Assembly: GCA_000004695.1 (NCBI GenBank) | Contig: CM000150.2 | Coordinates: forward strand, 416,001 to 480,000 | From: Dictyostelium discoideum | Lineage: Eukaryota | Length of the DNA stretch: 64,000 nucleotides | Direction of reading: 5' to 3' | In this document: positions 1-64,000 of the stretch, piece by piece | How the letters are laid out: the number at the start of each line of letters is the position of its first letter | Position numbering within the stretch: position 1 is the stretch's first letter | Notes under the pieces: generated by a model | Database searches by the model: none | The model's input: the letters and a program-made list of their open reading frames with translations, nothing else | Told to the model about the DNA's origin: nothing | Position numbers and translations under genes: made by a program

Positions 1-538
1 ATCAACAATGAAACCAACCTTATGGAAACCAATCGCCGGTAGTTACAATACCATTCCAGGTGAGTCAACCATTTGTGGTGATATTCGTTTAACTCCATTC
101 TATGATATGAAAGAAATGCGTGCAAAAGTTGAAGGTTATATCAAAGATATCAATGCCAATATCACTGAACTTCGTAATAGAGGTCCATACAGTAAATATG
201 ATGTACCAGCCTCTGAAGGTGTTGAACCAGTCAAAGGTTCAGTCTCTATTGAATGGTTAGGTGAAGCATCAGCTGGTGTCGCTTGTAAACTCGACTCTGA
301 TGGTTACAAAGCACTTGGTAAAGCTACTTCTGAAATTTTAGGTTCATTAACTCCAGTTGCAACTTGTGGTACTCTTCCTTTGGTTCGTGATCTCCAAGAT
401 AGTGGTTTCGATATTCAAATTACTGGTTTTGGTAAAGAAGAAACTTATCATGCTGATAATGAATATGCTTTATTATCTGATTTTAAAAATGCTATTAAAA
501 TTTTATCTCGTACAATTGATTTATTAGAAAAAAATTAA
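1..538 (+). CDS. 3'-terminal part (about 178 aa, 5' end lies outside the window) of a peptidase M20-family enzyme (ArgE/DapE/ACY1-like; possibly acetylornithine deacetylase)
   Basis: The open frame runs from the window edge (codon phase starting at nt 2) to TAA at 536-538. The C-terminal motif '...GFGKEETYHADNEYALLSDF...' matches the conserved H-x-x-NE-Y(V) metal/dimerisation region near the C-terminus of M20 peptidases. Codon usage is Dictyostelium-like. Confidence 0.6.
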   Translation, partial: STMKPTLWKPIAGSYNTIPGESTICGDIRLTPFYDMKEMRAKVEGYIKDINANITELRNRGPYSKYDVPASEGVEPVKGSVSIEWLGEASAGVACKLDSDGYKALGKATSEILGSLTPVATCGTLPLVRDLQDSGFDIQITGFGKEETYHADNEYALLSDFKNAIKILSRTIDLLEKN

Positions 539-595
539 ATTAAAATCCAATAAAACTCTTTTTTTATAAATTAATTAATTTTATTATTTCAATTT

Positions 596-709
596 TTAAT
601 AAAATATAAAAAAAATTAAAAATAATAATAAAATTATTAAATTTTTTGAAATTAAATTAAAATTATTATTTGAATTATTAAAATTTTCATTTAAATTTTC
701 ATTTAATAA

Positions 710-744
<35 letters not shown>

Positions 745-1778
745 AATTTGAATTTAATGATTTTTTATTAATTGAACATAAAAAATTATTATATTGACAA
801 GTTATTTGATCACCAAAACATGAAACATATTCAGTTTGATTTTTACATTTAACTTTACCAAATGAATCAATTAAACATTTTGTATTATCATCATTTAAAC
901 ATTTAATTGTTGTTGAATTATTTGATTTACAAATAATATCTTCATCTCTTGATTTAATTTTAATACCTTCATCATAATAACTATCTTGATTTGAATTATT
1001 ATTATTTAATTTAATTGATTCACAAATAAATGATGAATAAGTTTTTAAATTTGGTAAACAAGCATATTTTGATTTTAAATAAAAATTAAAAGTGCTCATT
1101 GGATATTCTTCATATTTTTCTAAACTATGTTCAACACCATGTTCACATGAAATTATAATTTTTGATTTTCTATCTTGACTTAAAAAAGTTAAAATAATTT
1201 CATTTTGTTTTAATTCAAATGGTAATAATTGATTAATTAATCCAGTTTTAAATATCTCACCAGTACTAATTGTTTGACATGATTGAGTTTCATTATCATT
1301 TAATATTGAATTACAAATTTCATTTTTTGAACAAATTGAAAAATAATACTATTGTTTTTTTTTTTAATTTAACTATTAATAAAAATAATTTGTTTTTTGA
1401 TAATATTAAAAATTTTAAAATAGTTACATTAAATAAAAATGATCTATTTTCAGTATAATTTAAAGAAACACCTTTTAATGAAGATAAATCATAATAATAA
1501 TTTGAATCATTAAATATACATTTATTATACATTTCAATTATTAATTTATTACTATTTAAATCATTTGTTAATGATAATGATGATGGTGATACTGATGGTG
1601 ATACTGATGGTGATACTGATGATGATGATAATGAAGATGAAGGTTGAATATTTGATGTTTGAAAAAATGGATCACCTATATAATCATAAAAATAATAGCT
1701 TAAGGGTTCATTTGGTTCTTCTCCAGAAATTAAAATTAAAATTAAAAAAAAAAATAATAAAATTGTTTTTAAAAACAT
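596..1778 (-). CDS. Secreted Cys-rich protein, 2 exons (exon1 1428..1778, intron 1349..1427, exon2 596..1348; about 368 aa). It has a signal peptide, a (SVSP)n Ser/Pro-rich stretch, Cys-rich modules, a poly-Asn run and a hydrophobic C-terminus (possible GPI signal).
   Basis: ATG at 1778 followed by a hydrophobic leader (MFLKTILLFFFLILILISG). Donor AAT|GTAACT at 1428/1427 and acceptor CAATAG|TAT at 1349/1348 join the two frames in phase 0. Exon 2 contains '...SCEHGVEHSLEKYEEYPMSTFNFYLKSKYACLP...', homologous to '...KTIYACPLP...' in the 4108-5374 gene. The C-terminus 'LIILLLFLIFFIFY' is hydrophobic. Confidence 0.6.
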
Positions 1779-3659
1779 TTTTATAATTTTTTTATTTTTT
1801 TTTATTTTTAATAATATAAAAAAAAAAATATAAATAAATGAATATTTAAATAATTATTTTTAAACTTTTTTTTTTTTTTTTTTTTATTTTTAAAATTAAA
1901 ATTTATATTATTAATAATAATAATAATTAATATAAATTTTATTTTTAATCATTTTTACAATTGTTCAATTAATTTATTTATTTTTTTTACTTTTGGTTAT
2001 TTTTAAAATTAATAATAAAAAAAATAATTATTTTATTGTGTTGCTAATGTAAAAATCAAAAAAATCAAAATTAACAAAATTCACTAACCCATTTCATTTT
2101 TTTGTCCACCCACAATAAATATAAAAACAAAAAATGAAAATTAATTTTGAAAATTATTGTTATTCCCCAATTAGAAATTTTTAAAAAAATATTAATTTTG
2201 AAAATTTAGATTTATTTAATTATCTTTTATTTCATGAATGTATCAGTGTGTGTGTGGTTGTTTACACATAAAAATAAAATTTGAATTTGATTATTACAAT
2301 TTTAATTTTTAAAATAAATTCCAAAATTAATACTATTTTTTTTACTATTCATAACTACAATTTTTTATTTATATATAAAACATATTTAAATTTTATTATA
2401 AAAATGCCAATTTTTAACTTTTTTTTATATTCTTTGTTTTTATTTTTTTTTTTTTTACCATTCATATAAAACAGATAATAGATAAGTCATATATGGAGAT
2501 TTGATCAATAGATTTTTTTTAAAAGTAATTTGAATAATTAGAACTATTTTTAACCTTAACCTAAAACTTTTTTTAATACTGGCAAACTTTTTTATTTTTT
2601 ATTTTTTTTTTTCTGGCCCGAGGAATAAGAAAGATAAAATGTAAAAATGAAAAAAAAAATTGAATAAATATTAAAGTTTTAAGGTGTTCCCAAACAACTT
2701 GAGTCTTACCTGTGGTTAATCTGTTTTTTTCCCTACAACTTTTTTAAATTGGGGTCATTTTGCCTCCAAAAATATTATTATACTTTTGTTTCTCCTCTTC
2801 TTTTTTTATTTTTTTATAAATATAATTTTTTTTTTTTTTTAAAGTTTAGTGATTTTTAAGTTTAACCCATTTATTTTATATATATAAACTAACAACATAA
2901 CAAACAACAAAAATTAAACTTTTATTAATGAAAAATGGATGAGGGCGAAAATTAGTTTTCAGATTGAGAAGAAGAAATTTAAGACATTAGTTTTCTCAAG
3001 GGATAAAGAACAAATATTCAAACAAGAGGTAGTAAATAACTATTTTAATTTTGATTTAAAAAACAACACCCAATCATTGATTTCACAAATTCAATTGATG
3101 AGGATATATTTTCTTATGATTATGATCATGTATCTATCCAATTTTTACCTTCAAAATCAAATGAAATTTTTGATTTAAGAGTTTGGAAAATTGTATTAAA
3201 GTTAGTGCTAATAACACCTTTTTTTTTTTTTTTGAAATTTTTTGATTAATCAAGCTTTTGAATTGGTAACATTCAAATCACATTTATGAAAAATATGTAA
3301 TTTAATTGAGGAATTCAAGGAGAATCTAATGAAATTTCATTATCAAAATATAAAAATGGTAAAATTAATTTTTTCCAATTTTAACTTTTTAAAAAAAACT
3401 ATATAAAAATATCAAATAATAATAATTATAAATAAATAAACAAATAGATTCAATAAATAAATAATTACAAAGAGGTCTCTTCAATGGTACACCACCCTTT
3501 CTAACAGTAGTCAAGTTGATCAGAGAAAGAACAACCATAATCATTAGTAGTAAATAATAAATTGAAATCATTATTATTAGTTAATAATAAAACAATTAAA
3601 AATAATATATAATAATAATTTATAAAATCACTTCAAATAAAATCACGACCTAACAGGCT

Positions 3660-3990
3660 GACTACAATGTTTTTTTTTTTAAAAAAAAAAATTTACCAAA
3701 CCGATTTCAAAGGTTTTTTAAAAAAAATGGACCAAATGGGCAATTATAAGGTTTTTTTTTTTTTTTTAAAAAAAAAAATATATATACCATATTGATCTCA
3801 TAACTACATGGGCTTATGAAAAGGTTTTTTTTTAAAAAAAAAAATAAAATATAAAATATAAAAAATAAAAAAAATATTAAATAAATAAATTAAACCTCAA
3901 TAATTTATTAAAATATTATAATATTGAGAAGATAATTAACCATAAAACAATTATTTTTTAAAAAAAAAAAAAAAAAAAAAATACAATTAT
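3660..3990. repeat. Array of four to five T(9-16)A(8-11) perfect palindromic blocks separated by 25-45 nt unique G/C-containing spacers
   Basis: Direct reading shows ggT11A11 at about 3664, ggT16A11 at about 3753, ggT9A10 at about 3824 and T6A23 at about 3958, each preceded by a short non-AT-rich segment (e.g. 'atcacgacctaacaggctgactacaatg', 'tggaccaaatgggcaattataagg', 'catgggcttatgaaaagg'). Confidence 0.5.
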
Positions 3991-4107
3991 ATACCAAGGA
4001 AAAAAAAAAAAAAAAAAAAAGTAAAATAAAATAATATAAAATAAAAATTAGTCTATTTTCTTTCCAAACAAATATTTCTATTGTGTTTATTATTAATTTT
4101 TTTATTT

Positions 4108-5374
4108 TTATAAAATTAAAAATAATAATATTAAAGTTAAATAAATAAAAATATTGAATGAAAAAATTAAAGTTGAAGAAGAATTAATTTGTCTTTGTTG
4201 TTGTTGTTGTTGATTTTCTTGAATAATTAATTCATCACTACCAAAAGTATTTGAATTAATTACTAAATCATTAACATTTAAACCTGAATATAATTTAGTA
4301 TTAATTTTACAAGTGAAATATGAAGTTTTACAAACAATATGATTACCACTACAAGAGATAAAAGAATTTGGTGTTGTGCATGTGATAACTCCATTTGGTT
4401 GATCAGTTCCACATGTTGAACCTTCTTCTGTTATACAATTAGTTTTTCCATTACCAGTACAAACAATTAATTCTGTACTATTTATAAATAAACCATTTTC
4501 ATTTGATTCACAATAAATTGGTGAATTATTTGGTGTTGAAGTTGGTGTTGAAGTTGGTGTTGAAGTTGGTGTTGAAGTTGGTGATTGAGTTGGTGATTGA
4601 GTTGGTGATTGAGTTGGTGATTGAGTTGGTGATTGAGTTGGTGATGGAGTTGGTGATTGAGTTGATGTTTGAGTTGGTGATGGAGTTGGTTTTGGTAATG
4701 GACATGCATATATTGTTTTAATATAAATATCATAAACACACATTGGACTTTCAGTTTGTTTTTCAATTGTAAATTCATATTCTGGACTACATTTATAATA
4801 ATAATTTGAACTTCTATTATTACCATTTGGACAAATTACATTTGGACCACTTTGTGTACCTGAAGCATTATAACTGATTTTAAGGCTATATTCAGATAAT
4901 GGATTGAGTGAAAATTGACCTTTTCCAAAATTACCAATTTCAAAAAAACCTCTTTCAACATGTTGACATGATTGAATATTATCTCCAATACTTGAACAAC
5001 CATTATTTACTGAACAAACTGCAAATGAATACTTTTTTTTTTTTTTTTTTTTTAATTTTTTTTTTTTTAATTTTTTTTTTTTTAATTTTTTTTTTTTTTT
5101 AATTATTAAAAAAATAAATAAATAAATAAAAAAAAGTATAAAAATAAAATTGGTTAAAAAATTTTTTAATATAAAAAAAAAAAAAAAAATAAAAATTAAA
5201 AAATATAATAATATTTACATCAGTATAATGATTTACTCGATACAAGAATGTAGAATTCTTTATTAAAGACATATCAATTATATGAGTTGAATTTTGAAAA
5301 ATACATGTTTCTAATGATGATTTAACTACACTAAGAAATGTAGATAAAATAAATAATAAAATATATTTATTCAT
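4108..5374 (-). CDS. Paralog of the 596-1778 gene: secreted Cys-rich protein, 2 exons (exon1 5219..5374, intron 5032..5218, exon2 4108..5031; about 359 aa). It has (SPTQ)n/(TSTP)n spacer repeats and a hydrophobic C-terminus.
   Basis: ATG at 5374 with signal peptide MNKYILLFILSTFLSVVKS. Donor GAT|GTAAAT at 5219/5218 and acceptor AAAG|TATTCA at 5032/5031 are both phase 0. Exon 2 reads '...YSFAVCSVNNGCSSIGDNIQSCQHVERGFFEIGNFGKGQFSLNPLSEY...ESPMCVYDIYIKTIYACPLPKPTPSPTQ...'. The intron contains (T13AA)4. The C-terminal tail 'LIFSFNIFIYLTLILLFLIL' is hydrophobic. Confidence 0.6.
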
Positions 5375-5445
5375 TATTTTCTTTTTTTTTTTTTTTTTTT
5401 TCTTTTTCTATATAAAAAAAAAAAAAAAAAATTTAATAACAAGAA

Positions 5446-5489
<44 letters not shown>

Positions 5490-5980
5490 CTCGGTTTGTT
5501 TGGCTGGAAAATGTTTTGGGCATAAAAATAGAAAACTTTTTTTTATTTTTATTTTTTTTTTTTTACGAAATTTTCTTTGATTATCAAGAAAAAAAAAAAA
5601 AAAAAAAAGTTATTATTCACAACTGTTTATAAAATTTAGGTTTTTAAAAAAAAAGTTAACACTTGTTTTAGATTAATATTTAATCAACACCCAATTTTTT
5701 TTACTCTTCCAAAAAAAAATAATAAAAAAAAAAAAAAAAATTTTACCGCCTTTCTTTGATTGTAGATAAAAAATCAAAGCCATCCAAATTTATTCAAAAC
5801 TTTGGAATTTATTTATTTTTTTTAATAATAATATTTTATAATCATAATTAATAAATAAATTTATTTTTGGTTTTTTTTTTTTTTGTCAAATTCTATCTGC
5901 AAAGAATAATTTCCAAAAAAAAAAAATAAAATAAAAAAAATAAATAAAAATTAAATATTTAACTTTTTTGATACAAAAAG

Positions 5981-6014
<34 letters not shown>

Positions 6015-6768
6015 TAATAATTAAATGGTTAAAAAGTATTTGGAATTTGAAATAAATTATTCTTCAAATTACCAAATTCAGAAAGACTGATATTGGAATA
6101 AGGTAATCTTTGGCAATTTGAATTTTAATTTCTAAAAAAAAATTTTTAATTATTTCTATTGGATATTGAATGTTAATAATATTATGTTGAGGAGAATAGT
6201 TTTTATTTTAGGTTTATAAAGTTGATGATTTATTCTCCATTTCATTTGAGAATAAGATATCATATAATTTTGACATCTCTGTAGAAAATCCAAATTCATA
6301 TCTGACTTGCTATTATACTCCTACATAAAGATAGCCTAAATAAATATAAAAAAATTTAAAAAAAAAAAATAAAAAAATAAAAAAAAAAAATTTCATTACA
6401 AAAATGGTGAAAAGTAATTTTATGTGCACCGCTTGGTTTGTGGATTCTTTTTTTTTTTTACTTTTATTTTTTACTTTCAATTTCATTATAAAAATATTAA
6501 AAATATATATATATATTTAATAGACATGCCTATAGATTAAGTTAAAACCTATAAAAGGTCTTACTAGGATTTAAATTAATTTGAGCATGGAAACGTTGCA
6601 AAATCAATCTGCACTACTATCCAAATCATTAGAGGATGGCTGAAAAATAAAACTCTAGAAGTTTAATAGGATAGGTATCAAAGAGTTATTATTTTTATAT
6701 ATTATATAATAATATGTAAAATAAAGAGTTATTATATAATATTTAGGGTTTTAAATCTGGTTTTAAGA

Positions 6769-6803
<35 letters not shown>

Positions 6804-8006
6804 GAAATTAAAGTGGTCCTATTGATTTGGCAACATTTTCTCTCAAATTTATTTAAATTCTAAAACCTCTATAAAAAAAAAAAAAAAAATAATCATAAAA
6901 CTAAAACCTTTAATTTCTTATTTTGCAATTGTAAAATTTAAAAATAAAAAAAAAAAAAACAGCTAAATATTGTTTTATTTTTTTTTTTTTTTTTTTGAAT
7001 TAATCAAAAAAAGTAATATTATATTTTTATAATTTATGAAAATAATAATAATAAAAAAAATTAAAAAAATTAAAAAAAAAAAAAAAATAGATATTTTTTT
7101 AAAAAAAAAAAAAATTAAGTCACCTGACATTCAAAAATTTTTGTTTTGTTATTTTTTTCATTTTAAAAATAGAATAAGCAAATTAGTGAAAAGACCTTTC
7201 AAATAAATCTTTACTTTTTTTTTTTTTTTTTTGAAAATTCATTCTCAACAGCAACAACAACTCTTTTATATTTGCCCGGAATTTAAAAAATTCCCATGAT
7301 CATACATAAGGTCTCTTTTTTTAATTTTTTTATTTTTTAAAAAAAAGAAAATAAAAAAAAATAAAAAAGTAAACCGAAAATTTTTTTACTTTTTTTTTTG
7401 CTCTATTTTTTGTTGTCATAATTGAATCAGAAACTTTTTTTTAGTTATATGACAATATAAATTTATAATTTTAGTATTATCTGTTACCTTTTTTTTTTTT
7501 TTTTTTTTTTTAAAGAAGTTGATTATAACAAAAAAAAAATAAAAAATAAAAAATAAAAAAAAAAAAAATAATAAAAAAAAAACAGTAATAATAAAAAAAA
7601 AAAAACAAATAAACCATAAAAAAAACCAGTGGTTTAATATAAAAAAAAATTTAAAAAAAAAAAAATATGGTTGTTTAATTTAATATTGTGGTGAATTTAT
7701 CCATTTTTTTATTATCAAAAAAAAATTTTTTTATTCACCAGTGTTTTAATTTTATCCAAATTGTTTTTTTTTTTTTTGGGTTATGTAATTATGGCGTAAT
7801 AAAATTGGTGCTGAGTACAATATTATGTAAACAAAAACATAGGTTTTACATAGATTTTTATATTTTTTTTTTTCGAATACAAAAACCGGCCATTTTGATT
7901 TTTTTTTTTTTTTTTTTAATTTTTTTTTTAACAATTTAATTTTACCATTTTTTTTTCTTTTTTTTTTTTTTTTCGTTTGTTGTGTTCCATATATAACTAT
8001 ATAACT

Positions 8007-8066
8007 ATGTCTAACCAAAAGAAAAACGACGTATCTTCGTATGTGTTTTTTTTATATATTAAATAT

Positions 8067-8137
<71 letters not shown>

Positions 8138-8246
8138 AAATAAATATTAATTTAATATTAATAATATAATAATTCTAACATTAAAAATTTAATTTTTAAA
8201 AAAAAAAAAAAATAGATTTGTTAAAGGTTAGTTAAAAAAAGAAAAT

Positions 8247-8323
<77 letters not shown>

Positions 8324-9518
8324 TTGATAAAAAAAAATAAATCAGGTGACTAAACAAAAAAAAACCGAAAATAATAAATAAATCAAATGATCAAAAAAAA
8401 AAAAAAAATTCTAATATATAAATATTTAAAATAATTTTTTACTATTTAATTAGATTCTTTAATCGGTGGTACTGCCGGTGGTGTCTCAAAAACTATTGTT
8501 GCACCAATTGAACGTGTTAAATTATTATTACAAGTTCAATCTGCTTCAACTCAAATTGCTGCTGATAAACAATACAAAGGTATCGTCGATTGTTTTGTTA
8601 GAGTTTCAAAAGAACAAGGTGTCATCTCATTATGGAGAGGTAATTTAGCCAATGTTATTAGATATTTCCCAACTCAAGCTCTTAACTTTGCCTTCAAAGA
8701 TAAATACAAGAAATTCTTCGTCAGACACACTGCTAAAGAAAACCCAACCAAATTTTTCATTGGTAATTTATTATCTGGTGGTGCTGCTGGTGCAACCTCA
8801 TTACTCTTTGTTTACCCATTAGATTTTGCCCGTACTCGTTTAGCTGCTGATGTTGGTACTGGTTCAGCTCGTCAATTCACTGGTTTAGGTAACTGTATCT
8901 CTTCAATCTACAAGAGAGACGGTTTAATCGGTTTATACCGTGGTTTTGGTGTATCTGTCGGAGGTATCTTTGTCTACAGAGCTGCTTTCTTTGGTGGTTA
9001 CGATACTGCTAAAGGAATTTTATTAGGTGAAAACAACAAGAAAGCTTCATTCTGGGCTTCATGGGGTATCGCACAAGTTGTCACTACCATCGCTGGTGTA
9101 GTCAGCTACCCATTCGATACTGTTCGTAGAAGAATGATGATGCAAGCCGGTCGTGCTGATATTCTTTATTCAAGTACCTATATGACTATTTAACTACTAT
9201 TTCATTTCACTTTCACTCTACCTATCCAATTCACTATTTGTTTTTGTACTTTCTCATATAATTTTTTTTTCTCTCTCTCATCGGCCTCCTCTGTCCTTCT
9301 CATATAAATATTTTAATTGTATATTAATATAATCTTTTTTTTAATTTATAGGCACTTGGGATTGTTGGGTAAAGATTGCCACCCGTGAAGGTCCAACTGC
9401 CTTCTTCAAAGGTGCTTTATCAAATGCCATCAGAGGTTCAGGTGGTGCTTTAGTTTTAGTTATTTATGATGAAATCCAAAAACTTATGGGTTTTGAAGGT
9501 GGTGTTGGTTCTGAATAA
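8007..9518 (+). CDS. ancA: Mitochondrial ADP/ATP carrier (ADP/ATP translocase), 4 exons: 8007..8038, micro-exon 8216..8226 (11 nt), 8454..9173, 9352..9518; 309 aa
   Basis: The translation carries the mitochondrial-carrier signatures and ANT-specific motifs: '...[16 protein letters not shown]...[11 protein letters not shown]...[17 protein letters not shown]...[12 protein letters not shown]...[17 protein letters not shown]' in exon 3 and '[43 protein letters not shown]...GGVGSE*' in exon 4. Exon 1 is ATG..'[10 protein letters not shown]' ending in phase 2 at the GTATGT donor (8039). The only way to keep frame into exon 3 (acceptor TAG at 8451-8453) is through the 11-nt micro-exon 'ATTTGTTAAAG', flanked by TAG| and |GTTAGT. 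That gives N-terminus [24 protein letters not shown]. Intron 3 (9174-9351) runs GTACCT...TATAG. Confidence 0.9.
8074..8133. repeat. Poly(A) homopolymer of about 60 nt inside ancA intron 1
   Basis: Uninterrupted A run read directly in the sequence. Confidence 0.9.
8250..8319. repeat. (TAA)n microsatellite of about 23 units inside ancA intron 2
   Basis: Direct reading of 'taataataataa...' at 8250-8319. Confidence 0.9.
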
Positions 9519-9716
9519 GAAAATCCGCAAGAAAAAAAACAGGATTTTAACTAAAAAAAAAAACATACATGAAATATAAAATAAAACTTTTTAAAAAAAA
9601 AATACTATAAAAAAAACTATCTTTAATTTTGATAATTCTCTTTTTTTTTTGATTTTGTTATATTTTTATAATTACTGTGTGGTAATATTCCCTCCATATT
9701 CCGATCGATTTATTTT

Positions 9717-9850
9717 ATTTTTTTCGTAGAAGAATGATGATGAAAGCCGGTCTTGCTGATATACTTTATTCAAGTACCTATATGACTATTTAACTACTAT
9801 TTCATTTCACTTTCACTCCGTCTGTCCTATTCACCATTTGTTTTTGCACT
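9717..9850 (+). repeat. Degenerate duplicate of the ancA exon3/intron3 junction (matches 9124-9262), lying about 200 bp downstream of the ancA stop
   Basis: 9721-9850 'cgtagaagaatgatgatgaaagccggtcttgctgatatactttattcaagtacctatatgactatttaactactatttcatttcactttcactccgtctgtcctattcaccatttgtttttgcactttatcttat' aligns with 9124-9262 at roughly 90% identity. It includes the [17 protein letters not shown] coding end and the GTACCT intron start, with scattered substitutions. Confidence 0.8.
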
Positions 9851-10061
9851 TTATCTTATAAATTTAAAATAAATAATAATGCAATTTTTTTTATTTTTTT
9901 ATTTTGAAATTTCATTTAATTGTTTTAGTGTATGATTTTATTTGTTCGTGTAATCATTTTATTAATGCATTGAAATATTTAAATGATAAAATAATTAAAC
10001 TAATATTTATATTATTGAATTGGCTTGGGTAAGTGAAAAAACTATAATTACTATTATTATT

Positions 10062-10082
10062 TATTATTTTTTTTTAATATTA

Positions 10083-10113
<31 letters not shown>

Positions 10114-11479
10114 AACGGACATGCATTTTTGGATGATGCATAGATTGTTTGATTGCAAATGGAGTTATTAACAGTGGTTAAGACGGTGAATTCAGTATTG
10201 GAGCATCTAATATATACCTTTATCTCTGGTTTGGTTGTACAAATGGTAGGGGTAGATGATGAATTAAATGAAATTAAAATATTGTTTGATGTGTTACTAC
10301 TTGCAATAAATGGTACTTTGGATACTGTAGGTTTATCAAGGAATGGAATGGTTGTTTTTCCAAGTCCTAAAATAAGACAACCATAATACTTTCCACTTAA
10401 TCTTGAGAATTTATTACATACATCAACAGTACCACCGAAATTGAAAAGGAATCTATTGGGTTCTAGAGCTGACGAATATGGATTTGATGATGATGTTCTT
10501 TAATAATTTTTTTTTTTTATCAGTAAAATAAAATCTATAAAAGAAAATAATAATAATAATAATAATAAAATACATACAATTTCAATGATCTTAAATCATA
10601 TTGATTGCCACCAAATAAGTATTTGTTTTCAATTGGACAGGCAAATTTAGTGGAGATTTGTTGGATACCTTGTACCATTGACTGAAACACGTTATTGAAT
10701 TGGACCCTCACCAGCTGTAGCAGTACATAAAGTTGATGTTTCACAAAGACTAAAATAAAAAATGTTGCTACCATTTGTTGTAGTATATTGTGATGGTCCT
10801 AAAACACTATTGAGATTAATTAATTAATTTAATTTTTTAAAAATATAAAATAAATAGGTTAGATAATAAAATAATGATAAATTAAAATAAAAATAAAATA
10901 AAAGAATACATACTTTGAAGTTGGTGATAAATCGAAAAATCTATTTTTAGAATCTTGGAAAACACATCTATTTTTAGAATCTTTAGTATGTGGACTATCC
11001 ACTCTAGCATTTTGAATGAAATCATAGTGGTTTGTATCAGAGTATGTATAAACATAATTGTAAAGACTATAAAATGGAATGGTTTTTGGATTTCCAACTT
11101 CTACAGTTAATAATGATTGAATAGAATTAACTTGGTCTTCCAATACACCAATCGAAGCACGAGAGGATATATCGGTTGTCTTTGATTGAGCAGAGGTTGA
11201 ATTTGATTCGAGTGATGATGTTTTTGGTGCAATGAATTGGAAATTACTTTCAAAGAAACACAAATTATTTGAATTTAATGATTGATAAATCATTGGTTTT
11301 TTATCATTATTGGCTGCATTTAATAACTCTATGAAATATGTTTTGAAATCATAAACATTTTCTTTATTACTTAACACATCAATTAAAAATGATACACTTG
11401 ATTCTTTAAAACCTTCTAATTCATATAAATCATAAAAGAATGATGTTATTGAAGAGCTGTAATATGATTGAACATTCAA
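10062..11479 (-). CDS. Ill-defined minus-strand gene or gene remnant: a long open frame at 10859-11479 with no ATG, and an open terminal-exon-like frame at about 10062-10498 ending in a hydrophobic tail (…ACPFYLFIYLFIYLFIIL*). The structure is not resolved.
   Basis: A 206-codon stop-free frame (10859-11479) has Dictyostelium-like composition, ends at a GTATGT donor (10913) and begins just after an in-frame TAA with only a TTG start. A second stop-free frame of about 145 codons (about 10062-10498) reads '...CNKFSRLSGKYYGCLILGLGKTTIPFLDKPTVSKVPFIASS...ICTTKPEIKVYIRCSNTEFTVLTTVNNSICNQ...'. I could not connect these in frame with canonical splice sites. Confidence 0.3.
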
Positions 11480-11758
11480 GAAAAAAAATTATTTTAAATA
11501 ATTTTAAATAAATAAAAAAAAAACAATCAATATTTTAATGTTTACTATGAAGCATTAAAAAAAACGCCATCAATATTTTAGTGCATATCTTTTCAAAATT
11601 TTTAAAAAAAAACGAGCAAAATCTTGGTGTAAATGAATTCATTTTTTTTATTTTTTTTATTTTTCTTTGAAATATCTTTTGATGCTAAAAATACCAAACC
11701 AATCATGATTTATTCTAAAAAATTTTGAACATTTTATTTTATTTAATTTTATTTTTTT

Positions 11759-11821
<63 letters not shown>

Positions 11822-11852
11822 GCAAGAAACGATTAATTAAATAATTAAAAGA

Positions 11853-13187
11853 ATGAAATATTTGGTTACTATATTTTTATTATTTATTTTGTTCTCAATA
11901 ATTAAATGTCAACCTCCAAGATGTTTATACAGTGATATTTATGCAAAATCACCACACCCAAACTTAAAACCCTCTGTAAATTATGTTAATTGGTGGATTT
12001 ATGAACATTTTAATGATGCTGGTTATGGTGGTTCATCTTTTTATACAGATAGTAATTTAAAGGACCTAAATGAAAAAATTTTTGAATTGAGCGATTATAA
12101 TATGAGAGATCAAAACCAGGTATCTCCAATTACTCAAACATTCAGTCAAGTGAATGATCTTCTATTTTCAAGTATTTCTTACAATAATGCTTTTGATGAC
12201 GATTACTCAAAAGGAAGTGCACATGAAAAAGGATTTTTTATTTGGAACGAACAAGGTGGTATTCATGTTATTCATAGTATTCCAAAAACACCTCAAAAAA
12301 TGAATGATTTCTTTTTACATACCTCCAAAGATAATTATTTACAACATTCAATTTGTATTACATTGTCACAAGCTGAATTAGATATTATTCCTAAATATTT
12401 GATTTATACCAACCCTGCAATTGCAACAATAAATTCTAAAAAGATTACTGGTTCAATCATAAGTTCTTTAACAGAAGAAAGTATAACAGGTGTTAATAAT
12501 GTTAACAAAAACGATACATTTGATACAGTAACAGATATTGAAATTGGAGATACGGAACAGTTTACAGAAATCGATACAATTATTCAGGATAATTTTATTG
12601 TAGGTCCAACTCTCCCAAGAATTATTAAAATTCTACAATGGGCTAAATTGGTATGTATAATTATTTTTATTATTGTTTATTTTATAGTTGTAAATTATAC
12701 TCACTCAAATTATACCACTTTTTGTATTTCCCAGGCTAATCATGTCGCTGGAAATATTGATTTTTCATCAGATCCAAATTTTCCAAGCTATCATTATTAT
12801 AGAGCAAAGCAACATTCATTTGGTGAATACTTTGTTCAAACTCCAATACCAGAAAAGAAAAATATTATTGCTGGATCCTCTCAGTATAACTTGGCAAGAA
12901 TGAATAACATTGAAATTTTATGGCAATACATCGGTAAATATTACGGTAGTATTTCAAAATGGATGTCTCAAACAATGACTACAAATAAAGGATTTGCTAA
13001 TAATGTAGTTACTGGTACAACTTTCTCATTAACATTTAGGCTCAATTATCCATTCCTAAATAACCATCAACAAAGAAGTGCCTCAAAAGATCATTCAAAG
13101 TTCATGTATGGTACCAGTAACAATGGTCAACAAAAAATCTTTTGTATAGGTGGTTTAAATTGGCAAAGAGCTCAAGGTAGGATAAAA

Positions 13188-13266
<79 letters not shown>

Positions 13267-14458
13267 TATATATTATATATTATATATTATATTATTTATT
13301 ATTTATTATTACTAATTAATCGTTAATTTGAATATTTTTATTGATACAATACACTTCATAATTAGAATCAAGAGGAGGGGCAGCTTTTTGCATGAATGGT
13401 ATTGGTTATTTAGTTGATTATATGGAAAGACATGTATCATGGACAAGAAAAGGAATAGCCCAAAATCAAGTAAAATCTGGTGTCCCACAATCAACAGTAG
13501 GAACTGAAATAGACTTTTCTTGGATAAAGGATCAATTGAACATCCAAAATCTAGATATTCCCATGGGATTCGAAATTTTAATACCAACAACACAAAATCC
13601 ACTTCCAAAAAGAGTTATTGAACCAGCACAATCAAATTATAAAACCAAAAATGCTCCACTCCTTGTTGAACCTGTGCAGACACCATTAGGTGCATTAGTA
13701 GGTTATAAAACTGAGGCAATTTCAATTGATGTTTTCCCAAGTGTAAAAGATAAAGTACATATATGTCTACAATCATCCCAATGTCCGTATGAATTATCAG
13801 CTAAATCTAATATCATTTCAAATATTAATCTTATTGTTACTCCTTATCAATTAAACTCAGAATCAGAACCTGTTATGACAATTTCCTCCAATGCAAACCC
13901 TGCTATTTCTGTTTCACAAGTATTGAAGAATAATTATTTCTCTTCTATGGCCACTGAAAAAATAATTCAACTAAATGGTAATAATTTTGGAGTTTATTTA
14001 CAAAAGACTCAACAAACTCTAGGTGATTTTAAATTTAAATTTCCACAATCAAGTATCAATACCCCTTGTACTATTTCACCAATAGGTAGTAATATTATTT
14101 CAATTATGTTTCATGAAACTTGTGTTGATCAACTTATATTTTGCTTATTTAGTCATTTCCACATGTATTCAATTAATAATATACCAGTGTTTATGGTAGA
14201 TGACCAAGCTTCATTTTATAATGATGTTACCCAAATTCTTGTAAGATAATATTCAGTTACAAATATAAAATGCACAAAACTTTTTGATCATTACATTCTA
14301 ATACCATTATTAATTTTTTTAAATAGAATGAATTCTTTCCAAACATTCCAGATATCAGTAGATGTGTTGAACAACCACCTTCGCCTGGAACTGCAATGAC
14401 TGATAACGATGAAATTGATGAATTGATGGGATCTCAGGCCATGACTGATGAAATTTAA
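11853..14458 (+). CDS. Deoxyribonuclease II (DNase II) family protein with a long C-terminal extension. Four exons: 11853..12650, 12735..13176, 13375..14240, 14327..14458.
   Basis: N-terminal signal peptide (MKYLVTIFLLFILFSIIKC). The first DNase II catalytic motif 'SAHEKGFFIWNEQGGIHVIHSIPKTP' corresponds to human '[25 protein letters not shown]'. The second motif 'SASKDHSKFMYG...GGLNWQRAQG|GAAFC' corresponds to human 'EDHSKW...QRGGGTLC'. Splice sites: GTATGT(12651)..CAG(12734), phase 0, an in-frame 84-nt intron. GTAGG(13177)..AG(13374), phase 1, through an (ATT)n tract. GTAAGA(14241)..AATAG(14326), phase 0. The last exon ends in an acidic tail 'DNDEIDELMGSQAMTDEI*'. Confidence 0.7.
13186..13262. 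repeat. (ATT)n microsatellite of about 25 units inside intron 2 of the DNase II-like gene. It produces the spurious poly-Tyr tail of the six-frame ORF 11853..13319.
   Basis: Direct reading. Confidence 0.9.
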
Positions 14459-14689
14459 AAAATTAATAATCAAAAAAAAACACTGTTTTTAAAAAAAAAA
14501 AAAATAATAAAAAAAAAATCTAAAAAAATTGAATCACGATATGGTATCTGTATTGTTTATGGCTTGATTTAAAATTTGTGGTAAATCTTTGACCTTAGGA
14601 TTCTATTTTAATTTCCAAAAAAAAAAAAGTAATATCAAATTGAATTTTTAAATGACAAATGATAGTATTTTATTTTTTAATTGTAAATT

Positions 14690-15790
14690 ATTCTTTTTCA
14701 ATACAAACTTTAACTTTGTATTGGATTTGATGAAGGATGATCCAGATTTATCATTATAACAAATAAGGGTATTATTATATGCATAGTTAAATTCTACTTC
14801 TCCTGGATAACAGGCAAGTTTATTTGATGCAGAGTTGAATTCTGTGATAATTGTTTGATTGGTAATTACAATTGGCTCTACTTCGGATGGTGGAACTTCA
14901 AAGCATGCATGAATAATCTGAAGCTTTTACCAATGAATTCTTTGAGCATGATGAATATTTATTGTAACTATAGCATTCTACATTATTAATGAATGAATGT
15001 TCAGGTTCACCGCCATCACTAACACATTCAACAATGTTTGATTGGGTTTCGCTATTTGAACAGAAAATAGTAGAATTATGATTGTATGAATATTCATTGA
15101 ATCCATCTTTACAATAGATTGGACTATTTTGACCATAGAATATCATTGATTTTTCATTGGCATTGTATTCACATTTTAATGAACTTGAAACTTTTGAAAC
15201 TGTTGAAATAGAGAATTTATAGTCAATGCAGATTTTGAACGAACACCACAATTAATTTCAGTTACAAAGTTGGTTGTATTACATTTAATACCATTATTAT
15301 TAGCATCAATTTGACAAGTGATTGATTTGTTGAAATTGAAACTAAAATTATTATTATCAATACATGTTACAGTTTCATTGAATTGATTATCAATTGTAAA
15401 GATACGATCATTATGATTAATTGAGAAAAATACTGCAGAGTAAGGTGTTGAAGCAATTGATAAAAGATTGGATGTTGGTACTGGTGCTGTTGATGATGAT
15501 AATAGGTTTCCACCCATTGATGATTTTGTTACCACCAATGCTAAAGCTATAGTTGATACACGTTTAATACCATTCTTTGCAACCTGAGTTACAACTCTTC
15601 TTGTTACCTCTGCGAACCCAAATTGTAATGATTTCTCTAATGCTCCTGAAAATGATGCTGTAGATGCTAATATTGAACCAGATTGAGCTGCTGTTGCAGA
15701 TGTTGCAGATGTTGCAAATGCTATTTGTGTAAGTGGTAAAGCAGTTGATGCTAATAATGCTGCTGCAACCAAAGATTAAGATTTGTTCAT
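14690..15790 (-). pseudogene. Decayed member of the secreted Cys-rich family seen at 596-1778 and 4108-5374
   Basis: On the minus strand, ATG(15790-15788) AAC AAA TCT TAA gives 'MNKS*', immediately followed in frame by 'SLVAAALLASTALPLTQIAFA' (signal-peptide-like). So a nonsense codon sits at codon 5. Coding-like sequence then continues through three different frames (15772-15176, 15251-14898 and about 14890-14690) with no GT..AG introns to reconcile them. Segment 2 '...GQNSPIYCKDGFNEYSYNHNSTIFCSNSE...' is clearly homologous to '...NSPIYCESNENGLFINSTELIVCTGNG...' of the 4108-5374 gene. Confidence 0.6.
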
Positions 15791-15828
15791 TTTGTAATAA
15801 TGGGCCAATATTCTATAAGAATCTAATT

Positions 15829-15873
15829 ATGAAGACAGTTTCAAATTATTTGGCATCTGCTTTGGTTTCAATT

Positions 15874-15938
<65 letters not shown>

Positions 15939-16137
15939 AAACAACAACAATAACAGCAACAACAACAATAACAACAATAATTCAATTTTCATCTCTGATG
16001 ATTTATATAAAGAATTACCTTGTTTTAAATCCAAAGCAATCAATTATATAAATTTATTTGATTACTTTGAAAACGATTGTAATTTCCCATTGAATAATTA
16101 TAATTTAACCTTTGATTTTTCAAATTATTTAGAATAG
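15829..16137 (+). CDS. Possible small ORF (about 100 aa): hydrophobic N-terminus MKTVSNYLASALVSII, a poly-Asn run, then a Cys-containing tail
   Basis: Open frame with an ATG at 15829. It overlaps the 5' end of the pseudogene on the opposite strand. Nothing recognisable beyond composition. Confidence 0.15.
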
Positions 16138-17099
16138 TTTAAACTATATAATAATCGTGGTGAAAATAATTAAAAAAAATTGCAGAAACAAAGAAAAAAA
16201 AAAAAAAAAAAAAAAAACAATAATAATAAATAATAAAAAGTGAATTTAATTTACATTTATTTTGGTTTGTTGATAATATATATTTTTATTTTTTATTTTT
16301 TATTTTTTATTTTTTATTTTTTTTTTAATGTAAATGTATATAGTTTCTTCTATTAATTAATTATTTCTATAAATTATCTGATCAGTTTCTTTTTATATTT
16401 TAAATAAAATACCCACATCACAGCTTATCTGTATGTTTAGTTATTGTTTAAATCAAAAATTTTTTTTTTTATAACTATTCAAAACCAAAAAAATTATACT
16501 TTTCAAATTAACTTAGTAAATGACAATAATATTTTTAATAAAAAAAAAAGTAAAAATAAAGAAATTTATGATTTAGTTTAATAAAGTTAACAATGAATTA
16601 AAATTATTTATTTATTTATTCATATATTTATTTATTTATTGACCTGAAGTGATTTGGGGCCATGGTTGAATTCAATAGTTGTCATTGTGTTGTTCTTGTG
16701 TTTATACCTTTACCTGTAGTGATATTTGAGTAAGTTCTACTGTTTATTGTTTTTGTATTTACATTATTAAAAGATTGAAAATCTTGATTTTACCCAATCA
16801 CTAGTGATAGTGCTGCGCTACCAAATCTAATACAATATTATTGAATTCGATTTTGAAAAATTTTCTAAAATCTACCACCTAAACTATTACTAATATCCAC
16901 AATTTTCTCTTCTTATACACAACCAATACTATTTCCATCAATAGAATTTAAACTTGATAAACTTATTGAATTGGTTGTTGACCCCACTGCTGCTGCTGCT
17001 GTTGTTGTTGTTGTTGTTGATGCTACTGTTGCTGCTGCTGTTGTTGTTGGTTGTGCTTCTGTTACTAATAAATTTGTAATAATTGGTACAAAGGAAATT

Positions 17100-17400
17100 A
17101 TCAATATTATTGGTGATTAACAATTGAGAAGGTGGCCACTAATTCTACATATGGCGAGTACAATGGCCAGGTGGATGAATAGAACAAAAAGTAAGGTATA
17201 CCCAGAACGACAATCAGAATCAACGGGCACAAATAGTTTTCAGCTTTTTGTTTTAGTTTACATCGTGGATGAGCATAACATTACGCATGTGTTAAACTCT
17301 GGTGGATTATCAAAGAAACCAATGGATGTATACATTGTTACAACTGACAGGGGCGACTGGATTTAAAGAATATCAAGCATTGATTCATGAGCTGTAATTG
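17100..17400. other. Roughly 300-bp island of markedly higher G+C (about 40-45%) in an AT-rich intergenic region, of unknown nature (candidate ncRNA or relic of a mobile element)
   Basis: Sequence such as 'ggtggccactaattctacatatggcgagtacaatggccaggtggatgaatagaac...caacgggcacaaatag...tggatgagcataacattacgcatgtg...actgacaggggcgactggattt' is unlike the surrounding DNA. Its only ORF (17124-17366) encodes a W/R-rich peptide that is not Dictyostelium-like. Confidence 0.3.
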
Positions 17401-18271
17401 TTTTGATTGGTGGTAATTTTGTATCGATACAAAATTCACATAATTTTTCATGGTTCTATAGAACCAAACTACCTTCTAAATTTAATAAACATTCATAAAA
17501 ATTCTTTTTTTTTTTTTTTCTTTTGATCTTTTTCTTTATCAGAGATTAAAATTAGTTAGTTATACTCCAAACCATTATTATTATTATTTATTTTGTTTAT
17601 TTCATTGTATTTTATAAAAAATTATTAAAAAAAAAAAGAAAAAAAAAAGAAAAAAAAAAATGGTATTAATAAACCCAAAAAAAAAAAAAAAAAAAAAAAA
17701 CTTTCAACAACAATTTTCAAAAGAATGAGGTAATTAAATAAAAATTATTATTTTATATTAATTAAATATACATTTTTTATATTAATTTTTTTTTATTATT
17801 TTTTTTTTTATTTTTTTTTTTTCAGTATCAAAATGAGAATTTAAAATTTTAAATCGAGGAAATTCCAAATGAATTTGTAATTCAAAACCTCAAAAAATAA
17901 ATAATAATAACAATAATAATAATAAAATATTACCAAATTATGTTTCTATACAAATAATTAAACCAATATTATATTCGTATTTATTATTAAATAATAAAAA
18001 TAATAATAATTGTAATGAAAATAATAATAAATATTATGAAGTTAAAAATTATTCTAATAATATCAATGAAATTATTAAATTATCATAAGTATCAAAAGAT
18101 TGGTTTAAAATTATATCAAATTTAATTAGTGATAATATTATTAATAATAATAGATTAGAATATTGGTTTAATAAATCTTAATATTAATAATAATAATTAT
18201 AATAATTTTAATAATAATAATTATAATAATATTGAATTTAATTCAATTTCATATACATCAATAAAGATTTT

Positions 18272-19689
18272 ATGGAAGGTGAAGTTCAATTTAAAATGGA
18301 GATTAATTATGATTTTTCAATTATTAAAATTTCAAATGAAATCAGTAAAGAATATTTTAATCAACAAGTATTATGTTTATATGATTTAGATTGTAAAATT
18401 TTAGAAAACCTTGGTGAATTAGAAAAACAAGGTAAATTAAAATATAGAAAGATTTTAATTAAATATTATTTAATTTTATTTGATGATGATGATGAATATT
18501 TCGTACCAGTATTTTTTAAAGGTATTCAGGAAGGATGGTTTAAAAAGGATGGTTTATTAGATTTAACTTCATCATCCGGTAATTGTATAATTTGAAGTTT
18601 GTTCTAGTAATTTCTTTGATGCCGATTATGTAAATCCACCATCAAATATAATGCAATATTATTTTAATAGAACAACACCCTATATACCAAAACATTATTT
18701 TACAAATTTCTATTGTGGCGCACTAGAATATATTTATCAAAATCAATATAAAAAATCGTACGATTTAAATTTAGATATTCTAGCGGAAACAATTTTTTCA
18801 AAAAATATTAAATATAGATCAATTATTAATAAAAGAAATCCACAATTAAATAATACACATACAAATTCATTTATTCTATTTAGTATTTGTAATGAAAATA
18901 ATAAACAAATTGAATCAATTAAAATTTATAGATATTTCGTTGAACCATTTAGTTTGGTTTCAATTAAAAAATTTGAAAAATTACATACATTAGTTATACC
19001 AACTCAATTTCATCATTTAATTGGATTATCATTAGATAAAGATGATGCATGTTGTATTGGTGTTAAAAAATTTACATCAATTTTCATAAATGGTGTTACT
19101 GATTATTTTCAATCAATGATAAAATCATTAAATTCAAGTAAATCATTAAGAAATTTAACAAATAAAAATTGGTGTGAAAATTAAATTTGTATTTTTGAAA
19201 AGTATTGTAGCGATTTAAATTATGGTGATGATAAATTTCAATCATTTTTAAATGATATTAAACCATTTTCAAATGGTAATAAATCATTTTTATCATCAAC
19301 ATCATCAACATCAGGTATAGAATATTTTAAAATTAAAAATTTTGGTATTTTAATTTCAAATGATACATTCTCAGAATTGAATAATAAATCAATTAAAACT
19401 TTAGTATTAGATGATGATTGTATTTTTACATTTTCAAAACCATATCAATTTCAATTTTATAGAAATCATCATTATAATATAATTCAATATTTATTTGAAA
19501 ATATTTTCAATAAAGAATTATCAATAATTAAATATTTTAAATTCTCATTAGCTCATACATATTGTTTAAAACCAATATTTCAATCAATTTTAAATAATAT
19601 TGAAACAATTCAATTATATTCAATAACAATAAAAACAATTGAAAAATGAATCAATTTTAGATGAAATTATTAATCTTTCAAATAAAATT

Positions 19690-19720
<31 letters not shown>

Positions 19721-19920
19721 CAAAAAATTTAATTGAATTTAAAATATATGTTAGAATGTATCAATGTAGATATGATTTTAAAAAAAATGAAAAAATTAAA
19801 CAATATCAATCATTATTAAATTATAAAATATATAATAATGGTAAAAGTAATTGTCAATTTGCAATTTCAATTAAAAATCATTTAGATAGAGATTTACTTT
19901 TAAAATCTATTTATGATTAA
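18272..19920 (+). pseudogene. Protein-coding gene of about 1.65 kb (about 550 aa, no recognisable family) interrupted by two 1-nt homopolymer frameshifts and one in-frame TAA. It is either a pseudogene or a sequence-error-affected gene.
   Basis: Four consecutive ORFs (18272-18595, 18651-19184, 19377-19649, 19639-19920) have uniform Dictyostelium-like composition. ORF1 and ORF2 fuse if one T is added to the TTT run at 18591-18593. ORF2 and ORF3 are in the same frame, separated only by TAA at 19182-19184. ORF3 and ORF4 fuse if one A is removed from the A5 run at 19642-19646. No GT..AG introns explain the shifts. Confidence 0.5.
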
Positions 19921-20025
19921 AAATAAATAAAAAATAAAAATAAAAATAAATAAAAAATAAAATAAAAAATAAAATAAAATAAATAAATAAAAAAATATGA
20001 GTTTTTTAAAGAATTTCATTTTTAT

Positions 20026-21354
20026 TTAAAAGAAAAAGAAAAAAAAACAAATTAATAATAATATAATAAAAGTATAATTATTTGTATTTAATTTAGAATT
20101 TGAATTATTTTTATCAGAATTTTCATTATCTTGATTATTTTTTGGTTTTAATTCATTATTTGATGAATTATTTGAAGTATTATTATTATTACTATCATTA
20201 TTTTCATCAGCACTACTATTATTATCTTGACTAATTTCATCATTACTTATATCTTTTGGTTTAATTGGTTTTAAAGTTAAATCATCAGTATCATTATATG
20301 TACCATTTCTAGATTCTAAATTATAATTTAAAAAATAATTATTTTCTAAACTTGTTGAATTTGTAATTATACATTTTAGGGAATCTGGTAATTTACAACC
20401 ACCAAATTCAAAACGAAGACAACGAGAATAGAAACAAACTGCATGTTGTTGACAATTTTTCATAACACAACTATTGGCATTGGTTTCATGAATACCATTG
20501 ATATCATTAACTACTGAGCATTGACTACCTTTTAAACATTGTTGTAGGTTTGTATAAAGTTTTGAACAAGTTGCATCAATATTAAATTTAGAATTACATG
20601 TAGAATTGGAAGATTTACCTGAACATTCACATTCTTGCCAAAACGTGTCACAATCTTTATTGGATTTACATGTTTGTTTACCATTAACCATCTCGGCACA
20701 ACTTGACACTAGGCCACTTGTGGTGGGGCAGTATAGCCCACCCTCCATATCACACTCGCCAAATTGCGTAGCGTAGCAAGATTGGCCAATGGATTTCGAG
20801 AATAATGGAACACACTTACCTTGTAAATAATTTGATCTGCCATCTTCCATACCGCAAATAGCGTCTTGTGTACATTGGTCAACTTTGAATAAACAGTCTG
20901 CACCCATTGGTAATCTTTGTACACACTGATTGAATTTGTTACAATAACTATTGGAATCACAATCTTCATTCATTGAACAGTTGTTGAGTTTCTTTAATTT
21001 ACAAATTCCTTTAGTGCATAATAAACTACCTAAACATTCAGAACTTGATAAACATCTTTCACCAAGTCCATATAATTTCGATGGTTTACAAACTCTATAT
21101 TGACCTTGATTAATACATTTAAATCCTAATGAACATTCTTTATTACTATTACATCTACCATCTTCTAATTTACCTTCAACACATAATCCACTATTACCAC
21201 AATAAAATCCTGGTGAACATTCTTTTTGACTTTTACCACATTTTGCACCTTTAATACCACATTTATAATCATTTGAACAAATTTCTCCTCCAAATGATAT
21301 TTTAATTTTAAAAATTGTTAAAATTATTAAAATTAATAATAATTTTAATTTCAT
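20026..21354 (-). CDS. Secreted Cys-rich protein (442 aa) made of repeated 6-8-Cys modules (Dickkopf-N/colipase-like spacing), an Asn/Ser/Asp-rich acidic tail and a hydrophobic C-terminus
   Basis: Single 1329-nt ORF. Signal peptide MKLKLLLILIILTIFKIKISFG. Reiterated C-x(4-6)-C-x(4-8)-C...G-x-C modules (e.g. CSNDYKCGIKGAKCGKSQKECSPGFYCGNSGLCVEGK). C-terminal 'FIILLLICFFFFFF'. Confidence 0.75.
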   Translation of the reverse strand: MKLKLLLILIILTIFKIKISFGGEICSNDYKCGIKGAKCGKSQKECSPGFYCGNSGLCVEGKLEDGRCNSNKECSLGFKCINQGQYRVCKPSKLYGLGERCLSSSECLGSLLCTKGICKLKKLNNCSMNEDCDSNSYCNKFNQCVQRLPMGADCLFKVDQCTQDAICGMEDGRSNYLQGKCVPLFSKSIGQSCYATQFGECDMEGGLYCPTTSGLVSSCAEMVNGKQTCKSNKDCDTFWQECECSGKSSNSTCNSKFNIDATCSKLYTNLQQCLKGSQCSVVNDINGIHETNANSCVMKNCQQHAVCFYSRCLRFEFGGCKLPDSLKCIITNSTSLENNYFLNYNLESRNGTYNDTDDLTLKPIKPKDISNDEISQDNNSSADENNDSNNNNTSNNSSNNELKPKNNQDNENSDKNNSNSKLNTNNYTFIILLLICFFFFFF

Positions 21355-21473
21355 TTTTTTTTTTTTTTTTTTAATTTTTTATTTATTTATTATTATTTAT
21401 TATTATTGTTTATTGTTTATTGTTTATTGTTTATTATTTTTTATTAAAAAAATATAAAAAAATTTTATTTATA

Positions 21474-21516
<43 letters not shown>

Positions 21517-21953
21517 GAATGAAAATATAAAACAAATAATATTAAAATTATATTAAATAAAAAATTATCAATTTTTATATAAATCATCATTTTCAAAAAT
21601 TATTTTTATAAAAAAAATTTAAACAAATAAAAAAATAAATAAATAAAAAATCTAAAAGATATATAAAATTGTGATTGGAATAGGGAAAATAAAATGAAAA
21701 TGAAAAAAATAAAAAAAAAAAAAAAATTGTTTAGATAGAGAAAAAAAAAAAAAAAAAATGAATAAAAAGAGAAAGAGGAGGTCATTGCAAATTATTGTGA
21801 TAATTTTACAATTTATGAAAATTCAAAAATATTTCTTCAATTTTCATTTTTTAATTTTGGTAATATGTGTGTGTGTGTGTGTATGTGGTGTGGGATTTTC
21901 ATAATTTATTTTTTTTATATCTTTTTTTTATTTTTTTCTTTTCTTTTTTCTTT

Positions 21954-21992
<39 letters not shown>

Positions 21993-22777
21993 CCCCCATT
22001 GATTTTTAACCCATACATATAAATAAATAAATAAAATCTCATTTTTAAAAAATGAAGAATAATAAAAAAATAAAAAATAAAAATTATTTTTAAAAATAGT
22101 ATAAAAGAAATAATATATTTTTGATTGGTTTTACATTATTATTATCGGGGTTCTTTTGTTTTTTTTTTTTTATTATTATTTTTTTTTTTTATTATTATTC
22201 TTATTTATATTTATATTTATATTGTTTTTTATATATTTATTGTTCTGTAGTAAGTCTAAAAAATAAAGAATTAATTTGATCTATCCTTTTGAAATCATTT
22301 TCTTTATCTGTTTGAAATTTAAGGTTCACTGTATCATTGGTAACTTTTAAAACAACTTTTCCTTCTACATGTCTAAATTTAAATGAAAATCTGGTCTATA
22401 TGTAATTAAATATAATATAAAATAATTTTATAGGTTTGTTTATAAAATTAATAAACCAAAGTTTAACCAATACAATATATTTAAGTAAATTATATTTATT
22501 TATAATTATATATTATTTTAATATAATTAAATAAATACCCTTTTTGGATCAGTTCTATATAATTGCTCTGATTTATCATAAAATTCATCCCAATCTTCAA
22601 TATACATTTTATTTACAAATTATATATTTATTTTTATAAATATTTAAGTTGAAATTTTGTGAAAAACAATAAAAATAAAATAAAATAAAAAAAAAAATAA
22701 AATTGAAAAAAAAAAAAATAAAAAAAAAAAAAAGTGAAAAAAAAAAAAAAGGTTAGGATAAGGGAGTTTGTCTTTTT

Positions 22778-22808
<31 letters not shown>

Positions 22809-22944
22809 TTCTATTTTCCCTTTAAATATTTTATTATAAATTGAACTATTTTTTTTTTTTTAATCATTCAAAATAATTACAATAATAAATTTTACCATTA
22901 AAATTTTATTTCCATAAAAACTAATAAAAATATTGTAATAATAA

Positions 22945-23028
22945 ATAAAATAAAATAAAATAAAATAGAATAAAATAAAATAAAATAAAATAAAATAAAA
23001 TAAAATAAAATAAAATAAAATAAAATAA
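22945..23028. repeat. (TAAAA)n microsatellite of about 17 units, about 110 bp upstream of the FAD-oxidase start codon
   Basis: Direct reading. Confidence 0.9.
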
Positions 23029-23136
23029 CCTTTTTGTATTTTTAATAATAAAAAAAAAAAAAAAACCATAAACATGTATTAAAAAAAAAAAAAAAAAAAA
23101 ATAATAATAATTAAATAATATTTTTTAAAAAATAAA

Positions 23137-23430
23137 ATGAAATTAAATAATATTTTATTATTTTTATCATTTGTATTAATTACTATTAATCAAATTTCAA
23201 TAACTCAAGCTGTCCAATGTGTTGATTATAATAATCCAAATTATTATAGATTTATTAATCCATTAATGAATAATAGAGCATACTGTTATATTAAACCAAC
23301 GAATGCTTCTGAAATTAGTGATGCAATTTTATATGCACAAAGTATTAATAGAGGTGTAAGTTTTTATTTTTTTTTTTTTTATAAAATCTTTTTATTATTT
23401 TTTTAAAATTTAAATTCAATTAATTAATTA

Positions 23431-23478
<48 letters not shown>

Positions 23479-24790
23479 ATTAATTTAATTTTAGGTATCA
23501 ATTAGATCAGGTGGTCATTCAGCAACACAATTTTCAATGTTAAATAAAACTGTTAATATTGATTTAAGTTCATTAAAAGGTATTGAAATTGATGTTGAAG
23601 CTCAAACTGTTGTTGTACAAGCTGGTGTACAAGTTATTGAATTATATAATGCCACAACTAAATTATTATTGGCAACAACTGCTGGTAGTTGTCCAACTGT
23701 TGGTATGGGTGTTGTATTAGGTGGTGGATCAAATTACTTTGGTGGTAAATATGGTTATATGGCTGATAACATATTAGAATTCACCGTTGTACTTGAAGAT
23801 GGTTCAATTGTTAAAGCCAATCCAAAGAATAAATATAGTGATCTCTATTGGGCATTGGCTGGTTCTGGTGGTGGTGGTTTTGGTGTTGTTGTAGATTACA
23901 AAATTAAAGTTTACCCAATTCCGCAATATTTTTACAAGAATACCATTCGTTTCGATATTGTCAATTTAGATAAAGCTCTCGCCTTATTGGATTCTTATGT
24001 ACGTTCTGCCACTGAACAAACTCGTGAAAATATCTATGTCAATATGTACTCTCAATTAACTTTGAAATCCGCAAATATGACTCCATCCGCTAGTATTACA
24101 TTCTTTTACAATGGTCCACTTGAAGAGGGTGATTTCGAATTCAGAAAATTGTTAGCCGATTTCCTTTGTCCACCATCAAATCCAACCTGTACACCATTGG
24201 GTAGAGTCACCACCATGGATATCCAAACTTTAAAGAAAACATTCTGGGAAGTCATTAGCTCAATGAGTTATGATAATAATCCATTAAGACAATTCACCAA
24301 AGGTAGATTCGTTAAGAAATTATCTAAAAACGATGTACCAAATGCTATCAACGATTTCTATAAATATGCCGTCACCAATATCATCAATTCAACCTCTTTA
24401 ATTAAACCAGAAACATTGTTAAATATTAATCAAGCTATTTTCTATCATGGTGGTAAACAAAATCAAGATAGAACTGGTTCAATCGATTCTCCATTCAATT
24501 CTTTCCTTCACAGAGGTGATGAAGCTATGTGGTCATACACTATTGTCGCTCAATATAATAACACTGAAAATGATCCATTATTCTCTGGTCTTAGAAAACT
24601 TGTAAACTCTAAACTCTCTTCAATTGGTGATAAATTAAATAATAACTATCCAGATGATGAATTTGAAGATTGGCAAACCGGACTCTATGTCACCAAATCA
24701 AATTATAAAAAACTTCAAGAAATTAAAGGAAAATATGATCCAAATAATTATTTTAATTATCCACAATCAATTGAATTACCAAAGAAATAA
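23137..24790 (+). CDS. FAD-linked oxidoreductase of the berberine-bridge-enzyme / vanillyl-alcohol-oxidase type (FAD_binding_4 + BBE-like C-terminus), secreted. Two exons: 23137..23355 and 23495..24790.
   Basis: Signal peptide MKLNNILLFLSFVLITINQ. Exon 1 ends '...AQSINRG' at GTAAGT (23356). Acceptor TTAG|GTATCA at 23494/23495. Exon 2 begins 'VSIRSGGHSATQFS...', the FAD-binding 'R-S-G-G-H' motif. It goes on with '...GSCPTVGMGVVLGGGSNYFGGKYGYMADNILEFTVVLEDGSIVKA...DLYWALAGSGGGGFGVVVDYKIKVYP', typical of this family. The C-terminal 'KYDPNNYFNYPQSI' resembles the BBE domain. Confidence 0.85.
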
Positions 24791-25559
24791 ATAAATTTAA
24801 TAATTAAATTAAACAATTAAAATAATACTTTTATTAAATAATAATTAATTTTTTTTTTTTTCTAAACACTTTTTCCATTTTTTTTTTTTTATATTTTTTT
24901 TATATTTTTTTTTATTTTATTTTAATTTTTTTCTAAAGATAAAATTTTAACATTTTAAATAAGAGTTGAATCAAAACAGCAAGAAGAGGTGTATTCAGAG
25001 GTCAATTTTGGTTTTATATATACATGTTTAAACTTTATTTTATTGTTTTAAAGTTGTGGTGTTGAGTATTGTACTATTTGTATTTTGTATGAGAAGAAAG
25101 TCTATGTTTTTTGATGAGTGCACGAGTTAATTTTGTTAAATCTTTTAATTTTTTACATAGTTCTGCTGTTTTTAAATTTGCTAGTTTATCTTTATCATTG
25201 CCACTCTCTAAATTTTGTATATTTTTCATTCCAATAAATGTATTATGTATAATACTATCTTGACCAATTTTAATAAACAAAGAACAGAAATATTTTGAAT
25301 GAAAAAAAAATAAAAAAAAATAAAAAAAAGGTGGAGTTACAACTTTTACCCAAAATAAATAAAAAAATAAAAAAGAAAAAAGATCAGATTTTTCTAGTGA
25401 TCATTTTTTTTTTTTTTTTGGAAAAATAAATAAATAAAAAAAATAATAAAAATAAAACAAAATTAGAAAATTTTATAAAAAAACAGTTATTTGTTTTTAA
25501 AACACAAACAAATATTTTTTATTTTTTTATTTTTTTAAAAAATAATGTCGTTAAATTAT

Positions 25560-26750
25560 TAATAAAAAAAAAAAAAAAAAGATTCCTGCACAACACATCA
25601 TATGAAAATAAAAGCGAATCCACCAATTCTCCTTGAAATTTTGAAGGGTAATAATGATCAAATGCTCCATCAAATACTCTATAAATTTTGATCAAAATTA
25701 CCACCAACTGCAGGTGAACATTTACAACTTAAAATATCATTAGTATCACAAAGTGTATCTTTGACAAAGTGTAAAAATATCTTTTAAATCATTTGAGTTA
25801 AAAGGTGGTGGCAATTATCAGAATCTCCCTCTGTGATATCAATTGGATTGAAAGTACTATTGTCTTTGAGAGATTTTCTCTTCAATGGTACCAACTGTTG
25901 TAAAGGTAAGATAAATTGTTGATACAACAATTTTTAGTTGACCTTCTGTCCAAACACAAGAGACACATAGATTGAACATCATGTGCTGGATTTCAATCTA
26001 CATCGAATAAAACCAAATGATTACCACCACCACCACCACCAATAAGATTCGTCAAACCAACACCTCACCTGCTTTTGATATAAGAAGAAATACAAACTCT
26101 GGTTAAGAGTTGGATCATTATAAATTTTAACAAATTGTTGACGTTTAGCATACTTGGTGTTGAACCATCCAATTGAAAGTATTCATAACCACGAGTTTTA
26201 TATACTTGAGTAAATAATTTGAAATGACAATTACAGTTTAGTCACCAGACTTTGAGTTTTCCAATATTTGCAAGTACAAATGATAACTTACTGGAATATT
26301 GTGGTTGCGATTGGTGAAAGTACAAAAACAGGTAGAACCAATATAATTTTATTTATACCATCACCCTTTCTTTAAAGTTCTTGACCCGAATTAACAAACC
26401 TACATGGTGCAACGATTACAACTTTTTCTTTGCAGTTGTGATTCACCTTTTGTACTTTTGAGAGTGTTGAGAGATTTGATTTCTTTCAATCTTTGTTAGG
26501 AGCTAATGTTATATAATGAGTGGAAGGGTATACAACTCCAACTCCATATGGTGTGTGGTTTTACTGATACCTTATAGTTTACTACCACTACTATTGGTTG
26601 GGGGTGGATTCTTGAAAATCTCGGGAATAATTTCAATTTACTCTAACCATTTTGATGAGAAGTGGATTAACATTATATGATGTAGTTGTTTGAATAAATT
26701 ATTGAACTTGGTTGGTTCTTCAATATATCTTGTTATATGACTCATTTTTA
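25560..26750 (-). pseudogene. Decayed fragment of an SNF2-family helicase gene (region spanning the helicase-C motifs) with multiple stops and frameshifts
   Basis: The minus-strand translation, switching between frames, gives '...SSKLSFVLANIGKLKVW*LNCNCHFKLFTQVYKTRGYEYFQLDGST...', then 'AKRQQFVKIYNDPTLNQSLYFFL...' in another frame, then '...DVD*NPAHDVQSM...RRSTKNCCINNLSYLYNSWYH*REN'. This parallels the SNF2 helicase-C consensus, seen here in the 48992-58183 gene as '...[32 protein letters not shown]...[42 protein letters not shown]...[41 protein letters not shown]'. The region is about 38-40% G+C throughout, has stops in all frames and no long ORF. Confidence 0.6.
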
Positions 26751-26778
26751 ATTTATTTTAAAAATTATTATTTATTAT

Positions 26779-26814
<36 letters not shown>

Positions 26815-27098
26815 CAACAGTTTATATTTAAGTTTGTTATACAAAAAATTAAAAAAATAAAAAAATAAAAGATTATTTTATTATTTATTTTTTGGAATGG
26901 AAAAGAAATTAAAAAAAAAAACCCCCTTTTTTTTTCCAAAAGTGGAAAAAGGTTGAACAACACTAAAAATAAAAACCAAAAATAAAATAACAAAAAAAAT
27001 AAAAATAAAACGAATATAGAGTTTAATTTACTAAATTTATCTAATTCTAAATTCTAAATTTTTATCAAACCAGTACAACTCAATTTCAATAAAATTGT

Positions 27099-27134
<36 letters not shown>

Positions 27135-27333
27135 TATAACATATCTTAACTCCCATATACTGTTTCCGTATCTTGTTGACAATTTAATTGAATCTCTTAA
27201 AAAATGAAAAATAAAAAAATAAAAATAAAATTAAAAATAAAAAAAAAAAATAAAAAAAATATCTTGTTGGATTTTTTCAACTGACAAAAAAATAATTTTC
27301 GTTTGCTCTTTCAAAATTCTTTTTTTTTTTTTA

Positions 27334-27374
<41 letters not shown>

Positions 27375-27513
27375 TTTTGTTCAACAATCGTAAAAAAAAT
27401 TTAATTGTATCTTTTTATTCATTTTATCCATTAAAAATAAAAAAATAAAAAAAAAAATAAATTCACTTTTATTTTTTTATTTTTTTTATTTTTAAAAAAA
27501 AAGAAAAAGAAAA

Positions 27514-27865
27514 ATGTCAACAACATCAATGATATTAACTAAAAAAAATATAATAATATTATCAATTATAATTATAACAATAATTGCATATCAATTTTAT
27601 ATAACATCACCACAATCATTCCCATCATCAAATACAATCACAAATACAATAAATACATCTGGTAAAGGATTAGATTATACAGAATTATTAAATTTACAAA
27701 AAGATTTAAAAGCGCAACAAACTGAAATTAGAAAACAATTAGAACAATTAAAATATTCAATTAATGATATAAATCAAAATCAAAATGAAAATCAAAATCA
27801 AATTAACAATGAATATAATAATAATAAATTAAATGATGAACAAGAAAATAATAATAATAATAATT

Positions 27866-27896
<31 letters not shown>

Positions 27897-28929
27897 ATTA
27901 ATAAATTATAAAGAAAGAATTAAAAAGAAATCAAAAGAACAACCAAATACATGTATACCAGTTGAAGGTAAATTATTATGTTTACCAAATTTTATAGTTA
28001 TTGGTACAATGAAGAGTGGTACAACATTTTTAGATTATTATTTACAAAAGCATCCACAAATCGCTCATCATAGTAAGAAAGAGATTTGGTATTTCAATAG
28101 TTATTATGCAAATGGTATTGAATGGTATGCAAAACATTTTGAACAATATACAAGTTTAGAGAATCAGAAATTAATTGGTGAAGCAACACCATTCTATATT
28201 AATAATCCAAATACTGCACCACGTTTATTTACAACCCTAAAGAATGCCAAATTGATTCTACTATTGAGAGACCCAGTGGAACGTTCCTTATCACAATACC
28301 ATTTCTCAATTCAATGGTTAAAAAGAAACAAGTCACCACCATTGGAATACTCTTTTGAGCATTTAATCCATGAAGAAGCTGACGTAATTGAAACTTGTAT
28401 ACGTGGTCATGAGAGATATAAAGAAGCATTTAAACAAAGAAAAGAAATTGAAAAGAATGGCGGTGGTGGTTTACTAAATGATAATACTAGTGGTGAAGAA
28501 TTCAATTTGGTTGATCCTTTTTACACTTTACATTCTGAAAAGAATTGGACATTCTATAAAGATTGTATTAGATGTGATAAATGTTTCCAAATTGGTTCAA
28601 TTCTTCATACAAGTGGTCATCCAACTTTTGGTATGTTAGCAAAATCACTCTATTTTGAGCAATTGGATTATTGGTTAAACTTTTTCCCATTGGAACAAAT
28701 TCATATCATTAGATATGAAGATATCTCTTCACAACCTGAATCAGTTTTAAGTGAATTAGAAGATTTCTTAGATATTAATCATATTGATTATGGTGAATTT
28801 AAACCAAGAAATGTTGTACAACATGATCCAATGAATCAAGAAATTAAATCATATTTAATTAATTATTTTAAACAAAGTAATGAAAAACTTTATAATTTAT
28901 TAAATAGAGATTTTAAATGGCAAAATTAA
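27514..28929 (+). CDS. Type-II membrane sulfotransferase (471 aa) with PAPS-binding 5'-PSB and 3'-PB motifs of the heparan-sulfate sulfotransferase (HS3ST/NDST sulfotransferase-domain) type
   Basis: Single ORF. N-terminal TM anchor (IIILSIIIITIIAYQFYI). A coiled/poly-Asn stem. Then 'CLPNFIVIGTMKSGTTFLDYYL' (5'-PSB, K-S-G-T-T) and 'LLLRDPVERSLSQYHF' (3'-PB, R-D-P-x-x-R-x-x-S). Confidence 0.8.
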
Positions 28930-29091
28930 AAAAATTAAAAAAAAAAAAATTAAATAAAAAAAAAAAAAAAATTAAAATTTATAATTAATACATTTTTTAA
29001 AGGTAGAATTTAAATTTCTATTTTTAATACATTTTTTTTATTTTTTTTTATTTATATTAATAATACATTTTTATTTTTTTTTTTTTTATTT

Positions 29092-29260
29092 TTATTTAAA
29101 TTTTTTTAAATTTAAAATTAAATTATTTGAAATTGATTTTAAAATTGTTAAATTTAAATTTTTGTTAAAATTATTTAAATTATTTGAAAATGTTGAAAAT
29201 CTTTGAAATAAAATATTATTTAAATTTTTATTTTTAATAATATTTAAATTATTTAAAAAA

Positions 29261-29291
<31 letters not shown>

Positions 29292-30321
29292 TATTATTAT
29301 TATTATTATTAAAATTTATATCTTTAATTGATTCTTTAAAAACTCTTTTTGTATATTCATCATTATTTGTTAATTCATTTTTTTTTAAAATTTTTTGATT
29401 TAAAAATTCTGGTCTACTATTATTTGATTTTAAATTATAATTAAAAAAATTTTGAGTAACTTTATTAAATTGTAAAACATCTTCCAATTGTAAAGAGTGA
29501 CCTGAATTTTCACAAATATAAATTAAATTTGGTTGAATAATATCATAGGTTTTAATAACTCTTTTACAATCAATGAATTTATCATGTGTACCGAAAAACA
29601 TTACAATTGGAAATGGTCTATTTAAAACTTTTTCTTTAATTTTATTATAAGGTTTAATTTTATATTTTATCATTGCAAACATTGTTGAAATTATTATTGA
29701 GGGGGAGATTGTTTTTCTCTCATTATACATTTTCGAGAGTAATGGTAGTATGAATTCCCTGTTATTTCCATACTGTTTAATTCTAGATGGTGAATTTAAA
29801 AATGATTGGGAATATAATAAATCAATTAAATAATTTGATGGGTCGACTTTATTCTTTTTTGCAATGTAGTCTATGAGGTATAATTGTTGAGCACCTTTTT
29901 GAAATAGGAATCCGTAGTTTATATTGGGTGGGAATGATACTAAATTGAGGGTTTTTATAATTGATGGTGCCATTAGGGATAGCTCATATGCGATACTTGA
30001 TCCCATGGATACACCAACTATATTAACTTTTTCCCATTTTAAATGCTCAATTAATTCATTGGCATCTGATGCAAAATCATTTATACTACTTACACCATTA
30101 AATTCAGATTCACCAACACCAACATGATCATAAATACAAATTGAATATTTATTTGGATTATTTTCTAAAAAATATTTTATTGTTGATAACCAATATTTAC
30201 CACCTAATAATAATCCCATTATAAATAAACATTTCTCTTCACCATCTCCAAAAACTTTATAATTCATTTTAAATGGTTGATTTCTATTTTTAACATTTAT
30301 AAAAATATTTGAATTTTCCAT
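29092..30321 (-). CDS. Alpha/beta-hydrolase fold protein (409 aa) with a GxSxG nucleophile elbow and an Asn-rich C-terminal tail
   Basis: Single ORF. '...KVNIVGVSMGSSIAYELS...' is the G-V-S-M-G nucleophile motif. A downstream 'ENSGHSLQLED' supplies the catalytic His region. Low-complexity N/K-rich C-terminus. Confidence 0.75.
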
Positions 30322-30397
30322 TATTAAAATTTTTTTAATTATTGTTATTTTATTATTAATATTTAATTAAAAATCTTTGATTAAATTTTTTTTTTTT

Positions 30398-30441
<44 letters not shown>

Positions 30442-31318
30442 TTTAAAAAAATAAAATAAAAAAAAAAAAAAAAAAAAAAAAAGTCAAAGATTTAATAATT
30501 TAATTAAAATTTTTTTTTTTTTTTTTTTTTTTATTTTTGTAAACCATGTTATATTAATACCTAGTAAAATTTATAAAAAAAAAAAAAAAAACACTACCCC
30601 ATTTTTTATGTTTTTTATCTGTTGATTAACCTTATTTATTTATTTTTTTAATGATTTTATTAGGGGGGTAAGGGTATATGTTTTGATTTAATTTTAAAAT
30701 AATAATTTTTTTTTTTTTTTATTAAAAATATAAAAAAAAACCACACTCATTTTAATTCCAAGTTTAAAAATAATTTTCAAAAAATGGAAATTGTTAAAAG
30801 ATAGATTTTTTAAAAATCATAATTTCAATATATAATTTTTTTAATCTTTTATTTTTACTACTATTTATTTTATTGTATTAATGTAGGGTTAATTAAACAT
30901 TTTATACAATAAATTTTTTTTTATTTTTTTACCCTTTTTTTTTTTTTTTTTTTTTTTTTTATTTTAATTTTTTTTCTTAAATAAATTATTAGAAAATTGT
31001 TTTTTTTTTTTTATTTTTTTATTTTTTTATTTTTGATATTTAAATTTACATTATTATTAGATTATTTTTTTTTTAATTATTATTATTTTTATTTTAGTAA
31101 TTTTATTTAATTTTATTTTTTTAAAAACAAAATTTAAATGATAAAGAAGCATTTAAAAATCAAATTTTTTTTTTTTATTTAAATTATTTTAATGATTAAT
31201 TTAAAATTATCAATTTAAATTAATAATAATTAAATATTTTATTTTATTTAAAATAAAACAATGAAAATATATTTTTGGAAATTAAAATTTTTTTTTTATT
31301 TTTTTTTATTTTTTTTAT

Positions 31319-32059
31319 TTATTCATGAGTTTGAACTGAATGATAACCATCATGATGGTGAAGATGATGATGATGATGACCATTACAACAAAGTAAAGCT
31401 AAATAACTCAAGATTAAAAATGCAGTACCTAGACAAGTGCAAACCATATTAGAAATATTAATTAAAAATAATATTGAGTGAACATTATTTAAATTTGTAA
31501 TATCGGATAAAATTGTAGCAAAAGCAACCAACACTTGAAATTAAAACTAATAACATTGAAAGTTTTGAATGACGGAATAATTTTTCACTTAATTCACTTT
31601 CATGATGTTTATGATAAATTGCGAAAGCAATTTGAGCAACAAAGTAAATTATTGGGAGTACACCTATAACTATTAATAAAAATACAACAAAATGTGATGT
31701 ATTTGTTAAAGCTGATACATTATTATTACCGGTAACATTACCACAATTTCCATTTAATTTAATAAATGAATAAGAGCAACTTTCAATTAAAACTGAATCT
31801 GTATTATTAATTGTATCTTGTCTAAAAATGGAAACATGATAAATAATAATGATGTGTTGTATCTGAAACATTATAATCATTAATTAAATAATGTCCAAAT
31901 GATTTATCAGCAGTTACTAAATTTATTATAAAAAAAATTTGAAATGTTAAATAATTTTTTTTTTTATATTTTTATATATTTTTTTTTTTTTAAAAAATTA
32001 AAAACTTACACCCATAAAATGCTGGAACAGTTGCAGCAATAAAACAAATCATTAAACAT
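31319..32059 (-). CDS. Small multi-pass membrane protein with a His-rich C-terminus (…CCNGHHHHHLHHHDGYHSVQTHE*); possible metal-binding or metal-transport protein. Model: exon1 32012..32059, exon2 31589..31862, exon3 31319..31533 (about 178 aa).
   Basis: ATG at 32059-32057 gives 'MFNDLFYCCNCSSILW', ending at donor GTGTAAGT (32011). Acceptor TTTCAG| at 31863 opens exon 2 'IQHIIIIYHVSIFRQDT...VVFLLIVIGVLPIIYFVAQIAFAIYHKHHESEL'. The downstream frame (31319-31533, with the TM segment TCLGTAFLILSYLALLCC) is reached either by a 55-nt GTGAAA...TTTCAAG intron, which recreates an ATG codon across the junction, or by a frameshift. Confidence 0.45.
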
Positions 32060-32541
32060 ATTAAATAATATGTTTAATACAATGGCCCATTTTCCTTAAA
32101 AAATTAAATTTATCAACTTTTTTAAAAAAGTTACTTTTTTTTGAGTGTAGTTAAAAGATTTTTTTGAGCATGAAAAGAAAAAAAAAAAAAAAAAAAAAAA
32201 ATAGGCTATCTATTTATATATTTTTTTTTTTTTTTTTTTATTATTTTTATTTATTTTTTTTTTTTTTTTTATTTTCTTAAACCGGTTTTTATTCACCCAA
32301 AATTATTTTTAATGACCTTATATTTTTTTTATTTTTTTTAGAAATAAATTTGAGTTTCCACATTTAAAATTGTCTGTTAAAAGAAGTAGAGAATTAGGAA
32401 AATTAAAATGACAATAAACAAAAACTATTGACCTTATTTTTTCATTCTTTTGAATTTTTTTTTTCTATTTCCTACTAAACCAGAATTAAAATGCTTAACC
32501 TAAAAAACCTATTTTGTTAAAAAAAATAATTTTTATCCAAA

Positions 32542-32614
32542 GCCCAGATAGCTCAGTCGGTAAAGCGCAAGGCTTTTAACCTTGTGGTCGGGGGTTCGAG
32601 CCCCCCTTCTAAAG
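32542..32614 (+). tRNA. tRNA-Lys(UUU)-like sequence with a non-pairing acceptor stem (possible tRNA pseudogene or truncated tRNA gene)
   Basis: 'GCCCAGA TA GCTC AGTCGGTA AAGC G CAAGG CTTTTAA CCTTG TGGTC GGGGG TTCGAGC CCCCC TTCTAAA G' has a near-canonical D-arm, a perfect 5-bp anticodon stem, a 7-nt loop with anticodon UUU, a 5-nt variable loop and a perfect T-arm (GGGGG/TTCGAGC/CCCCC). The 3' acceptor half 'TTCTAAA' is not complementary to 5' 'GCCCAGA': only 1-2 of 7 positions can pair. Confidence 0.5.
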
Positions 32615-32891
32615 AAAAAAAAAATTTCCAAAGTCAAAGAGGAGTTAAAACATTTCCAAAGTCAAAGAGGCTTCTAATGATATATTTCTATTGGGAAATG
32701 TAAAAAAACTACTTTGACAATTTGTTTAAAAAATTTTTTCAAATTTGAAAAATAAAAATAAAAACTGAAATCGGTTAAATTTTAAAGATTTTTTTTATTA
32801 ACTGAAAAAAGTAAATTTTTTTTTTTTTTTTTTCTAAACAATTTTTTCTGAAAACTTTTTTTTTTTTTTTTTTTTTCTTTTATTCTACAAA

Positions 32892-35792
<2,901 letters not shown>

Positions 35793-35879
35793 AAAAAAAA
35801 TATAAAATAAAATAAAATAAAATAAAATAAAATAAAATAAATAAATAAATAAAAATTTAAAATTATTTTTAAGGGTGTA

Positions 35880-35919
<40 letters not shown>

Positions 35920-35923
35920 TTAT

Positions 35924-35954
<31 letters not shown>

Positions 35955-35991
35955 AATTATTTTTATTATTATTTATTATTATTATAATTAT

Positions 35992-36254
35992 TTAATTGAC
36001 TAATTCATTTACAATCTGAGATTGAGAAGCTAATGTTGCTAAAGATTCGAGTTTAAAAAAGTCAAATGAGGTCGCTTTTAATTTTTCAATTGAAGATTGA
36101 TGTGGTGAAGAAATTGGAGAAGACATTGGTGATGTATTTGATTGGTTATTATTATGATTTTTAAAATTTGATAAGATTTGTTTGTTATTTTTTAATTTTG
36201 GTAACATGTCGTCATCACTACTATTATCACTATTATATGATAAAGTATTGTTAC

Positions 36255-36303
<49 letters not shown>

Positions 36304-36765
36304 GTTATTGTTATTATTATTGTTATTATTATTATTATTTAATTTATTTTTAATTGGTTGATAATAAAATTCACCATTACTTCTAACTTTTTTCATTACT
36401 GGTTCATTACAACCATTATCTTCAACTTTTATATTATCATTATCGTTATTATTATTATTATTATTATTTTCACTATCTATTATATTATTTATACTGAAAG
36501 CACTATTTGTTGAACTTGATGGTGATGGTCTTGATGGTGTTGATACAATTGTAGATTTAAAAGTTTTAATTGATGGTGATGGAGATGGTTGTCTAATACT
36601 ATTATTACAAGATGGTGATGATAATGTTGATGATGGTAGCGTTAATGATGTTGGTGGTGTTAATGGTGGTGATGATGGAATTGGTGATGATGTTGGACTA
36701 GTTAATCCTGTAACAACTGGTTTATGTGGTAATGGTCTAAATATATTTGGTGGTGTATTATTTGA

Positions 36766-36839
<74 letters not shown>

Positions 36840-37173
36840 CTTCACAACCTTCAAATGATGGTGATGATGTATTTGAATCAATAATACTACTTAATGGTGA
36901 TAAATTATGTGATTTATTGTTATTATTACTATTACTATTATTATTATTCATTTGATACATATTATTATTATTATTATTATTGATATTATTATTATTATTG
37001 TTGTTATTGTTATAATGATTATTATTATTATTATTATTCATTTGATTATAATGATTATTATAATGATTATGATTATTATTGTTATTATTATTTTGGTTAT
37101 TATGATTATTATTATAATTATTATTAATATTATTATTATTATTATTATAATTGTTATTATAATTATTATTCAT

Positions 37174-37235
<62 letters not shown>

Positions 37236-38102
37236 GATATTGTAATTGTTGATTAAAAGTATTTGCAGAAGAGGAATTTAAACTTGAAACATTTGATTGA
37301 TTTAGAGGTGGTAAAATTGAACCACCTTTACCAGTTAATTGAAGGTAACGAGTTTTACATTCTAAAGCGGTTCTAAGAGTATTTGTATGTTTTAATTTTG
37401 CTAAATATTCAGATACTTCTAACCAAGATAAATTTTCACCCATTTCATCAACTTTTTTAACCAAAACTTCATCTTCCTTTGGTACCCATGCGACTTCTCT
37501 TGATTGAAGTGATTTCAAATATTGATAACGACATTGAATATCAGTACGTTTACAAATTCTTTTAGCGATTTTTTTCCAACTTGAACCATGTTGATTAACC
37601 AATCTCAATAATAATTCTTCTTCATCTTCATCCCATGGTCCTTTTCTAATATCTGGTGATAAAACACGTTTCCAATGTTGAGCACATTGTGCTCCTGTTT
37701 TTTGTCCTCCCATCTCTGCTGATATTCTTTTCCATTTCTTTTCACCATAAATACTAACTAATTGAAAAAGTTTTTGATCTTCTTCTTCTGTCCATTTATT
37801 TGGTGATCTTCTAATACCATTTTGAATTTGACCTCTTCCTCTCTTTTTTTTTAAAAAAAAAAAATAAAAAAATAAAAAATAAAAAAATAAAAAAAATTAA
37901 TAAATGTTGGAAAATTTTATTTTCAAAAAAAATATATACTTACTTTTGATGGTGATGGAACATCATCTTTTGGTGATAAGTCATATTCATTATCTGAAAA
38001 TTCATCATCCATTAATGAAGGATCATTATAGATTCTATCAGAATTAAATTGTGGAGATATATTATATTTTGAAATATTATTCATTATCAAAGACTCTGTC
38101 AT
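35992..38102 (-). CDS. Myb-domain transcription-factor-like protein with three tandem Myb/SANT repeats followed by poly-Gln/poly-Asn and Ser/Pro/Thr-rich regions. Two exons: 37944..38102 and 35992..37842.
   Basis: Exon 1 is ATG(38102)..'MTESLIMNNISKYNISPQFNSDRIYNDPSLMDDEFSDNEYDLSPKDDVPSPSK', ending at donor GTAAGT (37943). Acceptor AAAAAG| at 37843; exon 2 starts in phase 0 with 'RGRGQIQNGIRRSPNKWTEEEDQKLFQLVSIYGEKKWKRISAEMGGQKTGAQCAQHWKRVLSPDIRKGPWDEDEEELLLRLVNQHGSSWKKIAKRICKRTDIQCRYQYLKSL...AWVPKEDEVLVKKVDEMGENLSWLEVSEYLAKLKHTNTLRTALECKTRYLQL'. These are canonical W-x(19)-W-x(19)-W style Myb repeats. Confidence 0.75.
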
Positions 38103-38200
38103 TTTTTTTTTTTATTATTTATATATATATATACGTTTATAATTTATATGAAAGAGTTTGATTTATATTTTATTATATTATATATCGTTTATGGATTATT

Positions 38201-38238
<38 letters not shown>

Positions 38239-39377
38239 GAAAAAATAAATTTGGAAAAAAAAAAAAAAATATATTATCTGATTGTATTTAAAAAAAAAAT
38301 AAAAAAAAAACTATTGTTATAGATTGATTTGATTTGATTTTTTTTTTTTTTTTTTTTTTTTAATTATAAAATTATTTTAGATTAATTAAAAAAAAAAAAA
38401 TTAATATGTGGTGGTTATATTTATATATAAAATAATAATATCTGTTGCGCTTTGTTTTTTTTTCTAAAAATTAAATTATTTTAGATATTATTATTATTAT
38501 TATTATTATTTTTTTTTTTTTTTTTTTTTTTTTAATACTATGATATATTTTTAGAAAAATTATTTTATAATAAAATTTTTTTTTTTTAAAAAAAATAAAA
38601 GAGAAAAGATTTAGTTAGTTAATGCGAGTGGTGGTTTTTTATTATTATTTATTTTTTTTTTTTTTATTGTGTTGTTGAAAAAGATTAATAGAAAAAATAA
38701 AAAATTAAAATTAAAATTAAAAAATAATAGGTAAAAAAAAAAAAAAAAATTTTTGGAAAAAATTAAAAAAAATAATATTAATTGATATGTGATTAAATAA
38801 ATATATATAAATTGTATATGTGAGATTTTGTGGAGATTTTAATATAATAACCAAAAAAAAAAAAATGATGTTGTTGATGATGAGGTTTTTTTTTTTATTT
38901 TTATTTTTATTTTTATTTTTTTTTTTTATTGTGTTGTTGTTTGGAATTTTAAAAAATAAAAAGGAAAATAAAAAAAAGAACCACAATTATTTAAATAAAA
39001 ATAATAAATTAACCCAAAAAATTATTAAATAAATAATAAAAAAATAAAAATAATATATTATTTTATTTTTATTATATAATTTTTTTATATACTTTTATAT
39101 ATATATATATATGTAAAAATAATAATGTGTAAGAGTGAGCGTGTTTAAAGTGGGGGTTAATAGAAAGAGGTGGTAATGGTGGTTTAGGGAGGGTTTAATT
39201 GTATTTAAAAAAAAAAAAATAATAAAAAAAAAAAAAAACTGAGGTGAGTGGGTGAATTTTAAAATATTTTAAAATTGGGTTTGTTGTTTTATGATTATAC
39301 ATATATACAATTTTTTGATTTTTTTCGATAATTGGGTGTTTAAAAAAAATACAAAACCCACTCCTTAAAAAAAAAAA

Positions 39378-39411
<34 letters not shown>

Positions 39412-39995
39412 TATTTATATAAATAATATTATATATTGTTGTTATCGTTTTTATTGTTTTGTGTGACAATAGTGAGTGAGTTGCATTAAAAAAAAAAAAA
39501 AAAAGAAAAAAAGTAGTAGAAATTATTATTTTAAAAATAATATTAAATGTTGTTGATAAAGGTAGTAGTTGGTAATGTGTTTTTGAGAGAGTGTTGTGTG
39601 TGTGTATGTGTGTGAGTGAAATAAAGAGAAGTGGTTTTTAACAATAAATTAAGATTTGAAAAATGAATTATAAAAACAAAATCACACACAACAATAAAGT
39701 ATTGTATAAAACTTTTTTTTTTTTTTAAACCACACTTTTAAGTTTTATTTAAAATAAGTGTGTTAATAATAATAATTATTATTACTATTAAAGCACACAA
39801 GCACACACAGACATGCGAATGTAAAAGTATAAATTATTATTATTATTTTTTTTTAAAAAAAAAAAAAAAAAATACTATTATTACTATTTATTAATGGTAT
39901 GGTTATTGCAAATTAAATTAAGATAATAGATAAATCTCTTTGAGTATTATAATCAATTTATATCCAAATACTTTTTATTATTATTATTACACTCT

Positions 39996-40028
<33 letters not shown>

Positions 40029-40167
40029 ACACACATGGATATTTTTAAAAGTGGGGGTTAAAATGTGAGTACGGTGTTTATTGATTGTAATTTCAAACTT
40101 TCGTAATATTTTAACTATACATTATGTAGTTGGTGGTTGTAGTTGCAATATTGTTGTTGTTGTTGTT

Positions 40168-40201
<34 letters not shown>

Positions 40202-40366
40202 GTTATTTTATTATAAAAAATAAAAAAATAATATACCCCAACGTATATGTAATAGGTAGGTTAAAAAAATAATAATAATAATAATAAATTTATAATTGAT
40301 TGTTATTCTTGGTAGTGGGCATAATTATAATTATTATTTTGTGTAGATTGATATAACAATATATGA

Positions 40367-40397
<31 letters not shown>

Positions 40398-42376
40398 GTT
40401 TAATGATGTTTAAAATGATGGTAGTTGTAGAAATTGGTCAACTAATTTGGAAAGTGGGTGAATTAAATTAGTGTATGTATGTGTGTTTTGGGAGTGTGTT
40501 TATTATTATTATTATTTTATTTATTTATTTTTTTTTTAGTGTGTTGTGTATGTTGATAAAAACAGTGTGATGATGGTCGGTTAAAAATAATAATTTAAAT
40601 TATTTAATACAAATAATTGTTAAATACCAAGAATAATTGAAAAAGGGTGTTTGAAAGTTTTATGTGTTTCTATTTGAGTGGTTGAATGTTTTGACTTTAA
40701 TTACAATTAAAAAAAAAAAAAAAAAGGAATTTATTCTTATAATTATTTTAAAATAACGTCGCCATATTATTTTAATAATTAATTAAAATACATAAAAAAG
40801 TGTTTTGTTTTTATATATATAAGTGTGTGTGTGTGGGTTTGTTTTCTTATAAAAAAAAATTGTGAATAAATAACACACCACACTATTTAATAATGATGAA
40901 TCGAAATTAATGATTTTAATTGAAAATAACCAATTGGCCAAATAAATTAAACCCAAAAACAACAACAAAAAACAACAACAAAAAACAATAATGAAAACAA
41001 CAACACACTGTTTGTACAAATAATAATTTAATTGGATATATGATGAAACTTTATTATGATAATAATTTTTTTTTTTTTTTTTTTGAGTATGCATGTGGTT
41101 TAAATTTAAATTTCTTGAATTTAAATCATCAAATTACCAATTTTTTACCCATTAAAAGTAATATTTTAAAATAAAATAAAACAAAACAGACCAAAATTTT
41201 AATTTATCTTTTTTTTTTTTTTTTTTTTTTTAAAAGAGTGTATTTGGTGGTAATAATAATTTTTTTAATTATGACAATTGTAAAAACATTTATTATCATT
41301 TTTAATAATTACATATTCTATTAATACCACTCTAACTACTAATAGTAGTAATCTTTGAGATTATAATTAACAATAATATTATTATCTATTATTACCACTA
41401 TTATTTTATTATATTTAATAATAATTATTATTATTATTTTTATTATTATTATTATTACTATTGTTTTTTTTTTTTTTTTTTATGGTATAATAATTATAAT
41501 AAATAAATAAAAAAATTTCGACCAATGATCATACTCGATAATGATGTTAACACTTATTTTTATTTTTTTTAATTATTGTTTTCAATATATAAATTTTTTT
41601 TTTTTGAATATTATTTTTGTAAAGATCACCACTACCATTTATTTTCAAACAATTGTCATACTTTTAAAAAAAAAAAAAAATATATATATACATGTATGTT
41701 TTTTTAGACTAAATACAATTGTTATGCAATAACAAGTACAAAATTATAATAAAAAAATAATAAAAAAAAAATAATAAAAAAAAAATAATAAAATAAAAAG
41801 AAAAAAATAAAAAGAAAAAGAAAAAAATATATGTGTAATAGATGGTAAAGATTAATTTTTTTTTTTTTTTTTTTGGTTTATGGTAAGAGAGAAAAAAAAA
41901 AAAAAAAATTTTAAACCCTTACATTATATTTATATTTTGAAAAAAAAAAAAAAATTAAGCTTTTCGTTTAAATAATGAACCTATAGTTAAATTCGATTGA
42001 AGTAATTTTATTATTTTCAAGTTTGGAAAAATAAAATAAAAAATAAAAAATTAAGTCAGGTTTTATTTTTTTTTTTTTTTTTTTTTATTATTTTTTTCAC
42101 TATTGCTATTATTGATGAATTATTTTTATTATTGTTGTATTTATTATTTTTAATATCCATTTTAAAAAAAATAAAAAAAAAAAAAAATGATTAGGAAATA
42201 AAAAAAAAAAAAAATGGTAAAAAAAAAAAAAAAATGATGAGAAAAAATTTGTGGATGTTGGTGTTTTTTTTTTTTGTAATTATTTTTTTTATTATTTTAA
42301 AAAAAAAAAAAAAAATGTTTATATAATTAATTGCCAAAATAAATATTTACTGTTATTTAAAGTATCAATACTATTA

Positions 42377-42410
<34 letters not shown>

Positions 42411-42544
42411 TATAAATGAAATTGAATTTATTGTAGATTATTAAAAAAAAAAGTAAAAAAAAAATAAATAAAATAAATAATAATAAACGATTACAATTAT
42501 TTGTTTAAAATGAAAAAAAAAATAAAAAAAATAATTACTATTGT

Positions 42545-42580
<36 letters not shown>

Positions 42581-43438
42581 TTAAATTATAAATATGTGTA
42601 TTTATATATTATTAATTATTTATAATAATAGTAGTGATAATTTATGATTAAGTTATTAAAATCAATGGCAATTATTTTTTTATTTTTATTTTTATTTTTT
42701 ATTTTTATTTTTTTAAAAAAAACCATAGGTGTTAGATATTAAATATATAATTTGTGTGTGTATTTATGTGGGGGTAGTTTTATAATTTTATTTTAAATGA
42801 ATTATATTTTTCTTCTTTATCATTTCCATTATACCCAATTGTCAAGTAGGTATCTTTCAATACCGCTACTACTACTACTACTACTACAATTAGAATTGAA
42901 TAAAAACAAATTATAAATAAATACCACATACAAGTAAAAATAAAATAAAAATGTCATATGAATAAATTTTATTTTTATTTTATTTCATTTTATTTTATTT
43001 TATTTTTTAACAAATATAGAAAACAATACATAATTATCATTGGTTTTTAGTATAATTTTTATTTTTTTATATTTTGAGAATTTGTGTGTAAAAATACAAT
43101 TTAATTTTTTTTTTTTTTTTTTTTTTTAATATTTATTACTTTAAAATATGAAATTATTGTTATTATTTTTATTATTATTATTTGTTTGAACAAAATATTA
43201 CATTTTTCATTTTATTTGTTATTTATATAAATATTTAATTATATAAATAAATAACACACACAAAAAAATTTTAAAAAATCTGTCGAATAGTTTTATCACC
43301 TTTATACCCCCAAATAGTACACGCAAAAATACATATAATGAGTGTGAATAAAAATATATGTCTTTTCGAAATGATCAAAAGAAATATCTAAAATTTATTA
43401 ATTATTTTATTATTTAATTATTTTGGTACAAATGTTTT

Positions 43439-43445
<7 letters not shown>

Positions 43446-43476
<31 letters not shown>
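43446..43476. repeat. (GT)15 dinucleotide microsatellite, followed at 43556-43592 by the tandem repeat (GTGGTAGTT)4
   Basis: Direct reading of 'gtgtgtgtgtgtgtgtgtgtgtgtgtgtgtg' and 'gtggtagttgtggtagttgtggtagttgtggtagtt'. Confidence 0.9.
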
Positions 43477-43478
<2 letters not shown>

Positions 43479-43828
43479 AATTTTAAAATTATAAATTTTG
43501 GTTTTTATGTGTGTATGGTGAGCGAGTGTTTGTGTAATGGTGGTTTTTGTGGTAGTTGTGGTAGTTGTGGTAGTTGTGGTAGTTTATTAAAAACAATGAA
43601 TGTCTTTATTTTTTTTTTTATTGGTATATAATTTAGTTAATGTAATACTGGAATTTTGTTTTTTTTTATGACTTTAACAAATAAAAAAAAAAAACTAAAC
43701 AAATAAATAAATAGCGAATCAATTGTGGAGGTGCAAGTGGAAATGAGATCTTTATTGTTTATTTATTTATTTATTTTCTTTCTAATATAAAGTCCCATTG
43801 TAATTATTTAATTGAAAAAATAATAAAA

Positions 43829-43877
<49 letters not shown>

Positions 43878-44131
43878 ATAAATAAATCCAATATATTTTT
43901 TATTTCCTTTTTTTTACTTTAAATATAAACAAATACAAGTAATATATATATATTACTTTTTTTTTTTTTTTTACTTTATAAATATTAATCTTGATTTACA
44001 AATTAATAAAAAAGAATTTATATTATTTTTAAACCTTTTTTATTTTTTTTTATTTTTTTTTTATTTCAAAGGTTTAATTAATTTATAAATTAAAAAAATA
44101 ATAAAAATAAAAAATGAATAAATAAATTGTG

Positions 44132-44169
<38 letters not shown>

Positions 44170-44946
44170 GAATAGATAAAAAAAAAAAAAAATAAAAAAA
44201 TAAAAAAATAAAAAAATTTTTATCAGTGGATAAAAATAATAATAATAGTAACAATAATAAAAATAATAAAAATAAAAACAAACTCATTTGTGATGATATA
44301 AATCTCTTTTAACTTTTTTTTTACTATGTATTGTTTTTATATTTTTTTTGTTTTTTTTTAATATTATTATTTTTATTATTGTAGTTGGTGGTGGTGGTGG
44401 TGGTGGTGGTGGTGGTAAACATTTGAATTCTCTTTGTTCTATGTTGAGAAAAAGTGTAAAATAAAAAAAATAAAAATAAAAATAAAAATTTAAAAATAAG
44501 ATTATTCCAACTTAATATATATTAAGTTTAATTTTTTTTTTTTTTTTTTTTAAATTCAAAAATAATAATAAAAATAATAATAATAAAAGTGTGGTATAAT
44601 TGTGTTATTAATTCAACAACCCAGAAAAAGAATTGCACAAATTTGATGATAACAATAAATTTAATCACCCAACGAGTTTTATTAAAAAAAAAAAAATGTA
44701 AAGATAAACAATAAATAAAAATAAAAAGAAAAAGAAAAATAAAAATAAAAATAAAAAAAAATAAAAATAAAAAAAGTAAAACTAAGCTGGGGGAGTGTTT
44801 TAAAAGGGTGTAGATAAATTTAGTCTTTTTTTTGACACAAAAAAGAATCAATACACTCTCTTGCACATACCTTGCAACTCGGAAATTGTAATTTATTAAA
44901 AAAAAAAAAAAAAAAAAAAATAATAATTTAATTTATTGTGCAAAAG

Positions 44947-44977
<31 letters not shown>

Positions 44978-45109
44978 AATAAAAAGAGAAAAAAATATAT
45001 ATATAATAATAAAGAAAAAAATAGAGAGAACTAGGTTTAAAAATGGTAGAAAATGGTGGTTATTGAAATGCAAGTGGTCGACATTATTAAATACAACGAA
45101 TAAACCCCC

Positions 45110-45151
<42 letters not shown>

Positions 45152-45406
45152 TAAAATTAGTGGATAAAACCATCCATTGTATTTACAAACAATTGAATGA
45201 AAAAAAATAAAAAAAAAAAATAGTTATTTTTTTGAATCTCTTACCTTTTTTTTTTTTCTTGACTGTGGTTTAAAAAAAATAAAATCTAAATTTTACCAAA
45301 TTATAAAAGAAGAATTAATGTAATTGATTTTATTTTTTTTTAATTATTTTTTGTTGCGGTTTGAAAAAATATTAATAATAGAGAACAGTATAATTTTCGT
45401 TTTCTT

Positions 45407-45442
<36 letters not shown>

Positions 45443-47214
45443 GTAATAACAATAATATTAAAATAAATTTATTATCCAATTAGAAATAATTACGTTTATC
45501 TTTAATACCTTTTTTTTTTTTTTTTTTCTGTGTTTTTTTTATGTTTTTTTTTTAAATTATTTTTTATTTTTTTTATTTTTTAAAGTTTTAAAAATATTAT
45601 GGAGGTTTTAAGAAAGTGAAAATCCTTTCTATATTTTTGAGAAAAATTAAATTAAATGGAATAATGAAAATTGGGTTTATTTATTTTTTATTTTAAAATA
45701 TTTTTATTTTTAAGTAATTGGAAAATAAAAAAAATATGGAAAATTGAGTGGAAGTTAAGTTTTTTGAATAGGAAAAAAAAAAAAATGAAAAAATTTTGTT
45801 TTGAAAAAAAAGGGTTTTTATAATTATATATCTTTATAGTTAATTATTGGGAAAGCCACAAAAACAGCCAATTGAAGAAAATCCATTGAAAAAAAAAAAA
45901 AAAAAAAAAAAAAACAATAAAAAAAAAGGTGTTTAAAAAAAGGGAGCGTAAAAGGTCAAATCAAAAAAAAAGGAAAAATTATAAAATTAATTTAAAAAAA
46001 ACACTACCGTCAAGGTGTTTATATTGAAGATGTTTTAGATTTCATTAAAATTCCTAAATTGTACAAGAGGGCCAAATCTTAATTGGGAAAATTGAAAATA
46101 AAAATAAAAATAAAAATAAAAATAAAATAAAACCAATAAAAATAAAAAAAAAAAAAAAAATAAAAATAAAAAAGTTTAAACTTTTTTAATTTTAATTTTA
46201 ATTATTTTTAAAATAAAAAAAAAAAAAATAAAAATAAAAATAAAAAAACTTATTTCATTTGTGTGAAAGGAAAGAAATTTAAAAAAAATTAAATTGAATT
46301 TTTATAATAAAAAAAAAAAAAAAAAAAAAAATTAAATCCACAAAAAAAAAAAAAGTTTTTTTGAAATGATATATAAAATCTTTACTCACCTTTTTTTCGT
46401 CGGGCTAGTGTTACAATTGTGAATATGAAATTTTTTTTTTTTTTTTTTGGTTTGTTTTGTGAATATAAGAGAGGCAATACCAAAATTTGAAGAAATATAT
46501 TATGTTTACAATATATATTATATATTTTTACTAATGTGACAATTTTTTTTTTTTTTATCTTTTTTTTTATTATTATTATTGTTATTATTATCCTTTTCTT
46601 TTTTTTATTTTTCTATTTTTATTTTTAAAATTGAATGACTGTTTTTTTTTTTTTTTTTTGTTTTTACTTTTTTTTTTTTCTTTTTTTCCAATTATTTTTT
46701 TTACTTTTTTTTTTTTTTTTTTAATATTATTTTTATTATTGTACAGTGGGTGGGACGATCATTCAGAAAAGAAAAAAAAAAAAAAAAGAAATTGTTTTTC
46801 AATGGGACCCACTTTTTTAATATTGACAAAGGGCAAAGATTTAAATAAAAAATTCAAAAAAATTCAAAAACTAAAAAAAAAAAAAAATAAAAAAAAATAA
46901 AAAAAAATAAAAAAAAATAAAAAAAAATAAAATAATCATCATATGAAAATATCTTGTTTGAGTGATTGAAATTAAAAAAAAAAAAAAGAGGAAAAAAAAA
47001 AATGATGAAATTTTAATTTTTTTTTCCAAATTTTTAAACGAAACCCAAACTTTGCATTTTGTAGCTACAAAAAAAAAAAATAATAAAAAAAAAAAATAAT
47101 AAAAAAAAAAAAATGAAAAAAAAAAAAAATTTTTGATCAAGATATTTTTTGTTTAGAAATTGATTATAATAATTTTTTCACCCACCAATCGAGATTTTGT
47201 ATGAGTTTTTTGTT

Positions 47215-47245
<31 letters not shown>

Positions 47246-47798
47246 AGTTTTCATAGTTTCCCAACTTAACTTACAAGTTTTAATTATTGTCCAATAAGAA
47301 AAAAAATTTTTTAAAAAAAAAAAAAAAAAAGTAAAATTTTTTGAAAATAAAAAAAAAAAAATAAAAATTTGTTTGAGTCGATTAATATTAATCACCATCA
47401 CAATCCTTTAAAATTCTTTTTTTTTTTGTTTCTGTTCACTTTTTTTTTTTATTTTTTCATTTTTATTTTTGTTTTTATTTTTTTTATTATTTATTTTATT
47501 AAAAAAAAAAAAAAAAATATTGACATTAATGATTTTTTTTATAATAAAAAAAAAAAAAATGTCAGAATATTATAATGAAAGCTATGATTATGGAAGCAAG
47601 AAACTTTTTTTTTTTTTTTTTTTTTTTCAATTTTTCATTATTTCTGTCCAAAAATTTGTTAGAATTTTTTTTTGTTTGAAAACTGTTTATATAAAATTTG
47701 GCCAATTCCAGATTTAAACCACTTTTTTTTTTTTTTTTTTTATAAGTTTTTTTTTTTTTTTTTTTTATATAAAAAAATATTGTTATCACCATTACAAA

Positions 47799-47842
<44 letters not shown>

Positions 47843-48232
47843 AAATTAATTGAATAGGGTGGATACAATGAAATATATCAAATTATTTGTTTTATAAATA
47901 ATTAGAATACTTTACCTATTAAAATATTAAGGAAGTGATAAATTTAAAAAATTAATTAAAGAAAAAAAAAAAAAAAAAATTAAAAACAAAAACTTACCAT
48001 AAAAAGAAATCTTTTTTTTTTTTGGATTTTAAATTCAATAATTAAATTCCAATAATAACTGATGATGAAGGTTTTTATTTTTATTTTTTGACTTTTTTTT
48101 TTTTTTTTCTCTCATTTTAAAAAAAAAAAAAAAAATTAAAAAAAAAAAAAAAAAAAAAAATTTTAAAACCATATATGTATATAAATAAACAAATAAACAA
48201 ATAAGTATAAAATCAACGGCTAAAAAAAGTTC

Positions 48233-48268
<36 letters not shown>

Positions 48269-48518
48269 CAAAATTTTTCATTTTTTTTTTTTTTTATTTT
48301 TTTTTCAAAATTTTATTTAATTTTTTTTTCAATTTTTATTAAATTTTTTTTTTCTTTTTTCAAACACACAAATTTTTTCTTTTTTTTTTTTTTCATATAA
48401 ATTATTAAATTTACGTGTTCATTTAAACTTCTATTATGTTATTCAAACAAAACAAAGAAGAATAATTTTTTATTGGTTAATTTTTTTTTTTTTTCCATCT
48501 AAAATTATTTCTTTTTTT

Positions 48519-48560
<42 letters not shown>

Positions 48561-48906
48561 TACACATAGCCGACTTCAATAAAATTGTAAGTGTTTTTTT
48601 TATACCCGTTGAAAAAAAAAAAAAAAAAAAAAAAAAAATTCAAAAAAAAAAAAAAAAAAAAAAAAAAATTCAAAATAAAATCAACTTAAATTGATTAAAT
48701 AAATCAAAAATTTCAAAATATAAATTTAAAATTAATTTTTTTTAACTTGGATTTTTTTTTATTTTTATTATCATTTTATTTATTATTATTATTTTTTTAT
48801 TTTTTTTTTATTTTTTTTTTTTCTTTTTTTCATAGGGAAATAATTTAATCTATAGAAATATAAAGAATAATATATATAAAAATATAAATATTTGATACCA
48901 TTCGAA

Positions 48907-48937
<31 letters not shown>

Positions 48938-48991
48938 ATTAATTAATTATATAAAATAAAAATAAAAATAAAAAAAAAAAAAAGAAAAGAA

Positions 48992-58183
<9,192 letters not shown>

Positions 58184-59039
58184 GTTAAATCTATACATTT
58201 TTTATTTTTTATTTTTTATTTTTTTTTTTAATTATTTTAATCTTTTTCTGTTTTTTTTTATTTTTATTTTTATTTTTAATTATTTATCATATTATTTTAA
58301 AATTTATTATTATTATTGTTTTTGAAATTTTATTATTTGTTTAACTACCAATTTACCTTTTTTTATTATTTTAATTGTATTATAATCTTTAATCTGTAAT
58401 AATTATTTGTTTTTTAAAAAATGAAAATGGTAATGCAAATTGAAATACTAACTTTATTTTAAAATTTTATTATTATAATTATAGATACACATATCAACCA
58501 CAATAATAAATTAAATCTTTTTTGTTTGTGAGTGATAAAAAAGTAAATGCCCCCTCTAAAAAATAAAAAAAAAAAAAAAAAATAATTAAAAAAAAAAAAC
58601 CAAAACCATAAAAAAAAAAAAAGATATTTTATTATTTTATTTTTTTTTTTGGTTTAAATCCAAACCTATTTTTTTAATTATATCACTACCACCCTTGCAT
58701 TTATGATTGATTTAAAATTTTAACTAAACTCCTTTATATAAAAGATCTATTTTACAAAAATAAGGAATTTTAAACCCACACACAAAAATGAGTATGATTA
58801 TTTTTATTTCATTTTTTTAATATTTATTATTTTAATTATTATTTATTTATAAAAAAGAAAAAAAAAAAAAAAAAAAATTAAAATTAAATAAAAATAACCA
58901 TTATTCTTGCTAGTGATTATATTATTTCAATTATAAATATGTACATGTAATGTATAATAAATATAAAATAATTTTATATATAAATATAAATACTTTTAGA
59001 CAAATACAATACTTCCAATAAATAAAAATTTTATTATTA

Positions 59040-59071
<32 letters not shown>

Positions 59072-59180
59072 TTTATTATTTATACTTTTGTAGTAGTTCA
59101 AATTTAATTAACAAATCAAAAAAGATTAAATATTATTATTGTTTACTGATAAATAAAATAAAATAATTTTGTGGTAGTTG

Positions 59181-59227
<47 letters not shown>

Positions 59228-59553
59228 TGAAAATATGTGTTGAGGGTTTTAATTTTTTGTTTTGTTTATTTTAGGCGATAAATAGATTTCGATAATTATT
59301 GGTTTTAATTTGTTTGTTTGATTTTCTTAAATTTTTTATTTTAAATAATTTTTTTTTTTTTTTTTTTTTTTTTTTATTTTCTTTTTTAATAAATTATAAA
59401 ATATATAAAAATAATTGATTTTTTCTTTATTATTTATTTATTATTTTAAAGAAGATAAATATTTACTAAAATAAAGTAATTTATTATTATTTTTAAAATA
59501 GAATTTAAATAAATTAAATTAAAAATAATTTAATTTAATTTTTAAAAAAAAAT

Positions 59554-59584
<31 letters not shown>

Positions 59585-60397
59585 TAAATAAAAAAAAAAA
59601 AAAAACAACAAGTATCAATTAATTTAAAATCAAATGACAATTTTAAGTAAGATTTTATAAAAAATTATTAAATTTAATATCATCATCAATAATTGTAAAT
59701 TAAATTAAATAAATATTAATTTTTTTTTATTTTTTTTTTTATAGAAACAATAAATAATCTAAATATATTTAATTCTAAAATTAAAATTAATATAAATCAA
59801 AATGAAATCGCTTATGAATTAGAGCATAAATCAATCTATACTAAGAATTCATTCTCAAAAGCTGGTGATATTATGGATTTTTATTCATGGAGAGATAAAA
59901 ACTATCCATATATTACAAGATAATTTTGTAAAAAAAATAAAGGAAAAAAAAAAAAAAAAAAATTTAAAATTGTATATATAATAAATAAAAAAAAAAAAAT
60001 GGAAATCATTGTTTTAATGAAATCAAATAATAATTAAATAAATTTACAAATTAAATCATTAAATTAATACTTTAATTTGTATTAAAAAAAAAAAAATAGA
60101 TTTTTAAAAAAAAAAAAAAATTAATAAAAATATAACTATTTTATTTAATCTTTATTAAATCTTTATATATTTTATTAAATCTTTATTTTCATCTTTATTA
60201 AATCTTTAATTTAATCTTTGTTTTGATTTTTTTATATTTTATATTTATTAAATCTTTATTTTAATCTTTATTAAATCTTTAATTATTCAATAAGTAAATT
60301 TTTTTGTTTAATTTTTTCTAATCAATTTTTTTTTTTTTTTTTTTATTTAAATAAAAATGTTTATTAATTTATTTTGTACTTTTTTTTTCATGAATAT

Positions 60398-60599
60398 TTA
60401 AACAAATGAATGAGGTAACAATTCTGAAGAACTTGTTAAATTTGAACTTGATAATAAATCTTCATCATTGATTAAAAGTGGTGTTTCCATAAAGAAACTA
60501 TTTGTATTTGTTGAAGAACCATTTATACAATCTATGATACCAAAACTATCCAAATTTGAGTTTGTTAATAAATTAAATGTATCATCTTTAATGGAGCAT

Positions 60600-60659
<60 letters not shown>

Positions 60660-61085
60660 GTAGCTGTTGTTCTATTGCTACTGCAATTATTAATAGTTAA
60701 AACATCTGTTGACATTTGAAGTGGAGACTCGATGGTTTCAATATCACTTCCACAATTACTACCATTATTAATACTACTACTGAAACTATCACAATTTGGA
60801 TGAGGAGTATTTACTGATAATCCACTAAAACTATCAGTTGGACTAGATCCTGAATCAGATAATGTTGAATAATTTGAAGATGATTGATTATCATCAGAGT
60901 TTGGTGATAAATTCATTGGTACTTGAGAAGTAATTATTGTTGCTGTTGATGTTGTCGTTGTTGTTGTTGTTCCTAAAATTTCATTTTCATTTGTTTGATT
61001 TGAATTATTAATTGATAAATTTTGTTGTTGTTCCTCTTGTTGTTTTTGTTGTTCTTGTTGTTGTTTTTGTTGTTCTTGTTGCTGT

Positions 61086-61116
<31 letters not shown>

Positions 61117-62842
61117 TTTGTGAATTATTTTCTTTTATAATTGTTTGATTTGTATTTACATTATTTTTATTATTATTGATGTGGTGATTATTGATTTTTG
61201 TATTATTATTATTATTTTTATTATTTTTATTATTTTTATTTTTACTATTTTTTTTATTATTATTATTATTTTTAATATTAGTAGTTTTATTTGAATTTAA
61301 AGAAACTGAAGGAACATAAGGATTTTGATCATTTGGGCCAGAAAAACTATTATTTTGAATAACATATTGACCCAAACTTGAAGGCGAACCACTTGAATTA
61401 TATAAAACGTTTCCTTGCATTTCAAAGTTTGCTAAATTTGGTACAAAACCGTTTGAGTCTTGAGTACAATTGGTGGTATTATTATTATATGGGAAGATAT
61501 CCATTGGTGATTCGAATTGGGGGAATCCACCATTTGTATTAATCGCACAATTTTGATTACCTGTTGAAACATTTTGGAATATATTTTGATAATAATGATT
61601 TTGTTGATTTAAAAATGGTTCTTGATTAATTTGTTGTTGTTGTTGTTGGACTTGTTGTTGTTGTTGTAGCTGTTGTTGGACTTGTTGGTGGACTTGTTGT
61701 TGAACTTGCTGAATTTGTTGCTGAATTTGTTTATCATTATTATTTATGTTGTTGTTGCTGTTGTTATTACTAACATTATTATTTATACAAGTGAAACCAA
61801 GTTGTTGGTTACTAAATAAATTTCCACCTCCGCCACCACTACTGCCACCACCACTATTAGTAATGGTACCACTACTACTCCCTAAAGAACTATTTAAAGA
61901 TGTACCACAACTACTACTACTACTACCAGCACCACCAGAGCCACCAGAAGAACTTAATAAATTATTCTTTTCCATTATAGCTTGAACTTGTTCATTCAAT
62001 TGAGGTTGTTCATGTTTAGTATGTGTTATTTTACCTGGTTTTGATTTTGACTTTGGTTTTGGTTTAGTTTTTGTTGTTTTAATTGGTTTACCAGTGAAAA
62101 ATGAATTTGAAGGTGTCATATATTCATGAAAGGTATGACTCTTTTTAGTATCACTAACTGGTGTACCAACATTATTGAGTGTACCATTGGTATAAACGAT
62201 TGATGGTGCCACTTCTCCAAATACTTTAGAACGATGAGTATTATATTTATTATTTCTTTTTGATGGTGTAGTTATGTTTACTGCTGCTGCTGTATTGTTG
62301 GAAGTTGTGGTGGTAGATGTTAAATTTGGTAAACCTTGATTATTTATTTGTTGGTTTAATTGTGTAATTGTATTATTGGTATTATTATTTACATTTGTTG
62401 ATTGATTAAATTTAATATTATTCTTTGTCAACTTTTGTTTCTTTGCATATGCTAAACCACATGCATTACAAAGTCTATTATTATTCAAAAATTATTAATA
62501 TATATATATATATATATATATGTTTTCTTTTTATTAAATAAATTAAATACATACGTTGCAGGGCCTTCTGGACCTTTTCTCCATTCTGGAGTATTACTTG
62601 TATTACATTGATAACATTTTAAAGAGTCTTTATCAATGTTTGCGCTTCTTCTTCTATGTGTCTTAAAAATAAATAGAAAAAAAAAATATATATTAATATT
62701 AATTTATGTTAAAATAATAATAATAATAATAATACATACTCTTTTTATTGGTACATTCTCCAAAACTGTATACAAAGCACCATCTTTACCTGATGAAGTA
62801 ACTGGAATTAAAACATCTTGAAATTGTTTTGGTGATTTACCA

Positions 62843-62880
<38 letters not shown>

Positions 62881-63414
62881 TTTAGTTGTTGAATTACCAG
62901 CAGATGTAGTTGTTGTTGTAGTTATTGTTGTTGTTGTAGTTGCAGCTGGTGGTGGTGGTGGTGGTGGAGGTGAAGATTGAAATTTGGTATTTAATGGAGT
63001 TGGATATGTAGGAATTGAAAATGTTGGTATTGTAGTTTTTAAAGTTTGTGGTGAAAGATGTTCAGGTTGGAATAAAAGTGGTGATTGTAATTGTATTTCA
63101 ATTGGATTAATTTCTGTATTTGAATCAATTGTGGTACTGGTGTTGGGGGTGGTGTTGGGGGTGGTGGTTAAAGGTTGTAAAAATATATTTGGTGAGGTTG
63201 GACATTTTAAATCTGGTGAAAAATGTTTGATATCAACATTCATAATTTCATTGGTATTTACAATTGGAAAGACTGAAAAATTAACAAATTCGTGTGTTCT
63301 TTGAATAGATGGAGAATCGGTTTTTCTACTTTTTAAATCCGATGACTTTGTTGTGGAAATGTCAGTTGGAAACTCTTGCGAGATTTGTTTACCTTCATGT
63401 AATTGATAATCCAT
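60398..63414 (-). CDS. GATA-type zinc-finger transcription factor, 3 exons (62740..63414, 62555..62661, 60398..62474). The single GATA finger is split by an intron. The rest is Ser/Thr/Asn/Gln-rich low complexity.
   Basis: Exon 1 ATG(63414)...'VLENVPIKR' ends at donor GTATGT (62739). Exon 2 (acceptor TTAAG| at 62662) encodes 'THRRRSANIDKDSLKCYQCNTSNTPEWRKGPEGPA' plus 2 nt, ending at donor GTATGT (62554). Exon 3 (acceptor AATAG| at 62475) completes 'T LCNACGLAYAKKQK...', giving C-x2-C-x18-C-x2-C followed by the basic tail, the GATA finger signature. Confidence 0.75.
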
Positions 63415-64000
63415 TTTTTTTTATTTTTTTAATTTTGTTTTTTTTTTTTTTGTTTATTTAATTTTTAAGTTTTGTATAAATTTTTTAATTTTATTTTTTT
63501 TTATATTTTTTTTATATTTTTTTTTTTTTAATTGGTAATTTTTTTTTTAAAAAAATGTTATTATTAATAATAATAATAAAAATGAAATATTAAAATAAAA
63601 AAAATAAAAAAAATATTAAAATTTAAATTATATTGGAATTAATTTAGGAAAAAAAAAAAAAAAAAAATAGTAAAAATGAAATATTGAAAAAAAAAAAAAA
63701 AATGCGAATTAAAATTAAAAAAAAAATAGTTTCAATGAAAGATTAAATTATGAAGAAAGAAGAGGTCCCTATTTGTTTAAAAATTTTAAAATTATTTTTT
63801 TTTATTAAAGGTTTTTTTGAGAAAAAAAAAAAAAAAAAAAAAAAAAAAACCAGAAGTTTATAAATATAATTGTTTTCTTTTGATTAAAAAAAATAATAAT
63901 TTGATTTATGAATTTTATTTTTGGAGTGATAGATTTGGTTTTTTTTTATTTATTTATTATTATTATATAAATAAATAATTGTTTGGTTTTTTTTTTTAAT

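Follow-up and report, generated by a model that had tools for sequence, protein, structure and literature searches.

Genes A and B, two minus-strand genes in a stretch of Dictyostelium discoideum DNA of 64,000 nucleotides (here called the window), are best read as a pair of mannose-type lectins of the cell surface, built on a known fold, that of the MRH domain. We suggest that both genes probably encode secreted glycoproteins held at the cell surface by a GPI-type anchor, where their MRH domains would serve in recognition or adhesion.

Domain architecture of the two genes

Both genes were recovered at exactly the predicted coordinates as minus-strand two-exon genes with a phase-0 intron bounded by GT..AG, and their reading frames are intact after splicing (Table 1). 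The intron interrupts the same codon in A and B and has the same position in nine genes of the family. The orthologues of gene A are P0098, P0099 and P0100, the intron position being the same in the orthologues from L002, L003 and L004, as it is in the orthologue of gene B in L003; the homologues of gene B are P0001, P0002, P0003, P0135 and P0138. The short first exon had been taken to encode a signal peptide, and it does so, but in both genes it extends further, into the first Cys-rich domain, of which it covers the initial ~33 residues with the first conserved Cys.

Table 1. Coordinates within the window of the features of genes A and B and of two nearby gene remnants
Feature	Position	Strand	Details
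Gene A	596..1778	minus	367 aa; spliced ORF verified
Gene A exon 1	1428-1778	minus	117 codons
Gene A signal peptide	1722..1778	minus	aa 1-19, MFLKTILLFFFLILILISG; maximum Kyte-Doolittle over 10 residues 3.71; putative cleavage site from the -3/-1 rule
Gene A (SVSP)n repeat	1581..1626	minus	Tandem Repeats Finder: 12-nt unit x 3.8 copies, 97% match
Gene A MRH domain	1055..1532	minus	aa 83-215, intron-interrupted; HMM matches, profile vs CI-MPR
Gene A intron	1349-1427	minus	79 nt, GT..AG, phase 0
Gene A exon 2	596-1348	minus	stop codon included
Gene A 8-Cys module	758..1045	minus	aa 219-314, Asn-rich insertion; A3 HMM E=4.7e-33
Gene A hydrophobic tail	599..661	minus	aa 347-367, 21 aa; mean Kyte-Doolittle of last 15 residues 2.89; Asn/Ser-rich stretch before, nothing after
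Gene B	4108..5374	minus	359 aa; spliced ORF verified
Gene B exon 1	5219-5374	minus	52 codons
Gene B signal peptide	5318..5374	minus	aa 1-19, MNKYILLFILSTFLSVVKS; N-terminus conserved in orthologues
Gene B MRH domain	4693..5317	minus	aa 20-165, intron-interrupted; family profile vs PDB sequences, AF2, Foldseek
Gene B intron	5032-5218	minus	187 nt, GT..AG, phase 0
Gene B exon 2	4108-5031	minus	stop codon included
Gene B spacer, (SPTQ)n then (TSTP)n	4518..4694	minus	Tandem Repeats Finder: 12-nt unit x 13.8 copies, 92% match
Gene B 8-Cys module	4288..4533	minus	aa 219-300; A3 HMM E=5e-36
Gene B hydrophobic tail	4111..4170	minus	aa 340-359, 20 aa; INSSST before, nothing after
5' remnant of giant MRH/IPT-TIG gene	10095..11476	minus	aa 264-729; A2 HMM E=4e-7 at 10083-10499
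3' remnant of giant MRH/IPT gene	14691..15679	minus	aa 2121-2456; two 1-nt frameshifts; 92-95% identity per frame segment (tblastn/blastp vs P0159)

Through sequence profiles and a predicted structure, the first Cys-rich block of both proteins is assigned to the MRH/CIMR lectin domain (Pfam PF00878; P-type lectin fold). Neither window protein alone reaches any Pfam threshold, and the MRH identity depends on family profiles. A profile built from eight family sequences matched CI-MPR with E=4e-46, and the best single CI-MPR repeats against it were domain 5 (i-E 2e-8) and domain 9 (2e-7), with single-repeat matches covering profile positions 4-148; the same profile also matched the glucosidase II beta MRH domain and erlectin (E about 2e-3). 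An exhaustive scan returned 555 relatives with CI-MPR-type proteins of 12-17 repeats at the top, some family members are matched by Pfam CIMR, ATG27 and PRKCSH_1, and orthologues carry the UniRef name 'MRH domain-containing'. The AF2 model of the gene B domain (pLDDT 96.6, pTM 0.90) has 11 strands. All 45 of its PDB matches in Foldseek at E<=0.001 were MRH folds (query-normalised TM-score 0.47-0.73), namely CD-MPR, CI-MPR, OS-9, GIIbeta, GNPTG, XTP3-B and Elapor1, although this fold result is not independent of sequence homology, as the AF2 alignment included CI-MPR-type sequences.

A Ser/Pro/Thr spacer had been proposed to separate the two Cys-rich blocks. This is the case for gene B, but the SVSP repeat of gene A is encoded by exon 1 and precedes the MRH domain. 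Spacer length differs among species, the whole gene B protein having 359 aa in the window and 407 aa in L003. For the second block, a module of eight Cys, searches of Pfam and PDB gave no match with either protein, and, with the A3 HMM search included, it is without known relative and limited to this Dictyostelium family; in gene B its identity with the L003 orthologue reaches 98% and its omega is 0.13. The A3 HMM search confines the complete architecture to the genus Dictyostelium. The notion of a lineage-specific family has consequently to be narrowed to the second Cys block and the architecture as a whole; the larger block is of the pan-eukaryotic MRH/CIMR type. For both proteins, hydrophobicity heuristics agreed with the prediction that they are secreted and have a hydrophobic, GPI-compatible C-terminus. 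All full-length members end in hydrophobic tails of 12-21 aa with 0-1 residues after them and an Asn/Ser/Gly-rich stretch before, and the combination of a signal peptide with a terminal hydrophobic tail lacking cytosolic residues fits, by this heuristic analysis, the features of GPI-anchored proteins.

Origin of the pair and evolution of the MRH domain

A and B are ancient paralogues. Their two-exon architecture is the same, and both the intron and the synteny are conserved. Similarity between the two proteins beyond low-complexity regions, which had been set beforehand as the refuting test, was present in two BLASTP blocks, one of 146 aa (33% identity, E=2e-11) and one of 62 aa (32%, E=7e-8), and they have in common the conserved cysteine blocks and the motif Y-A-C-(P)-L-P, as anticipated. 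A recent local origin of the pair found no support, given that the identity is only ~33% and that D. firmibasis, D. cf. discoideum and D. dimigraforme already have genes of both types close to the same M20 peptidase gene. Expansion of the family by local tandem duplication, also part of the original prediction, is evident in D. dimigraforme, where at least four B-type copies and one A-type copy lie on one contig and another adjacent pair is found elsewhere. The 3' halves of these paralogues are homogenised, whereas their MRH exons are divergent (dS 0.02-0.06 vs 0.30-0.36).

The MRH domain of gene B has eight Cys at consensus columns (24, 58, 64, 74, 119, 133, 150, 162) and a complete sugar-contact tetrad (Gln75, Arg125, Glu146, Tyr152). 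That of gene A has six Cys, having lost the counterparts of the gene B pair C119/C150, and its tetrad is incomplete with Phe in place of Tyr (Gln142, Arg177, Glu198, Phe204); with these changes, its sugar binding is probably altered or weakened. All four residues are found in 10 of the 13 A/B proteins and also in a Polysphondylium relative, the other broken tetrads being those of P0002 (Tyr to Phe) and P0001 (Gln to Val). Judged from the three changed tetrads, sugar binding would not be universal within the family. In the alignment with CI-MPR domain 3, the counterparts of the family Gln, Arg and Tyr are Q348, R391 and Y421, of which R391 is described as essential (PMC7481795), and the Glu falls within one residue of E416. 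The loop matching the phosphate-contacting loop is hypervariable, and the A and B types differ there by indels.

Nonsynonymous evolution of the MRH domain is fast and is concentrated in the loops flanking the sugar pocket. Omega reaches 1.73 in gene B, 1.50 in gene A and about 1.6 overall, as compared to 0.12 in the adjacent M20 gene, and the nonsynonymous proportion exceeds that of the controls about 4-fold (0.121 vs 0.032; p=9e-12). Values of omega above 1 are borderline (bootstrap P(omega<=1)=0.026; one-sided Fisher p=0.065) and were not reproduced in deeper comparisons, where MRH omega was 0.8-1.2; relaxed constraint is a possible alternative cause of the high values. The loop preceding the essential Arg, a region defined after the data had been seen, shows an excess of substitutions (14/23 vs 53/255, p=9e-5). 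Retention of the tetrad in most members despite such heavy loop substitution is the pattern expected if sugar contact were still selected.

Proposed surface lectins and alternative functions

We suggest the following scenario for the two proteins. Each consists of a signal peptide, one MRH beta-barrel, a linker (in gene B a mucin-like Ser/Thr/Pro stalk), the 8-Cys module and a hydrophobic C-terminal peptide, which would be exchanged for a GPI anchor, or itself act as a tail-less membrane anchor, placing the protein at the outside of the plasma membrane. In gene B the stalk may be O-glycosylated and keep the MRH domain off the membrane, and the domain itself would bind terminal mannose-type residues on glycans, with the organism's own Man-6-P-methyl or Man-6-sulfate N-glycans, or the mannans of prey or partner cells, as candidate ligands. 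Lacking a cytosolic tail, the proteins would have no sorting role of the MPR kind and would thus act as surface recognition or adhesion lectins. In PsA and contact site A, which are GPI-anchored glycoproteins of Dictyostelium, a globular head is joined to an O-glycosylated stalk of Pro/Ser/Thr, and the C-terminus carries a GPI-type signal. This layout is like that proposed for A and B, but the heads are of unrelated kinds, none of them known to be an MRH lectin.

Characterised MRH-domain proteins are known only from the secretory/endolysosomal pathway, either as sorting receptors or as quality-control lectins. CI-MPR and the A/B family have in common a domain of ~145 residues, the cysteine framework and the Gln/Arg/Glu/Tyr pocket residues; however, CI-MPR is built of 15 repeats and has a transmembrane helix with a sorting tail in the cytosol, whereas A and B have one repeat, the lineage-specific 8-Cys module, a tail-less hydrophobic C-terminus and fast evolution. 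CD-MPR, the top Foldseek match (2rl9, E=2.4e-6), resembles them in having a single MRH domain per chain, but it spans the membrane as a type I protein, has a cytosolic tail and functions in Golgi-to-endosome sorting, and its identity to the window protein is only 13-14%. The ER MRH lectins OS-9, XTP3-B/erlectin, glucosidase II beta and GNPTG agree with A and B in the MRH fold and in the residues that contact mannose, yet they are soluble lumenal proteins of eukaryote-wide distribution without stalk, Cys module or membrane anchor. A signal peptide followed by an MRH domain is also found in P0239 (Polysphondylium violaceum), P0142 (D. purpureum) and P0237 (Acytostelium), and in P0239 a Ser-rich spacer and a Cys-rich region come next, but the A3 Cys module was not detected in these three; P0142 carries two MRH repeats without an anchor, and P0237 a real transmembrane segment with a cytosolic tail.

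Sugar binding could be dispensable if the MRH domain served as a protein-binding or adhesion scaffold for fast-evolving surface recognition of kin, mates or prey, a use for which CI-MPR domain 11, which binds IGF2, provides a model. Such a role would accord with an MRH omega of about 1 or higher in all comparisons, with the tetrads broken in gene A, P0002 and P0001, with copy numbers that differ between species, and with MRH exons that in D. dimigraforme are still divergent beside homogenised 3' halves; the full tetrad, preserved amid heavy loop change in 10 of 13 members and in the Polysphondylium relative, nevertheless makes it unlikely. Rather less likely again are intracellular lectins, engaged in MPR-like sorting of Man-6-P-methyl hydrolases or in ER quality control of the OS-9 or glucosidase II beta type, even though characterised MRH proteins are all known to act in the secretory/endolysosomal system (PMC7481795), the best single repeat is the phosphodiester-preferring CI-MPR domain 5 (PMC7481795) and hydrolases with the Man-6-P methyl diester are present (PMC5758549). 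HDEL/KDEL signals were looked for at the C-termini and none was found, nor did any member show a transmembrane helix with a cytosolic tail bearing sorting motifs, the 0-1 residues past the hydrophobic segment leaving no room for YxxPhi or dileucine motifs. Moreover, a mucin-like stalk with a GPI-type tail is typical for surface proteins, very fast evolution and a genus-only distribution are unlike conserved quality-control lectins, and other dictyostelid MRH proteins, such as P0237 with its true transmembrane segment and tail, are better sorting candidates.

The omega values of about 1-1.7, the loss of one disulfide and of the Tyr in gene A, and the broken MRH gene remnants nearby might also be taken to indicate that one or both genes are decaying, with intact-looking but functionless reading frames drifting neutrally. 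We consider this very improbable: reading frames, splice sites, all core cysteines and the Gln/Arg/Glu residues are intact across four species, the Cys module of gene B is conserved as described above, and the true pseudogene fragments in the window carry stops and frameshifts at similar divergence.

If A and B are indeed surface lectins, this fold would be brought to the cell surface for recognition, in the form of one MRH domain with a mucin-like stalk and a GPI-type anchor. Dictyostelium has been reported to be without detectable M6P receptors (PMC2114169); the lysosomal enzymes of D. discoideum bear Man-6-P-methyl diester or Man-6-sulfate, and the organism is thought to have lectin-like surface receptors, so far unidentified (PMC5758549). 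The A/B family provides concrete, knockout-ready candidates for both the M6P-receptor and the surface-lectin questions. A conserved tetrad set in fast-changing loops, together with variable copy number, resembles animal immune or recognition lectins. It is conceivable, if rather doubtful, that the family represents the long-inferred sugar-specific surface receptors of Dictyostelium, directed at mannose-rich prey or partner cells or at its own Man-6-P-methyl/Man-6-sulfate hydrolases, with pocket loops under diversifying selection, and hence amoebozoan innate-recognition lectins built on the M6P-receptor fold.

Remnants of a related MRH gene

The decayed third copy proposed at 14690-15790 does not belong to the family: the region is without MRH signal and matches the C-terminus of a different D. 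discoideum protein, P0159 (2456 aa; annotated in AX4 as DDB_G0290815 plus DDB_G0290813), at 88-95% identity, and it is a frameshifted 3' remnant of that giant gene type. Its similarity to the second Cys block is marginal (tblastn E=0.006; HMM E about 0.01-0.03; hhalign probability 3.3%), and the A3 HMM finds no match in P0159, the intact homologue of this region. The remnant at 10095..11476 is a related MRH locus outside the A/B pair, with a premature TAA, a gap where about 65 aa of MRH repeat 1 have been deleted, and a first exon 91% identical to P0159; the 3' remnant lies upstream of this 5' remnant, so that the two are not collinear. P0159 differs from A and B in its about four MRH repeats, its IPT/TIG repeats and its other Cys-rich C-terminus, but its MRH repeats are about 32% identical to that of gene B, and the paralogue remnants lie 5-10 kb from the A/B pair.

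Gene structure and the first cysteine-rich block

The rebuilt models of genes A and B (Table), two minus-strand genes in DNA of ~20% G+C with the long intergenic poly-A/poly-T tracts typical of Dictyostelium, each contain a phase 0 intron that falls in the same alignment column, directly 5' of the motif [YF]-x-F-[AS]-[VIL]-C-S, a position common to seven more family genes from three sister species. The relationship proposed in the original prediction extends beyond low-complexity sequence: two blocks align, one of 146 aa at 33% identity (E=2e-11) and one of 62 aa at 32% (E=7e-8), the motif Y-A-C-(P)-L-P is present in both proteins, and the spacer repeats are real in the DNA, with a 12-nt unit in 13.8 copies at 4518-4694 and another in 3.8 copies at 1581-1626. 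Exon 1 was described as encoding a signal peptide; besides a putative one, it encodes the start of the first cysteine-rich domain (~33 residues, with the first conserved cysteine among them). In gene A it encodes ~60 additional residues, the SVSP repeat among them, so that this repeat exists as described but sits upstream of the first cysteine block and not between the two. Overall, the original observation is partly confirmed and its interpretation partly supported.

Coordinates of genes and gene remnants in the window
Feature	Position	Strand	Details
M20 peptidase gene, 3' end	8-538	+	acetylornithine-deacetylase-like; convergent with gene A
Gene A	exon 1 1428-1778; intron 1349-1427; exon 2 596-1348	-	367 aa, rebuilt model; intron 79 nt, GT..AG
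Gene B	exon 1 5219-5374; intron 5032-5218; exon 2 4108-5031	-	359 aa, rebuilt model; intron 187 nt, GT..AG
Giant-gene remnant	11476-10095	-	P0159 residues 264-729; 88-96% identity
DNase II homologue	11853-13319, perhaps on into 13392-14249	+	Pfam DNase_II E=4e-27; between giant-gene remnants
Giant-gene remnant	15679-14691	-	P0159 residues 2121-2456; 88-96% identity
Myb-like protein	35992-37713	-	573-aa ORF
SNF2-family helicase-like protein	48992-58183	+	single ORF, 3063 aa; long poly-Gln and poly-Asn tracts

The few homologues listed for the two proteins all come from Dictyostelium. UniRef gives two of them, orthologues in D. firmibasis, the name "MRH domain-containing protein", after the mannose-6-phosphate-receptor homology lectin domain (CIMR in Pfam), and one of them carries a precomputed CIMR match. 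The domain was revealed solely by family-level profiles; a Pfam search with the gene A and gene B proteins by themselves gave no match. An eight-sequence family profile matches many repeats of CI-MPR (a receptor for mannose-6-phosphate; E=4e-46), the top single repeats being domain 5 (i-E 2e-8) and domain 9 (2e-7), and also, in glucosidase II beta and in erlectin, the MRH domain (E about 2e-3). When 1.84 billion representatives were scanned exhaustively with HMMER, 555 relatives emerged, with CI-MPR-type proteins of 12-17 repeats on top. The canonical signature in a 63-sequence alignment reads C..DLS.L..Y....C.....C....CQ...G...L.Y..G..C.....R...I.F.C....E...C.Y.F...T..ACP. The AlphaFold2 model of the domain calculated from this alignment (pLDDT 96.6, pTM 0.90) retrieved MRH folds in all 45 of its PDB matches at E<=0.001 (CD-MPR, CI-MPR repeats, OS-9, GIIbeta, GNPTG, XTP3-B and Elapor1), a fold test not fully independent of sequence homology because CI-MPR-type sequences were in the alignment; a model from the shallow eight-sequence alignment (pLDDT 49) was discarded along with its meaningless Foldseek search. 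Judged by profiles and predicted fold, the first cysteine-rich block is a bona fide member of the MRH/CIMR family.

Sugar-contact residues, architecture and rate of evolution

Carbohydrate binding by CI-MPR needs four essential residues, and R391 is essential (PMC7481795). In an HMM alignment, with residue numbers derived from the chain offset, the family Gln, Arg and Tyr align on Q348, R391 and Y421 of bovine CI-MPR domain 3, and the Glu lies at most one residue from E416. Gene B has the tetrad (Q75, R125, E146, Y152) and all eight cysteines. Gene A keeps Q142, R177 and E198, has Phe204 in place of the Tyr, and is without the cysteine pair corresponding to C119/C150 of gene B. The complete tetrad is found in 10 of the 13 A/B-type proteins and also in a Polysphondylium relative.

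The second cysteine-rich block, a module of ~80 residues with eight cysteines, has no sequence relative in Pfam or PDB. Among 253 collected proteins its profile matches only A/B-type proteins of the genus Dictyostelium, leaving both the giant D. discoideum MRH protein and the Polysphondylium protein unmatched; by these profile searches the module is lineage-restricted. Both proteins have, as predicted, a strongly hydrophobic N-terminus and a C-terminal hydrophobic tail, here of 20-21 residues with nothing beyond; Asn/Ser-rich sequence precedes the tail, and the whole pattern is kept in orthologues. By heuristics, this terminal peptide without cytosolic residues fits a putative GPI-attachment signal or a tail-less anchor. 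Between the module and the tail (gene A residues about 315-346), a poly-Asn run that varies in length among orthologues corresponds to a perfect (ATT)11 on the + strand at 710-743.

In a comparison of the window with D. cf. discoideum, the M20 gene, used as synteny anchor and dN/dS control, is 96% identical (omega 0.12, dS 0.14) and the 8-Cys module of gene B 98% (omega 0.13), compared with 75-76% for the MRH domains (omega 1.73 in B, 1.50 in A). MRH domains and controls have similar synonymous divergence, yet the nonsynonymous proportion is ~4x as high in the former (p=9e-12). Given an observed ts/tv of 0.45, omega is not inflated by the Nei-Gojobori site counts. The pooled MRH omega is 1.62 (bootstrap P(omega<=1)=0.026; Fisher one-sided p=0.065). 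Fast evolution of the MRH domain is robust and positive selection only suggested, because deeper comparisons give an omega of 0.8-1.2 for this domain vs 0.12 for M20. Substitutions cluster in the loop immediately before the essential Arg (14 of 23 positions vs 53 of 255, p=9e-5, for a region picked post hoc) and, in gene A, also between the Glu and Tyr positions; the contact residues and cysteines are without substitutions.

Automated annotation had already labelled the orthologues MRH/CIMR. What is new is the architecture read from the sequences, which combines a single MRH lectin with a stalk, a Cys module specific to the lineage and a tail of GPI type, in a fast-evolving family of variable copy number. 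No paper on genes A and B was found in the searched literature, where the sole Dictyostelium MRH gene treated, DDB_G0283243, is a different one. We suggest that the chain, which carries 7-9 N-glycosylation sequons, would be translocated, the MRH barrel folding with four disulfides in B and three in A, and the C-terminal module presumably with four, while the Ser/Thr/Pro stalk of gene B is presumably O-glycosylated. The C-terminal peptide would then be swapped for a GPI anchor or kept as a tail-less anchor, and the MRH domain, displayed at the surface, could bind mannose-type residues as its ligand via the Gln/Arg/Glu/Tyr pocket, with the fast-changing flanking loops tuning the accepted glycan context. 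The A/B proteins differ from the MPR sorting receptors in having no cytosolic tail, which makes MPR-style sorting unlikely. A role in ER quality control is unlikely too, given their stalk and anchor, how fast they evolve and an architecture restricted to the genus. No M6P receptors were detectable in Dictyostelium according to PMC2114169, and PMC5758549 credits it with lectin-like surface receptors still to be identified; the A/B proteins are candidates for the one role or the other.

Duplication at the A/B locus

The window, D. firmibasis, D. cf. discoideum and D. dimigraforme all have an A-type gene that adjoins or lies near the convergent M20 gene (95-96% identity in sister species), with a B-type gene upstream, an arrangement that shows the A/B split to be old. 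Local duplication is active nonetheless: on a single D. dimigraforme contig, one A-type gene stands with at least four complete copies of the B type and a partial copy, and another adjacent pair lies elsewhere. In the tandem B-type copies of this species (contig L001, 779-2294, 10001-11290 and 12336-13615; L004, 788-2154), the 3' Cys module is near-identical (dS 0.02-0.06) and the MRH exon old (dS 0.30-0.36), which suggests that the 3' half has undergone gene conversion, or that old MRH variants were retained or divergent MRH exons shuffled.

Between genes A and B lie a small + strand ORF (2939-3178) and a patch of slightly raised GC at about 3390-3570. A gene of 142 aa on the opposite strand occupies the equivalent place in D. 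cf. discoideum, but no similarity between it and the window ORF was detected. Should the window ORF be a gene, it would stand between A and B, and they would not be strict neighbours.

Giant-gene remnants and other features of the window

The original prediction also placed a third, decayed copy at 14690-15790. When every reading-frame segment of the window was scanned with the profiles, no MRH signal appeared there and the 8-Cys module matches were only marginal (E about 0.01-0.03); an MRH locus absent from that prediction was recovered at 10083-10499 (E=4e-7). Both regions match one 2456-aa giant MRH/IPT-TIG protein of D. discoideum, P0159, which the AX4 annotation splits between two models, DDB_G0290815 (MRH domain-containing) and DDB_G0290813 (IPT/TIG domain-containing), whereas in other strains the intact gene is one model. 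The window copy carries a premature TAA and has lost ~65 aa in its first MRH repeat, the 3' piece has two 1-nt frameshifts, ~1400 middle codons are absent, and the two remnants are non-collinear, standing in the wrong order for a single minus-strand gene with the DNase II homologue in between; the region is therefore decayed. A short intron behind the frame changes was rejected: in D. discoideum the intact homologue has an uninterrupted reading frame here, from which the window departs by 1-nt indels. A paralogue of A and B was likewise rejected, there being no MRH signal and a profile-profile probability of 3% for the Cys-rich end against the A/B module. Decay was thus correctly called, but the piece left here derives from another gene, a giant of the MRH/IPT-TIG type, and is no copy of the A/B gene.

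The long ORF of the DNase II homologue appears to continue through an intron or insertion before terminating in poly-Tyr. At 38000-46000, a stretch of ~15% GC with no ORF of at least 200 aa, GC skew is sustained and strongly positive (0.24-0.46). The extreme AT/GC skew at 54-58 kb in the composition profile is due to CAA/AAT repeats.

Follow-up and report, generated by a model that had tools for sequence, protein, structure and literature searches.

The ancA locus and its product

The window, by which we mean the whole 64,000-nucleotide stretch of DNA that was analyzed, carries at 8007-9518 a gene that we identify with high confidence as Dictyostelium discoideum ancA, in which the segment 8216-8226 is a real internal coding exon of 11 nt whose inclusion appears to be constitutive. 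The features of the gene are collected in Table 1; slashes mark exon-intron borders or splice junctions throughout. An earlier interpretation of this DNA (the sequence-only reading) had placed the exons, donors and acceptors within 8007-8460, and all of its coordinates check against the sequence.

Table 1. Coordinates of the ancA exons, introns and intronic elements in the window
Feature	Position	Strand	Description
ancA spliced coding sequence	8007-8038 + 8216-8226 + 8454-9173 + 9352-9518	+	930 nt, 309 aa
ancA exon 1	8007-8038	+	ATGTCTAACCAAAAGAAAAACGACGTATCTTC; 32 nt; ATG 8007-8009 to codon 11 position 2; phase 2; identical (100%) to positions 3-34 of contig L001
ancA intron 1	8039-8215	+	177 nt, 3% G+C; 5'SS GTATGT 8039-8044; 3'SS TAG 8213-8215; absent from L001
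ancA intron 1 tract A61	8074-8134	+	homopolymer
ancA intron 1 branch-point-like TTCTAAC	8173-8179	+	putative branch A8178, 37 nt from 3' end
ancA micro-exon ATTTGTTAAAG	8216-8226	+	11 nt; L001 positions 35-45
ancA intron 2	8227-8453	+	227 nt, 9% G+C; 5'SS GTTAGT 8227-8232; 3'SS TAG 8451-8453; absent from L001
ancA intron 2 microsatellite (TAA)23	8251-8319	+	TRF: AAT x23.7 at 8249-8319
ancA intron 2 branch-point-like TTCTAAT	8409-8415	+	putative branch A8414, 39 nt from 3' end
ancA exon 3	8454-9173	+	720 nt; starts ATTCTTTAATCGGTGG; contains most of the three Mito_carr repeats and the RRRMMM motif
ancA intron 3	9174-9351	+	178 nt, phase 1; 5'SS GTACCT, 3'SS TAG
ancA exon 4	9352-9518	+	stop TAA 9516-9518; 3'UTR at least to 9561 (L001)

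The ancA gene is a nuclear gene that encodes the mitochondrial ADP/ATP carrier. In an exact-sequence look-up, the spliced product was identical at every residue to UniProt O97470 (ADT_DICDI), XP_647166.1 and EAL73180.1, and the record for the matching protein is titled 'ADP/ATP translocase [Dictyostelium discoideum AX4]' (4.92-Mb contig). The 309-aa protein predicted by the sequence-only reading is thus the same as the curated D. discoideum translocase, and the deposited AX4 gene model must therefore already include the 11-nt exon. The ancA cDNA and gene are said to have been described by Bof et al. in 1999 (Eur J Biochem 259:795), reportedly the source of the curated protein, for which the same work reportedly found ADP/ATP exchange and inhibition by carboxyatractyloside or bongkrekic acid.

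The assignment of the product to a family was assessed by several sequence comparisons. Pfam hmmscan detected Mito_carr (PF00153) with E = 1.5e-71 in three stretches, the first of which covers residues 10-106. Residues 9-299 matched bovine AAC1 (1okc) with E = 8.4e-129 in HMMER, with S11-F12-V13-K14-D15 aligned to bovine S6-F7-L8-K9-D10, and the fungal AACs 6gci, 4c9g and 4c9j matched with E of about 1e-86. The AAC-specific motif RRRMMM is also present in the translation. Judged on every sequence feature tested, the ancA product is an SLC25-family ADP/ATP carrier (AAC/ANT).

Transcript, reading frame and conservation of the 11-nt exon

An exact, intron-less copy of the full 930-nt coding sequence is found in Logan contig L001 (975 nt, public run SRR17156088), which extends beyond it by 2 nt into the 5'UTR and by 43 nt into the 3'UTR and maps at 100% identity to 8005-8038, 8216-8226, 8454-9173 and 9352-9561. 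Because three introns are precisely removed, L001 must come from spliced RNA. The junctions 8038/8216-8226/8454 are present in it, so that the micro-exon is joined to both of its neighbors in mature RNA, which answers the check by cDNA across 8007-8460 that had been proposed with the original claim. The inclusion form alone was recovered, as this one transcript contig. The segment lies in the context TAG/ATTTGTTAAAG/GTTAGT and is thus a micro-exon in the usual meaning of an internal exon of 30 nt or less between an acceptor AG and a donor GT. The 64-kb window has a single occurrence of the 16-mer TAGATTTGTTAAAGGT, where 0.01 would be expected. The micro-exon supplies the third base of Ser11, the codons of Phe12-Val13-Lys14 and the first base of Asp15. 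The addition of S-F-V-K and completion of the Asp codon had been read from the DNA alone, and these residues are present in O97470, align with S-F-L-K of bovine AAC1 and lie where the first mitochondrial-carrier repeat begins.

To see what the reading frame by itself can tell, all combinations of GT and AG were enumerated; the interval 8010-8470 has ten GT and seven AG, and the sole AG within 8346-8470 is that at 8452-8453. Exon 3 from 8454 reads D-S-L-I-G-G if it is given one upstream base. Of the 31 single introns with GT-AG ends, none preserves the ANT frame, which bears out the earlier statement that no single pairing of donor and acceptor preserves it, and omission of the micro-exon by an 8038/8454 join causes a frameshift with a product of 29 residues. 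Two-intron combinations keep the frame without a stop in 10 of 48 cases, and the alternatives among them include the 4-nt exons ATTT and GTTA as well as exons of 104 and 119 nt that code for a poly-Asn tract. The frame arithmetic shows that some internal exon is needed, and not which one. We therefore rejected it as sufficient proof of the 11-mer, which is one of ten frame-keeping solutions and is singled out by the transcript, homology and conservation evidence instead. The central claim that an 11-nt internal exon is required for the frame is correct, with the qualification that restoration of the frame is not unique to the 11-mer.

Exon-intron structures of the orthologous loci were rebuilt from exact matches, across introns, between each annotated protein and its DNA. 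The cross-species alignment was anchored on the exon, since in a whole-region alignment of four species the low-complexity introns of unequal length misplaced the micro-exon. The sequence TAG/ATTTGTTAAAG/GTTAGTT recurs unchanged in a second D. discoideum strain and in D. cf. discoideum, D. citrinum and D. dimigraforme. In D. firmibasis the segment reads TAG/TTTCATTAAAG/GTTAGTT, which differs by two synonymous changes and one replacement of V by I; read from the sequence, the variant TTTCATTAAAG is the pattern expected of coding sequence. All six assemblies of the D. discoideum clade share the exon 1 end TC/GTATGT, the conserved micro-exon and the phase of exon 3. At the protein level, F-[VIL]-K-D-S-L-I-G-G is found in most of the dictyostelid ANTs retrieved, with the exceptions of one D. 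purpureum protein (paralog B, FVKNSLVGG) and one unnamed sequence (FAMDSLAGG).

Outside this clade the exon is arranged differently. The D. purpureum ortholog A (94% protein identity) shares the position and phase of intron 1 but lacks intron 2; it reads ...AATAG/TTTTGTTAAAGATTCATTAATTGG, so that the 11 bases open the following exon and are fused to exon 3. In Polysphondylium violaceum, Tieghemostelium lacteum and Acytostelium subglobosum, introns 1 and 2 are both absent and the N-terminal coding sequence is continuous. D. purpureum also has a divergent second ANT gene, paralog B (DICPUDRAFT_86546, 73% identity), in which the DNA reads TC/GTATGT...TAG/ATTTGTTAAAA/GTATTT...TAG/ATTCT. Both ancA intron positions and phases would thereby be retained with a near-identical 11-mer, and the translation would be SFVKNSLVGG. 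The public model of this gene uses TAT/GTTTTT and a 4-nt exon, ATTT/GTTAAA, to give SYIYSLVGG. We favor the 11-nt reading because of homology and donor quality, and the N-terminus of DICPUDRAFT_86546 probably needs correction from the 4-nt exon (SYIY) to the 11-nt exon (SFVKN); the corrected full-length protein had no entry by exact look-up in the protein collection. The sequence-only reading had held that gene finders working without similarity would miss the exon of ancA. This paralog, with its implausible 4-nt exon, is a case of that kind, but five recent Dictyostelium annotations are correct.

Splice signals within AT-rich introns

Introns 1 and 2 have GT...AG termini and a CTRAY-type motif near the 3' splice site, as is characteristic of U2-type introns, and the branch points are putative. 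The donors GTATGTGT and GTTAGTTA do not contain the U12-type [AG]TATCCTT, and U12 splicing is absent from Dictyostelium (PMC2846911). Intron 1 has six G/C bases in 177 nt, all of them in splice signals: G8039, G8043 and G8045 at the 5' splice site, C8175 and C8179 in the branch motif, and G8215 in the AG. The 415 nt of 8039-8453 contain 7 GT and 6 AG. One CTAAY motif per flanking intron lies 23-60 nt from the 3' end in AX4, D. citrinum, D. dimigraforme and D. firmibasis; in intron 1 of the second D. discoideum strain there are two. The context TTCTAAY is found in all six clade assemblies, and TCTAAY is the sole island that stays aligned across the clade in the 3' part of both introns. The best branch-point motif of D. 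discoideum has been given as ACTAAT / WCTAAT / WCTAAY, found in ~32% of introns (PMC2483917).

The sequence-only reading had described accurate recognition of this exon as a demanding splicing problem, which is overstated: the introns are of ordinary length with canonical ends, each has a branch motif, and decoy GT and AG are few. The lengths of 177 and 227 nt are judged ordinary from the D. discoideum row 89.13 / 103 / 142.85 of PMC2483917, read here as %AT, median and mean intron length. In addition, the 'information deficit' for short-intron recognition is smallest in D. discoideum among 61 species (PMC3033335).

We propose that intron 1 and intron 2, both ordinary short GT-AG introns of the U2 type, are each recognized alone by cross-intron pairing of the 5' splice site, TCTAAY and TAG (intron definition). 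This mode is adopted because an 11-nt exon is too small for exon-definition bridging. The two introns would probably be removed one after the other, with the micro-exon first fused to one neighbor, because two spliceosomes cannot sit 11 nt apart. Both intron definition and sequential removal have been proposed for micro-exons (PMC8378409, PMC4674806).

The two low-complexity tracts named in the sequence-only reading are present, the (TAA)23 microsatellite as described and the homopolymer with 61 rather than 60 adenines. In the proposed scheme they would be neutral, length-unstable filler that is nearly without G/C and so nearly without competing signals, and would probably make the splice signals stand out rather than obscure them. 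Between AX4 and the second D. discoideum strain the A-run measures 61 versus 17 and the (TAA)n repeat 23 versus 4, with an identical micro-exon; introns 1 and 2 of the second strain are 161 and 193 nt long, and the lengths of the A and TAA tracts differ again in other species. Such variation around an unchanged exon argues against a role of the tracts in micro-exon recognition. A further motif, AAATCAAATGATC (8380-8392), recurs in intron 2 of close relatives. As a functional intron 2 motif it was rejected: its frequency in the window is not above chance and it lies at variable distances from the splice signals, and we treat it as residual neutral similarity.

Several internal exons other than the 11-mer would keep an open frame with GT-AG borders, namely a 104-nt exon at 8242-8345 and a 119-nt exon at 8227-8345 (both with the end CAG/GTGACT), ATTT at 8216-8219 and GTTA at 8227-8230. 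Poly-Asn tracts, such as the two longer forms would encode, are of a kind common in Dictyostelium proteins, and the D. purpureum paralog is annotated with the 4-nt ATTT. That one of these is used is nevertheless extremely improbable, and as the main isoform they are refuted by L001, which has exactly the 11-mer. The curated protein likewise has SFVK, F-[VIL]-K-D is kept from dictyostelids to cattle, and the alternative donors GTTAAA and GTTTTT are poor. A TAA tract that is 4 units long in another strain would also be unexpected in the coding sequence of a protein conserved at 98-99%. Long homopolymers and microsatellites are prone to sequencing error, and their proximity could be taken to mean that there is no micro-exon and that the genome sequence contains a frameshift error close to the donor of exon 1 or the acceptor of exon 3. 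The chance of this is practically nil: the independence of the six clade assemblies that agree on the exon 1 end, the micro-exon and the exon 3 phase refutes it, as does the presence of the 11 nt in the cDNA-like contig.

The 11-nt exon, taken as genuine, could also be a regulated switch rather than a constitutive exon. Skipping would lead to a stop at codon 30 and mRNA decay, with the A and TAA tracts tuning inclusion and ANT dosage. The premature stop upon skipping and the strong tract-length differences between strains fit this possibility, and micro-exons whose length is not a multiple of three are natural on/off devices. No skipped transcript was seen, with one transcript contig retrieved, and the exon, splice sites and branch motifs are invariant while the tracts vary freely, which argues that the tracts are irrelevant to recognition. 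D. discoideum, a strictly aerobic organism, is not known to have an ADP/ATP carrier gene besides ancA, and ancA is highly expressed, which we count against a switch; we consider it very unlikely. A role of pre-mRNA structure in looping out the introns is highly improbable. The candidate is a pairing of CTAACC in exon 1 (8011-8016) with GGTTAG (8226-8231), a 6-bp helix that appears with a second helix closing intron 2 in both the minimum-free-energy and the centroid folds of 8007-8480. The fold is, however, no more stable than those of shuffled sequences (z = -1.65, 5/100 shuffles as good), and D. citrinum and D. firmibasis have CTGCCC (GCC for AAC), which breaks the helix, with no compensating change in GGTTAG.

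Origin of the introns and relation to known micro-exons

The chances are about even that the micro-exon is young, having arisen when two introns were inserted independently of each other at a distance of 11 nt, in an ancestor of the D. discoideum / D. purpureum group, with precise loss of intron 2 from one D. purpureum gene afterwards, and that ancA is a hotspot of intron turnover. Introns 1 and 2 would both have entered the gene on the stem lineage of this group, splitting a continuous N-terminal exon; the ANT gene would have been duplicated on the D. purpureum side, and intron 2 would later have been lost from the D. purpureum ortholog. A lineage-specific origin is suggested by the absence of introns 1 and 2 from the three outgroup dictyostelids, and the gene structures suggest that this three-step history of gain, duplication and loss is the most economical. 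The alternative is that paralog B and introns 1 and 2 are ancient and that losses occurred three or more times. This is compatible with a neighbor-joining tree that puts D. purpureum B on a long branch near the dictyostelid base, at an unreliable position. The polarity of gain versus loss as given here requires D. purpureum B to be a recent duplicate that evolves fast. The intron 2 insertion site, AAAG/AT, fits the classical MAG/R proto-splice site, and that of intron 1, TC/T, does not.

The ancA gene looks like a hotspot of intron turnover when the wider set of ANT genes is considered. The 9 dictyostelid ANT genes compared have introns at 10 distinct positions, and their proteins are mostly 84-99% identical; the fast-evolving D. 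purpureum B is the exception at 69-74%. The P. violaceum gene has a 19-nt mini-exon of its own, and the D. dimigraforme gene, with 99% protein identity to D. discoideum, has two private introns and is without intron 3. Downstream of ancA, at 9723-9865, we also observed a partial copy of the junction between exon 3 and intron 3 (counterpart 9123-9265) that evolves in concert with it and, if the hotspot reading is right, might connect with intron turnover.

The 11-nt exon of ancA is already known. It is contained in the curated gene and protein record, O97470 represents the same locus with an identical product, and nothing differs in the exon itself; the exon is thus a curiosity that is confirmed here rather than discovered. 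Little impact on annotation follows, as the exon is in both the reference protein and the AX4 gene model. In the literature searched, we found no discussion of micro-exons in Dictyostelium, nor the comparative history of ancA, its anatomy of branch points and G/C islands or the polymorphism of its filler tracts. What is possibly new here is the proposed birth by double intron gain, the G/C-island anatomy and the probable D. purpureum misannotation, all of them peripheral. The locus may serve as a clean teaching example: in a highly expressed and probably essential gene, an exon far below the size for exon definition can be constitutive where its flanking introns are short and contain no non-A/T islands other than the splice signals. 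The comparison of assemblies adds that very long A and TAA tracts can grow and shrink in the flanking introns without affecting the exon. If the reading as a young exon in a turnover hotspot is true, ancA would be a natural, datable system for the birth of micro-exons and introns in an extremely AT-rich genome.

Similar exons are known from other lineages. The 9-nt exon of potato invertase and the 1-nt exon of Arabidopsis APC11 are constitutive, as the ancA exon appears to be, and they too are coding and lie between short AT/U-rich introns, and intron definition with one-by-one removal of the introns has been proposed for them (PMC4674806). They belong to another lineage and to other genes, and they were tested by mutagenesis (PMC4674806), whereas the mechanism for ancA is inferred. 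The 4-bp micro-exon of human MPC1 is constitutively included, of a length that is not a multiple of three, and located in the gene of a mitochondrial inner-membrane transporter, and its skipping would shift the frame (PMC9929638). MPC1 differs in that it is a member of the MPC family and not of SLC25, has long mammalian introns, and needs strong exon-definition regions (PMC9929638). The neuronal micro-exons of animals that depend on PRP-40/PRPF40A are 27 nt or shorter and too small for exon definition, and rescue by intron definition has been proposed for them (PMC8378409). They are alternative, tissue-specific, mostly of a length divisible by three and flanked by long introns (PMC8378409), in contrast to the apparently constitutive 11-nt exon of ancA with its introns of 177 and 227 nt.

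Partial copies of the exon 3/intron 3 junction

Beyond ancA, about 200 nt past its stop codon, the window carries a 143-nt direct copy of the junction between exon 3 and intron 3 (copy at 9723-9865, original at 9123-9265, 91% identity), which comprises the final 51 nt of the exon and the initial 92 nt of the intron. Comparable downstream copies were found at four further loci (table), whereas a search of the flanks of the D. firmibasis, D. dimigraforme, D. purpureum, P. violaceum and A. subglobosum genes returned no partial copy. Every copy starts at most a few bases away from the D-T-V codons, and each matches the original of its own species, species-specific intron sequence included. Either gene conversion is therefore ongoing or duplication has taken place repeatedly with the same boundaries. 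In the exon part of the D. discoideum copy, two of the three changes are non-synonymous, so this copy is free of coding constraint.

Features downstream of ancA and at related loci
Feature	Locus	Position	Strand	Remark
Downstream partial copy	L011, second D. discoideum strain	4210-4349
Downstream partial copy	L012, D. cf. discoideum	4242-4334
Downstream partial copy	L008, D. citrinum	~4464-4625		~97% to own original
Downstream partial copy	L005, T. lacteum	~3054-3170		~98% to own original
Convergent multi-exon gene	Window	10083-11479	minus	Downstream of ancA; open segments 11479-10862, 10798-10538, 10499-10083
488-aa ORF	Window	11853-13319	plus	Terminates in a run of ~29 tyrosines
Rfam tRNA match	Window	32548-32607	plus	48.4 bits; model positions 7-64 of 71
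Mini-exon, 19 nt	L004, P. violaceum	1729-1747
Private introns	L009, D. dimigraforme	3549-3666, 3815-3886		After CDS nt 553 and 701

Since the convergent minus-strand gene has its stop only about 215 nt from the D. discoideum copy, which lies beyond it, antisense read-through RNA from that gene over the copy is conceivable. Further along the window, the tyrosine run closing the 488-aa ORF is probably the ORF continuing into a TAT microsatellite beyond the true exon end. The Rfam match may represent a truncated or degenerate tRNA gene; ARAGORN made zero tRNA calls anywhere in the window.

Two deposited ancA models from newer assemblies, P0004 from D. citrinum (340 aa) and P0005 from D. cf. discoideum (407 aa), are longer than the usual ...GGVGSE C-terminus, and the splicing of P0004 enters the downstream partial copy. 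Both look like over-extended predictions.

The micro-exon, its flanks and a probable D. purpureum counterpart

The intronic tracts on either side of the 11-nt micro-exon are strongly polymorphic in length within the species. Between the two D. discoideum assemblies compared (L011 at 2533-2897), the A-run at 8074-8134 measures 61 in the window versus 17 in L011, and the (TAA)n tract at 8251-8319 has 23 versus 4 repeats. Despite these differences, the micro-exon, the branch motifs and the splice sites are the same. The motif AAATCAAATGATC lies in intron 2 at 8380-8392 and is also present in intron 2 of D. citrinum, D. dimigraforme, the second D. discoideum strain and D. cf. discoideum; D. firmibasis (L003) has two occurrences in intron 1. 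Its distance to the splice signals varies, and with a single occurrence in the window against 1.0 expected it is not enriched. The recurrence is probably residual similarity.

The second, divergent ANT gene of D. purpureum (DICPUDRAFT_86546, protein P0054; L010 1501-1714, from GL870977.1) has a public model that includes a 4-nt exon, ATTT, at 1630-1633, giving ...LTSYIYSLVGG. An alternative reading of the same locus uses the donors GTATGT (1539) and GTATTT (1641) and an 11-nt exon, ATTTGTTAAAA, at 1630-1640, giving ...LTSFVKNSLVGG. This candidate exon is homologous to the ancA micro-exon in position, phase and sequence, and the public model with its 4-nt exon is, judged from the genomic sequence, probably wrong.

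Intron turnover in dictyostelid ANT genes

The mini-exon of the P. violaceum ANT gene, ACCATTGTCGCCCCAATTG, encodes T-I-V-A-P-I and is bounded by introns of 150 and 83 nt, at positions that carry no intron in any other dictyostelid examined. This mini-exon is independent.

The ancA proteins of D. dimigraforme and D. discoideum are 99% identical, yet intron 3 (nt 763) is missing from the D. dimigraforme gene, which carries two introns of its own. The nine dictyostelid ANT genes compared have ten distinct intron positions between them, an unusually fast intron turnover for a gene so conserved.

Follow-up and report, generated by a model that had tools for sequence, protein, structure and literature searches.

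Directly downstream of ancA, which we take to be the main ADP/ATP carrier gene, the genome of Dictyostelium discoideum AX4 repeats a short piece of that gene, spanning the boundary between its third exon and third intron. We asked what this duplicate is, how it came to lie there and why it still resembles its parent so closely. The window analyzed here is the whole 64,000-nt stretch of chromosome 1 in which the gene lies (GCA_000004695.1 CM000150.2:416001-480000), and positions are counted from its first nucleotide unless given as chromosome coordinates. On the evidence set out below, we consider it moderately probable that the duplicate is a non-coding, unprocessed pseudogene fragment of ancA, a neutral relic that gene conversion has kept similar to the gene. 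The core of the first-pass annotation of this DNA, which read the duplicate as small, old, local and partial, with its coding sense broken, is upheld by the alignment and by the substitutions.

The ancA locus and its repeat in AX4

The exons of ancA lie at 8007-8038, 8216-8226, 8454-9173 and 9352-9518, and their spliced product has 309 aa. When 416000 is added, these coordinates agree with the GTF of PMC5295588, which puts the gene at chr1:424007-425518. The same GTF confirms exon 2, an 11-nt micro-exon (ATTTGTTAAAG). The stop codon occupies 9516-9518. The AATAAA that follows it is likely the poly(A) signal of the gene, with cleavage predicted around 9,595-9,610, and the AX4 RNA contig L010 terminates at 9561, inside an A-run. 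The gap between the ancA stop and the stop of a convergent open reading frame on the other strand measures 561 nt, with the copy at its midpoint (Table 1).

Table 1. Features of the ancA locus in the AX4 window, and extents of the junction copies in all genomes that have one. Window positions are given for the first eight rows; in the remaining rows, extents are counted from the G of the intron 3 5' splice site as position 0.
Feature	Position	Strand or orientation	Basis or remark
ancA (ADP/ATP translocase, DDB_G0267454), parent gene	8007-9518	+	spliced translation identical to P0126/O97470 (AX4)
ancA intron 3, GT..AG, 178 nt	9174-9351	+	sequence and spliced model
Parent block: last 51 nt of exon 3 (9123-9173) and first 92 nt of intron 3 (9174-9265)	9123-9265	+	ungapped comparison
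T9 and CT-rich tract of intron 3	9266-9305	+	right-hand end of homology
AATAAA, the sole one between ancA stop and copy	9580-9585	+	138 nt upstream of copy
Copy: exon-derived 9723-9773, intron-derived 9774-9865	9723-9865	+	comparison with parent
55-nt run identical to parent 9164-9218 (-10 to +44)	9764-9818	+	run-length test
Terminal coding exon of convergent ORF (stop 10080-10082)	10080-10499	-	ORF reading
AX4 copy	-51 to +91	direct	
FIR copy	-61 to +85	direct	L006 5710-5843, offset 640 nt
FIW copy	-48 to +86	direct	L008 5781-5899, offset 621 nt
D. cf. discoideum FIZ copy	-105 to +251	direct	reaches 46 nt into exon 4
D. cf. discoideum FIY copy	-126 to +19	inverted	
D. citrinum FIU copy	-58 to +98	direct	96.8%
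D. citrinum FIV copy	-58 to +169	direct	
D. firmibasis copy	-10 to +110	inverted	
D. purpureum copy	-57 to +175	direct	core 96.4%
Tieghemostelium lacteum copy	-60 to +145	direct	

Parent block and copy (chr1:425723-425865) form an ungapped direct repeat in which 130 of 143 positions are identical (90.9%; blastn E=1e-53). Their offset is exactly 600 nt, and the flanks of the two blocks, compared at that offset, are 29–31% identical, the level of random sequence. The first-pass annotation had reported a copy of the exon 3/intron 3 boundary at about 90% identity, some 200 bp 3' of the ancA stop, and had proposed a local alignment as a check. When the alignment was run, the identity stood and the flanks proved random, the distance from the stop codon was measured as 204 nt, and only the edges had to be moved slightly, to 9123-9265 for the parent and 9723-9865 for the copy. 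In a dust-filtered self-BLAST of the whole window, this repeat stood far above every other, and just two copies of the block occurred in the 64 kb, both at ancA.

Identity is spread unevenly along the block. The exon-derived part matches the parent at 48 of 51 positions, and its three differences (in parent coordinates, 9143 C>A, CAA>AAA; 9153 G>T, CGT>CTT; 9163 T>A, ATT>ATA) are exactly the codon changes that had been listed beforehand. The 5' splice-site sequence AAG/GTACCT is kept at 9774. The first 45 nt of the intron-derived part are 100% identical to the parent, and the next 47 nt are 79% identical and hold ten differences. As the first reading of the sequence had noted, the homology ceases where the parent intron enters its T9/CT-rich tract, at 9266; a poly-T tract forms the boundary of the homology also in FIR, FIW, FIZ and D. 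citrinum FIU. Intron 3 as a whole has an unusually C-rich, G-poor composition (C 20%, G 5%). Its proximal part shares this composition and carries no indels between strains.

Junction copies in other dictyostelids

The ancA locus was compared between AX4 and eleven other assemblies, so that ten genomes with intron 3 and two without it were covered. Self-comparison of each locus revealed a junction copy, 190–800 nt beyond the ancA stop and inverted in two cases, in 10/10 genomes that have intron 3. None was found in the two genomes with an intron-3-less ancA, those of Polysphondylium violaceum and D. dimigraforme (0/2). The lineages that bear a copy span two families, Tieghemostelium lacteum belonging to the Raperosteliaceae, another family than the Dictyosteliaceae, and the intergenic DNA between them is otherwise unalignable.

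The 5' splice site is kept in every copy, including the truncated inverted pair. From -10 to +19, the copy matches the parent of its own genome in all ten genomes, with one mismatch in total, and this 30-mer varies between species. In D. citrinum, D. purpureum and T. lacteum, high identity begins at -57 to -60.

In FIR and FIW, which belong to the D. discoideum complex, AX4 can be aligned collinearly over the entire interval between stop codon and copy, the copy included, and the copies are orthologous. Identity of AX4 to these two strains is 84–89% in the copy and 85–90% in introns 1 and 2, compared with 76–78% in flanking intergenic DNA and 91% in the parent intron part. Directly after the copy (from ~9866-9878 onward), the homology of AX4 to both strains breaks off abruptly to 51%, while FIR and FIW remain 91% identical to each other there. 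The right edge of the copy therefore coincides with a rearrangement breakpoint. The convergent open reading frame of AX4 has no counterpart in FIR within 4 kb.

The copies of FIZ and FIY have in common a 3-nt and a roughly 10-nt deletion and are thus orthologous, despite the inversion in FIY. Homology to the left of -51 did not extend significantly in AX4 (p=0.75); such an extension is significant in FIY only and visible in FIZ, and it is about 27% diverged. FIZ also contains an inverted segmental duplication on the minus strand (L001 8767-8382 and 8078-7846), 2.4–3.3 kb downstream of ancA, which takes in intron 3 (from +24 onward) and exon 4 as well as the 3' UTR and the junction copy that follows it.

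The ancA gene of D. dimigraforme (L007 5051-5166, 5305-5386) has another intron layout, with no intron at the D. discoideum intron 3 site. Downstream of it lie degenerate copies of the end of exon 4 and of the 3' UTR (L007 5795-6035 and 6206-6260), which are preceded by sequence like the distal part of AX4 intron 3 (p=0.004). A partial pseudo-copy with an exon-intron-exon structure, 92% identical, lies ~4.4 kb upstream (L007 592-1001). This species has an intron 62 nt upstream of the intron 3 site (TAC CC/A TTC), near the left limit of the block in other species. That this intron marks the ancestral left breakpoint is an attractive idea, but it is unproven and conflicts with the left extensions of FIZ and FIY.

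In T. lacteum, the equivalent of intron 3 (L012 4971, compared with 9174 in the window) is placed 5 nt further 3', after ACT and in phase 0, whereas the Dictyostelium site is TCA A/GC in phase 1. The shift reflects either intron sliding or an independent gain at almost the same site. With tblastn, the T. lacteum copy seemed to reach as far as residue 210, but about 6/30 positions beyond the core were identical, and this extension was dismissed as spurious. A metagenome scan matched only intronless transcript contigs of about 1 kb, which carry no genomic context.

Copies evolve in concert with their own parents

A neighbor-joining tree was computed for the core from -58 to +59. In T. lacteum, D. 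purpureum, D. firmibasis and both D. citrinum strains, the copy pairs with its own parent. In the two D. citrinum strains the copies occupy an orthologous position, with flanks that can be aligned on both sides; copy and parent differ by 1.4% within each strain, and the block differs by about 15% between the strains. Homogenization must thus have occurred independently in each strain, after their split.

The D. discoideum complex presents a mosaic. The copies of FIR and FIW are sisters in the tree, and those of AX4 and FIR have copy-specific states in common in the distal part of the intron, which points to an old orthologous copy. At five sites, all within intron positions +1 to +40, parent and copy agree within each of the strains AX4, FIR and FIW yet differ among strains. 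Given 13 mismatches in 143 nt, the perfect 55-nt run in AX4 is longer than random placement leads one to expect (P=0.018), and it may represent the latest gene-conversion tract in this strain.

Among the copies, long stretches without a mismatch to the parent measure 55 to more than 90 nt. In each lineage, identity peaks at the splice site and drops toward the edges, where indels occur. Such a gradient from center to edge is expected of a long-term balance between conversion and mutation, and not of duplications of random age. Transfer may occasionally have run in the other direction as well, as is hinted at by the FIY parent gene, which has the ATA codon that is otherwise typical of copies. 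In the deeper lineages, each copy is far more similar to the parent in its own genome than to the copies of other genomes; within the D. discoideum complex, perfect tracts are arranged as mosaics, and strain-specific substitutions appear in both parent and copy. These patterns in the alignments are those of concerted evolution by ectopic gene conversion. A literature search on gene conversion and concerted evolution in Dictyostelium found nothing relevant; we regard the ancA copies across dictyostelids as a moderately interesting, unreported case of concerted evolution in a very short non-coding duplicate.

Coding potential and transcripts of the copy

The copy contains 51 nt of exon with no upstream coding continuity, and it lies past both the stop codon and the AATAAA. 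Its reading frame reaches a stop 6 codons beyond the splice site. Two amino acids are replaced in AX4 (Q>K and R>L), and other nonsynonymous changes are found in the FIZ and FIY copies. In T. lacteum, the mRNA contig L013 terminates 139 nt short of that species' copy. The homology includes 92 nt of intron, and neither intact coding potential nor gene context remains, as is the case for an unprocessed partial gene duplicate.

A processed pseudogene or retrocopy is ruled out, since the copy retains this piece of intron 3 and has neither a poly(A) tail nor flanking direct repeats. Its intron content and its position beside the parent mark it as a duplicate made at the DNA level. A transposable element or introner was also rejected: within the 64 kb, the block is restricted to its two occurrences at ancA, and it includes host exon. 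Finally, intron gain by tandem duplication was rejected, as self-BLAST of the gene detected the downstream junction copy alone and gave no homology of the ends of intron 3 to the flanking exons.

RNA folding of both blocks on both strands gave no stable structure (z = +0.4 to +1.8 relative to shuffled sequence), the parent block being, if anything, less structured than shuffled sequence. A search of positions 7500-11000 against Rfam at E<=10 returned only noise, the best match being the archaeal snoRNA sR28 (16 bits against a gathering score of 39; E=0.54). This sub-threshold match is a false lead, caused by the RRRMMM codons at 9732-9761 and 9132-9161, whose sequence ATGATGA...CTGA mimics box C and box D. 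A scan for the DUSE promoter of non-coding RNAs found none near the copy, and the single match, inside exon 4, was attributed to chance.

In the portion of PMC5295588 considered here, the developmental lncRNA catalogue records neither an antisense partner of ancA nor any locus on the plus strand between this gene and DDB_G0267616; antisense reads over ancA amount to 0.2% of sense reads. The same portion describes ancA as very highly expressed in growth, with a strong fall in development. Two papers on miRNAs and small RNAs (PMC6161686, PMC2175303) mention neither ancA nor the sequence of the block.

One ancient duplication or several

The reading that we prefer, a neutral relic maintained by conversion, would begin with a local duplication of the 3' module of ancA (end of exon 3, intron 3, exon 4 and 3' UTR), placed just downstream of the gene. 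In the AX4 lineage, most of this second module would have been lost, with only the junction fragment surviving. The repeats, 600 nt apart, would then undergo occasional ectopic gene conversion, which would keep the fragment like its parent; the middle of the fragment would be overwritten repeatedly, and the edges, converted more rarely, would drift. The same process in other species would keep each fragment matched to its own fast-evolving intron.

A longer duplicate, comprising the whole 3' module, probably preceded the present copy, and lineages would have kept different pieces of it: the FIZ copy spans into exon 4, the FIY copy has its left extension, and D. dimigraforme has copies of exon 4 and the 3' UTR. 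The pieces may differ in their fate. A downstream 3' splice site followed by a decaying exon 4 could rival the real exon 4 and be selected against, while a 5' splice site on its own, past the poly(A) site, would be harmless, so that the junction piece would outlast the exon 4 piece. Such functional interference is a plausible reason for the survival of the junction in particular.

Persistence in 10/10 genomes with intron 3 is striking for neutral DNA and speaks against a neutral relic. So do the 5' splice site kept in every copy, the match to the own-genome parent over -10 to +19, and the left limit at -57 to -60 in three deep lineages. Conservation of the copy between strains at about the level of introns is compatible with neutral sequence that is overwritten from a slightly constrained donor. 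The occurrence of both orientations fits the maintenance of homology at the DNA level better than a strand-specific role of an RNA.

A single ancient event must be weighed against recurrent independent origins, in which replication template switching or break repair at the heavily transcribed 3' end of ancA would repeatedly, in different lineages and in either orientation, have inserted a few hundred bases of the exon 3/intron 3 region into the termination zone, each such non-functional copy then being subject to conversion. Several features of the locus would suit such a history. The copies lie in both orientations, and their extents range from -126 to +19, through -10 to +110, to -105 to +251. 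Secondary duplicates in FIZ and in D. dimigraforme indicate a structurally unstable locus. The homology to FIR and FIW breaks off directly after the AX4 copy, and the right boundary lies at a poly-T/CT-rich tract. The left extension of FIZ and FIY, at merely ~27% divergence, must be much younger than the splits of D. purpureum or T. lacteum, which is awkward for one ancient event. However, three deep lineages (D. citrinum, D. purpureum and T. lacteum) have the left limit of the block at nearly the same point, -57 to -60, a spread of about 3 nt. This would be unlikely if the copies had arisen independently, and it argues for common descent. The gradient from center to edge, present in all lineages, suits an old copy at equilibrium better than events of random age, and the D. 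citrinum pair directly demonstrates independent conversion at one orthologous site. We rate recurrent origins as rather doubtful, and a single old duplication may be the better account of where the copies came from.

Could the copy be a selected element

Under another explanation, the copy would be a homology-dependent regulatory module maintained by selection, acting through antisense RNA or siRNAs or as a decoy 5' splice site or U1 site. Antisense transcription in the termination zone between the convergent genes would produce RNA able to pair with the exon 3/intron 3 junction; where the copy is inverted, read-through from ancA itself would give such RNA. Antisense RNA or siRNAs of this kind would hit unspliced pre-mRNA only, either masking the weak GTACCT or silencing nascent transcripts, and could add to the 10–20-fold drop of ancA mRNA in development. 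In a variant, the copy in read-through RNA would serve as a decoy 5' splice site or U1 site and influence 3'-end formation.

Several observations would be in keeping with such a role. The copy is present wherever intron 3 is present (10/10 genomes) and absent where intron 3 is absent. The segment from -10 to +19 is identical to the parent within each genome and not between species, as base-pairing would predict, and the mismatch-free stretches (55 to more than 90 nt) would be long enough for siRNA targeting. The AX4 copy lies midway between convergent stop codons, and ancA expression is very high in growth and strongly down in development. Nevertheless, gene conversion by itself yields identity within genomes without conservation across species. 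Conversion centered on a short block of homology also predicts the retention of the copy, the inclusion of the splice site and the identity from -10 to +19, so these features do not discriminate between the two explanations. The gene downstream of ancA in D. purpureum is on the same strand, and the nearest minus-strand gene in T. lacteum is 1.7 kb away; with a variable orientation of the copy and neighbors that are not conserved, no single transcriptional arrangement suits all species. The low proportion of antisense reads over ancA and the lack of a catalogued antisense lncRNA, both within the portion of PMC5295588 considered, together with the silence of the two small-RNA papers, likewise speak against a regulatory module, as does conservation of the copy between strains at about the level of introns.

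A regulatory module thus seems unlikely. A selected element that would predate the split of Dictyosteliaceae and Raperosteliaceae, and would tune ancA through antisense RNA, siRNAs or a decoy site while conversion keeps regulator and target matched, is if anything slightly less likely still. If the copy were selected, it would represent an unusual self-targeting regulatory design. On the reading that we prefer, the copy would have no function.

Gene models that include the copy

Gene model P0122 of D. citrinum FIV (L003 4001-5956) bypasses the stop codon and takes in the junction copy as a further exon, giving 340 aa. Gene model P0123 of D. cf. discoideum FIY (L004 4001-6863) fuses ancA to about 100 unrelated downstream residues. 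Both deposited models are probably wrong.

P0122 raises the question of whether ancA uses the copy as a coding exon, alternative or extra, with '...GFEGGV' spliced to a peptide of 19 residues. Apart from this annotated protein, which takes the copy in, the reading can draw on the exon-derived peptide, which is intact in D. citrinum and T. lacteum. Yet the stop codon and AATAAA both precede the copy, and the mRNA contigs of AX4 and T. lacteum end before it. The other models of the cluster, that of the second D. citrinum strain included, end in GVGSE at about 309 aa, P0123 being a different fusion. The AX4, FIZ and FIY copies carry nonsynonymous changes, the left edge has no coding continuity, and the repetition of 19 transmembrane-carrier-motif residues after the C-terminus is structurally senseless. 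An extra exon is therefore very improbable, and P0122 is most simply a homology-guided prediction artifact.

A false duplication in the reference assembly, which the suspiciously round offset of 600 nt might suggest and which had been named as what would overturn the first reading, is scarcely credible: the blocks differ at thirteen positions, copies that are collinear, orthologous and independently diverged are present in the separate assemblies of FIR and FIW (640 and 621 nt), analogues occur in seven further genomes from different projects, and the round number is shown to be a coincidence by the offsets of the direct copies elsewhere in the D. discoideum complex (640, 621 and 698 nt).

Comparison with known systems

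Unprocessed pseudogene fragments that lie beside their parent are alike in being partial copies made at the DNA level, with intron included and with coding sense and gene context lost. The ancA copy differs from them in that it comprises only 143 nt around an exon-intron junction. A copy of this type is, moreover, present in every intron-bearing relative examined, in two families, and is not a lineage-specific relic.

Textbook cases of concerted evolution by ectopic gene conversion are the gamma-globin genes HBG1/HBG2 and the pseudogene-gene pairs CYP21A1P/CYP21A2 and GBAP1/GBA. They resemble the ancA pair in a similarity that is greater within a genome than between orthologues, in mosaic perfect tracts and in possible two-way transfer. 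In contrast to them, the homology at ancA extends over only ~150 nt, is mostly intronic and non-coding, and has a spacing of 0.6–1.2 kb; its host is a haploid, AT-rich protist, and the partner of the gene is a junction fragment and not a gene or full pseudogene.

In the Rogers model, introns are said to arise by tandem duplication of an exon segment that contains AGGT, a model reportedly tested by Hellsten and colleagues in 2011. Like that model, the ancA locus involves local duplication of sequence containing a splice site, and copy and intron 3 are perfectly correlated in their presence. However, in that model the ends of the intron are homologous to flanking exon and the duplicate lies inside the gene, whereas the duplicate at ancA is found past both stop codon and poly(A) signal, and no duplicated exon makes up intron 3.

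Plant miRNA genes are reportedly born from inverted duplication of target-gene sequence, as described by Allen and colleagues in 2004. Here too, a nearby gene fragment matches its target over tens of nucleotides, and in two lineages it is inverted. Unlike such miRNA genes, the ancA locus has one arm only and forms no hairpin or foldback; it is not known to give rise to small RNAs, and its copies are mostly direct.

Significance and further observations at the locus

As a single feature in one genome, the AX4 copy is an ordinary small pseudogene fragment. Across genomes, a non-coding fragment of ~150 nt has stayed matched to the parent gene in five or more deep lineages of dictyostelids. The ancA copies thereby offer a clean natural system in which the tract length, direction and frequency of conversion between very short repeats can be studied in a haploid, AT-rich genome. 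Since the direct repeats flank exon 4 of ancA, they could also give rise to deletions by single-strand annealing and, through conversion from copy to gene, bring mutations into ancA. For annotation, the copy misleads homology-guided gene prediction, as the false exon of P0122 in D. citrinum illustrates. The first-pass suggestion that it might act as a decoy for read mapping is trivially true of short reads, which are ambiguous over the 55 identical bases.

Further observations concern the introns of ancA and the neighboring gene. Intron 1 contains an uninterrupted A61 homopolymer (8074-8134) and intron 2 a (TAA)n microsatellite of ~70 nt (about 8250-8320); the differences between AX4 and FIR/FIW in these two introns are chiefly large indels. 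The 5' splice site of intron 3 is weak and fast-evolving. It reads GTACCT in AX4, GTAGCT in FIZ, GTAGGT and GTAAGA in D. citrinum, GTAATT in D. firmibasis and D. purpureum, and GTTCGT in T. lacteum. A Pfam search with the convergent terminal exon and a 206-aa upstream open reading frame (10080-11479, minus strand) gave no match. The terminal exon contains cysteine and ends in a hydrophobic FYLFIYLFIYL tail.

What the first reader, a model, noticed from the sequence alone, without database searches (positions are those of the whole stretch)
11853..14458. DNase II-family gene with both HxK motifs and an unusually long C-terminal extension
The product has a signal peptide and both DNase II catalytic signatures (SAHEKG...GGIHVIHSIPKTP; DHSKF...GG-AAFC). 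But exon 3 continues for about 290 residues beyond the point where metazoan DNase II ends, plus a 44-residue acidic terminal exon. That gives roughly 750 aa against about 360 aa for human DNase II. The extension has no obvious homology. It may be a novel accessory domain on a lysosomal/phagosomal nuclease of a professional phagocyte, or a fused neighbouring gene. Intron 2 carries an (ATT)25 tract. Intron 1 is in-frame (84 nt), so six-frame analysis reads straight through it.
Basis: partly seen in the sequence, partly recalled or inferred. Interest (0 to 1): 0.5.

Follow-up and report, generated by a model that had tools for sequence, protein, structure and literature searches.

The report
Dictyostelium DNase II with orphan tail domain
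This is one real, transcribed Dictyostelium discoideum gene (DDB_G0267616) for a DNase II-type nuclease joined to a 300-residue folded domain that occurs only in this genus and resembles nothing known; the protein family also avoids sugar-attachment sites and evolves unusually fast.

Summary
Window 11853-14458 (+) is a four-exon gene. Its 748-aa product is identical to the annotated hypothetical protein DDB_G0267616 (UniProt Q55GL6) of D. discoideum AX4.

- **Nuclease part (residues 20-441).** This is a DNase II / PLD-superfamily domain (Pfam 1.9e-31). Both HxK motifs are invariant in 33 relatives.
- **Extension (residues 442-726).** It is not a fused neighbouring gene. It shares an exon with the last DNase II elements, is present in essentially every full-length relative, and was never found on its own among 1.84 billion representative proteins. 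AlphaFold models it confidently as a beta-sandwich plus an alpha/beta part, with six conserved Cys. Pfam and the PDB and viral structure sets give no convincing match.
The intron-2 acceptor is at 13365, so the junction reads RAQ-ESR-GGAAFC. The tract is (ATT)24. The last exon encodes 43 aa.

New findings:
- N-glycosylation sequons are five-fold depleted across the family.
- dN/dS is about 0.6.
- Paralogues sit head-to-head with a giant TIG-domain membrane-protein gene. Decayed pieces of that gene flank the window copy.
- Transcripts are found in vegetative cells only, at about 8 TPM.

Function is inferred, not shown. Novelty: a new variant of a known kind. Interest is moderate.

The parts
11663..11852 (.). 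190-bp intergenic region between the nuclease gene (+) and the divergent upstream gene (-). Probable bidirectional promoter; contains a 77-nt T/A homopolymer block at 11732-11808.
   Evidence: The gene table places the neighbouring gene's end at window 11662. TRF result. The two flanking genes have matching vegetative-only TPM. Promoter function is inferred, not tested.
11853..12650 (+). Exon 1 (aa 1-266). Encodes the signal-peptide-like segment (aa 1-19, 11853-11909) and the first half of the DNase II domain, including the first HxK motif H124-E-K126 at 12222-12230.
   Evidence: hhalign aligns residues 42-191 to human DNase II 24-182, with HEKG on HTKG and C168 on human C159.
12651..12734 (+). 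Intron 1: 84 nt, GTATGT..CAG, in frame and without a stop codon.
   Evidence: The same intron position is found in P0008, P0013 and P0017.
12735..13176 (+). Exon 2 (aa 267-413, plus the first base of codon 414). Encodes the second half of the DNase II domain, including the second HxK motif D385-H386-S387-K388 (H-S-K at 13092-13100) and C403.
   Evidence: The second Pfam stretch covers residues 375-423 against profile positions 262-308 of 326.
13177..13365 (+). Intron 2: 189 nt, GTAGGA..TTAG. It contains (ATT)24 at 13189-13260, within an imperfect period-3 array at 13188-13311.
   Evidence: The acceptor choice is fixed by the family-conserved 'QESRGG'.
13366..13448 (+). Start of exon 3 (aa 414-441). 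Encodes the last conserved DNase II elements: E-S-R416-G-G-A-A-F-C422, then a helix and a strand (GYLVDYMERHVSWT).
   Evidence: R416, G417, G418 and C422 are invariant and match human R321-G-G-G...C327.
13449..13910 (+). Extension, first part (aa 442-595). Mostly beta, sandwich-like; contains conserved C547 and C553. pI 5.3.
13911..14240 (+). Extension, second part, exon-3 portion (aa 596-705). Alpha/beta; contains conserved C648, C666-x-D668-x-L670-x-x-C673.
14241..14326 (+). Intron 3: 86 nt, GTAAGA..ATAG, phase 0.
   Evidence: The position is conserved in P0008, P0013, P0017, P0022 and P0032.
14327..14458 (+). Exon 4 (aa 706-748 plus the TAA stop). Encodes the end of the folded module, including conserved C718 (to about aa 726, window 14389), then a disordered acidic tail (aa 727-748, pI 4.05) with the weakly conserved motif M-x-S-x-[SA]-M-x-D.
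   Evidence: (pLDDT below 50 for residues 727-748).
10114..11468 (-). Decayed pieces of the 5' part of a giant TIG-domain gene, the head-to-head partner of this nuclease family in paralogous loci. Here it is annotated as a 414-aa gene, probably DDB_G0267614.
   Evidence: blastn identity of 88-92% to L006 6940-8537 and to L001/L007. Gene table. Co-expression.
14617..15774 (-). Remnant of the 3' end of the next cassette's giant TIG-domain gene; probably the dictyBase pseudogene DDB_G0267618_ps.
   Evidence: blastn identity of 92.8% to L006 12951-14121 and 91.3% to L006 1181-2333.

Best explanation
**Shown.** Window 11853-14458 is a single four-exon gene, DDB_G0267616. It is transcribed in vegetative (feeding) amoebae. 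The protein consists of:
- a cleavable-looking signal peptide (residues 1-19);
- a divergent but complete DNase II / phospholipase-D-superfamily domain (residues 20-441);
- a roughly 285-residue C-terminal module of two sub-domains held by six conserved cysteines (residues 442-726);
- a 22-residue disordered acidic tail.

The module is confined to a multi-copy, fast-evolving DNase II-like family of the genus Dictyostelium and is always fused to the nuclease.

**Inferred from homology.** The enzyme enters the ER and folds oxidatively. It cuts DNA without metal ions by the two-step PLD mechanism. His124 of the first HxK attacks the phosphodiester and forms a phospho-histidine intermediate. His386 of the second HxK activates water. 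The products carry 3'-phosphate ends.

**Inferred, weaker.**
- The C-terminal module is neither catalytic nor a DNA-binding domain. It is acidic, and its invariant residues are almost all cysteines.
- It most likely works as a docking or targeting module. It would position a deliberately glycan-free nuclease on a partner or on ingested or foreign material.
- The best candidate partner is the co-expressed, divergently transcribed giant TIG-domain membrane glycoprotein with which the family is arranged in cassettes.
- The window copy is a dispersed duplicate of such a cassette. In it only the nuclease gene stayed intact.
For: **Gene identity and model:**

**DNase II membership:**
- Pfam 1.9e-31.
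- hhalign to human DNase II, 91.9% probability, over the first HxK region.
- The N-terminal half of the AlphaFold model hits B. thailandensis DNase II 5i3e/5unb (E 3.9e-7), then PLD-superfamily members.
- Both HxK motifs, R416-G-G and four core cysteines are invariant or nearly so in 33 relatives.

**Mechanism:** by homology, from PMC5449587.

**The extension is real and one with the nuclease:**
- Shared exon.
- Single exon in DDB_G0270642.
- Conserved introns.
- dN/dS below 1.
- Confident fold: pLDDT 80.4 and pTM 0.79 for the full-length model; 85.5 and 0.83 for the module alone.

**Orphan status:**

**Acidic, Cys-locked module:**

**Expression:** vegetative only, 8.0/8.3 TPM.

**Sequon depletion:** 24 observed against 115 expected, with control motifs at expectation. 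This pattern only makes sense for a protein exposed to the ER glycosylation machinery.

**Cassette with the TIG gene and matching expression of neighbours:**
Against: - No enzymatic, localisation or proteomic data exist for this protein or any paralogue. No paper mentions them, and no hits were found in three omics supplements.
- The Trp that follows the second HxK in human and Burkholderia DNase II is Phe389 here (F/L/M/I across the family). The structural Asp after the first HxK is Asn132. Activity could therefore be altered.
- The docking idea is untested. In the window the TIG partner has decayed while the nuclease gene is intact and expressed. D. purpureum copies have no TIG neighbour. 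An obligatory cis-encoded partner is therefore unlikely.
- Splice junctions rest on sequence, conservation and two annotations. I did not inspect reads.
Confidence: 0.6

Rival explanations
1. Ordinary housekeeping lysosomal DNase II. On this reading the protein is simply the acid DNase that digests bacterial DNA in phagolysosomes, and the extension is a lineage-specific stabilising or pro-domain with no separate function.
For: - Family membership and a signal peptide.
- Expression only in feeding cells.
- Disulfide-rich and acidic, which is compatible with a lumenal acid hydrolase.
- An acidic disordered tail could be a removable pro-peptide.
Against: - Low transcript level: 8 TPM here, under 1 TPM for DDB_G0270642.
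- D. discoideum has 11 genes with DNase II GO annotation, and a different mRNA is the one called 'DNase II' in published trees.
- Five-fold sequon depletion. Canonical DNase II proteins are at or above expectation, and the human enzyme needs N-glycans (PMC5449587).
- dN/dS is about 0.6, and divergence is roughly ten-fold higher than in a flanking housekeeping gene.
Confidence: 0.25
2. Polymorphic effector of a conflict or recognition cassette. On this reading the secreted nuclease and the divergently transcribed TIG-domain membrane protein form a two-gene unit used by vegetative amoebae against non-self: competing amoebae, cannibalised cells or particular prey. The orphan module would mediate docking or delivery, and glycan-freeness would be needed for that.
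For: - Head-to-head cassettes, tandemly repeated, in D. discoideum strains and D. firmibasis, including the distant DDB_G0270642 subfamily.
- Similar vegetative-only TPM of the paired genes.
- At a syntenic locus the nuclease gene is 82.6-86.4% identical in nucleotides and the TIG gene 91.9%, against 98.8% for the adjacent ATP-sulfurylase gene.
- dN/dS of 0.6-0.9.
- Sequon depletion.
Against: - Purely circumstantial.
- The mosaic dS (0.05-0.52) suggests that gene conversion between paralogues inflates the divergence.
- No window shows a robust dN/dS well above 1.
- D. purpureum copies lack the partner.
- The window copy works without an intact cis partner.
- No immunity or antidote gene is evident.
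Confidence: 0.12
3. Annotation artefact. On this reading 13375-14458 belongs to a separate gene that has been wrongly joined to a normal-length DNase II.
For: - The length is twice that of canonical DNase II.
- The extension has no homology to anything known.
Against: - The open frame 13392-14249 continues directly from the RGGAAFC strand of the nuclease fold.
- The architecture is the same in all full-length family members across at least six named species or strain groups.
- It is never found alone among 1.84 billion representatives.
- DDB_G0270642 has a single exon spanning both parts.
- The full-length model has pTM 0.79.
Confidence: 0.02
4. Catalytically inactive pseudo-nuclease: a DNA-binding or structural protein that merely keeps the DNase II fold.
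For: - The family departs from canonical DNase II at the Trp after the second HxK (Phe389) and at the Asp after the first HxK (Asn132).
- Evolution is fast.
Against: - Both His and both Lys of the HxK motifs, and R416-G-G, are invariant in 33 sequences despite 27-90% overall identity.
- dN/dS is lowest (0.3-0.4) around the first HxK region.
Confidence: 0.06

Closest known systems
Canonical eukaryotic DNase II (human DNASE2, 360 aa; Pfam PF03265)
   Same: - Signal peptide.
- Two HxK motifs: HEKG/HTKG, and an identical DHSK.
- An RGG(G)xxC motif.
- Cysteines aligning with human C159, C308 and C327.
- PLD-type fold.

   Different: - 748 aa against 330-375 aa.
- An insertion of about 80 residues inside the core.
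- A C-terminal module of about 285 residues plus an acidic tail.
- Phe instead of Trp after the second HxK.
- Asn instead of Asp eight residues after the first His.
- Sequons depleted rather than enriched.
Burkholderia thailandensis DNase II (PDB 5I3E/5UNB; PMC5449587)
   Same: It is the best structural match for residues up to about 441 (Foldseek E 3.9e-7, probability 1.00). It has the same two HxK catalytic centres, and the same two-step mechanism is proposed.
   Different: - The bacterial enzyme is a single-domain, homodimeric clamp of about 350 aa.
- Sequence identity is only 12-14%.
- It has no counterpart of the C-terminal module.
Lineage-specific expansions of secreted DNase II-like proteins (Trichinella spiralis, 125 predicted genes; plancitoxin-1-like; PMC4148230)
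   Same: DNase II family members multiplied within one lineage and diverged far from the housekeeping enzyme.
   Different: - A different lineage and an independent expansion.
- Those proteins are not reported with this C-terminal module.
- The Dictyostelium family keeps both HxK motifs in every member examined.
Other D. discoideum DNase II genes (e.g. DDB_G0290577; mRNA XM_630570.1 used as 'D. discoideum DNase II' in published trees)
   Same: Same organism and the same Pfam/GO class. Eleven genes carry GO:0004531.
   Different: They were not retrieved by either family search, so they are distant from this subfamily. Whether they carry the extension could not be checked here. The extension HMM found only the subfamily.
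tgrB1-tgrC1 allorecognition pair of D. discoideum (from my own knowledge, not tested here)
   Same: - A head-to-head gene pair with a short shared intergenic region.
- A TIG/IPT-domain membrane protein is involved.
- Divergence between strains is high.
   Different: - Here one member is a soluble nuclease, not a TIG protein.
- Expression is vegetative, not developmental.
- No evidence of a recognition function.

Membership tests
DNase II (PF03265), PLD superfamily | Significant match to the family profile above the curated cut-off | tested here: met
   109.9 bits against a cut-off of 23, E=1.9e-31, in two stretches: residues 43-241 and 375-423.
DNase II (PF03265), PLD superfamily | First catalytic HxK motif | tested here: met
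   H124-E-K126, aligned by hhalign to human HTK. H124 and K126 are present in every family sequence that covers this region.
DNase II (PF03265), PLD superfamily | Second catalytic HxK motif (DHSK) | tested here: met
   D385-H386-S387-K388, identical to human DHSK. H, S and K are invariant in 33 sequences.
DNase II (PF03265), PLD superfamily | PLD-type fold resembling a solved DNase II | tested here: met
   The AlphaFold model (pLDDT 80.4) hits 5i3e/5unb at E 3.9e-7 to 3.7e-6, followed by Tdp1, PPK and Zucchini.
DNase II (PF03265), PLD superfamily | Conserved Trp after the second HxK, within the W-W-R structural triad (PMC5449587) | tested here: not met
   The position is F389 here and F/L/M/I in the family. 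The Arg of the triad (R416) is invariant. This is a conserved structural feature, not a catalytic residue.
DNase II (PF03265), PLD superfamily | Single-domain architecture of about 330-375 aa | tested here: not met
   748 aa. The profile ends near residue 441 and about 307 further residues follow.
DNase II (PF03265), PLD superfamily | Secretory-pathway glycoprotein (signal peptide, disulfides, N-glycans) | tested here: inconclusive
   A signal-peptide-like N-terminus and the core cysteines are present. N-glycosylation sequons are five-fold depleted: 1 against 9.4 expected here, and 24 against 115 in the family. No signal-peptide predictor was available.
DNase II (PF03265), PLD superfamily | Metal-independent endonuclease with an acid optimum that leaves 3'-phosphate ends | not testable with these tools
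   Needs a biochemical assay.
Zincin-like / YbeY metallohydrolase fold (considered for residues 596-726) | Conserved metal-binding His/Glu motif (HExxH or H-x3-H-x5-H) on the central helix | tested here: not met
C2 / FN3-type beta-sandwich (considered for residues 442-595) | Clear structural superposition on a known sandwich family | tested here: inconclusive
Internal duplication of the DNase II half-domain | Profile-profile similarity between the extension and the nuclease domain | tested here: not met
   hhalign probability 0.08%.

The most novel reading that the evidence does not exclude
The DNase II-like nuclease with its orphan C-terminal module and the divergently transcribed giant TIG-domain membrane glycoprotein form a hypervariable two-gene effector/receptor cassette. 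Vegetative Dictyostelium would use it against non-self: rival amoebae, cannibalised cells or specific prey. The module would dock or deliver a deliberately glycan-free nuclease. That would make this a eukaryotic counterpart of polymorphic nuclease-toxin systems.
Probability: 0.1. Interest if true: 0.85.

Novelty: new variant of a known kind. Interest (0 to 1): 0.45.

Why it matters
DNase II is normally a compact, glycosylated, slowly evolving lysosomal enzyme. This case departs from that picture in several ways:
- A genus-specific family keeps the catalytic centre but adds a confidently folded 285-residue module with no detectable relatives.
- The family sheds N-glycosylation sites.
- It evolves fast.
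- It is organised in cassettes with a large TIG-domain membrane-protein gene.

The work gives three things:
- A defined orphan domain to characterise.
- A rare example of apparent selection against N-glycans in a secretory protein of a free-living eukaryote.
- A testable lead on how a professional phagocyte deploys nucleases, in digestion, defence or self/non-self conflict.

If the module turns out to be only a stabilising appendage, the finding is a modest annotation upgrade for five uncharacterised D. discoideum genes.

Tried and rejected
**Homology searches on the extension (all negative)**
- Pfam on the extension alone and on 18 family members at E up to 10: no consistent hit.
- PDB sequence searches with the protein and with the extension profile: nothing for the protein; one hit for the profile, SIZ1, at E 0.04.
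- HMM of the extension against 1.84 billion representatives: only five family proteins.
- Foldseek against BFVD: nothing below E 0.05.
- AFDB50 was not available.
- The extension as a diverged copy of the nuclease domain: rejected.
- Zincin/YbeY reading of the alpha/beta part: rejected for lack of a metal-binding motif.
- DNA-binding reading of the extension: disfavoured because it is acidic (pI 5.2; tail 4.05).

**Homology searches on the nuclease domain**
- Word-seeded searches with the whole protein and with the nuclease-domain profile found only genus Dictyostelium, plus one metagenomic DNase II.
- A search seeded with human DNase II plus that metagenomic protein returned 1446 hits. The 120 listed were almost all vertebrate sequences, so it did not reveal the other Dictyostelium DNase II genes.

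**Literature and omics**
- Searches for the gene, its paralogues, neighbours and accessions: no paper.
- Supplements of three omics papers had no entry.
- One supplement gave expression values.

**Other leads that failed**
- DNA of DDB_G0290837, the closest paralogue, could not be fetched.
- The P0003 gene model looks patched with micro-introns and was left out of the rate estimates.
- A TIG-domain neighbour was looked for in the window by Pfam and not found as such. DNA comparison then showed only decayed fragments.
- ER-retention reading of the C-terminal 'TDEI': rejected, because the last residues are not conserved.
Full report
**What is there**

The window is AT-rich dictyostelid DNA. Joining four GT..AG exons (11853-12650, 12735-13176, 13366-14240, 14327-14458) gives a 748-aa product. 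That product is 100% identical over its full length to 'hypothetical protein DDB_G0267616' of Dictyostelium discoideum AX4, also known as XP_647168.1 and UniProt Q55GL6. An independently annotated assembly carries the same 2606-nt gene.

- Intron 1 is 84 nt and in frame, so the mechanical ORF 11853-13319 reads through it.
- Both HxK signatures are present.
- The protein is about twice the length of canonical DNase II. The listed canonical proteins are 330-375 aa, and the human sequence I recalled matched a 360-aa database entry exactly.

Three small corrections:
- The intron-2 acceptor is the TTAG at 13365. The junction therefore reads RAQ-ESR-GGAAFC. 'QESRGG' is conserved across the family and corresponds to human 'EEQRGGG'.
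- The perfect tract is (ATT)24 at 13189-13260, inside a longer imperfect array.
- The last exon encodes 43 residues.

**The nuclease part**

Pfam DNase_II matches at E=1.9e-31. The match covers residues 43-241, and 375-423 against profile positions 262-308 of 326. The family domain therefore ends near residue 441. A profile of 33 relatives aligns residues 42-191 to human DNase II 24-182. In that alignment HEKG falls on HTKG and C168 on human C159.

An AlphaFold model built on the family alignment has pLDDT 80.4 and pTM 0.79. In the PDB it hits the Burkholderia thailandensis DNase II structures first (E 3.9e-7). Tdp1, polyphosphate kinase and Zucchini follow, all members of the phospholipase-D superfamily.

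H386-S-K388, R416-G-G, C403 and C422 are invariant in all 33 relatives. H124 and K126 are present in every member that covers that region. This holds although overall identity to the query falls to 27%.

By homology with the published mechanism (PMC5449587), His124 would form the phospho-histidine intermediate and His386 would activate water.

The core differs from the canonical enzyme in three ways:
- The Trp after the second HxK is Phe389.
- The structural Asp after the first HxK is Asn132.
- The core carries an insertion of about 80 residues.

**The extension is real and belongs to the same gene**

Several lines of evidence agree:
- Exon 3 encodes the final conserved strand and helix of the nuclease fold (ESRGGAAFC...HVSWT) and about 265 residues of the extension, in one open frame.
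- Intron positions are the same in DDB_G0291033 and in two D. firmibasis genes.
- In the distant paralogue DDB_G0270642 a single exon encodes residues 289-766. That exon covers the second HxK, the RGG motif and the whole extension.
- Every full-length relative has 317-350 residues after RGGxxFC, or more in some D. purpureum models.
- Six cysteines in the extension (547, 553, 648, 666, 673, 718) are conserved. The last of them lies in exon 4, which ties that exon to the fold.
- dN/dS for the extension is 0.46-0.68, so it is a coding sequence under constraint.

The 'fused neighbour' reading is rejected.

**What the extension is**

Modelled alone, residues 441-731 fold confidently (pLDDT 85.5, pTM 0.83). 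The model shows a mostly-beta sandwich (to about residue 595), then an alpha/beta part (about 598-708). Residues 727-748 are disordered and acidic in the full-length model.

Nothing known resembles it convincingly:
- No metal-binding motif is conserved.
- BFVD, Pfam on 18 members and a PDB profile search are empty.
- It is not a diverged copy of the nuclease domain.
- An HMM of the extension, read against 1.84 billion representative proteins, found five proteins. All are DNase II-fused members of this family.

The module is therefore an orphan. It is restricted, as far as can be detected, to the genus Dictyostelium: discoideum and close relatives, citrinum, dimigraforme, firmibasis and purpureum.

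It is acidic (pI 5.2; tail 4.05), and its invariant positions are almost all cysteines. This argues against a DNA-binding or catalytic role and for a structural or docking role.

**Expression**

In the cell-type RNA-seq of PMC6198379 (supplement 2), DDB_G0267616 has 8.0 and 8.3 TPM in vegetative cells. In cup, stalk and spore cells it has 0-0.19 TPM. The gene is therefore transcribed, at a modest level, in the feeding stage only. I did not inspect reads, so the splice junctions rest on sequence, conservation and two annotations.

1. *Sequon depletion.* The mature protein has 63 Asn and 116 Ser+Thr but only one N-x-S/T sequon. Shuffling predicts 9.4 ± 2.8. Over 13 family members the count is 24 against 114.9 expected, a ratio of 0.21, and both halves of the protein are depleted. 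Control motifs give ratios of 0.98-1.17. Other proteins sit at or above expectation: canonical DNase II proteins, a secreted Cys-rich ORF in the window, and the neighbouring TIG-domain protein. Such depletion implies that the protein is exposed to the ER glycosylation machinery and is selected to remain glycan-free. I have no established explanation for it.

2. *Fast evolution.* dN/dS is 0.62-0.68 against the paralogue DDB_G0291033, and 0.28-0.40 (nuclease) and 0.46-0.68 (extension) in comparisons with D. firmibasis genes. At a syntenic locus in two assemblies labelled D. discoideum, nucleotide identities are as follows:

| Segment | Nucleotide identity |
|---|---|
| ATP-sulfurylase gene | 98.8% |
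| Giant neighbouring TIG-domain gene | 91.9% |
| Nuclease gene | 82.6-86.4% |

   The sliding-window dS is mosaic (0.05-0.52). Gene conversion among paralogues therefore probably contributes to this divergence.

3. *Cassette organisation.* In paralogous loci the nuclease gene sits head-to-head, 54-513 bp apart, with a gene of about 2450 aa. That gene encodes a signal peptide, IPT/TIG domains and a hydrophobic stretch that looks like a membrane span. This holds for the distant DDB_G0270642 subfamily too. It does not hold for three D. purpureum copies.

4. *Origin of the window copy.* In the window, 10114-11468 and 14617-15774 (both on the minus strand) are decayed pieces of such giant genes. 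So 10114-15774 is a dispersed copy of part of an array, and in it only the nuclease gene remained intact. The upstream remnant (probably DDB_G0267614) has the same vegetative-only level (8.7/9.2 TPM). DDB_G0270642 likewise matches its neighbours. This is consistent with bidirectional promoters.

**Place among known things**

This is a member of the DNase II family by profile, motifs and fold. It is not the canonical enzyme. D. discoideum has 11 genes annotated with DNase II activity, and a different mRNA (XM_630570.1) is the one used as 'D. discoideum DNase II' in published trees. The extended subfamily has four apparently intact AX4 genes, plus DDB_G0270848, which dictyBase labels a pseudogene. 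No paper in the searchable library mentions any of these genes or their neighbours.

**Most likely function**

With moderate confidence, this is an active, metal-independent acid endonuclease of the secretory or endolysosomal route in feeding amoebae. Its lineage-specific module would act as a non-catalytic docking or targeting device, possibly for the co-expressed TIG-domain protein.

The rivals are:
- an ordinary lysosomal digestive enzyme with a stabilising appendage;
- a polymorphic effector/receptor conflict cassette;
- an inactive pseudo-nuclease.

None of these can be settled without biochemistry, localisation and population data.

**Verdict**

The extension is a novel accessory domain and not a gene fusion. 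Lysosomal location is unproven, and several features are atypical for it.
- Novelty: a new variant of a known kind.
- Interest: 0.45.

Noticed in passing
window 11853-14458 (protein-wide), and family members P0001-P0034: N-glycosylation sequons (N-x-S/T) are about five-fold depleted. The window protein has 1 against 9.4 expected; 13 family members together have 24 against 115. Control motifs are at expectation, while Q-x-[ST] is about two-fold enriched. Canonical DNase II proteins and neighbouring secreted proteins are not depleted.
   Followed up: partly
window 10114-11468 (-) and 14617-15774 (-); loci L001, L002, L004, L006, L007: The nuclease family is arranged head-to-head with a TIG/IPT-domain membrane-protein gene of about 2450 aa, sometimes in tandem cassettes. 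In the window only decayed fragments of that gene flank the intact nuclease gene. The 3' fragment is probably the dictyBase pseudogene DDB_G0267618_ps.
   Followed up: partly
L001 vs L007 (syntenic DDB_G0291033 locus in two assemblies labelled D. discoideum): The nuclease gene is 82.6-86.4% identical in nucleotides and the TIG gene 91.9%, while the adjacent ATP-sulfurylase/APS-kinase gene is 98.8% identical. dS along the nuclease gene is mosaic (0.05-0.52), which suggests exchange between paralogues.
   Followed up: partly
window 9974-11662 (-) and 11853-14458 (+); PMC6198379 supplement 2: The divergent neighbours have nearly equal, vegetative-only transcript levels: DDB_G0267614 at 8.7/9.2 TPM and DDB_G0267616 at 8.0/8.3 TPM. 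The same holds for DDB_G0270642 and DDB_G0270644/46, all at about 1 TPM. This suggests shared bidirectional promoters.
   Followed up: no
window 14390-14455 (aa 727-748): The disordered acidic tail carries a short motif, roughly [ILM]-M-x-S-x-[SA]-M-x-D. It recurs from D. discoideum to D. firmibasis and in one D. purpureum protein, but is absent from the DDB_G0270642 subfamily.
   Followed up: no
window 11732-11808: A 77-nt homopolymer block, a long T run followed by an A run, lies in the 190-bp intergenic region upstream of the ATG.
   Followed up: no
DDB_G0270848 (P0028, 514 aa) vs P0038 (775 aa): This AX4 paralogue is labelled a pseudogene in dictyBase and is modelled as a truncated 514-aa protein. 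A newer assembly annotation gives a 775-aa product in the same 90% identity cluster.
   Followed up: no
L006 10001-12625 (P0003, 708 aa): This gene model contains three extra micro-introns of 22-59 nt that other family genes lack. They look like patches over frameshifts, so this may be a pseudogene or an assembly error. It was excluded from the rate estimates.
   Followed up: partly
window 8-538, 20026-21354 (-), 23537-24790, 27514-28929, 29092-30321 (-): Other ORFs in the first half of the window, with Pfam hits where found: an M20 peptidase fragment; a 442-aa signal-peptide Cys-rich Asn/Ser-rich protein; an FAD/BBE oxidase; a sulfotransferase; an alpha/beta hydrolase.
   Followed up: no

What the first reader, a model, noticed from the sequence alone, without database searches (positions are those of the whole stretch)
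25560..26750. Relic of an SNF2-family helicase gene (helicase-C motifs recognisable) with no intact frame
A 1.2-kb block is about 38-40% G+C, far above the roughly 15% of the surrounding intergenic DNA and comparable to catalytic-domain coding sequence. Read across frames on the minus strand it yields recognisable SNF2 helicase-C elements: ...KLFTQVYKTRGYEYFQLDGST... / ...KRQQFVKIYNDP..FFL... / ...DxD(W)NPAHD.Q.. / ..RRST.. / ..YLYNSWYH.REN. It is interrupted by several stops and frameshifts. It is not a recent copy of the intact SWR1/Domino-like gene 23 kb away: the nucleotide similarity is limited to short k-mers. That still-high G+C implies a fairly recent inactivation, or constraint at the DNA or RNA level. 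The N-terminal ATPase half is missing (the block abuts a poly-T tract at about 26760), so it is a truncated fragment. It may have been carried by a transposition or segmental event.
Basis: partly seen in the sequence, partly recalled or inferred. Interest (0 to 1): 0.6.

Follow-up and report, generated by a model that had tools for sequence, protein, structure and literature searches.

The report
Scrambled dead copy of rad54
This 1.15-kb block in Dictyostelium discoideum chromosome 1 is a broken, rearranged partial copy of the organism's own rad54 DNA-repair gene, an ordinary young pseudogene and not a working gene or an ancient relic.

Summary
Window 25597-26745 (minus strand) is 32% G+C against about 13% in the flanks, not the 38-40% stated. 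It carries SNF2 helicase-C motifs spread over three reading frames.

The source can be named. About 790 nt are a partial copy of the D. discoideum rad54 gene (AX4 protein XP_639303.1 / Q54RP8), which is intact on another contig. The copy is 79-80% identical in DNA. It is 76% identical in protein over aligned codons of Rad54 residues 612-816, with 10 frameshifts and 2 stops.

The copy is also rearranged:
- a lobe-1 piece (residues 320-372);
- an inverted 45-nt piece (residues 370-384);
- a 680-nt deletion that removes motifs II-III;
- a CAACC microhomology at one junction.

So the ATPase half is mostly missing, not wholly missing. About 350 nt at the two ends match nothing I could find.

Changes specific to the copy ignore codon position, are A/T-biased and are rich in indels, which indicates neutral decay. 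The copy was made after the D. firmibasis split. The 4.4-kb segment that holds it is absent from the same locus in the sibling D. cf. discoideum.

NCBI's 136-aa gene model over the block is an artefact. I found no evidence of function. Interest is low.

The parts
25597..26745 (-). Whole G+C-rich block (0.32 G+C; flanks 0.13): the rad54-derived pseudogene plus two ends of unknown origin
26487..26745 (-). Segment U. It is G+C-rich (0.32) and starts with an ATG at 26745-26743 in an AAAATG context. No homology to rad54 or to anything else was found, and it shows no coding-like G+C periodicity.
   Evidence: Frameshift-aware alignment to Rad54 scores the same as shuffled DNA. Nucleotide alignment to rad54 also scores at shuffle level. 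A six-frame query found nothing at E<=10 among 5.8 billion proteins. No match elsewhere in the window.
26345..26486 (-). Segment S1: copy of rad54 codons 320-372 (ATPase lobe 1, the VIVAPCSLVGNW / motif Ia region), with 2 frameshifts and 1 stop
   Evidence: blastn 78.7% over 136 columns, E 1.6e-25. Protein-level alignment 29/45 identical.
26301..26345 (+). Segment S2: copy of rad54 codons 370-384 (AIGESTKTGR), inverted relative to the rest of the relic
   Evidence: blastn 87% over 39 nt in reverse orientation, E 1e-8. The + strand translates to VVAIGESTKTGRTNI, 11/15 identical.
26303..26307 (-). CAACC microhomology shared by the inverted piece and the start of S3, at the junction that deletes rad54 nt about 1264-1945 (codons about 385-611, helicase motifs II-III)
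   Evidence: Sequences read side by side. The S2 and S3 matches overlap.
25685..26307 (-). Segment S3: copy of rad54 codons 612-816 (helicase-C lobe with motifs IV-VI, plus the Rad54 C-terminal CxC region). It has 10 frameshifts and 2 in-frame stops.
   Evidence: blastn 79.8% over 650 columns, 43 mismatches, 19 gap openings, E 9e-168. 147/193 aligned codons are identical to AX4 Rad54. BLASTP E 3e-86.
26238..26240 (-). In-frame stop TAA replacing Lys in NSKSGDK|TVI
   Evidence: sequence
25993..25995 (-). In-frame stop TGA replacing the invariant Trp of the DWNP motif (helicase motif V/VI region)
   Evidence: alignment (TGG in all four functional genes, TGA in the relic)
26023..26040 (-). (GGT)6 triplet expansion that inserts four extra Gly codons in GVGLNLIGG
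25597..25684 (-). Segment T: G+C-rich tail with no significant similarity to rad54
   Evidence: scores within the shuffled range
22790..27198 (.). The 4.4-kb segment (BBE-type FAD oxidoreductase gene plus the relic) that is present in D. discoideum but replaced by about 415 nt at the syntenic site of D. cf. discoideum. The boundaries are approximate because they lie in A/T runs.

Best explanation
The block is a non-functional, non-processed, fragmentary duplicate of the D. discoideum rad54 gene.

Shown:
- About 790 nt were copied from rad54 (AX4 protein Q54RP8 / XP_639303.1), which remains intact on another contig.
- The copy has rad54 codons 320-372, then codons 370-384 inverted. It then jumps across a 680-nt gap to codons 612-816.
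- The last junction lies on a 5-nt CAACC microhomology.
- The copy lacks helicase motifs I-III and carries 10-12 frameshifts and at least 2 stops, so it cannot encode an ATPase.
- Since duplication it has changed without regard to codon position. It shows a G/C-to-A/T bias and roughly one small indel per three to four substitutions.

Inferred:
- The deletion, inversion and microhomology suggest that the copy arose, or was later rearranged, by a DNA-level template-switching or microhomology-mediated repair event. Reverse transcription is less likely.
- The copy was made late on the lineage leading to D. discoideum and D. cf. discoideum, after the split from D. firmibasis.
- It sits in a 4.4-kb segment that was either inserted in D. 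discoideum or deleted in D. cf. discoideum.
- Its 32% G+C is residual coding composition that A/T-biased mutation has not yet erased.
For: Parent identity:
- The relic aligns best to the D. discoideum-complex Rad54: score 569, 69% identity; 76% over aligned codons against the AX4 protein.
- Other proteins score lower: Synstelium Rad54 53%, a second dictyostelid-looking Rad54-like protein (source species not given) score 295, fungal Rdh54-like about 47%.
- Nucleotide matches to the rad54 gene are E 9e-168, 1.6e-25 and 1e-8 (inverted).
- The parent is intact in AX4 and in four other assemblies, with full SNF2-rel_dom and Helicase_C domains.

Neutral decay:
- Relic-specific substitutions fall 26/17/13 on parental codon positions 1/2/3, against 6/1/56 between functional orthologues.
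- G/C-to-A/T changes are 28 of 175 sites; A/T-to-G/C changes are 14 of 332 sites.
- There are 14-19 indels in about 600 nt.
- This matches the mutation-accumulation spectrum of D. discoideum, which is A/T-biased with indel rates far above the base-substitution rate (PMC7466956).

Timing:
- p-distance from the relic is 0.12-0.13 to D. discoideum and D. cf. discoideum, 0.19 to D. firmibasis and 0.26 to D. purpureum.
- The relic carries 11 of the 13 substitutions derived on the D. discoideum + D. cf. discoideum stem.

Fixed and equally dead:
- The same disablements occur in five independent Logan contigs and in assembly GCA_054883475.1.

No other feature:
- No Rfam hit, and no repeat involving the relic, within the window; the only internal repeats (23362-23493 and 27182-27354) lie outside it. 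No tRNA in window 15000-37000.
Against: - About 350 nt of the block (U at 26487-26745 and T at 25597-25684) are as G+C-rich as the rest but match neither rad54 nor any protein in the database. A 'rad54 copy' therefore does not explain the whole block.
- The relic branch (about 0.11 substitutions per site) is longer than the parent-side branch would predict. Misalignment, an older duplication, or error-prone synthesis at the time of copying could each explain this.
- At 4 synonymous sites the relic shares apparently derived states with D. cf. discoideum rad54 and not with the D. discoideum strain compared. That blurs the order of duplication and speciation.
- The only parental intron lies outside the copied part, so an RNA intermediate cannot be formally excluded.
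- Transcription was not tested.
Confidence: 0.88

Rival explanations
1. It is an ancient or unitary relic of a lost SNF2 gene, for example a RAD54B/Rdh54-type meiotic translocase lost together with Dmc1 and Spo11 in dictyostelids.
For: - The first database hits other than predictions over this locus itself were fungal Rdh54/RAD54B-like fragments at 40-42% identity.
- Dictyostelids lack DMC1 and SPO11 (PMC5381635).
Against: - An intact parent exists and is 79-80% identical in DNA.
- The relic shares D. discoideum-lineage synonymous substitutions.
- It scores far higher against D. discoideum Rad54 (score 569) than against the other dictyostelid-looking Rad54-like protein, whose source species is not given (score 295).
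Confidence: 0.02
2. It is a real multi-exon protein-coding gene, as annotated by NCBI (ACTFIT_008350, 136 aa).
For: - A gene model exists in GCA_054883475.1.
- The block starts with an ATG in a good AAAATG context.
Against: - The model's three 'introns' are 31-38% G+C, against 13% for a real neighbouring intron.
- One 'intron' excises the sequence homologous to helicase motif V. The product keeps 18 out-of-frame residues (MLNVNNLLKFIMIQLLTR) and has no Pfam domain.
- There are no homologues other than predictions over the same locus.
- The substitution pattern is neutral.
Confidence: 0.03
3. It is a processed (retrotransposed) pseudogene, or a fragment carried by a mobile element.
For: - The copy lies on a different contig from its parent.
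- It is bounded by homopolymer runs.
- It lies in a lineage-specific 4.4-kb segment.
Against: - There is no poly(A) at the 3' end on the sense strand; a T17 run follows instead.
- The internal inversion and the microhomology junction point to DNA-level rearrangement.
- There is no tRNA gene in window 15000-37000 (about 10 kb on each side of the relic), which is where Dictyostelium TRE retroelements integrate (that targeting is established knowledge, not tested here).
- No terminal repeats and no element-like repeat within the window.
- The parental intron lies outside the copied region, so intron absence is uninformative.
Confidence: 0.06
4. It is a pseudogene-derived regulatory RNA: the block is transcribed and its 80%-identical sense or antisense RNA modulates rad54.
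For: None is direct. The block has promoter-like A/T tracts on both sides, and a gene model was called there.
Against: - There is no sequence constraint.
- The long indel-free identical stretches needed for siRNA targeting are few.
- There is no Rfam hit.
- The block is absent from the syntenic locus of the sibling species.
Confidence: 0.03

Closest known systems
D. discoideum rad54 orthologue (UniProt Q54RP8 / XP_639303.1, 'SNF2-related domain-containing protein', 931 aa; treated as RAD54 in PMC3927307 and PMC5381635)
   Same: It is the source sequence. DNA identity is 79-80% over 790 nt. Lineage-specific residues are shared, including NSKSGDK, KTRGY, TFTTGTIEEK, ITEGDSDN and CKCAPTVGG.
   Different: The parent is intact, with SNF2-rel_dom at 220 bits and Helicase_C at 67 bits. 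The relic lacks codons 1-319, 385-611 and 817-931, has an inverted piece, 10-12 frameshifts and stops, and evolves neutrally.
Duplicated (non-processed) fragmentary pseudogenes, such as the partial tgr gene fragments described in Dictyostelium genomes (PMC12745789)
   Same: Both are partial gene copies that are rearranged, vary between lineages and decay neutrally.
   Different: The tgr fragments lie next to their parents in a hypervariable locus and may be recycled by recombination. This copy is dispersed to another contig, and no recycling is evident.
Rad54 subfamily of SNF2 ATPases (solved example: zebrafish Rad54, PDB 1z3i)
   Same: It is the best solved-structure match to the stitched translation (E 1.8e-30). 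That includes the Rad54-type C-terminal extension after motif VI (FS..L+..F.L....DTHD...C.C).
   Different: The resemblance is by descent only. The relic cannot fold into a two-lobe ATPase because lobe 1 is almost entirely absent.
swr1 (DDB_G0267638), the intact SWR1-type SNF2 gene in the same window at about 51.3-53.9 kb
   Same: Same superfamily. Protein similarity to Rad54-type queries is 24-38%.
   Different: It is not the parent. There is no nucleotide similarity to the relic.

Membership tests
Functional SNF2-family ATPase | Uninterrupted reading frame encoding both RecA-like lobes | tested here: not met
   The longest ORF in the block is 62 aa. There are 10-12 frameshifts and at least 2 stops in the homologous part.
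Functional SNF2-family ATPase | Helicase motifs I, II and III (Walker A, DEGH box) of lobe 1 | tested here: not met
   Only parental codons 320-384 of lobe 1 are represented. Codons 385-611 are deleted and nothing upstream of codon 320 is detectable. The assignment of motifs I-III to the missing codons comes from reading the parent sequence (GLGKS just upstream of codon 320, DEGH within the deleted 385-611 stretch).
Functional SNF2-family ATPase | Pfam Helicase_C above the gathering threshold | tested here: inconclusive
   Raw frames give no hit. The parent-guided translation gives 22.4 bits against a 23.5-bit cut-off. A hand-stitched version gave 29 bits but contained a few manual corrections.
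Rad54 subfamily (by descent) | Closest intact relative is a Rad54-type protein, with the subfamily-specific C-terminal region | tested here: met
   The parent is Q54RP8. I did not resolve whether that gene is best called RAD54 or RAD54B; sources use both names.
Pseudogene (duplicated, non-processed) | An intact paralogous parent exists elsewhere in the same genome | tested here: met
   AX4 protein XP_639303.1 lies on a 5.58-Mb contig, while the relic lies on the 4.92-Mb chromosome-1 record. Parent loci were read in four related assemblies.
Pseudogene (duplicated, non-processed) | Disabling mutations and loss of codon-position constraint | tested here: met
   substitutions 26/17/13 by codon position against 6/1/56 in functional genes, and TGG to TGA in the DWNP motif.
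Processed pseudogene | 3' poly(A) tract, target-site duplication, loss of parental introns | tested here: not met
   A T17 run, not an A run, follows the sense strand. Intron loss cannot be tested because the single parental intron (gene nt about 370-470) lies outside the copy. Target-site duplications cannot be judged in A/T runs.
Transposon-borne gene fragment | Terminal repeats, element genes, or tRNA-gene proximity typical of Dictyostelium TRE elements | tested here: not met
   No tRNA in window 15-37 kb. No non-simple repeats link the segment to other parts of the window. A genome-wide search was not possible.

The most novel reading that the evidence does not exclude
The block may be a patchwork of filler DNA laid down in one error-prone, microhomology-mediated template-switching repair event. 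That event would have stitched pieces of rad54, itself a double-strand-break repair gene, to at least two other unidentified sequences (U and T). It would also have created much of the frameshift load at birth, instead of by slow decay. If so, the block would be a natural fossil of break-induced or template-switch synthesis in Dictyostelium.
Probability: 0.12. Interest if true: 0.4.

Novelty: new member of a known kind. Interest (0 to 1): 0.15.

Why it matters
The main value is for annotation.
- The locus should be labelled a rad54 pseudogene.
- The 136-aa 'hypothetical protein' ACTFIT_008350 should be withdrawn.
- RNA-seq or variant calls over rad54 should allow for an 80%-identical fragment on chromosome 1.

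The secondary value is as a dated piece of neutrally evolving, formerly coding DNA. It shows in natural history the same A/T-biased, indel-rich mutation spectrum seen in mutation-accumulation lines. It also marks a 4.4-kb presence/absence difference between D. discoideum and its cryptic sibling species. It does not bear on any open question about SNF2 enzymes.

Tried and rejected
- **Raw frames against Pfam:** no hits. Frameshifts break every frame into pieces too short to score.
- **Stitched translation in the representative-protein search:** I used a two-row alignment of the two database predictions over the locus instead. It was weak (best non-self hit 51 bits) but surfaced dictyostelid Rad54-like proteins, which led to the parent.
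- **Staircase alignment of in-frame pieces with MAFFT:** the pieces were scattered, so I abandoned it.
- **RAD54B/Rdh54 unitary-relic idea**, raised by the first hits: rejected once the D. discoideum parent was found.
- **Internal tandem duplication**, suggested by 'KEKVVIVAP' resembling 'DKTVIVISNY': rejected. KEKVVIVAP is the lobe-1 VIVAPCS region.
- **Extension of homology into segment U or segment T:** scores equal shuffled controls at both protein and DNA level.
- **Six-frame search of U against 5.8 billion proteins:** nothing at E<=10.
- **AX4 rad54 DNA:** not retrievable by exact-protein look-up. I used another D. discoideum strain and D. cf. discoideum instead.
- **Literature search for dictyBase identifiers around the locus:** nothing found.
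- **tRNA, Rfam and repeat scans:** all empty.

Full report
**Where the window comes from.** The window is Dictyostelium discoideum AX4 chromosome 1. The ORF at 27514-28929 is exactly kil1 (DDB_G0267630, Q55GK8). The ORF at 29092-30321 is exactly DDB_G0267632. Both lie on a 4,923,596-bp record. A second D. discoideum assembly (GCA_054883475.1) matches window 15837-36733 at 99.7%. Its neighbourhood fits swr1 = DDB_G0267638 (PMC3848188).

**The observation.**
- Window 25597-26745 is a sharply bounded block of 0.32 G+C between flanks of 0.126-0.135.
- No ORF in the block exceeds 62 aa.
- Single frames give no Pfam hit. A hand-stitched translation hits zebrafish Rad54 (PDB 1z3i) at E 1.8e-30, ahead of ERCC6, ISWI, CHD and INO80.
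- In-frame pieces keep the coding G+C periodicity of Dictyostelium genes: 0.43/0.34/0.17, against 0.41/0.28/0.15 for the SWR1-type gene.

**Finding the parent.**
- A first database search with the stitched sequence returned only two predictions over this same locus, plus fungal Rdh54-like fragments at about 40% identity. The two predictions were NCBI's ACTFIT_008350 (136 aa) and a Logan ORF in which TGA was read as Trp.
- A profile built from those two predictions, searched against 1.84 billion representatives, gave weak hits. These included a Synstelium polycarpum Rad54-like protein that shared idiosyncratic strings with the relic, such as QPQYSGKL and EGDSDN.
- Searching with that protein gave the dictyostelid orthologues. 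Among them is a 90%-identity cluster containing AX4 XP_639303.1 / Q54RP8 (931 aa), three further D. discoideum and D. cf. discoideum assemblies, and D. firmibasis.
- Published work treats Q54RP8 as the D. discoideum RAD54 (PMC3927307; PMC5381635).
- I wrote a frameshift-aware protein-to-DNA aligner for the comparison. With it the relic aligns to this protein far better than to anything else:
  - score 569 and 69% identity against the cluster representative;
  - 147/193 aligned codons (76%) against the AX4 protein, residues 612-816, with 10 frameshifts and 2 stops;
  - BLASTP of the resulting translation: E 3e-86;
  - comparators: 53% for Synstelium, 44-55% for other Rad54-like proteins, about 47% for fungal Rdh54-like proteins.

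**Anatomy at the DNA level.** The reference is the rad54 gene of D. cf. discoideum (locus L007, gene nt 1-2917).

| Window | rad54 gene nt | Identity | E | Note |
|---|---|---|---|---|
| 26307-25698 | 1946-2547 | 79.8% | 9e-168 | 43 mismatches, 19 gap openings |
| 26473-26350 | 1094-1223 | 78.7% | 1.6e-25 | lobe-1 piece |
| 26341-26303 | 1263-1225 | 87% | 1e-8 | reverse orientation |

- At protein level, the second piece is residues 320-372 (KSIQAITILW...VIVAPCSLVGNWGQELKKWLGDGIN). The inverted piece reads AIGESTKTGR on the + strand.
- The relic is therefore lobe-1 fragment, then a 45-nt in-situ inversion, then a jump over 680 nt, then the helicase-C half.
- The jump removes residues about 385-611, where the DEGH box and motif III lie.
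- The inverted piece and the downstream piece overlap on CAACC, which is present at both parental sites.
- The two ends of the block, U (26487-26745) and T (25597-25684), are as G+C-rich as the rest. They show no similarity to rad54 beyond shuffled controls, at either protein or DNA level.
- U also found nothing in a six-frame search of 5.8 billion proteins and nothing elsewhere in the window.
The block is also not a simple truncation.

**Is it a gene after all?** The NCBI model ACTFIT_008350 avoids the frameshifts by calling three 'introns' of 100-202 nt.
- These are 31-38% G+C, whereas the intron of the neighbouring BBE-type gene is 13%.
- One of them removes the sequence homologous to motif V (FVFLLISKAG-GVGL...LFDVD).
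- The product retains an out-of-frame stretch, has no Pfam domain, and has no homologues other than itself.
- Frame changes occur inside contiguous conserved motifs with 0-2 nt between them, which leaves no room for introns.

I therefore reject the multi-intron gene reading.

**Mode of evolution.** I aligned the relic with rad54 from D. discoideum, D. cf. discoideum, D. firmibasis and D. purpureum.
- At sites where the D. discoideum, D. cf. discoideum and D. firmibasis genes agree, the relic has 56 private substitutions.
- They fall 26/17/13 on parental codon positions 1/2/3. Between the functional orthologues the differences fall 6/1/56.
- G/C-to-A/T changes occurred at 28 of 175 G/C sites. 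A/T-to-G/C changes occurred at 14 of 332 A/T sites.
- There are 14 indels by global MAFFT alignment and 19 by blastn in about 600 nt, including a (GGT)6 expansion.
- This is what the mutation-accumulation study of D. discoideum predicts for unconstrained DNA. That study found strongly A/T-biased substitutions and indel rates far above the base-substitution rate (PMC7466956).
- The retained G+C therefore needs no constraint. It reflects youth.

**Age.**
- Uncorrected distances from the relic are 0.119-0.133 to D. cf. discoideum and D. discoideum, 0.194 to D. firmibasis and 0.264 to D. purpureum. D. discoideum to D. firmibasis is 0.105.
- Thirteen substitutions can be polarised as derived on the common stem of D. 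discoideum and D. cf. discoideum. The relic carries 11 of them. The copy was therefore made late on that stem or later, well after the D. firmibasis split.
- Of the 14 sites that differ between the two D. discoideum-complex genes, the relic agrees with D. cf. discoideum at 11. Four of these look derived. Parallel C-to-T changes, ancestral polymorphism, or the use of a non-AX4 strain for comparison could each explain this. I could not resolve it because AX4's own rad54 DNA was not retrievable.

**Genomic context.**
- In D. cf. discoideum, the flanks of kil1 align to the window, but window 22790-27198 is replaced by about 415 nt. 'D. cf. discoideum' probably corresponds to the 'possible cryptic species' strains of PMC12745789, though the paper does not use that name.
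- The BBE-type oxidoreductase gene and the relic are therefore a lineage-specific presence/absence segment.
- I cannot say whether this is an insertion in D. discoideum or a deletion in the sibling species.
- There is no tRNA gene in window 15000-37000, no Rfam match in 24700-27600, and no non-simple repeat tying the segment to the rest of the window.
- Five Logan contigs from different sequencing runs carry the relic colinearly at 98.3-99.2% identity with the same frameshifts and stops.
- Those contigs end in the flanking homopolymer runs, so they say nothing about transcription.

**Mechanism.**
- *Shown:* the relic descends from rad54. It has a deletion, an inversion and a microhomology junction. 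It is disabled and evolves neutrally.
- *Inferred:* the copy was made or remodelled by DNA-level template switching or microhomology-mediated repair.
- *Inferred:* the relic has no function.
- An RNA intermediate cannot be formally excluded, because the only parental intron (gene nt about 370-470) lies outside the copied part. However, no sense-strand poly(A) follows the relic, and the inversion argues against that route.

**Verdict.** This is an ordinary young duplicated pseudogene fragment. It is a scrambled partial copy of rad54. Interest is low. The unexplained items are segments U and T and the somewhat long relic branch.

Noticed in passing
window 22790-27198; locus L011 7171-7586: A 4.4-kb segment holding a BBE/FAD_binding_4 oxidoreductase gene (23137-24790) and the relic is present in D. 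discoideum. At the syntenic site of D. cf. discoideum it is replaced by about 415 nt.
   Followed up: partly
L011 9582-12115 (D. cf. discoideum, between kil1 and the AB-hydrolase gene): D. cf. discoideum has about 2.5 kb of extra sequence here that AX4 lacks. It contains a predicted 136-aa gene (L011 10689-11330) and has no similarity to rad54 or to the relic.
   Followed up: partly
window 25860-26745 (minus strand): NCBI gene model ACTFIT_008350 (136 aa, 'hypothetical protein') is drawn over the pseudogene. It uses G+C-rich pseudo-introns and should be treated as an annotation artefact.
   Followed up: yes
window 26487-26745 and 25597-25684: Two G+C-rich stretches at the ends of the block (U and T) match neither rad54 nor anything else I could search. 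U begins with an ATG in an AAAATG context and has a 35-aa ORF.
   Followed up: partly
alignment columns 11, 14, 185 and 226 of the S3 alignment (window about 26297, 26294, 26140 and 26100): At four synonymous sites the relic shares apparently derived states with D. cf. discoideum rad54 and not with the D. discoideum strain compared (L010). Homoplasy, ancestral polymorphism or a strain effect could explain this.
   Followed up: partly
window 32900-34210, 54480-54720, 57500-57775, 13186-13343: Mutually similar simple-sequence tracts (90-98% identical over 120-220 nt). Their nature was not examined. Two of them lie inside the 966-aa gene at about 32.9-35.8 kb. They appeared as cross-matches when the second assembly was aligned.
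   Followed up: no
window 25074-25280 (minus strand): A 68-aa ORF in a mildly G+C-enriched patch (0.20-0.235) lies between the BBE-type gene and the relic. It is not annotated in the second assembly and shows no similarity to Rad54.
   Followed up: no
protein P0034 (932 aa, EukProt, dictyostelid-looking): Dictyostelids appear to have a second Rad54-like paralogue besides Q54RP8. Which of the two corresponds to RAD54 and which to RAD54B/Rdh54 is not settled by database names. The D. firmibasis orthologue of Q54RP8 is labelled RAD54B in UniRef.
   Followed up: no
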